From: Eledone cirrhosa
Lineage: Eukaryota
Length of the DNA stretch: 64,000 nt
Assembly: GCA_964016885.1 (NCBI GenBank)
Contig: OZ024741.1
Span: 195,672,001-195,736,000 of the forward strand
Reading direction: 5' to 3'
Shown piece after piece: positions 1 to 64,000 of the stretch (positions within the stretch are counted from its first letter, which is position 1; every line of letters starts with the position of its first letter). A model generated the notes under the pieces. The model saw only the letters and a list, made by a program, of their open reading frames with translations. It had not been told where the DNA came from and did no database searches. Made by a program: the position numbers and the translations under genes.

Positions 1-648
1 TATAAATTGGCTCAACTTATAATAGAATAGAATTAGAATTTAGCTATGAGCATAGCTGTATACAGATATGTATTGGAATTTCGTATTTCTAAAGAAATAC
101 ACTGATTAATTTTATTTGCATATGAAACTGTATAAGTTGACTCAACTTATAATAGAATAGGAGAATGCTTGAAGCTAACTTCTTGAAGCATTGTTGAATA
201 GGAAATATAAATTTAAATAAGTTTAAAAGCCTTAAATGCATTGAAAATTAAAGGTGCCAAGATAGCAATAGAATTTTACCGTAGCAAATTTAATTATCCC
301 AAATATTTTGGGGTTTAAAAACCCATTATCAAGAGAGGATCCGTGTGAAGGTCTTCAAAGATCAGTCGGAGATGGGTTGTTGTTTGGCTAGCAGATTTAA
401 ATTAAATGTAAGGAAAAGACATAAAAATTTCGAGCAGGCGAGTTGTGAAATGTGTGAGAATAAGTGTTTGATATAAACTTACACTCACGCCCACGCATAC
501 ATACATCATGCACATACTTTCATAAGTCTACCACTATGCACACTTACATTCACACACACATATGCACTTGATAGGTCCGACATTTACACAATCTGGTACA
601 CATCGTTATCTGGTGATTAATCCATGTGATCGTGGGTTATCCAGTGAA

Positions 649-890
649 CTATCCAGTGAGTAGATATGTTTGAAACAACACAAACAGAACATTTTTTGTG
701 TGTAAGCAGGAGGACAGTATTTCCTCCTGAGAGTTCAAGAATTTGTTTGATGAGGCTAGGATATTTAGTTTTTCAGTGGTACATAAGTGGCATCTCATGC
801 CTCGTCCATTGTAGGCTTTTGCCTTTGCCACAATACTCCACTTGGTGGTAGGGTTGTCAACCCACTGTCTTTCAATTGCCAAATATATTT
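649..890 (-). mobile_element. Penelope-like element relic, C-terminal part of the GIY-YIG endonuclease region
   Basis: Translation KWSIVAKAKAYNGRGMRCHLCTTEKLNIL...FLNSQEEILSSCLH fits the Penelope-type terminal pattern W-x-I...Y...C-x-LC-xx-EK...LN...E...CxH. It parallels the copy at 12290-12435. Confidence 0.75.
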
Positions 891-1619
891 TGACAGAGAT
901 ATTGAATTCTGTAATCATCAGTTGTTGAATGTATACAGATGTTGAGAAAAGTAAGATTTAAATGTATTTCCAGTAAGTCTAAAAACTACATTGCGCTTCT
1001 TCTCTCATATAGATTTTGCTTTTATCTCTTCAAATTAGATTTTAAAAAAAAGAAAAACCAATAATAAGTTGTCTTTATACATTTATGTATCATTTGTCAT
1101 AGACTTGAATTTATATATTTATATGTTCGTCTTAGACTTGATTTTTTTCTCACTTACTGTTTTTCTAGAAAGACATCAGTATGTATGTACAGACCCGTAA
1201 CTTCTTGATCTCAGCAGAATTTGAACACAGAAAGATTGGAAAAAGTAATAAAAATATTAAAAATAAAAAACGGTGCTGAAAATAGCTTGCCTTTGGAAGC
1301 AAAGGGACCTACTTTTGCGTCTTCACTCAAGTTTGGACTGAATCTCCCTGCACAGATATTCACCTGTTTTACGTCCAGCTAAAGAATATAGTGAGTCTCT
1401 CACACACAATCATAGCACTCATGAACATGCACAGCCACACGGTACCACTTCCTGATGCAAGAGAGTGTGAAAGAGCCACTAACTGCTGATGTCACATCAC
1501 AGGCCCCTTGCTTCCAGCAAGACTTCCACTGCACTTCCGGGACCATAGCCTCACCTAAACAAAAAAGTTAGTCAAAGAAGCTGGCCAAAAATTTTCCCGA
1601 AAGAAATTATATTGAATGT

Positions 1620-2460
1620 GAAGAAAGCCTGGCTGGAAGCGCCACAGGATGCGGAAAGGGGATAGCTGCAGTGCGTCGGCTGAGTGACTTAGAGTTGGGT
1701 AGGACCCTGTTCCTGAACAGGAAAGTCAACTCTGATGTTACCAGACAGTGTGTCCAGAAAGTGGCTGGAAGTTGCGGTAGTTGTCAGTTTGTCAACCCTG
1801 CCCCAAGCATGCACGAGATAGGTAACATCCCAGTGGAGCACAACTGGAAATGATTGGCAGTGGCTGTGACACATTTCCGACAGGGGACGTATCTCTTGAT
1901 AGTCAATTGTGGACTGGGGTGGATGGCAATATGGAGTGAGATGAAGATGGGGACTATGTGGGAAATCACACCTGTCGCTTAAAGAGATATTCTTGGAGCG
2001 GGGTCCTGTGGATGAACTGTTGATGGACGGCGTTTCACTGAAGGTCCTGAAGAGATGCTCGATGGGTGGAATGTGAGTCGCTTTTTCAGAGTGGTACAGG
2101 CTGAGTGGAAATGGAATCGTAAAGAGACACCATCACACGATCAAGGCCATGGCGGAGAGGGGACACATTTCACCAATGGAGGTGGTGTTCTGGTACAATA
2201 TGTCTACTTGGGTGGGACAAGCTGAGGAGTCGGTACCACATAGGATGATATATAAATATGATTGGCGACACCCATGCATGTTAATACAACAACCTGTGGA
2301 AGAGAGAGAATGCGTTCATACAAGTGGGAGAAGAAGTCTGGATGAATCCCCCGAATTCAATGGGGAAATAGAACGGTAACAGCTGTAAATTCCTGAAACA
2401 ACGTGTCTGTCGACAGAATTCCGCATCACGTCTTGGATGTCCGTAGAGTCGTTGATGGAC
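1620..2460 (+). mobile_element. Degenerate LTR-retrotransposon (Gypsy-like) integrase fragment
   Basis: Frameshifted pieces read LGRTLFL...VAGSCGSCQ (zinc-finger half), W*LAVAVTH, FLERGPVDELLMD and GNGIVKRHHHTIKAMAER (rve core, normally NGxVERxxRTIK). Several stops and frameshifts. Confidence 0.75.
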
Positions 2461-3807
2461 TTCGGAAAAAGGATTTAGCAGAATGGTTCTTTAGAATAAT
2501 CTTTTTGGATGTTCACTGTATTTCATATTGGTGTAGATAGGATCCGAAATAGATAATGCATTAAGGCTCCGTGTTTGATGTTGGTAGTCCATGCGGAAGG
2601 ATAAAAGGAAAACGCTGCGAGGATATATTTTTTTTATTAAAATATTTATTTTTTTCTTAAAATATTACAATAAGATGCTAGGCGCCGTTGTGGCATATAT
2701 CTAGGTAAGATATTACTGGGCCCTTGCCGAGAGGGCCAAAGTTCCTTGGTAAATGTTTCATCTTGCCAGTTGCTTCGGGGAATGGATTTAGTAACGTCCT
2801 GCTTGTATGAAGAAGCTGCAATTGTTTAAATAAAAAAAAAGAAGCGTGAATTTTTTAGCTGGGCAGAAGTCATTTCCCAGTATTACTACGCCGCCGACTT
2901 ACCAAGTGCAACCCAATTGTTCCGCCGTGGTAAGTAATGCCTTTGCTTACAAGGAGAACGAAAGTGCTGCCCCGACTGTGCGGAAATCGCAACGTGAATG
3001 CTGTTCACCCAGGTATGTAATGGCCTTTGATATGGAGTGATATCATAGGCTGATTGATCCTTGAGATCAGGGGAGCTTGTGGGGCTAGGATACCAGAAGT
3101 ACAGGGGAGGTCTTGCTGGAAGGGAGGGGCAATGACCTGACATCAGCGGTTTGCGGGTTTTTTGCGCTATCATGCATCAGGAACCGGTATCATGTGGATG
3201 TGCATATTCATGAGTGCTATGATTGTGTGTATGAGACTCACTATATTCTTTGGCCAGACGTAGGGAGATTCGGCCCGGACTCGAGTGGAGATGCAAAAGT
3301 ATATTCCTTTGCTTCCTATGACAGTTTATTTTCTTTTTTCTTATTTTGAGAAGAAAAGTTAGTAAAGTCAAGATTTCAGGACATTTTTTTTCCCCAATGA
3401 CCCTACTTTGTAAATCTAAAGTGTGTGAGGACATTGCCTGCCAGTGACTGTCCCACTTAGAATATCTCAAATCAGACTATACAAGATGCAATTCTATCCG
3501 CTGTGGCCATGAGGCAAATCCACCAGAGGCTCTACACTTCGAAGACAGAATGAGTGAAGAAATGAACGTGACAACGTTTCATTCAGGGTTGCAAACTTCA
3601 AATGAAATTTGTACGAAAAATAGAAACGAGGTATCTAACTTCCAACCGTATTCAAATTGTTTTGCTGAGATAGGGGTGGGATTTTGTTTGAGAAGAGAGT
3701 TCAGTTTCTTTCGTGCACTGTTGGAAAACATTCTGTGAAGCGGGCGGAACCGTCTGCTTACTCAACTGGTCATAAATATTAATGTAGCTGTGTTAAGGTT
3801 TGATAAG

Positions 3808-3860
3808 TACTCTCGGGTCTCGAATAATCGTCCCTACCCCGCTTACTAATTATTCGGACC
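3808..3860 (+). mobile_element. Possible DNA-transposon terminal sequence
   Basis: TACTCTCGGGTCTCGAATAATCGTCCCTACCCCGCTTACTAATT resembles termini of TA-targeting Tc1/mariner/pogo-type elements. No partner terminal repeat located. Confidence 0.3.
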
Positions 3861-4085
3861 CCCTCCCACTCATACACATGCTCTTATTCCACCCTCATCC
3901 CAACCCAGCCGCTTTTTAAATTTTGCTAATCTATCTCCGGCGAAATTTTATTTTAAGTAGTAGTATTCCTGCGATAATTAATTTTTTTAGACATTAAAAA
4001 ACATTATACATAACAAAAAAAGAACATTACAAGAAATCCCATGTGTTATAAAATAAATAAGATGGGTTGGGGGTCTCAATATGTA

Positions 4086-4268
4086 AGTGGATTGGCAGTA
4101 TCGGTAGAGGGTCGGACGCCATGCTTTCCAGCATAGTTACGTCCCTTTACGATCTGAGTTCAAATCCCGCCGAGGTTGACTTTGCCTTTCATCCTTACGG
4201 GGTCGATAAAATAAAGTACCAGTAATGAACTGAGTAATTGCTGGCCTTGTGCCTAAAGTAGAAACAAA
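4086..4268 (+). mobile_element. tRNA-derived SINE, family 1 (Nin/Deu-like central domain)
   Basis: A-box-like TGGCAGTATCGG, B-box GAGTTCAAATCC, then GTTGACTTTGCCTTTCATCCTTACGGGGTCGATAAAATAAAGTACCAG. At least six copies in the window. Confidence 0.85.
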
Positions 4269-4580
4269 TATGTAAACTAAACGACTAACTCAAGGGAGAC
4301 AACGTAGAAAAGAATTATCGATTCCATCTATCTACTCGCCTATTTTGAACTCGAGAGAAACACTAAATGTTTTTATTAGCTAGATGACACGAAAATTAAC
4401 CAGAAAATGAAACTAAATTGGCAACTCTGCTTTTATTGGTTGATTTATAATTTCTACTGACTCATATCCTGGTATATTGTTTTACTATCATCTTTTTATA
4501 ACAAAATTGAATTGTTATTAAATATATACATAAATAACATTACAAATTGCTCACAATTCTTTCAGAATAACATTACAGAT
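4268..4580 (+). repeat. ~315-bp dispersed direct repeat, copy 1 (copy 2 at 18717-19032)
   Basis: AATATGTAAACTAAACGACTAACTCAA...CAGAATAACATTACAGAT is near-identical at both positions. Confidence 0.9.
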
Positions 4581-4967
4581 ATATAAACACATAACAAATA
4601 CAATTAACCATTGCAAGTTACCTTATTAAAACAACGTACCAAATATATGACCAGAGCGTGAGAAAGAAAACAAAATTAAAATAGATTTTTAAAAAAGGGG
4701 AAAGTACGAAAACAAAAACGACCATAGACCACCACTTTCACAATCAGCCAGACATCACTATTCTAATAATTAGTCGGAAACAAAGTGATACAAGAATTCA
4801 AGTAGTCTATAACTTTATTTTCGACGATGTTTAAATTTCCCAACAGTATCAACAATCAAGCCACGACAGTAACAAATCCAGTAAGTTGTTATTACTATCA
4901 ATACTATTATTGTTTCGTCTGCTTGTTGTATCACGCATACTCCTCGTGTCACTTCATTATACATTTT

Positions 4968-5100
4968 AAAGTCAACCTCGGCGGCACTGAGTTCAAATCC
5001 CGCCGAGGTTGACTTTGCCTTTCATCCTTACGGGGTCGATAAAATAAAGTACTAGTAATGCACTGGGTAATTGCTGGCCTTGTGCCTAAAGTAGAAACAA
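4968..5100 (+). mobile_element. 5'-truncated SINE family 1 copy with a short inverted 5' segment and target-site duplication
   Basis: AAAGTCAACCTCGGCGG is the reverse complement of the internal CCGCCGAGGTTGACTTT. ATTATACATTTTAAA flanks both sides. Confidence 0.8.
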
Positions 5101-5600
5101 TTATACATTTTAAATAAATTTACCTAAATTTATCTACATTTTAAATAAATTTACCTAAACAACAATATTTGTATTTTCAGTTTAAACATTTCTAGTAACT
5201 TTCTGTTAATTTTAAAACAAACTTCCTGACCCAGGTTATGGTTTCTAATCTAGGGCATAGCAAGTAATTTTCAAAGGAGCTGAAATATGAAAGGCAAAAT
5301 CGCTTTCAGAACGTAAATAGCCGTAACAAATACTAAATATTTCGTCCAATGCATACATTTTCTTGCAGAATTGCCATTTTGGACAATTTCACAAATCGCC
5401 CACTCCTCACCCACTCTACCTTGAAAAGCCTTAGGTTTAGGGTTAAGGTTTCCGTTTTCCAGAAAAACAAATTTATGATCTGTATGATCGACTTAGATAT
5501 GAAGCGAAGCAAAGTTGGTAAGTGTTGTGTATAGTTTAAAATTTATTTACAGTTGTATAAATATACTAATACAGTACGAAATGAAGTATAATAATATTAT

Positions 5601-5632
5601 AAACTAGCAGTGTATCGCGGCGTTGCACGGGT
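5601..5632 (-). mobile_element. Helitron-like 3' terminus
   Basis: Reverse complement reads CCCGTGCAACGCCGCGATACACTGCTAGTT: GC-rich subterminal hairpin followed by CTAG|T. Similar to the terminus at 16363-16390. Confidence 0.55.
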
Positions 5633-6345
5633 AAGAACATTGGCTATAGCACCTCCAATGAGAAACGTTTATTTGTGAGTGCCTGTTAAAAACTCAGGAA
5701 AATATACCGACAGGAAACTTGTTTTATTTGGAGAAAATTAAGAAGTTGAAAGTACAGTTTAGCCGTCTACGTGCATTGTTCATAGAAATATTGTTGAGCC
5801 CCTTCTTTTCATACTCCTCTGTTTTGGCCTTTTGGAGTAAATGTGAAAGAGAAAGTCACAGGTTAAGTTGGCAGAAGGTTCCAGTGTCATAGCAGTAAGG
5901 CCTAGGCTACTTACCTCAAAAGTTCATTCGCACACTTTCCACTAAGCTACTCTTTCTCTCTATCCCTCTCGGTGCAGTCCCTTGCGAATTTCTCTCGTAG
6001 GCCTGGTGTAGATTTGCACCCGATCCATCTACCCGATGCACATGTCCGCTTTGAACAGCTTTTGGAGGAAGGAGTGACCAGCAGTACGTTGTTCAGTATT
6101 ATTACGAAAAGGTGTAGCAGAGAATCCCGCGTGAACTAACAGCTCGGGAGGAAACTGCTTGCCTCGAAGATTCATTCGCCATCGTTCTTGTCAACGCTCC
6201 GTTTACTTGGTATTTGTTGGTCTACAGTTAGATGAATGGCGCACAAAGGGTTAATGTTTATTGGCAAGAAGATTTTGAATAATAAAAGACGGGTTGAAGC
6301 GACCTACAATGTATTTGTGTGTGTGTGTGTGTATATATATATATG

Positions 6346-8185
6346 CCGGTGTACTTAGTGTCACGAATGACCAGAAAAAGGAGGCCTGGAAATGTCATTA
6401 TGAGAGACTGATGAATGTGGAGAACGAATGGGAGAGAGAGAAATTACCCTTGGTAGATCCGACAGAGGGACCAGCTATTGAGATTGACGAATATAGGGTC
6501 CAAGAGGCGATTAGGGAAATGAAAAATGGTAAGGCGGCCGGACCATCGGGAATAGTTGCTGAGATGCTGAAGGCATCAGGGGACGTAGGCACTAAACTGG
6601 TTGCACGCATCATCAATCAGGCTATATATGGTGGTGTCATACCCAAAGACTGGTGCAGCAGTATTCTCATAAATTGCTACAAAGGTAAAGGGGATGCTTT
6701 GGAGAGGAGCAATTATAGGGGTATAAAACTGATAGATCAGGTTATGAAAGTGGCAGAAAGGATTTTAGCACAACTAATTAGAGAAAGGGTCAAACTAGAT
6801 GAGATGCAGTTTGGTTTTGTGCCTGGGAAGAGTACAACAGATGCCCTCTTCTTGGTGAGACAAATGCAAGAGAGGTTCTTAGAGAAGAATAAGCCACTAT
6901 ACTTAGCCTTTGTTGACCTAGAGAAGGCCTTTGATAGGGTACCCCGATCTGTCATCTGGTGGTCCCTAAGGAAGCTAGGTGTTGAGGAATGGCTTGTGAG
7001 GACAGTGCAAACTTTGTACAGAGGTACTCTCAGTAAAGTCAGGGTAGGAATGGAGTTTAGTGAGGAATTCCAGATACAAGTAGGAGTACATCAGGGTTCG
7101 GTCCTCAGCCCGCTCTTGTTCATTATAGTCCTCCAAGCCATAACAGAGGAGTTTAAGACTGGCTGTCCATAGGAACTTCTCTATGCTAACGATCTGGCTC
7201 TTATAGCAGAATCAGTAGAGGAGCTAGAGAATAAATTCCGGCTATGGAAACAGCAGTTGGAAGCAAGAGGACTGAGAGTAAATCTAGCTAAGACAAAAGT
7301 GTTGATGAGTAGAAAAGAGGACAAAACCCTGATTCCGTCAGGGAAATGGCCATGTTCGATATGCAGAAAAGGAACTGGCATAAATTCTATAAAATGCACA
7401 CAATGCAGGTCCTGGGTACACAAGAGATGTAGCGGGATAGCAGACAAACTAACAGGTAGGGAGAAATATGTATGCAGTAGATGTACAGGGAAATTAGACA
7501 GAAGAAGTCGCACTGATAGACACATTTTTCAAATGCAAGAGGGCGCTATAGAAGTGGTGGATAGCTTCCGGTACCTAGGAGATCAGATTAGCATGGGAGG
7601 AGGGTGTTCCGAGGCCATAGTATCTAGAATAAGGACGGGTTGGAAGAAGTTTAGGGAGCTGCTTCCTCTGTTGACGAAGAAGGGTTTCTCCCTGCGTACG
7701 AAAGGCCGGTTGTATGATGCCTGTGTGAGGAGCGCGATGCTGCATGGTAGTGAGACATGGGCAGCAACCGCAGAGGATATGCGACGGCTGGAGAGAAATG
7801 AGGCAAGCATGCTCCGTTGGATGTGCATTGTAAATGTGCGTGAACGACCCAGCATAAATGTGTTGAGAGAGAAACTGTGTCTGAGAGGGATAGAATGTAG
7901 TGTACGGGAGAGGAGACTGAGGTGGTATGGACATGTGATGCGCATGGAGGATGATCGATAGGTGAAGAAGTGCCAGGAAATGCCAGTTGAAGGAAGACGT
8001 GGTAGAGGTAGACCACGAAAAACATGGGCGGAGGTGGTGAGAACAGACCTCAGATCATTGAAGCTCACGGTGGAGATGATGAGGGACCGTGACGAGTGGA
8101 GAGATGCTGTGCTGAATAAGACCCGTCCCACCCTTGCAAGCAGGGAAAAGCGGACGTAAAATGATGATGATGATAATGATGATGA
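6346..8185 (+). mobile_element. RTE-clade LINE (subfamily A), 5'-truncated; RT reading frame broken by two TAG stops
   Basis: ORFs 6294-7172, 7257-7961 and 7962-8159 share one frame: GKAAGPSG, NYRGIKL, QFGFVPGKSTTDA, FVDLEKAFDRV, GVHQGSVLSP, YAND (for YADD), FRYLG, RLRWYGHVMR, RGRPRKTW. Ends in an (ATG)n tail; both ends lie in (TA)n. Confidence 0.95.
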
Positions 8186-9208
8186 TATATATATAATTAA
8201 TACAATAACAGAGATAGTTTAAAGCTAAACTCTGACTGGTAACCATCTCACTCAACAAACATTAGGTTATATTAAAATATAAACCCAATTTAAGTGTTTG
8301 GGGTGCTAACAATATGTATAATGTGGAAAAACCAGTTGTATTATTTTATGAGATATAATTAAAGTTAAAGTATATCTCTCTTTCCAAACAATTGTTTCAT
8401 TATAAGTTTTCTACAAGTTTGGGAGAATGTTTCCAGTTTATGTAGAAGCCTAATATATATTCATGTAAGAATATATTTAGGTGGGCACTTATAAATCATC
8501 AGTGGAAGCCCATTAAACATTGATATAAGAAAACAATTTCTTACCGCTGTCAAAAATCATGTCCGTAAAGTTGGTCTCTCTCACCTGAATGACCGCTAAA
8601 TTTGAAATTCCAGCAGTTTTTTACTGAGGAAGTATCATAGCGACACGAAGCGGGAAGGGGAGACAACTCACGAAATGAAAAAAAATAATAATATACACGC
8701 GGGTTAATTAGTTTTTTTGAGAAAACATTATCAATCCAACATGTTTAAGAACTCAATTGAAAATAAAAAAATAAATATATGCTTGTATAAATTACACACG
8801 CATATAGATATTTTCTTAGGCTAAATCAGAAGTTGTACCCGAATAAGAACCGCTTCTCATAACCGCAGTAAATGCAGAAAGTTATGCTATAAAGGGAAAA
8901 TGGGAATATATATATACGATATTAATAAATGGAAACTATATTTATAAAACCATATTTATTTCATTATACATATTTCAGGGATACCAAATTAAATTATGGT
9001 ATGCCTTCATCAGACAAAATACAATATATAACAGTTTTACAAATAAGCGTTGACGTACCCTATTAAAATACAACCATTGTTTTTGGAAGTTATCCGGATA
9101 GTGATTTGTTTATATTACTTTAATAAGTCATAGTGTTAAGGACAATTAGAAAAAGACGGAGAGAAAGAAAGAGCGTGGAGAAATATCGGAGAGAGAGAGA
9201 TGCATGGA

Positions 9209-9553
9209 GCACATGGTACTCAGCAAGGGAGATAACCTCTATATTAGCGAAAGAATTCGGGGATGTGCAAATTATGTAAGAATACAAAATATCACATATC
9301 GAATCAGAGTGCTCAACAGACATGTTAAAATAAACAGGAGCTATTCATCAGTCAATAAGATCGACAAAAAAATAATCAATAAAATTAACTGGTCAATAGC
9401 TAAGGTCTAGAGCTAAATATAGTAGAATAATCGAGAATCGGAATGTCACCCCACGAAATCACGATAAACAATATCAGACATGTGTGGTAATTTGCACATC
9501 CCCGAATTCTTTCGCTAATATAGAGGTTATCTCCCTTGCTGAGTACCATGTGC
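9209..9553. repeat. 66-bp inverted repeat (9209-9274 / 9488-9553)
   Basis: GCACATGGTACTCAGCAAGGGAGATAACCTC...GGATGTGCAAATTA and its reverse complement, with no mismatch seen. Spacer 213 bp. Confidence 0.9.
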
Positions 9554-10387
9554 GTTTTTGGCTATAGGTCCCCTCTTTATTGTCGGACGAAAACCCGTTG
9601 AGAAAACTGTTCCGCGTCCACCCCTTCTCTAGAAGTCTTATATATTTTTTATGTGGGCTGATAGTGATTGGATTAAGGAATTGCAGAAACCCAAGAAGCT
9701 AGATTTAACACCCTTCTAGCGGGTCCGGGTGAGTTTTTTACATTCATTTAATTTATTCATTTATTGATATTTTATTTGAGTGACCCGAATCTTCCTGGTC
9801 GTTCTTTTTCGGCTGCACGGGTGATTTTAGGCATAATCTCTATGTGTTGGTAATTTAACGATGGTTATAGCTCTGATTTATCCAAATTATTGAGCCCTCT
9901 GCCATATATATATATATATTATATATTTAGGATATTAGTATCAGTGTATATATATTATCAAGAATGACAATAAATGCAGGTGAGTGTTGTGACATGGTTT
10001 TACTTCATAGAAGTCAAATAAATTAATATAAATAATTGTTACCACATGTTGATGGTTAGTTGGTCACAACTCCCAGACTGGAGTGTGTGGAGAAGAACAG
10101 AAATCTTCTCTTGGTAAGGTTCAAGTGTTTCTTTAGGCTGCCGGTGTTCTTCTTGTTGCGGGTGAAGGAAGTGAGACAGGAGTCATCTCTTGACAAGGTC
10201 TCAGGTGTTCTTCTTGTCCCTTCGAAGTTCAGGATGCGAGAGAGTTATGCCTTGATTGTCCTCAAATATATAGTCCCCAGGGGGACGCAACTCCATTTAG
10301 TACATGGATCTGCCACTGAGAATCGCAACTGTCACAAAGGGACGCAACTCCTATACGTGCTGAGTTACAGCCGTAAGGGGCCGCTAC

Positions 10388-10731
10388 ATCATCATTCATC
10401 ATCATTTCATTTTACGTCCGCTTTTCCCTGCTTGCAAGGGTGGGACGGGAACTGATTCTGGCTTGATTTCTACAGCTGGATGCCCTTCCTAACACCAACC
10501 TCATTTACAGTGAGTGCTGGGTGCTTTTTTGCCGTGTCACCTCCACGACCACTTTGCAGTGGAATGATAGGGACCCCAGTCCCTATCATCTCATTTCTAC
10601 AGCTGAGTAAACTGGAGCAATGTGAAATAAAGTGTCTTGCTCAAGGAAACAACACATCACCCGGTCTGAAAATTGAACTCACAACCTTTTGATTGCAAGG
10701 CCAATGCTCTAACCACTAAGCCATGTGCCTC
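10388..10731 (-). mobile_element. tRNA-derived CORE-type SINE, family 2, full length
   Basis: Reverse complement of the copy at 10759-11103 with a few substitutions. Confidence 0.9.
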
Positions 10732-10758
10732 CAATATATATATATATATACACACACA

Positions 10759-11103
10759 GAGGCACATGGCTTAGTGGTTAGAGCATTGGCCTTGCAATCG
10801 AAAGGTTGTGAGTTCAATTCTCAGACCGGGTGATGAGTTGTTTCCTTGAGCAAGACACTTTATTTCACATCGCTCCAGTTTACTCAGCTGTAGAAATGAG
10901 ATGATAGGGACTGGGGTCCATATCATTCCACTGCAAAGTGGTCGTGGAGGTGCCACGGCAAAAAAGCACCCAACACTCACTGTAAATGAGGTTGGTGTTA
11001 GGAAGGGCATCCAGCTGTAGAAATCAAGCCAGAATCAGTTCCCGTCCCACCCTTGCAAGCAGGGAAAAGCGGACGTAAAATGAAATGATGATGAATGATG
11101 ATG
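10759..11103 (+). mobile_element. tRNA-derived CORE-type SINE, family 2, full length, with RTE-derived 3' end
   Basis: A-box TGGCTTAGTGG, B-box GAGTTCAATTC, CORE-like CCTTGAGCAAGACACTT...CTCCAGTTTACTCAGCTGTAGAAATGAG. The 3' end CGTCCCACCCTTGCAAGCAGGGAAAAGCGGACGTAAAATG matches the RTE end at ~8123-8163. Confidence 0.9.
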
Positions 11104-11134
11104 ACACAGATACATATATATATATATATATACC

Positions 11135-12898
11135 TATAACCAAATACGCAGCGTTCATGATAGAGTCAATAACTATAGTATAGAGAATTTCACTAAGAAA
11201 CACGGCCGTAGCGTTAACTACATGGGTGGTGGCGTAGAAGACCTACTGCATAATAAGGGTCAAGATACGGGCAATGGTAGCTGCTGTAGCCTACTAGAAT
11301 TATTCCCTACCTATAAGATTAACAATAGTGATGGCCTATTACCTACACCCTCCAATCGGCGTTTAGCTACACGTAAACATAACGGAAGGAAGGCGCGTGC
11401 ACCCAAGCATAAAGCGAAGGGGACGCGCAGTAGGCTTCAGCACAGTAGCAACAATAAGAACGGTTACCTAGCCAACACGACCCGTAACCGCCAACGTAAT
11501 GTCCTATGGTTCCATCCTCCCTACTCTTGGAGTGTGGCCTCTGACTTACCCAGGATATTCTTCGAAGCCTTAGAAAAGAACTTCCCACCCAACCATAAGT
11601 ACAGGAAAATCCCCAATAAGAACAATATTTAAATATCCTTCTCCACTACACCTAATCTAGCAGACATCATAGGGATAACTAATTACAGTAAGCTCACCAA
11701 AGCACGGCACCATAGCAGCGATAAGTCTAAACTTGACAGCAACCCTAATAGCTTTAACGTTTCCCTAGCAGCACCCGACAGTGTTGGCGGCAGCTCCAAC
11801 AGACGCAACCGACATAACCGCGGCGAGACTGGGGAACATACTGGTGACCTGTACGGGTCACGAGGCGGCAACAGAAGGCGCTGTGGCGTGCAAAGTGATT
11901 ATGATACTACCCCGCACGCCATAGGATATAATAGTACTAACTACAGAGATAGTGGCGGTGGCGTAGATAATAACATAGGTAGCGATAGTAATGGCCTTAC
12001 TTCGGGCACTAGAAGCCATCGTAGCGGCCGCGACCACAACCGATAATGCAACTGTTGAGATCAGGGAAGCTGTCCGCTCAGGGTAAGTTGCCTGACAGAT
12101 AATGTTATTTATAGGTGCACCATAACTAGCCATAATAGCGTCAAGCATTATATAGGGGCCACCTCTGGCTCGTTCAAAACTAGATTTCGAACACATCTCC
12201 ACTCTTCTAGAAACAAGAAGCTAAGATACTCCACGTCACTCGCCAACTACATCACAACATTAAAAGACTCCAACATTAGCTTCTCCACATACTGGGAAAT
12301 TGTCAGCAGGGCAACACCGTACAACTTCAATAGGAAGTGCGAGCTCTGCCTCATGGAACTTTATCATATCATAAGAGCACCCTTAGAGCTCATTAACAGC
12401 AGAGCAGAATCTGTGATAAACTGCAGACACAGAATACAGCAGTCGTTCTATGGTTGGACCCCGGTTGAGACCTGAACACCATAAACTGGGTCCCCCTGCA
12501 CCAAACCATAACGCGCCGGTGGGTAGGTTGCTTAACTAAACATCTGTACACCAACTATGCCTCTCAGATCCGGCCTGACTGGGCAATAGTAAAGTAGCAC
12601 CCATAAAATAGTAATGGAAAACAACCATCATGCGAGCGGATAATAAGCCATTTGGGGTCATTTATTCAAACACCGGCTAGAGTTACTCCCCTTGCTCTGT
12701 GACACTAACAACATGTCTGTTTGAACCAAGAATGAACTTTGATGTAACTATCACTTTAAAACCCCTTCTGGGTCCTGTACTGAACACTTTCTAGACTTGT
12801 ATGCCCTTGAGAAGCCCTGTTCGGGCGAAACATACGTAGGTGCTTTTGTATAAACATGTTCTAACAGTATGTATTCTCCTTTGTAATCCTTTCATTTA
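11135..12898 (+). mobile_element. Penelope-like retroelement, 3' part (linker, GIY-YIG endonuclease, 3' UTR), disrupted
   Basis: RNVLWFHPPYS...FPPNHKYRKIPNKNNI*ISFSTTPNL, then CLTDNVIYRCTI...HYIGATSGSFKTRFRTH, STSLANYI, WEIVSRATPY...CELCLME...INSRAESVINCRH. Flanked by (TA)n. The 5' boundary is approximate. Confidence 0.88.
12803..12843 (+). ncRNA. Minimal type I hammerhead ribozyme motif, U3-A8 core variant
   Basis: GCCC-TTGAGAA-GCCC(TGTTC)GGGC-GAAAC-ATAC-GTA-GGTGC: perfect 4-bp stem II, GAAA, 2-bp stem III, GUA triplet, bulged stem I. Located in the Penelope 3' UTR, where such motifs are known to occur. Confidence 0.7.
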
Positions 12899-13008
12899 TA
12901 TATATATATATATATAACGAAGGAAATGTGGTAAGGAACCAGGTGGACCATAACGCACCAAAGTACTCAATACTTAGGGTAGTAGAGGGGGTAATAGGAA
13001 CGAGTGAG

Positions 13009-13102
13009 ACCCCGACGGCTGAGCTCAAGCCGTTTCGACGGCTAATTCTGGACTAAATGAAAATTTATCCTGGTATTTGAATAGCTGAGCTTCTCAAGGG
13101 GT
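13009..13102 (-). ncRNA. Type I hammerhead motif (U3-A8 variant), left arm
   Basis: Reverse-complement counterpart of 14881-14974. Confidence 0.6.
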
Positions 13103-14440
13103 AATTCCATATATGGTCAAAGTGTTTGTCACAGGGATTGGTCAAAGTTAGTAGTTGAGACATAATAATTTTATGATGGCAAATTAGTGGGGGGAAGGAG
13201 TAGCTAAACCTGCCAGTAGGAGAAAGAGGGAGAGGGGGTGGAGTAGACCCATTCATGCGTTGGTAGTGCCGGCTACAGCTGGGCGTGAGGTCAGAGAAGA
13301 TACTAGGGAGGGGGAGGTGGAGGCAGTCGAAACGGTAGTTAGAACAATGAAGGGTAAATAATAAAATACTGAGAGTGTTAAAAAGTGAATAAAAGTTAAA
13401 AAAATAAACAATTTCTGGTGACTATGACCTAAGTCTATCGCTATTGCTAGGCTAAATAAGTAAATAAATAAATAAATAAATAAATATAAACTAGGTGGGA
13501 CGGAATAAAAAAGAGACCCTTTTAAGAGGTATAAGTACGTATATCATACGGTGATGGGTCAACAAAGGAGGGGCCAAAATACTAAAGAAACTACCACGAA
13601 ATAATTAATAAAAGTTTCTACCCCAGGCACAAGGCCAGCAACCACCCAGTGCAAAGAAGTAAACTAGTACGAAAAAATAATTCAGAGTCCCAAAAAAGAA
13701 TACTAATACTAACTCTAAGGGTACCGCCACGATACAGAAGTTCCTATACAAGCTACATGAAAGTTCGTACGAAGTAAAAGTAAAATACGGAAAATTAATT
13801 CAGAATCCCCCCCCCCCCCCCAAAAAAAAAGAATAAATACTGATAAACGAGAAATTAAAGCAAAGATGCCACTGAGAAATATAGATGGCACGGAAAAAAG
13901 GAGCAGCAGTCGGATAAGGGGGGCAAGTATCCGGGGTCTAACACATCTGCTATAAAAAGCGGAGTTGGCCAAATCTATCATGGAATAGGGGAAGGGGGGT
14001 GGGGGTACTGAGGCTACAAAGGACCGAGGGGCTGCCTCGGGTGGGCGAGAAAAAGACGACGACAAAGGAAAAGAACTGGGGTTATCAGTATTTATTCATT
14101 TTTTTTGGGGGGGGGGGATTCTGAATTAATTTTCCGTATTTTACTTTTACTTCGTACGAACTTTCATGTAGCTTGTATAAGAACTTCTGTATCGTGGCGG
14201 TACCCTTAGAGTTAGTATTAGTATTCTTTTTCGGGACTCTGAATTATTTTTTCGTACTAGTTTACTTTTTTGCACTGGGTGGTTGCTGGCCTTGTGCCTG
14301 GGGTAGAAACTTTTATTAATTATTTTGTGGTAGTTTCTTTAGTATTTTGGCCCCTCCTTTGTTGACCCGTCACCGTATGATATACGTACTTATACCTCTT
14401 AAAAGGGTCTCTTTTTTATTCCGTCCCACCTAGTTTATAT

Positions 14441-14495
<55 letters not shown>

Positions 14496-14880
14496 CTTAT
14501 TTATTTATTTATTTATTTACTTATTTAGCCTAGCAATAGCGATAGACTTAGGTCATAGTCACCAAAAATTGTTTTGTTTTTTTTTACTTTTATTCGCTTT
14601 TTAACACTCTCAGTATTTTATTTTTTACCCTTCATTGTTCTACCTACCGTTTCGACTTCCTTCCCCTCCCCCTCCCTAGTATCTTCTCTGACCTCACGCC
14701 CAGCTGTAGCCGGCACTACCAACGCATGAATGGGTTTACTCCACCCCCTCTCCCTCTTTCTCCTACTGGCAGGTTTAGCTACCCCTTCCCCCCCACTAAT
14801 TTGCCATCATAAAATTATTATGTCTCAACTACTAACTTTGACCAATCCCTGTGACAAACACTTTGACCAAATATGGAATT

Positions 14881-14974
14881 ACCCCTTGAGAAGCTCGGCC
14901 ATTCAAATACCAGGATAAATTTTCATTTAGTCCAGAATTAGCCGTCGAAACGGCTTGAGCTCAGCCGTCGGGGT
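14881..14974 (+). ncRNA. Type I hammerhead motif (U3-A8 variant) with long stem II, right arm
   Basis: Stem I ACCCC/GGGGT; core TTGAGAA (14886-92); stem II closed by G14893-C14946 but imperfect near its base; GAAA; stem III ACGGCT/AGCCGT with loop TGAGCTC; GUC triplet at 14967-69. Confidence 0.65.
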
Positions 14975-15820
14975 CTCACTCGTTCTTATATATATATATA
15001 TATATTATATTATATATATAAAACGGAAGATGTCTGTCTCTGTGTGTGTGTATGATTTTTATGCATTTCCACATTTCTCTATCGATTTTGATGGGTTTTT
15101 TCCCAATGTGCTCCAAATTTACCAAGGCTGGTCAACGCGTAATAAACTTTGCCAAAAATTTCCTGCTTCTATGAAAAAAAATCTCACTACTACCCTCAAA
15201 AATCTATGAAACTACATACATGTTGCAACTCTCTCTTTATATATATATATCACACACACACACACATATACATATACATCTAAAGGGAGATGTAGAGAGA
15301 GAGTGAGATAGGTCGTTATACAGAGAGAGGTAAAAGATAATCAGATAGAGAGAGAGAGAATGGCGACGAACGCTGGGTTCACACACACACACACACATAT
15401 ATATATAAAGACAGAGAGAGAGAGAGAGAGGGGGTATGAGAAAAAAGGGAGAGGGGTTGAGAAAGAAAGAAAGTTTAAGCAAATAATCGCTGCTTTCAAC
15501 ATTAACGAGATCTTCTTAAACTAAAAAATTCAATCTGTGAACGCAGAATTAAATATTTCGTTGCAACCAAAGGAAAACAGGAAGACGATATTTTAGTTCG
15601 TGAAGACGTTCCCTGGCAATGAACGGACAAAAAGCGAGAATAATACGTCGTTATGTGGACCGAGAAGAACAATTTCATGCAAAGACAAGACCAAGTTAAT
15701 GGTATAAATAAAGTCGTTAGACTAATATTCTATTTAAAATAACCGAATGATTTCCAGCCCCGGAGTTTAAGAATGATGTAAATAAAATTGTAAACGAAAA
15801 TGACAGAGGTTATTAAAATA

Positions 15821-15930
15821 GTTGTTTCTACTTTTGGCACAAGGCCAGCAATTACTCAGTACATTACTGGTACTTTATTTTATCAACCCCGTAAGGATGA
15901 AAGGCAAAGTTAACCTCGACGGGATTTTAA
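15821..15930 (-). mobile_element. SINE family 1 fragment
   Basis: Reverse complement of the 3' half of 4086-4268. Confidence 0.85.
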
Positions 15931-16389
15931 CTTTGCCTTAAAATAGTAAAAGTAAATAGTGAAGATTTAGGCCAGTACATACGTATGCGCCGACGGACAT
16001 ACACATACATATACATACGCACACACAAATACATACACACACACACACACGCGTGTGTGTGTGTAAACCTTATACATTTCTACAGTATTTTCACCAAACT
16101 TAAGACATAGGTTACTTATGTACTCCGGATGGTCATGGGCACTTTCATTTTTCCAGATATTGATTATAGGGCCTCCCGGCATATAACCCCCTTCAACCAC
16201 TTCCTTGGAGTCGACTGAAGCACTGCAGTGCAATGCAACAAAACGTCATAACTTCTGGAGTTCGCAACCGATTTTCACAAAACTTGACACATGGGCTACA
16301 TTTGTTCTACAGATGAATGTGAAAGGAACTTAACATTATAACTTTAACACAGCTACTGAGCAGCCCCGAGCAACGCCGGGCTTTACTGC

Positions 16390-16660
16390 TATAGGCGATA
16401 AAGTTGTGCAGACAGACAGTCGTGCAGAGAGGTGATATAGGCGATAAAATTGTGCAGACAGACAGTCGGGCTGATAGACGATGGAGGCATGCAGACAGAC
16501 AGTCGTGCAGAGAGGTGATAGGCGATAAAGTTGTGATGACATAGTCGAGCTGATAGACGATTGAGGCATGCAGACAGATAGTCGTGCAGAGAAGTGATAT
16601 AGGACATAAAGTTGTGCAGACAGACAGTCGTGCAGAGAGGTGATAGGAGATAAAATTGCA
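16390..16660. repeat. Short minisatellite (~40-47-bp units)
   Basis: ATAGGCGATAAAGTTGTGCAGACAGACAGTCGTGCAGAGAGGTGAT recurs with variants about five to six times. Confidence 0.85.
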
Positions 16661-17010
16661 TTTTTTTTTTTTGGTTTTTCATGTCCATCCAATTTCTTTG
16701 TTTCAAAATAACTGATATTTTGGTTACGCTGATGTTTTTCTCTGAGACAAGTGTTACAGTGTTTACATTTTCGATTTTTGTTAATAGATTACCAGTGCAG
16801 TTTTTATCGCCAGCATCCTCTTTTGTTTTAACATTCGGGTTATGGTTATGTTTTCTTAACTTCATAAGGCATACTGTTGGTTGAGGGAATATTAATCAAA
16901 AGTACCACATGAAAGTCTACACTGTAGACTCTACAGTTTTTAAGTCAAGAAAGGAACTTAACATTGTAACTTTAACACAGCTACTGAGCAGCCCCGAGCT
17001 TTACTGCTAG

Positions 17011-17057
<47 letters not shown>

Positions 17058-17081
17058 ATGCATATATATATGTGTGTATGC

Positions 17082-17127
<46 letters not shown>

Positions 17128-17239
17128 ATACATATATTTTTATGTGTATATGTATATATATGTATATGTGAGAGATATATTCTTTTAATGTTGCAATATT
17201 AAAGCAAATGTAAAGGAAGGGGTGAACAACCGAGCCAAC

Positions 17240-18716
17240 ACCAGAGCAAAAGACAGCAACGTCGCGAGGAGTACTGGGAAACCTCTCTAATGATTTTTTA
17301 GGCAAGCCAGCACACTCGCAGCGTTGCCTCAGGTGATGGCAAGGCTGATGCGCTGAAACAGCCAAGCTCCCTCGCGAGATTCGCCAGTTACCTCTATTAA
17401 GTGAGCCGCCAGTGAAGAGAGGAACCTCGCAGTCAGTGGCCCGACTCCGCCAAACGTCTCAAAAGCCACAGGCTGAAAAATGTAGCTGGCCGACAGAAGC
17501 TGTGGCTCTTGTCCTAACCGCAGCATCTAGGATGTGGGAAAGAGCAAAAGAGTCACTAACAGTGACGTCTCAGACAAGGCACCTGCCTCTCGACCAGGGT
17601 CACAGAGTAAGGCCATCTGGTCTTTTGCCGTCACTTCTGGACAACCCAGATGGTTCCAAGACAGGGGATATTCGCCCGGGCCAAAGCTCTCTTCAGAATG
17701 AGGTTTAGCTCCGTGTGACACGCGAAGTGGCCGGCAAGAAAGATCGTGGAGTCAAGGAGTTTGCCGCATTGGCACTTCAAACCCATGCAGACGTCAGCTC
17801 CCACTCTGAGGGCGATGGAGACACAAAGTTCGTCCAGGCTGAGTAGGCCACCAACGTTGGCCACGGGTAGGGCATCAACCCAGTCACCTGAGTATTTGGC
17901 GCTGGCAGAAGCAGCACCTGGCAAACTGATCCGACTGGATGAAGAGGGAGACAAAGGTGGCCTTCGAACTTATGCTGTCCCAAACTCTCTGACTTCGACT
18001 GTCCTCCACCTTCTCAGGAAGAGACAAGCCCAACTCACTCCATTGTTGGAGAGCTTCATCAAACTCCCTGTTGGAACTAGTCCATGTTGGAGAGGAGAGG
18101 CTGCTGCTCACCAGGGAGGAGCAAGCGTGGGTGGAGGAAAGGAAGTAGGGGAGAGAGAGGATGAACATTTATGAAGACCAAGACCCCCAAATCGCTTGGC
18201 CAATGCAGCCTGATCGCGGGTTTCTGGGGAGAGTCTAACATTGACCAGGCACTCGAGTCTCGAAGATTAGGTTGTCGAAGCGTTAGAAGCAGGACAGAAA
18301 TGTATGAGAGGGGTTGACCCTGAGCAAATACAGAAGCTCAGGAATAGAAAAGTAGTTCATGAGTATGAAGAAACCTTGATGGGGTTCGATAGCTTCAATA
18401 TTCTTCAGCAGCTGCTCAAGGCCAACCATCTTCGATTGAAAGATTGTCTCGAAGGCAAGGTTTGTAATTTGGGCTCCTAAGGGGCACCAAGCCGACGGGG
18501 GAGGGACCGCAATGGAAGGGAAGGACTCCGTAAACAGATCGATTATCTGTTGGTGTTGAGAAGCTGGGTGGTTGAGGATCCAGAGCTCACATTTGGAGCT
18601 ATTGACCGGGAGACCCCGACAGCCAAGCTCTTCAACTATTTTGTTAGCAGTGGCGAGAACCATATCCGGAGTTCCTCCCAAACAAGCGTTGTCAAGATAC
18701 CAGACGTTGAGTTCCA
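17240..18716 (-). mobile_element. CRE/R2-group non-LTR retrotransposon, 3' part (RT end plus restriction-like endonuclease), pseudogenised
   Basis: ELNVWYLDNACLGG, PELLYLLR, RFGGLGL, LKCQCG, RPDGLTL...DVTV, FQPVAFETFG, WLFQRISLAI. Frameshifts present. Confidence 0.85.
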
Positions 18717-19032
18717 ATATGTAAACTAAACGACTAACTCAAAGGAGACAACGTAGAAAAAAAATTACCGATTTTCCACCCATCTACCCGCTTATTTTGG
18801 ACTCGAGAGAAACACTAAATGTTTTTATTAGCTAGATGACACGAAAATTAACCAGAAAATGAAACTAAATTGGCAACTCTGCTTTTATTGGTTGATTTAT
18901 AATTTCTACTGACTCATATCCTGGTATATCGTTTTACTATCATCTTTTTATAACAAAATTGAATTGTTATTAAATATATACATAAATAACATTACAAATT
19001 GCTCACAATTCTTTCAGAATAACATTACAGAT
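18717..19032 (+). repeat. ~315-bp dispersed direct repeat, copy 2
   Basis: Matches 4268-4580. Confidence 0.9.
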
Positions 19033-19044
19033 GTTAACATTACT

Positions 19045-20195
19045 AACTATCACTTTGCTTGGCAGGCTTATTGGGAGCCCTCCTACCTCTCCTTTGATGA
19101 TCAAATCATCATCTCCGCCTCAGGAGTTCAACAGGGTGACCCGCTCTGTTTGCACTGAGTATTGCTGGGGGTTGAGCTGGATTTAAATGTTTGGTATCTT
19201 GATGACGCTTGTTTGTGGGGGACCTCCGGATAGGATTCTTACAACTGCTAATAAAATGATTGAAGAGCTTGGTCGTCGGGGTCTCCATGTCATTAGCTCC
19301 AAATGTGAGCTCTGGATTCTCAACCATCTAGCTTCTCAACATCAGCAGACAATAGACCTGTTTGCAGAGTCCTTCCCTTCCACTGCGGTGCCTCCCCCAT
19401 TGGCATGGTGCTCCTTGGGAGTCCCAATTACAGACCTAGCTTTTGAGTCAAATTTCTATTTCAAGATGGTTGGCCTTGAGCAATTATTGAAGAACATTCA
19501 GGCAATCGAGCCCCATCAAGGTTTTTTTATACTCAAGAATTACCTATTGATTCCTAAGCTTCTATATATTCTCAGGGTCAGCCCATCTCACAGACTTTTG
19601 TTCATGTCTTCAGCTTTTTGATGACCTTATCTGCGAGAGACTCTAGTGCTTGGTCAATGTCAGACTCTCTCCACAGTCCTGTGGTCAGGCTGCATTGCCC
19701 AAGCGATTTGGTGGTCTTGGTCTACGTAAATGTTCATCCCTCTCCCTCCCTTGCTTCCTTTCCTCCACACATGCTTGCTACACTTTGGTGAGCAACATCC
19801 TCTCTTTTTCAACATGGACTAGCTCCAACAGGGAGTTGGATGAAGCTCTTCTACAATAGAGAGAGTTGGGTTTGTCTGTTCCTAGCAAGGTGGAGGACAA
19901 ACGGAAACAGAGTTTGGGACCCCATACATTCGAAAGCTATCTTTGACTCCCTCTTCGACCTGTCAGATCAGTTCTCAAGGTGCTGCTTACTGTCTGCTAA
20001 CATCAAATACTCGGATGACTAGGTTGATGCGCCTCCCATGCTAACATCGGTGGCCTACTCAGCTTGGATGAGCTTTGTATCTCCATTGCCCTCAGAGTAG
20101 GAGCTGATGTCTGTATGGGTCTAAAATGTCAGTGTGGTAGGTTCTTCAACTCCACAGGCCTTCATGGTCTATCTTGCCATCTGGATGCCAGCTAA
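19045..20195 (+). mobile_element. Second CRE/R2-group copy, opposite orientation
   Basis: SASGVQQGDPL, LNVWYLDDA, PKLLYILR, LPKRFGGLGLR, LKCQCG. Homologous to but diverged from 17240-18716. Confidence 0.85.
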
Positions 20196-21049
20196 ACCTC
20201 ATCATAAATTAAATGCTGTATTTTGAAAACTTCCCTCAGCGATATTGTTGGACATTTGAAACTCTTTTGTCTTCTCTCTCTCTCTCCGTATCACTACTTG
20301 CCAACACTTCTCATCAGCATAAAATACCATGGCTGACAGCACAAGCAGGATGATTTTGTCAGAGATAAGAGTTACATATATATATTCTATTACATTCATA
20401 TATTATATCCTGGTCTTTCTAATCTTGCCTTTAAAATAAAAAACCTGACTCTCAAATAACACCTGTCCATCCCGTTTCTACAACTTTCCAGTCCCAAACA
20501 CCCTATAACATGACAAATGTTGATTCGCTACTTGTGGACCATAACTATGCTTAGAAAGACAAACAGGGATTCTTACAATGTTTGAGTGTATGGGAGAGCA
20601 GTGACTTCGAATGGGAGGGACTGCACGAGGTAGACATGGGTTCCATAAGCTGTAGTGAAGGCAACCAGTCTAGGAGGGCAGTAACACTGAAAAAAAAAAA
20701 CGACTGCTTGGGACAGACATGGACTCCGTAAGCTGTAATGCAACCCATCTAGGAGAGTAGACACTCTGAATAAAGTCCAGTAAGACAACCTTACTAGTGC
20801 TGGTGGCACAAATAATGCACCAAGTCCACATTGTAAAGTGGTTGGTAATAGGATGGGCATCCAGCCAGTAAAACCTTGCTAAAACTATGCAAAGTACAAC
20901 ACATAAATCTCTCATTCATTGCATATATAGGGCTAACACTATTCATGTTAGTGCTGTGCACGGTAGTTGGGTGGCCAGAGTAACCATGTGTGAGAACCCT
21001 TCAACCATCATCAAGCAATCGCACAGCCTTTTTCCCTTCTAGGTACAAA

Positions 21050-21385
21050 CAACAGCTACTCAAGGTACAAACCATGGTCAAGTTACAAATCTCAGGACTG
21101 CCTCCCTCAAAGTTGGTGCTCTGAAATATAAATCAGATAAAATTGTGGAAGAGAGAAGAGAACTAGATGTATGCTGTGTACAAGAAGTGAGATGGAGAGG
21201 TGCCTCAGCGAGACCACTTACATGCAAACAGCATTGATAAAAACTCTACTGGGTAGGAAATGACGATGGTGTATGTGGTGTAGGCATTGTGCTTGCTGAG
21301 AAATGGATAGATAAGATAACAGAAGTAGTTAGAGTAAGTGACAGAATTATCAAGCTTAGAATAGCTATAGGAAATATAATGGTGA
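21050..21385 (+). mobile_element. Old RTE LINE, AP-endonuclease N-terminal relic
   Basis: LDVCCVQEVRWRG, GVCGVGIVLAEKW, VVRVSDRIIKL. Further relics of the same kind at ~22655-23110 and 23757-23830 (MQFGF...STTDAIFLVRQLQEKF). Confidence 0.75.
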
Positions 21386-22410
21386 CATCATCACCGTTTT
21401 ACGTCCGTTCTTCCATGCTAGCATGGGTTAGACGGGTTGTCCTGTTGTGGGCAGTGTCCGATCGGCTGATCTTGTCTTGCTAATATGGGAACTGATTCTG
21501 GCTTGATCTCTACAGCTGGATGCCCTTCCTAACACTAACCTCATTTACAGTGATTGCTGGGTGCTTTTTTTCCGTGGCGCCTACACATCCACTTTACAGT
21601 GTCGGCTGGGTGTTTTTTGCTGTGGCACCTCCACAACCACTTTGCAGTGGGAGGGTGTGGGGGCGTATTGTCTATATGCTTCAGCTTTGGCTTGTACCCG
21701 TGGGGGATCGGGTCTTCTGTATTACTGCGTGATGCCAGAGGCCACGGTCGTGTGTCATCACCTTTGAGAGGTGTAATTGGGTAAGGTCGGCTTTTATCAC
21801 CTCATCCCAGGTCATCTTGGGTCTCCCGACTCTACAGTTTCCATCGACTTCTAGTGCGCTGCACCTTTTTATGCAGCTGTCATCCTTCACATGCATCACA
21901 TGTCCATACCAACGCAACCGCCTCTCCTGCACACAGCATTTGATTCCTCTTATGCTCAGTCTCTCTCTCAATTCATTTATGCTTTGCCGTTTGCGTATAT
22001 TACTATTACACATCCATCGGAGCATGCAGGCTTCGTTTCTTTCTAATCTGCGCAAGTCTTCTACAGACAATTCCCAGGTCTCACTACCATGTAACATTGC
22101 TGTTCGTATACACGCATCATACAGTCTGCTTTCATTTTGAGGGAAAAGCCTTTTGCAGCTAGCAGTGGTAATAGTTCCCTGAACTTCTTCCATCCCGTTC
22201 TTACCCTAGTTATTGTACTTTCCAAACACCCACCTCCGCTGTTAATTCGGTCACCTAGGTAGCAGAAGCTGTCTACTGTTTCTACAGAACCCGCCCAGAG
22301 TTTGGTGGTACTTGTTTCCTGTGGCTGTTTGCTGCTTGCTGTCCCAGCACAGCTGCTATATGTGAAGCCTACATTCTTAGTTAAGCTTCCTGAGATCCCG
22401 CTTACATTTA
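21386..22410 (-). mobile_element. RTE LINE (subfamily B) 3' end with long 3' UTR, nested in the older RTE
   Basis: RLYDACIRTAMLHGSETW, RLRWYGHVM, VGRPKMTW. The 3' UTR ends CCGTCTAACCCATGCTAGCATGGAAGAACGGACGTAAAACGGTGATGATG. Confidence 0.88.
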
Positions 22411-24247
22411 TTTATGTTACACAGGCAGCACTGAGTAAAGAACAAAAGGACAGATGATGAAAGAGATTTTATCATCTTGGCAGGCAAATTCAGTGGAGAT
22501 GTTGGACAGTATCAGGATAGATTTCCTTGAGTTCATGGCGGCTATGGTTATGACCCAAGAAATGAAGAGAGAGAGTGAGGTTCCTGTAATTCTGTGATGC
22601 AAATGAACTATTTGCAACACAAATTTCAATAACCTGGCTAGCCATCTGATCACATATCAATCAGGCAAACACAAAAGCTAAATTGATTACTTATTTGTAA
22701 GACAAGATAAAGAACTGTAATAAATGCTAAGGCCTTCCCTGAGGAAAAATGTGCCACCCAACACAAGTTAGTTATTAGTGACATCAGGATAAACACAAGA
22801 CAGAACAAAATGTGCAGGAAAACATGGAGACTGAAGGTTTGGAAGCTAAAGGACCTTTAGGTTAAATATAGGTTTAGAAAGGCCCTACAAGATGCATTTG
22901 ATGAGTGGAGTGACAAGCTAGCTACATATAACATAGAAAACAACTGGAAATTCTATTGTGACAACGTATTGCGAACTTCTGATGAGAGTTGTAATTGGAG
23001 CAAAGCACCAGCCAAACAGAGGGTGACCTGATGGTAGAACAGTACAGTGGATAGAGCCATTAAAGTCAAAAGACAGGCATGGAAAGATTGGAAATAGGTG
23101 GTAGCAGAGACCAGTACCAGGTAGTGATTGTCTTTTGTCAAGACTGTGTACCTCTCTGCCACTTGTTTGAACTGTTGAAAATATATAGTATTTTCTAAAG
23201 TATACAGCTGATTAGTCTCACTTACATACCAATCGATTTTATGGCTGGCTTTGCCGAAAATTAAAAACAAAATTAGAAGTTAATTTTTTGCTCTTGTGGT
23301 TGCCTCACTAGAAAGATGGCATCTAGTACTTTTCCCAGTTTTGACAAAGGACAACAACCTAGAAACATATGTTGACTGTTCCTCGATGCCACTGTTATAA
23401 TGAACGGATGATGATGGTCATAAAAAAAACATAGCATAATGAGGCTGTTTGCTTGCAAATGAATTGAATATTTTATTATTATTTGATATAAAACTCATAA
23501 ATATTTTTGTGTAATCCGCTGTGTGAGCAAAAATTATGTTTTTAATTTTCGGCAACGAAAGCCATAAAATCACTTGGCATGCAAGTGAGCCTAATCATAC
23601 GATGTATACTTTAGAAAATACTATATATTTTTAACAGTTCAAACTAGTGGCACAGTCTTGACAGAGGGCAATAACCCAGAAACATGTTGACTGTTCCCCG
23701 ATGCCACTGTTAGAATGGAAAGATGATGATGGTGATAAAAAAAGAACATAGTGTAATGCAGTTTGGTTTCATACCTTGGGAAGTACTACAGATGCCATCT
23801 TTCTAGTGAGGCAACTACAAGAGAAGTTCCAAGCTGTGTGTCAAAGACATGACAACCTCCCTAGTGCTGGTGTCACAATAAAATGCCCTCAGTAGAGTGC
23901 AGGAATGTATGTAAGCAAGATGTGGGTCTCCACCATGTCTGAGCACTTGGTAGAGTGTAGGAATATAAGTGAAATGCAGGCCCTTGGCCCAGCAGAGAGG
24001 TCAGTAGCTTTGCTTGATTACCGACTCAGTTTGTGACACTCCATCCAACTTTACGTGCAGGGCAAACAGACATTAAATGATAATGAATATAACTGATTAT
24101 AATCAAAAGTGCAAAGTGTATAATTGAGATATCTATTCAGTTTTTTTCTATTTTCTTGTCATTTTATCTAAAAACATCACATCTGACAGTAGATTTTATT
24201 AGAAGCCCTATCTAGTCTCTATAAGAATAAACAAGAAAAAATTGTAA

Positions 24248-24295
24248 ATGTTTCAAAAACCTAGATGTCAAGAATCTGTCGTTGTGAACAATCCA
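24248..24295 (+). CDS. Galectin, first coding exon (MFQKPRCQESVVVNNP)
   Basis: ATG is directly preceded by an in-frame TAA. The exon ends ...AAC AAT CCA|GTAAGT, a perfect phase-0 donor. The 'NP|' junction and ~15-16 aa length match the first coding exon of galectin-8/-4-type genes, and the phase fits the next exon. Confidence 0.75.
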
Positions 24296-25888
24296 GTAAG
24301 TAAATTTGTCTCTAATTTACATATATCTCAATTTATATGTGTATTTCTTTGTTTTTGCATATTAATTTATTTCTCTCTAGTATATATCACAAACTAGCAT
24401 TTCATTTTGTGTGTGTACATAAAAAAATTAATCATTTCACAAAATACAGTTATTCACTTGTTTAATATCACTCGAGGATCAGTCTTTGGGTGGCATCAGC
24501 AAAGTTCACTTTGATTTCATTTATTATTTATATAATCCTACTCACCCATGATTTTCCTGTAGGTGTAAACCATCAGATACAAAGTGGACCATCAACGACA
24601 CCCATACCACAAGTCTGGGAGCACCATGAGCATTGTCCCCCCCCCACACACACACACACCTCGAACTAACTTATCAAAAACATAGGTTTGATTCTATTGT
24701 CTAGAGGAGCAGAGAGGAAGCAGTAAATCTTTGCGAATAAGTTGGATATCCTTCTTGTCGATGCTGTTTAGGATTTGTGTGTGTATGTAGCAGTAGCAAT
24801 CACTTTCTTAGATATGAATTTTACGGGAATGTTTTCAATTAACTTAAAGAAAAGAAACTTTTTCAAATGTTGTATAAGGTTATAAATTATTTGTTATTTC
24901 ATTTTTAATAAGAGATTTTTTAAAAAAAACTGAAACTTTAATATTTTTAATGTGTCAATATGGATTAATAATGTTTTCAACAAAATTTGCATCTTTTTTT
25001 CACTTATAGTTTAACTGGTTGACATTTAAACACTTCATTCTTACATCCTCAGACCCCCACCCCTCACCCCCCAAAAATGAATGAAAAAGAAACCCAGAAT
25101 GTACTAATAAATCTCATGTATAAAAAAATGTAAGGGATGTGTACAACCACTAAATTATAGCAATTTCTTTCTAAATTCATTGATGTTTTGTTAGATTTGC
25201 AGTAGCTTGATGTTCATGTAAAGCAGAGGATCTGAAAGTGGGCATTACCCCCCCCCCCCCCCCCCCAGGGGCGTTGAGAAGGTCCAGAGGGGCAGTAGAG
25301 AAAAAGGGGGCATTAGGAGGAACGGAGAGGCTGTGTCAATCTGCCAATGCAAGTGACTTGCATATAATTTGTTCGGTGTTCTTTCTTCTACTTATCATTT
25401 TACCCAGGGCTGGATTTACCAAATTTTATCAACTTTAGAGACATTAGATTACTGAACAAAACGTTTTTAATATCGCTTACATAAATTTTTCTACATACAT
25501 TCTTGTGTGTGTGGGGGGGGGGGGGGCTTTTTCTCTCTTTTTCTGCCACTGTCAATATATATATAACATTGCTTTGAAGGTAATTGTATATCTTAATTCT
25601 TTAAAAAAGATATTCTAGCTAATTTTGTCTAATTATGTTTTGTCATCATAAATATTATAAACGTTTTAATCGTTGGGTCACGTGCGCTTCAAAATGCTTT
25701 TTAAAAATCACGTTCACTTAAAAATAATTTTTAAATAATTAAAATATACACAGCGATGTATATAATCTGAAATGAAACTGGGAGGCTTATATATATACGT
25801 GTGTATGTATATATATATATATATGTGTGTGTATATGTATATATATATATATGTGTGTGTTTGTATACATATATATATTGTGTGTGTG

Positions 25889-25889
<1 letters not shown>

Positions 25890-25934
<45 letters not shown>

Positions 25935-26454
25935 TTTACGTCCGCTTTTCCCTGCTTGCAAGGGTGGGACGGGTCTTATTCAGCACAGCATCTCTCCACT
26001 CGTCACGGTCCCTCGTCATCTCCACCGTGAGCTTCAATGATCTGAGGTCTGTTCTCACCACCTCCGCCCATGTTTTTCGTGGTCTACCTCTACCACGTCT
26101 TCCCTCAACTGGCATTTCCTGGCACTTCTTCACCCATCGGTCATCCTCCATGCGCATCACATGTCCATACCACCTCAGTCTCCTCTCCCGTACACTACAT
26201 TCTATCCCTCTCAGACACAGTTTCTCTCTCAACACATTTATGCTGGGTCGTTCACGCACATTTACACTGCACATCCAACGGAGCATGCTTGCCTCATTTC
26301 TCTCCAGCCGTCGCATATCCTCTGCGGTTGCTGCCCATGTCTCACTACCATGCAGCATCGCGCTCCTCACACAGGCATCATACAACCGGCCTTTCGTACG
26401 CAGGGAGAAACCCTTCTTCGTCAACAGAGGAAGCAGCTCCCTAAACTTCTTCCA
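25890..26454 (-). mobile_element. RTE LINE subfamily A, short 3' fragment, within galectin intron
   Basis: Near-identical to 7641-8180 but with an intact TGG where the first copy has TAG. Long (ATG)n tail; microsatellite flanks. Confidence 0.95.
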
Positions 26455-26920
26455 GCTGTGTGTGTATATATATATATGTGGGTGTCTGTGATCTATATAC
26501 ACTAGTCATAGACACACACACAAATATACACACACACACTCATATATACACAATAACTCCACCAGCTCTCTCTCTCTCTCTTCCATTCTCCTTCTCTCTC
26601 CCTCTCTCTATGTTCCTCTCTCAATTTCCTCTCTCACAACTACTATCTCTTTCTCTCTATCCTTCTCTCTCTCGATTTATGAAGGTACCCAGAAAAACCC
26701 CATATCTCGGGAACCCGTGGTCCGATTTACGTAAAACTTGTTTTATTCCAATTGTATTCCTATTTCAGGGGCAACTTCCTTTCAAAGTATTTTCCTATTA
26801 TGCACATTTTGGCTGTATTACATTACAGACAAGCAAAATATCACAGACTTTTAGTATTATATAGATTAATAATTCCATTTATCAAAACCCAAGGAATAAG
26901 ATTTAAACTTTTCAACACAC

Positions 26921-27192
26921 AAGGGTGGGATGGGAACTAATTCTGGCTTGATTTCTACAGCTGGATGCTCTTCCTAACACCAACCTCATTTACAATGAGT
27001 GCTGGGGGCTTTTTTTGCCGTGGCACCTCCACGACCACTTTGCAGTGGAATGATAGGGACCCCAATCCCTATCATCTCATTTCTACAGCTGAGTAAACTG
27101 GAGCAATGTGAAATAAAGTGTCTTGCTCAAGGAAACAACACATCACTCGGTCTGAGAATTGAACTCACAACCTTTCAATTGCAAGGCCAATG
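26921..27192 (-). mobile_element. SINE family 2, partial copy
   Basis: Matches 10437-10705. Confidence 0.85.
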
Positions 27193-27570
27193 AACATCCC
27201 GAATTACGCCGTACAGCGTCCGGCAATCATCGTCGCCTTTTTGTTCAACACTGACACAGGAACGATGTACTAGTTTCAAGCTTATTAGCTATCGTCAGCA
27301 TCGTATACCTTCCTGTCAGATGATTGAATGTTTGAAAGCATATTCTTTCCTTATGCATATTAACGGCTGAGCAGCCTAATTTACAAACAAACCGAACATT
27401 AAAATAAATGTTCGGTAAACCCATACGTACATATATATATGTGTGCATGTATGTATATATATATATATACATACTACTGTACGTCTGTACACATATATGT
27501 ATGTACGTATACATACTTATATTTATATATATATGTATGTATGTATATATATATATATGTATGTATATAT

Positions 27571-27770
27571 AACAAAGGAATTGTGGTAAGGAACCAGATG
27601 AACCATAACGCACCAGAGTATTCAATACTTAGGGTAGTAGAGTGGGAATAGGAAAAAGTATGACCCCGACGGCAGAGCTCAAGCCGTTTTGACGGCTATT
27701 TCTGGGCTATGTCCAGAAATAGCCGTCGAAACGGCTTGAGCTCTGCCGTCAGGGTCATACTTTTTCCTAT
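27571..27770. mobile_element. Short copy of the 12916-14989 element forming a near-perfect palindrome
   Basis: Same start (AAGGAAnTGTGGTAAGGAACCAG...TACTTAGGGTAGTAGAG). Arms of ~60 bp (27648-27706 / 27712-27770); in (TA)n. Confidence 0.8.
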
Positions 27771-29329
27771 ATGTATATATATATATATATGTATGTGTAT
27801 ATAAATATATATACATACACACACCCACATATATATATATATATATATGAGGCACTTTGAAGTGTCTTTCAAATTAGTCCACAGGCATTTTAAAGAAATC
27901 CAAAATATTTTTTATTCCAATATTGTCCACCCAAAGCAACTGAACTGCACGACGATATAGAGTGACGATTTCAGGATCTGTTTGCACTTCAAGTTCTTGA
28001 ATGGATTGTCAACCCCTTCATTGACATAAGTGGAGTGTTAGAAGAAGAGCCGATAACTCTTCAAAATTACATTTCTAAATTCTGCAAGTGCTAACAATTT
28101 CGGCTTCAAACGGTTATCCGTGACTGCTATCTGGAGCTTTGGAAGAAATATAATATTTATTTATACACAGTATATATTATATTATTTATTATATATAAAT
28201 TAACGTTTTTATTTATTATATATTATTTACAACTTGCATGTAGGCAGGTCTCTCGATGGAAATATGGGTGGGGTACTGAGGGTATTATGTGGCCCAATAA
28301 GTTTGAGAACCTCTGATGCAAGTGACAGCCATTTGCACAGATGATACAATACAGTAAGAAGAAATAGGGTACTCTGAATCTCTCATCAGTTTAGTAAGAC
28401 TAAATATGAATTGTTCATACAACATAATCAGTTGAACTATGCACTGTAAAATAATAATTCTGAAGAGTTTCATTTTATTGTCATATATTATCTTTAAGAT
28501 GTTTTATCTTGTTTATTTATTTTTTTCAAAGAGGTCAAACTGCAAACTGCAAACTGCTTTTAACAAGTTTTAAGTTGCATCATCCATCTGTCTGTTAAAA
28601 ACATATTTTTAATTTGCATCTCTAGATAACAACAGTGTTGTTTAAATCTATTTAAAATGTATTAATGCAGGTTTTAATAGTTTTGATCCAGGTTTTAATG
28701 ATATATGCTCATTGGTGAGCATTTATCATATTCCATAGGTTGTTATATTCCATAAATGGCCATATTCCATCTATAACTTAATCTTTAAGAAGTTTGTGTG
28801 TGTGTTATTGGAACACAGGAAAGGTGATAGGGAGAGCAGTGGGTGTATTGATTAGATTTTAAGTTGAAATGACATAATAAGAAGATCATATGAAAGGAGG
28901 ATCATATGAAATCAGTGACTTTAGAATATTGATAAATGAAACCTTTCTAATCACTTAGATAAAATATTCTTGTATACCATCTAGAATATTCACAACTATA
29001 AGCATTAATGTGTTGTGGTAAATAAATATATACATATACACCAGGTCCGAACACAATAGACCCAAACTCCCACTGTCATTGCCTCTGTCTCTCCCACTCT
29101 CCCCATCTCTCACTATTATGAGCAAACGGGGGCCCACGCGCTGGGCACCCCGCGAATAGAGAACGCTTTTCCCTGGAGTATGATGAGGGAGATGCACTGG
29201 AAGAGCCATTCCAGCTTGCAAGGCTCACATCAGCAGGTAGCCAACTCTGTACTGATGGTGGTGAGTAGGGAGGTGGTCCTGGGGCCAAGGACACTAGAAG
29301 CCAGCACTGCTATGGGCTCAACCACAAAC

Positions 29330-30620
29330 TTGTCAGTGAGTGACCGATATTTGGAGAGTTTATCCTCCTCAGCCCAAAGTGCAGCAGAGCTTGGGTTAGC
29401 TGCAGACTTTACCAGGTTGCCCCTGGAGAATGTCGCTGCATGTGGCGTCCCAGATGAGAGGTTTACTACTGCGGAACGGGAAGATATTCATGCCATCTGG
29501 CCTCTTGCCGCCCCTTTAGTCCAGCTCTGCCAGCTTGAGCTGGGAGGGGAAGCTTGCAGCCTTTATGGCCCCATTGAGAGCAGCATGGTATGGAAGGTGG
29601 ATGGCACTGTAGCGACCAGACAGCAGGTGGAGGCCGAAAGTGTCTACGGTGGATCCACAGCAACATTTGTATGGCTCACAGATCCGGAGGCCAAGCTATT
29701 ATTATCCAGCAGCATGTCAATCAAAAAGGAGGTTATGGCATTGAGCCGGGCACCGCTGTGGGATTGTGAGGCCAAGCAAAAGCATGTGAGGCAGTGCTGG
29801 TTGAGCTGGCGCATTAGCTTGTCCAAGGCCATGTTGCACTGGATGGCATCCCATATGCTCTGGGGGAGATTCGATGTCCACTGGAGGAAGAGGAGAAGGA
29901 GGGACATCTACTGAGTGGACTCCGAGCTGGTTCCTAGTCTCACAGACAGCCTCACGTTGCTCTATCACAGTGGGTTCCGTTGTGTTGTGGGGAACCCTGT
30001 TGATGAGGCAAGAGGTTACCAATGAAAGAAATGCCAGCAAAGCCAGTGAGATCAGAGACCAAGGTCACCGTTTCTAATGGGTAAGGTGGCTTGTTGCCAT
30101 CCAAAGTCATCAAACCTGACATTGCAGCTGCCGCTCGGATACAAGTATCAAGGTCAGTGAGGAGAGATTCATAGCTGTAGCAAGGAGCTCTATGAAATGT
30201 GTAGAGGAGCTTTGGCATAGCGAAGAGAGCTGGATGGGCATCAATCAGCCCCAGTCTGCTCATGAGTGTTGTGAGCTGCTGGAGCCTGGACCTGATGGGA
30301 GAGTGGATAGCTGGTGGGAGGATCAGTGCCCTGAGAATGAGGACATCCACTATCAGGGTCACCTGCACTTGGCAGAGAATGAATCACATGTCCATGATGG
30401 AGGCTGCATCGTGGTTGACATTTACCACCTCTGACTTGAACGAGTTGACCTCAAGGCTGATTTTCGCCAGAGCAGGAACCACCGATTGCAGGTTGTGATA
30501 GGAAGTCTCCATGGGCCTGTCCAACATGGCATCATCAGGCTACCAAATGTTGAAAGGGGCTGTGATATTCTGAGCAATGTGGTCTATCCCAAGGGCAAAG
30601 AGAAAGGGGCCCAAAGGGTC
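29330..30620 (-). mobile_element. Older CRE/R2-group non-LTR relic
   Basis: Minus strand reads DPLGPFLF, MPKLLY, SQSHSGARLNAI, LVATVPSTFHT, and RGNL near the end. Many frameshifts. Confidence 0.7.
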
Positions 30621-31479
30621 ATATGTATATGTGTGACCATTGTGTAGTGCTCTACCAAAGTTGTGTGTTGTGTCAACTTCATAGGTCTTCAGAATTGAAC
30701 TGTTTACTGCCTCAAAACAGAAAAAACCAACCTTGAAAACCTTTTTAGTTTTGTGGGTTAAAAATGCTCAGTTAACCCTAGCTAGTTGAGTATAATTTGT
30801 ATAAAACAGTTATCTGTGGTTGTGCTAATGATTTTGATAAATATTGGTAGTTGGCTGGAGAAACAAGGTATATGTATAAATGTGGGTGTATATTGTACAA
30901 TTAAAAAAATATTTAAATAATAATTTCTTAAAAATAAACATTTGGTAGGGTTATATTTAACTCTTTTCATACCAAACCACCTGAAACTGTCCTGGATTTA
31001 TGATACAAAACTGCTCATTTTAAAATGTTTATCTTCATATTAAATCCTTCCTTCAAAATTTTATTTCAGAAATTTTTCATTTTACTAATGAAAAATGTAA
31101 TTATTTTATTAAATTCCTTCAATTTTTTTTTTAAATTATTATTTTCAAAATTAATTGAAACAGAGATAGTGTATTTCATTAGAAATATGGTAATGAAAAT
31201 ATTAAACTATAACCAACTCAGTAGGTGCAAATGAAAGTGACTCACAATAGTTGCTGGTCCCTTTAAAGGTGTTCTATGAAATTATCTGCCTGTAATAACT
31301 CCCAGAAAGTTACCTTGAGATTCACAAAGGTCAGATAGCTGGAAAGGCTTCAATTATTCTGAAGCAGACAACCATATGGTGCAAAAAAAAGCAGATCTCA
31401 GAAAGTGATACTAAATGTTAATTAGAGCTAAAATAAAGCAGTGTTCAACACCACAGTGAATGCAGAACTCATCAGATCT

Positions 31480-32400
31480 TGTTCCCTTGAACTATGTTAC
31501 TATGGAAGATTGTCAAAAAAGTATCAGAACAGGTCAGTAGTTAGAGGAGTAGCTGTAGTGACATCTTCATGCTATCCAAGTCAGTTGAAACTGATGTAGT
31601 TAATGTTGTACTTGAAATGCCATTGGGGATAGAATTTCACAGATTTACAGTTCTAAAGACTGGGAAACATGTTTAATACAGGGTCTAGAAAGCTAGACAC
31701 ATAAGAGTTTTTGCAACTAGTGTTTAGTTCAGAAAAGCAGAAGTTGGTGTAGTAACAATATGAGAAGCAGAAATATGAAACAGCATGCCTGTGAGCAACT
31801 GGTTGAAGTTTTGCCAATCAGTTAAATTGCCTTCTTTTGAATGTGGTTGGGAATGTTTGTGAATGTAACTGGCTTCATCCCATAGATATGAGCAGTATTT
31901 CATTGTTGACTGTCAAAAGACCAAATCATCTATTGTAGTCAAAATGTTATTGGAATGTGAAGAGAAACAAGATGCACAAACTTCTGATATTTGGTATATT
32001 TCTCCTGCAGTCAATATTAAATGGGGATTGCCTTCTGTCTTACAACATTCTTCTTGGCACTGGTCTAAAACTTATGAATGGTATATAGGAAATAAATTGT
32101 CTATGGAGTTTAGCAAAAATGTTTCTCTGTTGTTCATATCTTCTTAGGCACTTTTTTTGTCTTTTTCTTCGGGGATGATACATTGTTTCAGAAATGATTT
32201 ATTGGATATAACATCTGTAATGCTCGAATATTACTATTGACAAGCACAGTAGGAACAAACAATTTCATAAACATTCATTGTATATTTTCTTTAAATAATT
32301 GCTGCTTACACTAGCCATGACAAAAGATATACTGTATAGGGAGCTGGCATCTGCAGCATGTAAATGGGCTCAGTAAAAGCTACATTTCAAGAATGCTCTT
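31480..32400 (-). mobile_element. Highly degenerate LINE RT relic (CR1/Jockey group)
   Basis: Minus-strand fragments MKYCSYLW and LQPVAHRHAVSYFCFSYCYY resemble the MEYCSHLW and LxHRRxVAxLxxFYRYY motifs. Confidence 0.45.
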
Positions 32401-33163
32401 AAGCAGGGCAGAGAAAGATTTTTCTCTTATAACATATCTTGCATGAGTCGGTTAAAGCTGAACCAGTTGATGTTTATAACAAAATTGGCTATAATGAAGG
32501 TTGCGTTAATGATGATGATGAGTAGGAGGATCTTAACGATGATGATGTGAAGGAGGAGGATGATGATGATTAAATAATAATAAATTCATTTTTTTTTTTA
32601 TTGTAAGCAAATTACCAATTTGCAATTTATTGCAGTCTATTGAAATATTTTACATTGATTAAATATTGTTTTGTCCACTGTAAGACTAAGATGGCTTTTC
32701 CATGCCAAGGTAAATGACACAAGGGTGATGACCATGAGTTGGAAAAGGTGAAAATATGGTTTAATTATGAAGGTGATAACAATGTAGTGGTTTGATAGGA
32801 GGGAGAGGGACAACAATATGAAATTCATCATGAGGTTGACAGAAATATCAAAAAAGTGAAGATGACAGACTATATCGCTTATGGACTATGTCAACAAATT
32901 AAGCAGCAGCCCTTAGCCAACTTAATGTGTGTTGTTTGAGTAGTGGGCTGTTTTAAAAGTAGTTAACGATTTGTAAATTTATTTCTTTGCATCATTTGCA
33001 AATTTTTCTACCAGTTGTATTCATAATATACTGTCATTTAATCATAAAATAAAATAATATTATTACACCTCATTGTTTCAGTACCCACATTATATCACTC
33101 TAAAGGAAGTAGCAATGTTGATAATTATGATAAATTTTACAATTATTGTTTAACTGTTTTCAG

Positions 33164-33252
33164 TGCATTCCATATGTTGGTGAAATACCTGGCGGCCTTC
33201 AATGTGGGTCCCTCATTACATTACAGGGTCAAACGGCCCACCACCATAGAAG
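33164..33252 (+). CDS. Galectin, second coding exon (CIPYVGEIPGGLQCGSLITLQGQTAHHHRR)
   Basis: Acceptor TTTAACTGTTTTCAG, 89 nt, donor AG|GTAGGT (phase 2). The P-Y-x-G-x-I-P-G-G-L-x-x-G-x-x-I-x-x-x-G motif marks the start of the galectin carbohydrate-recognition domain. Confidence 0.92.
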
Positions 33253-33315
33253 GTAGGTCAATTTTACTCATTTATTTTGGAAAACTGAAATGAAGTCATT
33301 ATTAACACATTACAA

Positions 33316-33915
33316 GGGCAGTGGTTTGGCAGTATCGGTAGAGGGTCGGACGCCATGCTTTGCAGCATAGAGTTGCGGCTCTTTATGATCTGAGCTCAAA
33401 TCCCGCCGAGGTTAACTTTGCCTTTCATCCTTATGGGGTCGATAAAATAAAGTACCAGTCATGCACTGGAGTCGATTTAATCGACTTTTCCCTCCCGCCC
33501 AAATTACTGGCCTTGTGCCTATATAAGAAACCATTATTAACACATTACAAGGGCAGTGGTTTGGCAGTATCGGTAGAGCGTCAGACACCATGTTTTGCAG
33601 CATAGTTATGGTCCTTTGAGTTCTGAGTTCAAATCCGCCAAGGTTAACTTTGCCTTTCATCCTTACGAGGTCGATAAAATAAAGTACCAGTGGTGCACTG
33701 GGGTAATTGCTGGCCTTGTGCCAAAAGTAGAAACTCTATTGGCGGTGGATTGGCAGTATCGGTAGAGGGTTGGACGCCATGCTTTGAAGCATAGAGTTGC
33801 CTCCCTTTATGATCTGAGTTGAAATCCCGCCGAGGTTAACTTTGCCTTTCATCCTTACGGGGTCGATAAAATAAAGTACCAGTAATGCGCTGGTCTTGTG
33901 CCAAAAGTAGAAACA
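33316..33915 (+). mobile_element. Three tandem SINE family 1 copies (~33316-33531, 33551-33735, 33741-33915)
   Basis: Each has the GGCAGTATCGGTAGAG head and the CTTTCATCCTTA..GGTCGATAAAATAAAGTACCAG body. ATTATTAACACATTACAA occurs at 33298, 33533 and 33916. Confidence 0.9.
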
Positions 33916-34064
33916 ATTATTAACACATTACAATTAATTTACTAACTAGATTTATATTATCGCTAAAATATTTTATAATTATTTTGTTGGTTATGATATA
34001 GAAAGTTTGGTCAGAGGTTTAGTTGAGAGTTAACATATGTATGAGTTGTCCTTCAATAAAACAT

Positions 34065-34180
34065 CTGACCAAATGTTTAGCTAGAAGTAAACTGCTCTAC
34101 TTAGCATTTGTTAACATGGGGAAGACCTTTGACAAACACCCATTTTCTGTAATCTGAGGATCAGTAAGGAAACTAGACAC
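34065..34180 (+). mobile_element. Small RTE RT relic just upstream of the satellite
   Basis: KLLYLAFVNMGKTFD...SVI*GSVRKL compared with KPLYLAFVDLEKAFDRVPRSVIWWSLRKL in the 6.9-kb copy. Confidence 0.6.
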
Positions 34181-34239
34181 TATGAGAACAATATTTTACT
34201 CTGACTAATGGATGACAAAATATTAGCTATGATATCTGA

Positions 34240-37200
34240 ACAGATATTATGACATTAGTCATCATATTAACTATCATTTCTTCACATATATGACACTAGT
34301 CATCATATTAACTATCATATCTTCACAGATATGACATTAGTCATCATATTAACTATCATTTTTTCACAGATATGACACTAGTCATCATATTAACTATCAT
34401 TTCTTCACAGATATAACACTAGTCATCATATTAACTATCATATCTTCACAGATATGACACTAGTCATCATATTAACTATCATTTCTTCATGGATATGACA
34501 TTAGTCATCATATTAACTCTCATATCTTCACAGATATGACACTAGTCATCATATAAACTATCATTTCTCCACAGATATGACATTAGTCATCATATTAGCT
34601 ATCATATCTTACAGATATGACACTAGTCATCATATTAATTATCATATCTTCACAGATATGACATTAGTCATCATATAAACTATCATATCTTCACAGATAT
34701 GACACTAGTCATCATATTAACTATCATTTCTTCACATATATGACATTAGTCATCATATTAACTATCGTATCTCACAGATATGACATTAGTCATCATATTA
34801 ACTATCATACCTTCACAGATATGACATTAGTAATCATATTAACTATCATTTCTTCACAGATATGACACTAGTCATCATATTAACTAACATTTCTTCACAG
34901 ATATGACGCTAGTCATCATATTAACTATCATATTCACAGATATGACACTAGTCATCATATTAACTATAATTTCTTCATAGATATGACATTAGTCATCATA
35001 TTAACTATCATACCTTCACAGATATGACATTAGTCATCATATTAACTATCATTTCTTCACAGATATGACATTAGTCATCATATTAACTATCATATCTTCA
35101 CAGATATGACATTAGTCATCATATAAACTATCATATCTTCACAGATATGATACTAGTCATCATATTAACTAACATTTCTTCACAGATATGACATTAGTCA
35201 TCATATTAACTATCATACCTTCACAGATATGACATTAGTCATCATATTAACTATCATTTCTTCACAGATATGACACTAGTTATCATATTAACTATCATAT
35301 TCACAGATATGACACTAGTCATCATATTAACTATCATTTCTTCATGGATATGACATTAGTCATCATATTAACTCTCATATCTTCACAGATATGACATTAG
35401 TCATCACTTAAACTATCATTTCTCCACAGATATGACATTAGTCATCATATTAGCTATCATTTCTTCACAGATATGACATGAGTCATCATATTAACTATCA
35501 TACCTTCACAGATGTGACATTAGTCATCATATTAACTATCATTTCTTCACAGATATGAGATTAGTCATCATCTTAACTATCATTTCTTCACATATATGAC
35601 ATGAGTCATCATATTAACTATCATATTCACAGATATGACACTAGTCATCATATTAACTATCATATTCACAGATATGACACTAGTCATCATATTAACTATC
35701 ATTTCTTCATGGATATGACATTAGTCATCATATTAACTATCATATCTTCACAGATATGACATTAGTCATCACTTAAACTATCATTTCTCCACAGATATGA
35801 CATTAGTCATCATATTAGCTATCATTTCTTCACAGATATGACATTAGTCATCATATTAACTATCATATCTTACAGATATGACACTAGTCATCATATTAAT
35901 TATCATATCTTTACATATATGATACTAGTCATCATATTAACTATCATTTCTTCACAGATATGACATTAGTCATCATATTAACTATCATATCTTCACAGAT
36001 ATTATGACATTAGTCATCATATTAACTATCATATTCACAGATATGACACTAGTCATCATATTAACTATCATTTCTTCACAGATATGACATTAGTCATCAT
36101 ATTAACTATCATTTCTTCACAGATATGACATTAGTCATCATATTAACTATCATATCTTCACAGATATGACATTAGTCATCATATTAACTATCATTTCTTC
36201 ATAGATATGACATTAGTCATCATATTAACTATCATACCTTCACAGATATGACATTAGTAATCATATTAACTATCATATCTTCACAGATATGACACTAGTC
36301 ATCATATTAACCATCATATCTTTACAGATATGACATTAGCCATCATATTAACTATCATATCTTTACAGATATGACATTAATCATCATATAAACTATCATA
36401 TCTTCACAGATATGACATTAGTCATAATATTAACTATCATTTCTTCACATATATGATACTAGTCATCATATTAACTATCATTTCTTCACAGAAATGACAC
36501 TAGTGATCATTTTAACTATCATTTCTCCACAGATATGACATTAGTCATCATATTAACTATCATTTCTTCACAGATATGACACTAGTCATCATATTAACTA
36601 TCATTTCTTCCTGGATATGACACTAGTCATATTAACTATCATATCCTCACAGATATGATATTAGTCATCATATAAACTATCATATCCTCACAGATATGAC
36701 ATTAGTCATCATATAAACTATCATATCTTCACAGATATGACATGAGTCATCATATTAACTATCATTTCTTCATAGATATGACATTAGTCATCATATTAAC
36801 TATCATATCTTCACAGATATGACACTTGTCATCATATTAACTATCACTTCTTCATGGATATGACATTAGTCATCATATTAACTATCATTTCTTCACAGAT
36901 ATGACACTAGTCATCATATTAACTATCATTTCTTCACAGATATGACATTAGTCATCATATTAACTATCGTTTCTTCACAGATATGACATTAGTCATCATA
37001 TTAACTATCATTTCTTCATAGATATGACATTAGTCATCATATTAACTATCATACCTTCACAGATATGACATTAGTCATCATATTAACTATCATATCTTCA
37101 CACATATGTCATTAGTCATCATATAAACTATCATATCTTCACAGATATGACACTAGTCATCATATTAACTATCATTTCTTCACATATATGACATTAGTCA

Positions 37201-40200
37201 TCATATTAACTATCATATTCAGAGATATGACACTAGTCATCATATTAACTATCATATTCACAGATATGACACTAGTCATCATATTAACTATCATTTCTTC
37301 ATGGATATGACATTAGTCATCATATTAACTATCATATCTTCACAGATATGACATTAGTCATCACTTAAACTATCATTTCTCCACAGATATGACATTATCA
37401 TCATATTAGCTATCATTTCTTCACAGATATGACATGAGTCATCATATTAACTATCATACCTTCACAGATGTGACATTAGTCATCATATTAACTATTATTT
37501 CTTCACAGATATGAGATTAGTCATCATCTTAACTATCATTTCTTCACATATATGACATGAGTCATCATATTAACTATCATTTCTTCATAGATATGACATT
37601 AGTCATCATATTAACTATCATATCTTACAGATATGACATTAGTCATCATATTAATTATCATATCTTTACATATATGATACTAGCGATCATATTAACTATC
37701 ATTTCTTCACAGATATGACATTAGTCATCATATTAACTATCATATCTTCACAGATATTATGACATTAGTCATCATATTAACTATCATATTCACAGATATG
37801 ACACTAGTCATCATATTAACTATCATTTCTTCACAGATATGACATTAGTCATCATATTAACTATCATTTCTTCACAGATATGACATTAGTCATCATATTA
37901 ACTATGATATCTTCACAGATATGACATTAGTCATCATATTAACTATCATTTCTTCATAGATATGACATTAGTCATCATAATAACTATCATACATTCACAG
38001 ATATGACATTAGTAATCATATTAACTATCATATCTTCACAGATATGACACTAGTCATCATATTAACCATCATATCTTCACAGATATGACATTAGTCATCA
38101 TATTAACTATCATTTCTTCACAGATATGACACTAGTCATCATATTAACTATCATTTCTTCATGGATATGACACTAGTTATATTAACTATCATATCCTCAC
38201 AGATATGATATTAGTCATCATATAAACTATCATATCCTCACAGATATGACATTAGTCATCATATAAACTATCATATCTTCACAGATATGACATGAGTCTT
38301 CATATTAACTATCATTTCTTCATAGATATGACATTAGTCATCATATTAACTATCATATCTTCACAGATATGACACTTATCATCATATTAACTATCACTTC
38401 TTCATGGATATGACATTAGTCATCATATTAACTATCATTTCTTCACAGATATGACATTAGTCATCATATTAACTATCATTTCTTCACAGATATGACATTA
38501 GTCATCATATTAACTATCATTTCTTCACAGATATGACACTAGTCATCATATTAACTATCATTTCTTCACAGATATGACATTAGTCATCATATTAACTATC
38601 ATATCTTCACAGATATGACATTAGTCATCATATAAACTATCATATCTTCACAGATATGACACTAGTCATCATATTAATAACATTTCATCACAGATATGAC
38701 ATTAGTCATCATATTAACTATCATATTCACATATATGACACTAGTCATCATATTAACTATCATATTCACAGATATGACACTAGTCATCATATTAACTATC
38801 ATTTCTTCATGGATATGACATTAGTCATCATATTAACTATCATATCTTCACAGATATGACATTAGTCATCACGTAAACTATCATTTCTCCACAGATATGA
38901 CATTAGTCATCATATTAGCTATCATTTCTTCACAGATATGGCATGAGTCATCATATTAACTATCATACCTTCACAGATGTGACATTAGTCATCATATTAA
39001 CTATCATTTCTTCACAGATATGAGATTAGTCATCATCCTAACTATCATTTCTTCACATATATGACATGAGTCATCATATTAACTATCATATTCACAGATA
39101 TGACACTAGTCATCATATTAACTATCATTTCTTCACAGATATGACATTAGTCATCATATTAACTATCATTTCTTCACAGATATGACATTAGTCATCATAT
39201 TAACTATCATATCTTCACAGATATGACATTAGTCATCATATTAACTATCATTTCTTCAGAGATATGACATTAGTCATCATAATAACTATCATACATTCAC
39301 AGATATGACATTAGTAATCATATTAACTATCATATCTTCACAGATATGACACTAGTCATCATATTAACCATCATATCTTCACAGATATGACATTAGTCAT
39401 CATATTAACTATCATTTCTTCACAGATATGACACTAGTCATCATATTAACTATCATTTCTTCATGGATATGACACTAGTTATATTAACTATCATATCCTC
39501 ACAGATATGATATTAGTCATCATATAAACTATCATATCCTCACAGGTATGACATTAGTCATCATATAAACTATCATATCTTCACAGATATGACATGAGTC
39601 ATCATATTAACTATCATTTCTTCATAGATATGACATTAGTCATCATATTAACTATCATATCTTAACAGATATGACACTTGTCATCATATTAACTATCACT
39701 TCTTCATGGATATGACATTAGTCATCATATTAACTATCATTTCTTCACAGATATGACATTAGTCATCATATTAACTATCATTTCTTCACAGATATGACAT
39801 TAGTCATCATATTAACTATCATTTCTTCACAGATATGACACTAGTCATCATATTAACTATCATTTCTTCACATATATGACATTAGTCATCATATTAACTA
39901 TCGTATCTCACAGATATGACATCAGTCATCATATTAACTATCATACCTTCACAGATATGACATTAGTAATCATATTAACTATCATTTCTTCACAGATATG
40001 ACACTAATCATCATATTAACTAACATTTCTTCACAGATATGATGCTAGTCATCATATTAACTATCATATTCACAGATATGACACTAGTCATCATATTAAC
40101 TATCATTTCTTCATAGATATGACATTAGTCATCATATTAACTATCATACCTTCACAGATATGACATTAGGCTTCATATTAACTATCATTTCTTCACAGAT

Positions 40201-43200
40201 ATGACATTAGTCATCATATTAACTATCATATCTTCACAGATATGACATTAGTCATCATATAAACTATCATATCTTCACAGATATGACACTAGTCATCATA
40301 TTAACTAACATTTCATCACAGATATGACATTAGTCATCATATTAACTATCATATTCACAGATATGACACTAGTCATCATATTAACTATCATTTCTTCATG
40401 GATATGACATTAGTCATCATATTAACTATCATATCTTCACAGATATGTCATTAGTCATCACTTAAACTATCATTTCTCCACAGATATGACATTAGTCATC
40501 ATATTAGCTATCATTTCTTCACAGATATGACATGAGTCATCATATTAACTATCATACCTTCACAGATGTGACATTAGTCATCATATTAACTATCATTTCT
40601 TCACAGATATGAGATTAGTCATCATCCTAACTATCATTTCTTCACATATATGACATGAGTCATCATATTAACTATCATATTCACAGATATGACACTAGTC
40701 ATCATATTAACTATCATATTCACAGATATGACACTAGTCATCATATTAACTATCATTTCTTCATGGATATGACATTAGTCATCATATTAACTATCATATC
40801 TTCACAGATATGACATTAGTCATCACTTAAACTATCATTTCTTCACAGATATGACGACATTAGTCATCATATTAGCTATCATTTCTTCACATATATGACA
40901 TGAGTCATCATATTAACTATCATTTCTTCATAGATATGACATTAGTCATCATATTAACTATCATATCTTACAGATATGACACTAGTCATCATATTAATTA
41001 TCATATCTTTACATATATGATACCAGTGATCATATTAACTATCATTTCTTCACAGATATGACATTAGTCATCATATTAACTATCATATCTTCACAGATAT
41101 TATGACATTAGTCATCATATTAACTATCATATTCACAGATATGACACTAGTCATCATATTAACTATCATTTCTTCATAGATATGACATTAGTCATCATAA
41201 TAACTATCATACCTTCACAGATATGACATTAGTAATCATATTAACTATCATATCTTCACAGATATGATACTAGTCATCATATTAACCATCATGTCTTCAC
41301 AGATATGACATTAGTCATCATATTAACTATCATTTCTTCACAGATATGACACTAGTCATCATATTAACTATCATTTCTTCATGGATATGACACTAGTCAT
41401 ATTAACTATCATATCCTCACAGATATGATATTAGTCATCATATAAACTATCATATCCTCACAGATATGACAATCGTCATCATATAAACTATCATATCTTC
41501 ACAGATATGACATGAGTCATCATATTAACTATCATTTCTTCATAGATATGACATTAGTCATCATATTAACTATCATATCTTCACAGATATGACACTTGTC
41601 ATCATATTAACTATCACTTCTTCATGGATATGACATTAGTCATCATATTGACTATCATTTCTTCACAGATATGACACTAGTCATCATATTAACTATCATT
41701 TCTTCACAGATATGACATTAGTCATCATATTAACTATCATTTCTTCACAGATATGACATTAGTCATCATATTAACTATCATTTCTTCATAGATATGACAT
41801 TAGTCATCATATTAACTATCATACCTTCACAGATATGACATTAGTCATCATATTAACTATCATATCTTCACACATATGTCATTAGTCATCATATAAACTA
41901 TCATATCTTCACAGATATGACACTAGTCATCATATTAACTATCATTTCTTCACATATATGACATTAGTCATCATATTAACTATCGTATCTCACAGATATG
42001 ACATTAGTCATCATATTAACTATCATACCTTCACAGATATGACATTAGTAATCATATTAACTATCATTTCTTCATAGATATGACACTAGTCATCATATTA
42101 ACTAACATTTCTTCACAGATATGACGCTAGTCATCATATTAACTATCATATTCACAGATATGACACTAGTCATCATATTAACTATCATTTTTTCATAGAT
42201 ATGACATTAGTCATCATATTAACTATCATACCTTCACAGATATGACATTAGTCATCATATTAACTATCATTTCTTCACAGATATGACATTAGTCATCATA
42301 TTAACTATCATATCTTCACAGATATGACATTAGTCATCATATAAACTATCATATCTTCACAGATATGACACTAGTCATCATATTAACTAACATTTCTTCA
42401 CAGATATGACATTAGTCATCATATTAATTATCATATTCACAGATATGACACTAGTCATCATATTAACTATCATTTCTTCATGGATATGACATTAGTCATC
42501 ATATTAACTATCATATCTTCACAGATATGACATTAGTCATCACTTAAACTATCATTTCTCCACAGATATGACATTAGTCATCATATTAGCTATCATTTCT
42601 TCACAGATATGACATGAGTCATCATATTAACTATCATACCTTCACAGATGTGACATTAGTCATCATATTAACTATCATTTCGTCACAGATATGAGATTAG
42701 TCATCATCTTAACTATCATTTCTTCACATATATGACATGAGTCATCATATTAACTATCAAATCTTTCAGATATGACACTAGTCATCATATTAATTATCAT
42801 ATCTTTACATATATGATACTAGTGATCATATTGACTATCATTTATTCACAGATATGACATTAGTCATCATATTAACTATCATATCTTCACAGATATTATG
42901 ACATTAGTCATCATATTAACTATCATATTCACAGATATGACACTAGTCATCATATTAACTATCATTTCTTCACAGATATGACATTAGTCATCATATTAAC
43001 TATCATTTCTTCACAGATATGACATTAGTCATCATATTAACTATCATATCTTCACAGATATGACATTAGTCATCATATTAACTATCATTTCTTCATAGAT
43101 ATGACATTAGTCATCATATTAACTATCATACCTTCACAGATATAACATTAGTAATCATATTAACTATCATATCTTCACAGATATGACACTAGTCATCATA

Positions 43201-46200
43201 TTAACCATCATATCTTCACAGATATGACATTAGTCATCATATTAACTATCATATCTTCACATATATGACATGAGTCATCATATTAACTATCATATTCACA
43301 GATATGACACTAGTCATCATATTAACTATCATATTCACAGATATGACACTAGTCATCATATTAACTATCATTTCTTCATGGATATGACATTAGTCATCAT
43401 ATTAACTATCATATCTTCACAGATATGACATTAGTCATCACTTAAACTATCATTTCTTCACAGATATGACATTGGTCATCATATTAGCTATCATTTCTTC
43501 ACATATATGACATGAGTCATCATATTAACTATCATTTCTTCATAGATATGACATTAGTCATCATATTAACTATCATATCTTACAGATATGACACTAGTCA
43601 TCATATTAATTATCATATCTTTACATATATGATACTAGTGATCATATTAACTATCATTTCTTCACAGATATGACATTAGTCATCATATTAACTATCATAT
43701 CTTCACAGATATTATGACATTAGTCATCATATTAACTATCATATTCACAGATATGACACTAGTCATCATATTAACTATCATTTCTTCACAGATATGACAT
43801 TAGTCATCATATTAACTATCATTTCTTCACAGATATGACGTTAGTCATCATATTAACTATCATATCTTCACAGATATGACATTAGTCATCATATTAACTA
43901 TCATTTCTTCATAGATATGACATTAGTCATCATAATAACTATCATACCTTCACAGATATGACATAAGTAATCATATTAACTATCATATCTTCACAGATAT
44001 GACACTAGTCATCATATTAACCATCATGTCTTCACAGATATGACATTAGTCATCATATTAACTATCATTTCTTCACAGATATGACACTAGTCATCATATT
44101 AACTATCATTTCTTCATGGATATGACACTAGTCATATTAACTATCATATCCTCACAGATATGATATTAGTCATCATATAAACTATCATATCCTCACAGAT
44201 ATGACAATCGTCATCATATAAACTATCATATCTTCACAGATATGACATGAGTCATCATATTAACTATCATTTCTTCATAGATATGACATTAGTCATCATA
44301 TTAACTATCATATCTTCACAGATATGACACTTGTCATCATATTAACTATCACTTCTTCATGGATATGACATTAGTCATCATATTGACTATCATTTCTTTA
44401 CAGATATGACACTAGTCATCATATTAACTATCATTTCTTCACAGATATGACATTAGTCATCATATTAACTATCATTTCTTCACAGATATGACATTAGTCA
44501 TCATATTAACTATCATTTCTTCATAGATATGACATTAGTCATCATATTAACTATCATACCTTCACAGATATGACATTAGTCATCATATTAACTATCATAT
44601 CTTCACAGATATGACACTAGTCATCATATTAACTATCATTTCTTCACATATATGACATTAGTCATCATATTAACTATCGTATCTCACAGATATGACATTA
44701 GTCATCATATTAACTATCATACCTTCACAGATATGACATTAGTAATCATATTAACTATCATTTTTTCATAGATATGACACTAGTCATCATATTAACTAAC
44801 ATTTCTTCACAGATATGACGCTAGTCATCATATTAACTATCATATTCACAGATATGACACTAGTCATCATATTAACTCTCATTTCTTCATAGATATGACA
44901 TTAGTCATCATATTAACTATCATACCTTCACAGATATGACATTAGTCATCATATTAACTATCATATCTTCACAGATATGACATTAATCATCATATAAACT
45001 ATCATATCTTCACAGATATGACACTAGTCATCATATTAACTAACATTTCTTCACAGATATGACATTAGTCATCATATTAATTATCATATTCACTGATATG
45101 ACACTAGTCATCATATTAACTATCATATTCACAGATATGACACTAGTCATCATATTAACTATCATTTCTTCATGGATATGACATTAGTCATCATATTAAC
45201 TATCATATCTTCACAGATATGACATTAGTCATCACTTAAACTATCATTTCTCCACAGATATGACATTAGTCATCATATTAGCTATCATTTCTTCACAGAT
45301 ATGACATGAGTCATCATATTAACTATCATACCTTCACAGATGTGACATTAGTCATCATATTAACTATCATTTCGTCACAGATATGAGATTAGTCATCATC
45401 TTAACTATCATTTCTTCACATATATGACATGAGTCATCATATTAACTATCAAATCTTACAGATATGACACTAGTCATCATATTAATTATCATATCTTTAC
45501 ATATATGATACTAGTGATCATATTAACTATCATTTATTCACAGATATGACATTAGTCATCATATTAACTATCATATCTTCACAGATATTATGACATTAGT
45601 CATCATATTAACTATCATATTCACAGATATGACACTAGTCATCATATTAACTATCATTTCTTCACAGATATGACATTAGTCATCATATTAACTATCATTT
45701 CTTCATAGATATGACATTAGTCATCATATTAACTATCATTTCTTCATAGATATGACATTAGTCATCATATTAACTATCATACCTTCACAGATATAACATT
45801 AGTAATCATATTAACTATCATATCTTCACAGATATGACACTAGTCATCATATTAACCATCATATCTTCACAGATATGACATTAGTCATCATATTAACTAT
45901 CATATCTTCACAGATATGACATTAGTCATCATATTAACTATCATTTCTTCACAGATATGACATTAGTCATCATATTAACTATCATTTCTTCACATATATG
46001 ACACTAGTCATCATATTAACTATCATTTCATCACAGAAATGACACTAGTCATCATATTAACTATCATTTCTTCACAGATATGACACTAGTCATCATATTA
46101 ACTATCATTTCTTCATGGATATGACACTAGTCATATTAACTATCATATCCTCACCGATATGACATTAGTCATCATATAAACTATCATATCTTCACAGATA

Positions 46201-49200
46201 TGACATGAGTCATCATATTAACTATCATTTCTTCATAGATATGACATTAGTCATCATATTAACTATCATTTCTTCACAGATATGACACTAGTCATCATAT
46301 TAACTATCATTTCTTCACAGATATGACATTAGTCATCATATTAACTATCATTTCTTCACAGATATGACATTAGTCATCATATTAACTATCATTTCTTCAT
46401 AGATATGACATTAGTCTTCCTATTAACTATCATATCTTACAGATATGAAACTAGTCATCATATTAATTATCATATCTTTACATATATGATACTAGTCATC
46501 ATATTAACTATCATTTCTTCACAGATATGACATTAGTCATCATATTAACTATCATATCTTCACAGATATTATGACATTAGTCATCATATTAACTATCATA
46601 TTCACAGATATGACACTAGTCATCATATTAACTATCATTTCTTCACAGATATGACATTAGTCATCATATTAACTATCATTTCTTCACAGATATGACATTA
46701 GTCATCATATTAACTATCATATCTTCACAGATATGACATTAGTCATCATATTAACTATCATTTCTTCATAGATATGACATTAGTCATCATATTAACTATC
46801 ATACCTTCACAGATATGACATTAGTAATCATATTAACTATCATGTCTTCACAGATATGACACAAGTCATCATATTAACCATATATATCTTCACAGATATG
46901 ACATTAGTCATCATATTAACTATCATATCTTCACAGATATGACATTAGTCATCATATTAACTATCATATCTTCACAGATATGACATTAGTAATCATATTA
47001 ACTATCATGTCTTCACAGATATGACACAAGTCATCATATTAACCATATATATCTTCACAGATATGACATTAGTCATCATATTAACTATCATATCTTCACA
47101 GATATGACATTAGTCATCATATTAACTATCATATCTTCACAGATATGACATTAATCATCATATAAACTATCATATCTTCACAGATATGACATTAGTCATA
47201 ATATTAGCTATCATTTCTTCACAGATATGACATTAGTCATCATATTAACTATCATTTCTTCACAGATATGACACTAGTCATCATATTAACTATCATTTCT
47301 TCATGGATATGACACTAGTCATATTAACTATCATATCCTCACAGATATGATATTAGTCATCATATAAACTATCATATCCTCACAGATATGACATTAGTCA
47401 TCATATAAACTATCATATCTTCACAGATATGACATGAGTCATCATATTAACTGTCATATCTTCACAGATATGACACTTGTCATCATATTAACTATCACTT
47501 CTTCATGGATATGACATTAGTCATCATATTAACTATCATTTCTTCACAGATATGACACTAGTCATCATATTAACTATCATTTCTTCACAGATATGACATT
47601 AGTCATCATATTAACTATCATTTCTTCACAGATATGACATTAGTCATCATATTAACTATCATTTCTTCATAGATATGACATTAGTCATCATATTAACTAT
47701 CATATCTTCACACATATGACATTAGTCATCATATAAACTATCATATCTTCACAGATATGGCACTAGTCATCATATTAACTATCATTTCTTCACAGATATG
47801 ACACTAGTCATCATATTAACTATCATATTTACAGATATAACCCATGTCATCATATTAACTATAATTTCTTCATGGATATGACATTAGTCATCATATTAAC
47901 TACCATTTCCTCACAGATATTATGACATTAGTCATCATATAAACTATCATATCTTCACAGATATGACATTAGTCATCATATTAACTATCATTTCTTCACA
48001 GATATGACAGTAGTCATCATATAAACTATCATATCTTCACAGATATGACACTAGTCATCATATTAACTATCATATCTTCACACCTATGACATTAGTCATC
48101 ATATAAATTATCATATCTTCACAGATATGACATTAGTCATCATATTAACTATCATTTCTTCACAGATATGACATTAGTCATCATATTAACTATCATATTC
48201 ACAGATATGACACTAGTCATCATATTAACTATCATATTCACAGATATGACACTAGTCATCATATTAACTATCATTTCTTCATGGATATGACATTAGTCAT
48301 GATATTAACTATCATATCTTCACAGATATGACATTAGTCATCACTTAAACTATCATTTCTCCACAGATATGACATTAGTCATCATATTAGCTATCATTTC
48401 TTCACAGATATGACATGAGTCATCATATTAACTATCATATCTTCACATATATGACATTAGTCATCATATTAACTATCGTATCTCACAGATATGACATCAG
48501 TCATCATATTAACTATCATACCTTCACAGATATGACATTAGTAATCATATTAACTATCATTTCTTCACAGATATGACACTAATCATCATATTAACTAACA
48601 TTTCTTCACAGATATGATGCTAGTCATCATATTAACTATCATATTCACAGATATGACACTAGTCATCATATTAACTATCATTTCTTCATAGATATGACAT
48701 TAGTCATCATATTAACTATCATACCTTCACAGATATGACATTAGGCTTCATATTAACTATCATTTCTTCACAGATATGACATTAGTCATCATATTAACTA
48801 TCATATCTTCACAGATATGACATTAGTCATCATATAAACTATCATATCTTCACAGATATGACACTAGTCATCATATTAACTAACATTTCATCACAGATAT
48901 GACATTAGTCATCATATTAACTATCATATTCACAGATATGACACTAGTCATCATATTAACTATCATTTCTTCATGGATATGACATTAGTCATCATATTAA
49001 CTATCATATCTTCACAGATATGTCATTAGTCATCACTTAAACTATCATTTCTCCACAGATATGACATTAGTCATCATATTAGCTATCATTTCTTCACAGA
49101 TATGACATGAGTCATCATATTAACTATCATACCTTCACAGATGTGACATTAGTCATCATATTAACTATCATTTCTTCACAGATATGAGATTAGTCATCAT

Positions 49201-52200
49201 CCTAACTATCATTTCTTCACATATATGACATGAGTCATCATATTAACTATCATATTCACAGATATGACACTAGTCATCATATTAACTATCATATTCACAG
49301 ATATGACACTAGTCATCATATTAACTATCATTTCTTCATGGATATGACATTAGTCATCATATTAACTATCATATCTTCACAGATATGACATTAGTCATCA
49401 CTTAAACTATCATTTCTTCACAGATATGACGACATTAGTCATCATATTAGCTATCATTTCTTCACATATATGACATGAGTCATCATATTAACTATCATTT
49501 CTTCATAGATATGACATTAGTCATCATATTAACTATCATATCTTACAGATATGACACTAGTCATCATATTAATTATCATATCTTTACATATATGATACCA
49601 GTGATCATATTAACTATCATTTCTTCACAGATATGACATTAGTCATCATATTAACTATCATATCTTCACAGATATTATGACATTAGTCATCATATTAACT
49701 ATCATATTCACAGATATGACACTAGTCATCATATTAACTATCATTTCTTCATAGATATGACATTAGTCATCATAATAACTATCATACCTTCACAGATATG
49801 ACATTAGTAATCATATTAACTATCATATCTTCACAGATATGATACTAGTCATCATATTAACCATCATGTCTTCACAGATATGACATTAGTCATCATATTA
49901 ACTATCATTTCTTCACAGATATGACACTAGTCATCATATTAACTATCATTTCTTCATGGATATGACACTAGTCATATTAACTATCATATCCTCACAGATA
50001 TGATATTAGTCATCATATAAACTATCATATCCTCACAGATATGACAATCGTCATCATATAAACTATCATATCTTCACAGATATGACATGAGTCATCATAT
50101 TAACTATCATTTCTTCATAGATATGACATTAGTCATCATATTAACTATCATATCTTCACAGATATGACACTTGTCATCATATTAACTATCACTTCTTCAT
50201 GGATATGACATTAGTCATCATATTGACTATCATTTCTTCACAGATATGACACTAGTCATCATATTAACTATCATTTCTTCACAGATATGACATTAGTCAT
50301 CATATTAACTATCATTTCTTCACAGATATGACATTAGTCATCATATTAACTATCATTTCTTCATAGATATGACATTAGTCATCATATTAACTATCATACC
50401 TTCACAGATATGACATTAGTCATCATATTAACTATCATATCTTCACACATATGTCATTAGTCATCATATAAACTATCATATCTTCACAGATATGACACTA
50501 GTCATCATATTAACTATCATTTCTTCACATATATGACATTAGTCATCATATTAACTATCGTATCTCACAGATATGACATTAGTCATCATATTAACTATCA
50601 TACCTTCACAGATATGACATTAGTAATCATATTAACTATCATTTCTTCATAGATATGACACTAGTCATCATATTAACTAACATTTCTTCACAGATATGAC
50701 GCTAGTCATCATATTAACTATCATATTCACAGATATGACACTAGTCATCATATTAACTATCATTTTTTCATAGATATGACATTAGTCATCATATTAACTA
50801 TCATACCTTCACAGATATGACATTAGTCATCATATTAACTATCATTTCTTCACAGATATGACATTAGTCATCATATTAACTATCATATCTTCACAGATAT
50901 GACATTAGTCATCATATAAACTATCATATCTTCACAGATATGACACTAGTCATCATATTAACTAACATTTCTTCACAGATATGACATTAGTCATCATATT
51001 AATTATCATATTCACAGATATGACACTAGTCATCATATTAACTATCATTTCTTCATGGATATGACATTAGTCATCATATTAACTATCATATCTTCACAGA
51101 TATGACATTAGTCATCACTTAAACTATCATTTCTCCACAGATATGACATTAGTCATCATATTAGCTATCATTTCTTCACAGATATGACATGAGTCATCAT
51201 ATTAACTATCATACCTTCACAGATGTGACATTAGTCATCATATTAACTATCATTTCGTCACAGATATGAGATTAGTCATCATCTTAACTATCATTTCTTC
51301 ACATATATGACATGAGTCATCATATTAACTATCAAATCTTTCAGATATGACACTAGTCATCATATTAATTATCATATCTTTACATATATGATACTAGTGA
51401 TCATATTGACTATCATTTATTCACAGATATGACATTAGTCATCATATTAACTATCATATCTTCACAGATATTATGACATTAGTCATCATATTAACTATCA
51501 TATTCACAGATATGACACTAGTCATCATATTAACTATCATTTCTTCACAGATATGACATTAGTCATCATATTAACTATCATTTCTTCACAGATATGACAT
51601 TAGTCATCATATTAACTATCATATCTTCACAGATATGACATTAGTCATCATATTAACTATCATTTCTTCATAGATATGACATTAGTCATCATATTAACTA
51701 TCATACCTTCACAGATATAACATTAGTAATCATATTAACTATCATATCTTCACAGATATGACACTAGTCATCATATTAACCATCATATCTTCACAGATAT
51801 GACATTAGTCATCATATTAACTATCATATCTTCACATATATGACATGAGTCATCATATTAACTATCATATTCACAGATATGACACTAGTCATCATATTAA
51901 CTATCATATTCACAGATATGACACTAGTCATCATATTAACTATCATTTCTTCATGGATATGACATTAGTCATCATATTAACTATCATATCTTCACAGATA
52001 TGACATTAGTCATCACTTAAACTATCATTTCTTCACAGATATGACATTGGTCATCATATTAGCTATCATTTCTTCACATATATGACATGAGTCATCATAT
52101 TAACTATCATTTCTTCATAGATATGACATTAGTCATCATATTAACTATCATATCTTACAGATATGACACTAGTCATCATATTAATTATCATATCTTTACA

Positions 52201-55200
52201 TATATGATACTAGTGATCATATTAACTATCATTTCTTCACAGATATGACATTAGTCATCATATTAACTATCATATCTTCACAGATATTATGACATTAGTC
52301 ATCATATTAACTATCATATTCACAGATATGACACTAGTCATCATATTAACTATCATTTCTTCACAGATATGACATTAGTCATCATATTAACTATCATTTC
52401 TTCACAGATATGACGTTAGTCATCATATTAACTATCATATCTTCACAGATATGACATTAGTCATCATATTAACTATCATTTCTTCATAGATATGACATTA
52501 GTCATCATAATAACTATCATACCTTCACAGATATGACATAAGTAATCATATTAACTATCATATCTTCACAGATATGACACTAGTCATCATATTAACCATC
52601 ATGTCTTCACAGATATGACATTAGTCATCATATTAACTATCATTTCTTCACAGATATGACACTAGTCATCATATTAACTATCATTTCTTCATGGATATGA
52701 CACTAGTCATATTAACTATCATATCCTCACAGATATGATATTAGTCATCATATAAACTATCATATCCTCACAGATATGACAATCGTCATCATATAAACTA
52801 TCATATCTTCACAGATATGACATGAGTCATCATATTAACTATCATTTCTTCATAGATATGACATTAGTCATCATATTAACTATCATATCTTCACAGATAT
52901 GACACTTGTCATCATATTAACTATCACTTCTTCATGGATATGACATTAGTCATCATATTGACTATCATTTCTTTACAGATATGACACTAGTCATCATATT
53001 AACTATCATTTCTTCACAGATATGACATTAGTCATCATATTAACTATCATTTCTTCACAGATATGACATTAGTCATCATATTAACTATCATTTCTTCATA
53101 GATATGACATTAGTCATCATATTAACTATCATACCTTCACAGATATGACATTAGTCATCATATTAACTATCATATCTTCACAGATATGACACTAGTCATC
53201 ATATTAACTATCATTTCTTCACATATATGACATTAGTCATCATATTAACTATCGTATCTCACAGATATGACATTAGTCATCATATTAACTATCATACCTT
53301 CACAGATATGACATTAGTAATCATATTAACTATCATTTTTTCATAGATATGACACTAGTCATCATATTAACTAACATTTCTTCACAGATATGACGCTAGT
53401 CATCATATTAACTATCATATTCACAGATATGACACTAGTCATCATATTAACTCTCATTTCTTCATAGATATGACATTAGTCATCATATTAACTATCATAC
53501 CTTCACAGATATGACATTAGTCATCATATTAACTATCATATCTTCACAGATATGACATTAATCATCATATAAACTATCATATCTTCACAGATATGACACT
53601 AGTCATCATATTAACTAACATTTCTTCACAGATATGACATTAGTCATCATATTAATTATCATATTCACTGATATGACACTAGTCATCATATTAACTATCA
53701 TATTCACAGATATGACACTAGTCATCATATTAACTATCATTTCTTCATGGATATGACATTAGTCATCATATTAACTATCATATCTTCACAGATATGACAT
53801 TAGTCATCACTTAAACTATCATTTCTCCACAGATATGACATTAGTCATCATATTAGCTATCATTTCTTCACAGATATGACATGAGTCATCATATTAACTA
53901 TCATACCTTCACAGATGTGACATTAGTCATCATATTAACTATCATTTCGTCACAGATATGAGATTAGTCATCATCTTAACTATCATTTCTTCACATATAT
54001 GACATGAGTCATCATATTAACTATCAAATCTTACAGATATGACACTAGTCATCATATTAATTATCATATCTTTACATATATGATACTAGTGATCATATTA
54101 ACTATCATTTATTCACAGATATGACATTAGTCATCATATTAACTATCATATCTTCACAGATATTATGACATTAGTCATCATATTAACTATCATATTCACA
54201 GATATGACACTAGTCATCATATTAACTATCATTTCTTCACAGATATGACATTAGTCATCATATTAACTATCATTTCTTCATAGATATGACATTAGTCATC
54301 ATATTAACTATCATTTCTTCATAGATATGACATTAGTCATCATATTAACTATCATACCTTCACAGATATAACATTAGTAATCATATTAACTATCATATCT
54401 TCACAGATATGACACTAGTCATCATATTAACCATCATATCTTCACAGATATGACATTAGTCATCATATTAACTATCATATCTTCACAGATATGACATTAG
54501 TCATCATATTAACTATCATTTCTTCACAGATATGACATTAGTCATCATATTAACTATCATTTCTTCACATATATGACACTAGTCATCATATTAACTATCA
54601 TTTCATCACAGAAATGACACTAGTCATCATATTAACTATCATTTCTTCACAGATATGACACTAGTCATCATATTAACTATCATTTCTTCATGGATATGAC
54701 ACTAGTCATATTAACTATCATATCCTCACCGATATGACATTAGTCATCATATAAACTATCATATCTTCACAGATATGACATGAGTCATCATATTAACTAT
54801 CATTTCTTCATAGATATGACATTAGTCATCATATTAACTATCATTTCTTCACAGATATGACACTAGTCATCATATTAACTATCATTTCTTCACAGATATG
54901 ACATTAGTCATCATATTAACTATCATTTCTTCACAGATATGACATTAGTCATCATATTAACTATCATTTCTTCATAGATATGACATTAGTCTTCCTATTA
55001 ACTATCATATCTTACAGATATGAAACTAGTCATCATATTAATTATCATATCTTTACATATATGATACTAGTCATCATATTAACTATCATTTCTTCACAGA
55101 TATGACATTAGTCATCATATTAACTATCATATCTTCACAGATATTATGACATTAGTCATCATATTAACTATCATATTCACAGATATGACACTAGTCATCA

Positions 55201-58200
55201 TATTAACTATCATTTCTTCACAGATATGACATTAGTCATCATATTAACTATCATTTCTTCACAGATATGACATTAGTCATCATATTAACTATCATATCTT
55301 CACAGATATGACATTAGTCATCATATTAACTATCATTTCTTCATAGATATGACATTAGTCATCATATTAACTATCATACCTTCACAGATATGACATTAGT
55401 AATCATATTAACTATCATGTCTTCACAGATATGACACAAGTCATCATATTAACCATATATATCTTCACAGATATGACATTAGTCATCATATTAACTATCA
55501 TATCTTCACAGATATGACATTAGTCATCATATTAACTATCATATCTTCACAGATATGACATTAGTAATCATATTAACTATCATGTCTTCACAGATATGAC
55601 ACAAGTCATCATATTAACCATATATATCTTCACAGATATGACATTAGTCATCATATTAACTATCATATCTTCACAGATATGACATTAGTCATCATATTAA
55701 CTATCATATCTTCACAGATATGACATTAATCATCATATAAACTATCATATCTTCACAGATATGACATTAGTCATAATATTAGCTATCATTTCTTCACAGA
55801 TATGACATTAGTCATCATATTAACTATCATTTCTTCACAGATATGACACTAGTCATCATATTAACTATCATTTCTTCATGGATATGACACTAGTCATATT
55901 AACTATCATATCCTCACAGATATGATATTAGTCATCATATAAACTATCATATCCTCACAGATATGACATTAGTCATCATATAAACTATCATATCTTCACA
56001 GATATGACATGAGTCATCATATTAACTGTCATATCTTCACAGATATGACACTTGTCATCATATTAACTATCACTTCTTCATGGATATGACATTAGTCATC
56101 ATATTAACTATCATTTCTTCACAGATATGACACTAGTCATCATATTAACTATCATTTCTTCACAGATATGACATTAGTCATCATATTAACTATCATTTCT
56201 TCACAGATATGACATTAGTCATCATATTAACTATCATTTCTTCATAGATATGACATTAGTCATCATATTAACTATCATATCTTCACACATATGACATTAG
56301 TCATCATATAAACTATCATATCTTCACAGATATGGCACTAGTCATCATATTAACTATCATTTCTTCACAGATATGACACTAGTCATCATATTAACTATCA
56401 TATTTACAGATATAACCCATGTCATCATATTAACTATAATTTCTTCATGGATATGACATTAGTCATCATATTAACTACCATTTCCTCACAGATATTATGA
56501 CATTAGTCATCATATAAACTATCATATCTTCACAGATATGACATTAGTCATCATATTAACTATCATTTCTTCACAGATATGACAGTAGTCATCATATAAA
56601 CTATCATATCTTCACAGATATGACACTAGTCATCATATTAACTATCATATCTTCACACCTATGACATTAGTCATCATATAAATTATCATATCTTCACAGA
56701 TATGACATTAGTCATCATATTAACTATCATTTCTTCACAGATATGACATTAGTCATCATATTAACTATCATATTCACAGATATGACACTAGTCATCATAT
56801 TAACTATCATATTCACAGATATGACACTAGTCATCATATTAACTATCATTTCTTCATGGATATGACATTAGTCATGATATTAACTATCATATCTTCACAG
56901 ATATGACATTAGTCATCACTTAAACTATCATTTCTCCACAGATATGACATTAGTCATCATATTAGCTATCATTTCTTCACAGATATGACATGAGTCATCA
57001 TATTAACTATCATACCTTCACAGATGTGACATTAGTCATCATATTAACTATCATTTCTTCACAGATATGAGATTAGTCATCATCTTAACTATCATTTCTT
57101 CACATATATGACATGAGTCATCATATTAACTATCAAATCTTACAGATATGACACTAGTCATCATATTAATTATCATATCTTTACATATATGATACTAGTG
57201 ATCATATTAACTATCATTTATTCACAGATATGACATTAGTCATCATATTATCTATCATATCTTCACAGATATTATGACATTAGTCATCATATTAACTATC
57301 ATATTCACAGATATGACACTAGTCATCATATTAACTATCATTTATTCACAGATATGACATTAGTCATCATATTAACTATCATTTCTTCACAGATATGACA
57401 TTAGTCATCATATTAACTATCATATCTTCACAGATATGATATTAGTCATCATATTAACTATCATTTCTTCATAGATATGACATTAGTCATCATATTAACT
57501 ATCATACCTTCACAGATATAACATTAGTAATCATATTAACTATCATATCTTCACAGATATGACACTAGTCATCATATTAACCATCATATCTTCACAGATG
57601 ACATTAGTCATCATATTAACTATCATATCTTCACAGATATGACATTAGTCATCATATTAGCTATCATTTCTTCACAGATATGACATTAGTCATCATATTA
57701 ACTATCATTTCTTCACAGATATGACATTAGTCATCATATTAACTATCATATCTTCACAGATATGACATTAGTCATCATATAAACTATCATATCTTCACAG
57801 ATATGACACTAGTCATCATATTAACTAACATTTCTTCACAGATATGACATTAGTCATCATATTAACTATCATATTCACAGATATGACACTAGTCATCATA
57901 TTAACTATCATATTCACAGATATGACACTAGTCATCATATTAACAATCATTTCTTCATGGATATGACATTAGTCATCATATTAACTATCATATCTTCACA
58001 GATATGACATTAGTCATCACTTAAACTATCATTTCTCCACAGATATGACATTAGTCATCATATTAGCTATCATTTCTTCACAGATATGACATGAGTCATC
58101 ATATTAACTATCATACCTTCACAGATGTGACATTAGTCATCATATTAACTATCATTTCTTCACAGATATGAGATTAGTCATCATCTTAACTATCATTTCT

Positions 58201-61200
58201 TCACATATATGACATGAGTCATCATATTAACTATCAAATCTTACAGATATGACACTAGTCATCATATTAATTATCATATCTTTACATATATGATACTAGT
58301 GATCATATTAACTATCATTTATTCACAGATATGACATTAGTCATCATATTAACTATCATATCTTCACAGATATTATGACATTAGTCATCATATTAACTAT
58401 CATATTCACAGATATGACACTAGTCATCATATTAACTATCATTTCTTCACAGATATGACATTAGTCATCATATTAACTATCATTTCTTCACAGATATGAC
58501 ATTAGTCATCATATTAACTATCATATCTTCACAGATATGACATTAGTCATAATATTAACTATCATTTCTTCATAGATATGACATTAGTCATCATATTAAC
58601 TATCATACCTTCACAGATATAACATTAGTAATCATATTAACTATCATATCTTCACAGATATGACACTAGTCATCATATTAACCATCATATCTTCACAGAT
58701 ATGACATTAGTCATCATATTAACTATCATATCTTCACAGATATGACATTAGTCATCATATTAGCTATCATTTCTTCACAGATATGACATTAGTCATCATA
58801 TTAACTATCATTTCTTCACATATATGACACTAGTCATCATATTAACTATCATTCCTTCACAGAAATGACACTAGTCATCATTTTAACTATCATTTCTCCA
58901 CAGATATGACATTAGTCATCATATTAACTATCATTTCTTCACAGATATGACACTAGTCATCATATTAACTATCATTTCTTCAAAGATATGACATTAGTCA
59001 TCATATTAACTATCATTTCTTCACAGATATGACATTAGTCTTCATATTAACTATCATATCTTACAGATATGACACTAGTCATCATATTAATTATCATATC
59101 TTTACATATATGATGCTAGTCATCATATTAACTATCATTTCTTCACAGATATGACATTAGTCATCATATTAACTATCATATCTTCACAGATATTATGACA
59201 TTAGTCATCATATTAACTATCATATTCACAGATATGACACTAGTCATCATATTAACTATCATATTCACAGATATGACACTAGTCATCATATTAACTATCA
59301 TTTCTTCACAGATATGACATTAGTCATCATATTAACTATCATTTCTTCACAGATATGACATTAGTCATCATATTAACTATCATATCTTCACAGATATGAC
59401 ATTAATCATCATATTAACTATCATTTCTTCATATATATGACATTAGTCATCATATTAACTATCATACCTTCACAGATATGACATTAGTAATCATATTAAC
59501 TATCATATCTTCACAGATATGACACTAGTCATCATATTAACCATCATATCTTCACAGATATGACATTAGTCATCATATTAACTATCATATCTTCAAAGAT
59601 ATGACATTAGTCATCATATTAACTATCATATCTTTACAGATATGACATTGATCATCATATAAACTATCATATCTTCACAGATATGACATTAGTCATAATA
59701 TTCGCTATCATTTCTTCACAGATATGACATTAGTCCTCATATTAACTATCATTTCTTCACATATATGACACTAGTCATCATATTAACTATCATTTCTTAA
59801 CAGAAATGACACTAGTCATCATTTTAACTATCATTTCTCCACAGATATGACATTAGTCATCATATTAACTATCATTTCTTCACAGATATGACACTAGTCA
59901 TCATATTAACTATCATTTCTTCATGGATATGACACTAGTCATATTAACTATCATATCCTCACCGATATGACATTAGTCATCATATAAACTATCATATCTT
60001 CACAGATATGACATGAGTCATCATATTAACTATCATTTCTTCATAGATATGACATTAGTCATCATATTAACTATCATTTCTTCACAGATATGACACTAGT
60101 CATCATATTAACTATCATTTCTTCACAGATATGACATTAGTCATCATATTAACTATCATTTCTTCACAGATATGACATTAGTCATCATATTAACTATCAT
60201 TTCTTCATAGATATGACATTAGTCTTCCTATTAACTATCATATCTTACAGATATGAAACTAGTCATCATATTAATTATCATATCTTTACATATATGATAC
60301 TAGTCATCATATTAACTATCATTTCTTCACAGATATGACATTAGTCATCATATTAACTATCATATCTTCACAGATATTATGACATTAGTCATCATATTAA
60401 CTATCATATTCACAGATATGACACTAGTCATCATATTAACTATCATTTCTTCACAGATATGACATTAGTCATCATATTAACTATCATTTCTTCACAGATA
60501 TGACATTAGTCATCATATTAACTATCATATCTTCACAGATATGACATTAGTCATCATATTAACTATCATTTCTTCATAGATATGACATTAGTCATCATAT
60601 TAACTATCATACCTTCACAGATATGACATTAGTAATCATATTAACTATCATGTCTTCACAGATATGACACAAGTCATCATATTAACCATATATATCTTCA
60701 CAGATATGACATTAGTCATCATATTAACTATCATATCTTCACAGATATGACATTAGTCATCATATTAACTATCATATCTTCACAGATATGACATTAATCA
60801 TCATATAAACTATCATATCTTCACAGATATGACATTAGTCATAATATTAGCTATCATTTCTTCACAGATATGACATTAGTCATCATATTAACTATCATTT
60901 CTTCACAGATATGACACTAGTCATCATATTAACTATCATTTCTTCATGGATATGACACTAGTCATATTAACTATCATATCCTCACAGATATGATATTAGT
61001 CATCATATAAACTATCATATCCTCACAGATATGACATTAGTCATCATATAAACTATCATATCTTCACAGATATGACATGAGTCATCATATTAACTATCAT
61101 TTCTTCATAGATATGACATTAGTCATCATATTAACTGTCATATCTTCACAGATATGACACTTGTCATCATATTAACTATCACTTCTTCATGGATATGACA

Positions 61201-62610
61201 TTAGTCATCATATTAACTATCATTTCTTCACAGATATGACACTAGTCATCATATTAACTATCATTTCTTCACAGATATGACATTAGTCATCATATTAACT
61301 ATCATTTCTTCACAGATATGACATTAGTCATCATATTAACTATCATTTCTTCATAGATATGACATTAGTCATCATATTAACTATCATATCTTCACACATA
61401 TGACATTAGTCATCATATAAACTATCATATCTTCACAGATATGGCACTAGTCATCATATTAACTATCATTTCTTCACAGATATGACACTAGTCATCATAT
61501 TAACTATCATATTTACAGATATAACCCATGTCATCATATTAACTATAATTTCTTCATGGATATGACATTAGTCATCATATTAACTACCATTTCCTCACAG
61601 ATATTATGACATTAGTCATCATATAAACTATCATATCTTCACAGATATGACATTAGTCATCATATTAACTATCATTTCTTCACAGATATGACATTAGTCA
61701 TCATATAAACTATCATATCTTCACAGATATGACACTAGTCATCATATTAACTATCATATCTTCACACCTATGACATTAGTCATCATATAAATTATCATAT
61801 CTTCACAGATATGACATTAGTCATCATATTAACTATCATTTCTTCACAGATATGACATTAGTCATCATATAAACTATCATATCTTCACAGATATGACACT
61901 AGTCATCATATTAACTATCATTTCTTCACAGATATGACATTAGTCATCATATAAACTATCATATCTTCACAGATATGACATTAGTCATCATATTAAGCAT
62001 CATATCTTCACAGATATTACATTAGTCATCATATAAACTATCATATCTTCACAGATATGACATTAGTCATCATATTAACTATCATACCTTCACAGATATG
62101 ACATTAATCATCATATTAACTATCATTTCTTCACAGATATGACATTAGTCATCATATTAACTATCATTTCTTCATAGATATGACATTAGTCATCATATTA
62201 ACTATCATATCTTCACAGATATGATATTAGTCATCATATTAACTATCATATCTTCACAGATATTATGACATTAATCATCATGTAAACTATCATTTCTTCA
62301 CAGATATGACATTAGTCATCATATTAACTATCATTTCTTCATAGATATGACATTAGTCATCATATTAACTATCATATCTTCACAGATATTATGACATTAG
62401 TCATCATATTAACTATAATATCTTCACAGATATTATGACATTCGTCATCATATTAACTATCATATCTTCACAGATATTATGACATTAGTCATCATATTAA
62501 CTATAATATCTTCACAGATATTATGACATTAGTCATCATATTAACTATCATATCTTCACTGATATTATGACATTAGTCATATTAACTATCATTTCTTCAC
62601 AGATATTGTA
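34240..62610 (+). repeat. ~28.4-kb tandem satellite with a 41-bp consensus unit (~690 copies), intronic in galectin
   Basis: Consensus ATATGACA(T/C)TAGTCATCATATTAACTATCAT(T/A)TCTTCACAG; period 41 (e.g. 34329 to 34370), with 38-, 39-, 40- and 44-bp variants. Copy number estimated as length/41. Confidence 0.98.
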
Positions 62611-63813
62611 TTAGTAATCTTTTTAATTGATTTGTGTTTTATAGCAAGCCTCATTACAAACCAAGATATTATATGTCACCCATTTCTAGTTTCTCTATGG
62701 TCTGGTAAATAGAGTAACATTGGTCTGAAGCTGAATACTTGACTGGCTTCCAGTCATCATTCCAGGGAGGTGGGTGTGTTGTATATATTTGAGTATGTGG
62801 GTGGAAGTGGGGGTAAGCAAACTCAAGGGCTGCTCTAGGTGGTACACTCTCTAGCTATGTTACTATTTCTAGATTAGAAATGTTGTGTAATAACCCATTC
62901 ATTAACTCCTAAAATTCTGTACGACACAAAACCACATAAGTAAGACATTCTTAAAAATTAAAGTCTTTAGTTTACTACAAATTTTCACAACAATCTGTCC
63001 ACTTGCAAAGTTACCATAAACATTTGAATTGACAAAGCCATTTCTTTCAGATATTTCCTGTTAAATCATTGCAGTGTTAAATTAAGTGTTAATCATATAT
63101 TACTCCTACTCCTTATGCTGATCAGCTCTACCTGCCTTCTACGGTACTGATTTAAAAGCAGCACAAATTAAGTTTGTTTATGATGGACACACACAGTGAA
63201 AGCAATAATATATGAACAGTTGATCATATAACTGGTAGTTGTATATTTTATTGACATGACTTGCTGCTGGAGTTCATGATTTCTTGATTATCTCAGTTCA
63301 ACTATTCGACAAAGGGGTTTCACTTATACTCCCATGTTGAGTAACTTTTCTTGGGAAGTATGTTCTGTCTAAATAATTATTCTAATAACTCAGGCATATA
63401 ATTAGTTTTACAGAATCATCCAATTTATTCATTCTAATAGTGAAAATTAAATCTAAACTGTTTTTTTTTTGTTCGTCTAAAAAGGCTCTGACTGTTTCCT
63501 TTTCATTCTAGTCATCGTGGATACCTCTTGTGTCCTAGGTCCCCCAACTGCTATTTTCCTCTGCAATATCTTGAATAGTGCATCCACCTGAGGAAGGAAC
63601 CCTGTGAGGTGGAGTGGCTGATGCAATAGATGTGGCTGGCTGTTCTTCATGGCTTTTGCTATTTTGTCTGCAGGACACAGCTATTTTTTTTTTTTCTTAA
63701 TATGCAAATGTTGATGAGTTGTGAATTTCTTTCTTTCATTTTAAAATAAAAATGAAGAGATTGGCCATCTTTAAAAATCAGGTTTGTCATAAATATTTAA
63801 ACTATCATTTTAG

Positions 63814-64000
63814 GTTCTCCATTAATTTCTCTTCATCACCACATTCTGAGCCTCTCCCAGATACTATTTTGCATATTGATTTTCGTTTTGATGACAACTG
63901 CATTGTACGCAATTCACTTCATTGGGATGAATGGGGTTCAGAAGAGCGAAAAGGACATTTCCCTCTGAGGAATGGAGAACTTTTTGAAGCAGTTGTATTG
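63814..64000 (+). CDS. Galectin, third coding exon (sugar-binding exon), runs off the window
   Basis: Acceptor CTATCATTTTAG|G completes AG+G (Arg). Reads FSINF...LHIDFRF...CIVRNS...WGSEER...FP...GELFE, with the galectin signature H-x-(N/D)-x-R, V-x-N, W-G-x-E-x-R. Open to the window end. Confidence 0.95.

Follow-up and report, generated by a model that had tools for sequence, protein, structure and literature searches.

An octopod galectin gene of Eledone cirrhosa carries, in its second intron, a single-locus minisatellite whose units end in acceptor-like sequence, and we propose that these units are likely skipped because almost none of them has a partner donor, the array being probably a tolerated passenger. 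Real splice sites are far outnumbered by cryptic ones, and in long introns exon definition keeps pseudoexons in check, as set out in the available part of a study of the problem (PMC3245539). In such introns the spliceosome would settle on an exon once the 3' site at its start is paired across it with the 5' site at its end; the orphan acceptors of the array would stay silent and exon 2 would join exon 3. The array itself would have grown by slippage and unequal exchange, and the acceptor-like tail of the unit would have been inherited from the seed sequence rather than selected.

The gene encodes a two-domain galectin from an mRNA of eight exons, the first three coding exons of which begin in the 64,000-bp stretch of DNA analysed here (the window; Table 1). 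The first of them is the best match to the 16 N-terminal amino acids of P0001 (score 43, next best 31), and the exon chain from 24248 joins in frame to give a protein of 317 amino acids; an ATG exon near 32691 with a micro-exon near 33083 (GG donor) was dropped when this exon was found. Joining the exon 2 donor after 33252 to the acceptor AG ending at 63813 also keeps the frame, and because the exon from 63814 matches positions 29-87 of PF00337, intron 2 splits one carbohydrate-recognition domain, as a preliminary description of the locus had claimed. Close to the donor, positions 33305-33974 have very high summed contig depth and many matches in other stretches of the genome; we take the repeat pieces there to be SINE-like.

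Table 1. Features of the galectin locus, in positions of the window; a slash marks the splice junction.
Feature	Positions	Strand	Remarks
First coding exon, MFQKPRCQESVVVNNP	24248..24295	+	Phase-0 donor GTAAGT
Coding exon 2, two-domain galectin	33164..33252	+	Phase-2 donor AAG/GTAGGT, 10.5 bits
Intron 2	33253..63813	+	30,561 bp; 2,202 bp without the array
Dispersed repeat, presumably SINE-like, three pieces, very abundant	33300..33925		Contig depth, copies in other stretches
41-bp minisatellite	34248..62606	+	694 units; unit ends acceptor-like ...TCTTCACAG
One strong array donor, CACAG/GTATGA	39541..39551	+	8.5 bits; single-copy unit variant
Exact tandem duplication inside the array	39865..57014	+	8,575 bp, 210 units, 100% identical
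Strongest candidate poison exon	62603..62812	+	Last-unit AG 9.0 bits; donor GGG/GTAAGC at 62813, 9.6 bits
Dispersed-repeat fragment, array-to-acceptor spacer	62899..63103		74-86% to other copies
Second dispersed-repeat fragment, same spacer	63488..63682		74-78%
Authentic 3' splice site	63783..63813	+	7.2 bits; 22/28 aligned columns match the 41-bp unit
Coding exon 3, first galectin domain core	63814..64000 (runs on to 64021)	+	Begins GT

The array has a period of 41, 694 copies, 90% matches and 150 distinct unit variants, and its 28,359 bp make up 92.8% of intron 2 on the sense strand, in agreement with the preliminary description; its edges lie 996 bp from the donor and 1,207 bp from the acceptor. 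Three patterns run over the whole assembly, one of them allowing 3 mismatches, gave the same counts as in the window (106/106, 403/403 and 561/561), all on the plus strand. Units in this size class (10-100 bp), arranged head to tail, interspersed with variants and confined to one locus, mark a minisatellite rather than a dispersed satellite family. The description had most units ending in ...TATTAACTATCATTTCTTCACAG/AT; taken literally this fits only 118 of the 694, while the looser combination of TTAAC with a CAG end does hold in 412. An AG closes 586 units (CAG in 525) and is lost from 108, and the unit-end C, A and G rank 3rd, 8th and 5th most variable among the 41 positions; the acceptor-like AG is not conserved. 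Long arrays are common in this genome, tandem array making up 12.9% of 200 kb sampled as 20 arbitrarily placed 10-kb stretches, two of which are entirely array (one of the two with 452 donor-like sites).

The exact duplication suggests that the array is unstable in length. It is improbable, in our judgement, that this duplication is an assembly artefact and the array only about 20 kb long: identity is 100% over exactly one period and neither side extends, as such an error would have it, but the joint has a unique unit that combines two variants in the way expected from a crossover, and variant-specific contig depth in DNA runs of one sample (X1-X3) was 55 (X1) and 52 (X3) times that of the flank, nearer the 47 copies of the duplicated form than the 31 of a form lacking the duplication, a weak hint for the longer array since such contig depths are not copy numbers.

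Scores for splice sites came from a simple position weight matrix that takes no account of branch points or enhancers. It was trained on junctions of this genome, 74 retained from 85 (11 dropped for a margin under 10 or a non-GT donor), which supplied 70 acceptors and 73 donors. The real acceptor of intron 2, scored leave-one-out, is the 19th lowest of 70, and the unit-end AGs have a median of 7.3 bits, with 347 of 586 at or above the real site, which bears out the earlier impression by eye that the units are as good as the authentic acceptor. The array holds 348 strong acceptor-like sites against 21 expected, about 16 times the ordinary density, the genome's own decoy acceptors occurring once per 1.3 kb of intron. 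When random intronic 41-mers were made tandem, 3.0% reached 7.2 bits and 1.2% reached 9.0 (at most 20,000 draws), and shuffled units gave 3.6% and 1.1%; among 44 other arrays, 2 reached 7.2 bits on the gene strand and 2 on the opposite strand. As the 694 copies represent one event and intronic arrays are many, the look-alike is uncommon, not extraordinary. Concealment of the decoy AGs by RNA structure was considered and rejected (four units, z = -1.68, empty centroid; real and decoy AGs alike predicted to be paired).

What the units lack is donors. The single GT of the unit scores -3.1 bits, and of the array's 764 GT/GC sites only 4 attain 4.6 bits, the score at the 10th percentile of real donors; ordinary introns, with one donor-like site per 164 bp (216 kb), would lead one to expect about 173. 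A donor 30-300 nt downstream follows 19 of 351 strong AGs in intron 2 compared with 108 of 161 in ordinary introns, and the resulting 19 acceptor-donor pairs stand against 15 expected per 30.6 kb of ordinary intron. Such a lack of donors arises by chance in 82% of shuffled units and 58% of random 41-mers; selection could be an alternative to chance, but selection against donor-creating variants was set aside, two of the three donor-making single changes being present and no depletion visible.

Transcript evidence points the same way. A 1,706-nt contig from run X4, which we take to be RNA from its exon-shaped cover, the kind of run not being on record, covers 33164-33254 without other letters there (contig record 337-427); the two letters after exon 2 are GT, as at the start of exon 3, whereas a unit starts AT. 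The normal exon chain puts the contig end 464 nt into the 3' UTR, where a high-copy repeat starts at about 445-455, so that assembly would break near that point. The contig, the one piece of transcript evidence and from one run, fits normal eight-exon splicing from exon 2 to exon 3 by place and length rather than by letters across the joint, and because contigs drop rare variants, low-level or NMD-degraded mis-splicing would be invisible in it. Over a single unit (34243-34290) X4 showed no cover, and among the best-supported joints listed, where the SINE-like repeat crowds out 1,828 others, none runs from an exon to a unit; we give neither of these any weight. Donor scarcity, the ordinary pair count and this contig together support exon-definition skipping of the units, one of the options raised in the preliminary description. 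Tolerance of acceptor copies is seen elsewhere in the genome, in the muscle myosin heavy-chain gene, where a real acceptor is repeated four times upstream of itself by a 130-bp x4.4 array, three of these copies scoring 11.2 bits.

The other options raised there, a splicing attenuator, a sponge for the splicing factors U2AF and SF1 or a transcription-delay element, find no support in an AG that is variable and often lost, nor in the motif of the putative parent element, which occurs on both strands. As an attenuator dependent on copy number, a longer array would produce more poison exons, made of a unit AG and the donor at 39546 or 62813, and lower galectin through NMD. Exon 2 spliced to a consensus unit would indeed read RYDISHHINYHFFTDMTLVIILTIISSQI followed by a stop, exactly as had been claimed; of the 26 acceptor-donor combinations tried, 23 would terminate translation before exon 3 is read to its end, and the strongest candidate poison exon carries an in-frame stop. 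The number of strong acceptor-like sites and the exact 8.6-kb duplication, which points to recent length change, agree with such a role, and splicing at the human ABCA7 VNTR depends on length, according to the accessible part of that report (PMC5954066). Against it, pairable sites are about as numerous as in ordinary introns and do not multiply with copy number, the X4 contig agrees with the normal exon chain and few positions of the unit are less conserved than the AG; we consider the attenuator very unlikely. Just as unlikely is an immune-lectin rheostat in which orphan acceptors would occasionally capture the exon 2 donor or pair with 39546 or 62813, array length setting the loss of mRNA, although, if true, it would be an acceptor-side counterpart of ABCA7 on a larger scale and in an invertebrate.

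The site at 39546 has the layout of a recursive splice site, a pyrimidine tract and AG directly followed by an 8.5-bit donor, and might act as a ratchet point from which the intron is removed in steps of 6.3 and 24.3 kb. A single A-to-G change separates every unit from this layout, and recursive splice sites, though rare, are described in very long Drosophila introns in the part of PMC3245539 available to us. The variant is, however, single-copy, and its frequency (1 of 405 units) is that of the other rare A-to-G variants, which are present at 13 of the 15 A positions of the unit; introns of 10-18 kb manage without such help among the 74 junctions. Recursive splicing is still harder to credit than attenuation. 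Least probable of all is a sponge or delay element kept by selection. The array does lengthen the intron about 14-fold, but at a textbook rate 28 kb costs roughly 10 minutes of elongation, and the same intron in a galectin paralog is 2,141 bp long with no array; as a sponge, a few hundred moderate sites are small beside the decoys of the genome at their density of one per 1.3 kb of intron. Satellite-filled giant introns in Drosophila spermatocytes do call for a special programme of expression, as far as the available portion of PMC6508621 describes them, but those introns are megabase-sized.

As to the origin of the unit, the most likely option, tentatively held and argued from sequence likeness, is that the 5' end of a MITE-like element, abundant and TTAA-flanked, seeded the array. 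When 22 copies of this element were combined in a profile, the four commonest variants of the unit scored above 400, 398, 400 and 399 out of 400 shuffles, a match found post hoc and uncorrected for how many repeat families there are; the element has an 8.7-bit acceptor-like site at the place aligned with that of the unit, shares the CACAG and CATGG end variants with the array, and seeds 60/72-bp arrays at other loci. Its exact 34-mer copies number 1097 on the plus and 987 on the minus strand genome-wide, so that random orientation, posed in the preliminary description for the satellite, applies to the element and not to the satellite, which stays at its single locus. In 288 kb of genes we counted 6 credible copies, 3 sense and 3 antisense, leaving out 2 further AT-rich matches, too few to test strand bias. 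The unit agrees with the closest copies of the element in about 31 of 38 columns, read by eye, and for the second variant the match weakens when scored in other ways, 7 to 52 of 600 shuffles doing as well. Upstream of the array the flank match is weak (7 and 8 of 400 shuffles), and a profile search downstream gave zero matches; a separate comparison of the flanks gave 72 and 119 of 300.

Seeding by unrelated AT-rich DNA is possible but rather doubtful. Somewhat more doubtful again is that the unit descends from a copy of the 3' splice site of intron 2 itself, a copy that insertions displaced by 1.2 kb before it was amplified, as a detached form of the amphioxus 'mirages', arrays of which kind are published in the available part of PMC3087553. 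The unit matches its own acceptor above 69 other real acceptors (three variants tried) and all 490 decoys, a match equalled by 5 of 17,004 random intron windows and 26 of 20,000 shuffles; old fragments of dispersed repeats take up about 400 bp of the spacer, and the myosin gene has an array truly seeded by an acceptor. But the likeness is limited to 22 of 28 columns in AT-rich sequence and needs 3 gaps, and gentler scoring puts the real acceptor (17) below MITE-derived windows (up to 25), with about 325 of 49,735 windows reaching its score. Nor does exon 3 sequence follow the unit AG: the unit goes on ATATGAC, exon 3 starts GTTCTCC, and the stretch after the array has only short AT-rich matches to exon 3. 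The array does not abut the authentic boundary, and its degenerate edge unit is no nearer the acceptor than shuffles (742 of 3000). Segmental duplication of the 3' end of the intron was also rejected, the array flanks being no more alike than shuffles (171 and 217 of 300). The own-acceptor origin predicts the same splicing outcome as the passenger minisatellite that we favour.

A literature search, with subscription journals mostly outside its scope, found nothing on this octopus gene or array and no acceptor-side arrays of such size. The array is an unusually large natural case of pseudo splice sites apparently ignored, with about 350 acceptors that equal the real one in strength in 28 kb, and offers a test of exon definition in a cephalopod through the mis-splicing rate per orphan acceptor; it would be evidence of a new regulatory mechanism only if use of its sites or an effect of its length were shown. 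A cheap route to such arrays would be a MITE-like element that is common, contains an acceptor-like site and gives rise to tandem repeats. The array resembles transposon- or MITE-derived minisatellites and satellites (PMC6947457), among them clam DTC84 (PMC3879986), to go by the available parts of both reports, in that the unit resembles an abundant short TIR element that seeds other arrays; it differs in its diverged 41-bp unit, as opposed to the 60/72-bp arrays, and in that element ends were not found around the array. The available text on the Drosophila Y fertility genes (PMC6508621) likewise has tandem repeats filling most of an intron of an expressed gene, but with megabases of 5-bp repeats and dedicated RNA-binding proteins, where the octopus has 28 kb and nothing dedicated shown. 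The amphioxus mirages of Adh3 and the globins BflGb6 and BflGb9 are also intronic minisatellites with splice signals in their units; they are length-unstable, and regular splicing is reported undisturbed. In the accessible part of that account (PMC3087553) their units straddle the boundary of intron and exon and lie against the exon, with 3-6 units in BflGb6, whereas the 694 octopus units hold no exon sequence, lie 1,207 bp from the exon and match the acceptor in 22 of 28 columns. Tandem pseudo splice sites that are normally silent are described, in the portion available, for the human F7 intron-7 37-bp VNTR, CBS, LMNB2 and PDGF (PMC1557585), but there with 5-20 exact donor-side copies, where the octopus has hundreds of inexact acceptor-side ones. 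What marks splicing-associated tandem repeats of the ABCA7 type (PMC10078293) is an association of their length with splicing or expression. The 25-bp VNTR in ABCA7 intron 18, as covered by the accessible part of PMC5954066, is likewise a large intronic array, with up to about 427 units and a splice signal in each, but starts at the donor and affects splicing by its length, an effect that we think very unlikely for the octopus array. Across the parts of these reports compared, published cases have between 3 and about 430 units, most of them at the donor end, whereas the octopus array is acceptor-side.

The array lies in intron 2 (33253-63813) of a galectin gene for which spliced alignment yields an intact predicted product of 317 amino acids, in a genome of 3.0 Gb; its eight coding exons run, counted in window numbering, from 24248 to about 87,220. 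The exon 3 protein shares 81% identity with an Octopus sinensis 'galectin-9-like' relative, which carries two PF00337 domains, and 78% with an O. bimaculoides protein, which identifies the source as an octopod. Without the array, intron 2 would measure 2,202 bp, and the equivalent intron of a galectin paralog on the same contig measures 2,141 bp, so that the array alone explains the enlargement. Galectins bind sugar through an H-x-N-x-R motif, and the first domain (63814-64000) reads HIDFR, with D in place of the usual N; because the O. sinensis relative has HIDLR, the substitution is shared by both species. The end of the intron upstream of exon 2 (33050-33163) is also conserved with O. bimaculoides, where a gene prediction reads it as coding, likely a mis-prediction. 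Downstream of the galectin paralog, located at 393.4 Mb of the same contig, a separate array with a 30-bp unit starts about 7 kb beyond the final exon and extends for at least 2.5 kb (fetched stretch L017:7441-10000).

Tandem Repeats Finder run on the window reports a 41-bp period with 694 copies (34248-62606), and splitting the array into units gives 694 units of 150 variants, 586 ending in AG and 525 in CAG. An internal exact duplication (see table), joined by a hybrid unit unique in the array, is either a very recent event or an assembly artefact. The unit was sought across the genome as three patterns (34 letters exact, 20 exact, and 29 allowing three mismatches); the 106, 403 and 561 matches lie on the plus strand only and equal the counts inside the window, and the array is therefore a single-locus minisatellite.

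To score splice sites, we built position matrices from 74 of 85 junctions obtained by protein-guided alignment of myosin and galectin genes of the same genome (70 acceptors, 73 donors). The real intron 2 acceptor scores 7.2 bits, the 19th lowest among the 70, and the AGs at unit ends have a median of 7.3 bits, with 347 of 586 reaching at least 7.2, which bears out the preliminary description of the units as being as good acceptors as the real one; nine of the 586 reach the median of real acceptors. Ordinary introns (216 kb) hold a site of at least 7.2 bits every 1,342 bp, a density at which 21 would be expected in the array against the 348 observed. Taken as a single draw, the array would score this well by chance in 1-4% of cases, and of the 44 further arrays that occur in the gene regions fetched, two reach 7.2 bits on the gene strand and two on the opposite strand.

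These acceptors are likely silent. The sole GT of the unit scores -3.1 bits as a donor. About 173 of the array's GT/GC sites would be expected to reach the 10th percentile of real donors, but only 4 of the 764 do. When an acceptor of at least 7.2 bits is paired with a donor at or above that percentile 30-300 nt downstream, 19 of 351 acceptors in intron 2 find a partner, versus 108 of 161 in ordinary introns; since an ordinary intron of 30.6 kb would be expected to hold 15 such pairs, the pseudo-exon load of intron 2 is ordinary. The earlier proposal that exon definition lets the spliceosome skip units lacking good donors is thus supported, in keeping with published statements that exon definition restricts pseudoexons in long introns and that cryptic sites outnumber real ones (PMC3245539). 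Among the exceptional pairs (see table), 23 of 26 acceptor-donor combinations would run into a stop codon before exon 3 ends. Across 405 full-length units, a count that omits the second copy of the internal duplication, variability ranks 3rd for the final C, 8th for the final A and 5th for the final G among the 41 positions; by distinct variants, the final C and G still rank in the top six and the final A falls outside the top 14. Unit variability thus gave no hint that the decoy AG is under selection, and RNA folding did not tell real and decoy AGs apart. Regulatory readings of the array are improbable and unsupported.

Contigs from three DNA sequencing runs aligned to 32300-34290 continue unbroken across exon and intron. 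A fourth run, which carries no RNA label on record, gave a contig of 1,706 nt (depth 73) that we infer to be a spliced transcript: only its positions 337-427 map to this interval, covering 33164-33254 without extra letters. Directly past exon 2 it reads GT, where exon 3 starts GTT, the intron GTA and the unit ATA, so the contig does not run into a unit. The normal exon chain would place its end at nt 464 of the 3' UTR, and a high-copy repeat, in which assembly would break, starts 10-20 nt before that point; with one extra unit, the end would fall in unique sequence. This evidence comprises one contig from one run, judged by placement and length rather than by letters across the joint, and contigs drop rare forms. 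The same run also yielded a 163-nt contig (depth 3.4) at 32558-32720, which lies in intron 1 outside the main coding chain and spans a run of T and a stretch resembling a micro-exon (acceptor, ATG and donor near 32685-32709).

Two candidate origins of the unit were both noticed after the fact. A scan of 0.9 Mb of fetched sequence traced the best unit-like window and several of the next ones to one element of roughly 200-230 bp, presumably a piggyBac-type MITE, with 1097 exact 34-mer copies on the plus strand and 987 on the minus. Against a profile of 22 copies, some of them chosen by their CACAG pattern, each of the four most frequent unit variants outscored all or nearly all of 400 dinucleotide shuffles (400, 398, 400 and 399); in pairwise tests, 0-1 of 600 shuffles did as well as the commonest variant, and the second was weaker (7-52 of 600). 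The element carries an acceptor-like site of 8.7 bits at the place aligned with the unit end, and both element and array vary there between CACAG and CATGG; the CACAG, CATGG and CACGG forms of the element suggest CpG decay. Its 5' segment seeds 60- and 72-bp tandem arrays across the genome, including one that immediately follows a myosin exon-like donor on the gene strand. The flanks of the galectin array bear at most a weak likeness to the element. Seeding from this element is a tentative reading, credible at somewhat below an even chance. The intron's own acceptor matches the unit in 22 of 28 columns, outranking the other 69 real acceptors and all 490 decoys, a match that gentler scoring renders unremarkable next to that of the element. 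The 1.2-kb spacer between array and acceptor holds two old repeat fragments, and no exon sequence or flank duplication was found at the array; derivation from the own acceptor is unlikely, and an origin from neither source is rather doubtful.

Features of the array and of related loci (window numbering, or L-numbered stretches fetched from the same genome, G000)
Feature	Location	Description
Exact tandem duplication in array	39865-57014	8,575 bp, nothing beyond one period
Donor exceptions near unit acceptors	39546; 62705-62813	one variant, CACAG|GTATGA, at 39546; three weak donors; donors of the last units at 62705-62813
MITE-like element	L100:3634-3851; L110:5510-5879; L147-L171	about 200-230 bp, very abundant, TTAA-flanked terminal inverted repeats
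All-minisatellite 10-kb stretch	L125:1-10000	16-bp unit with GTAAGT; 452 donor-like sites, one strand
All-minisatellite 10-kb stretch	L119:1-10000	27-29-bp unit with CTAAC, ending TCTCTCGACAG
Acceptor mirage, muscle myosin heavy-chain gene	L087:7107-7680 (G000:C27:18037107-18037680)	130 bp x4.4
Donor-side mirage, same myosin gene	L085:316-706 (G000:C27)	192 bp x2, repeats real donor boundary

In 20 stretches of 10 kb placed arbitrarily, tandem arrays make up 12.9% of the sequence, and two of the stretches are entirely array; myosin introns hold many arrays. The 130-bp array of the muscle myosin gene comprises four upstream copies of a real 3' splice site with the first eight exon bases; three of its decoys score 11.2 bits, like the real acceptor, and the exon's donor lies 209 nt downstream of the nearest. 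It is a true mirage, that is, tandem copies of an intron-exon boundary, in a gene that must work. In this gene (L079-L088, G000:C27:17950001-18050000), query proteins differ in the exon picked at the same protein position of the head, and these exons are alternative and probably mutually exclusive.

A literature search found no paper on the galectin array locus. Minisatellites seeded by transposons have been reviewed (PMC6947457), human splicing-associated repeats catalogued (PMC10078293) and giant introns described in Drosophila (PMC6508621), and splicing changes with repeat length at the ABCA7 VNTR (PMC5954066). In the human F7, CBS, LMNB2 and PDGF minisatellites the repeated donors are mostly silent (PMC1557585), and amphioxus mirages bear splice signals, regular splicing reportedly remaining undisturbed (PMC3087553). 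The galectin array lacks two defining features of a mirage, yet works like one, and is a real, striking but explicable structure, a large new case of a known phenomenon.
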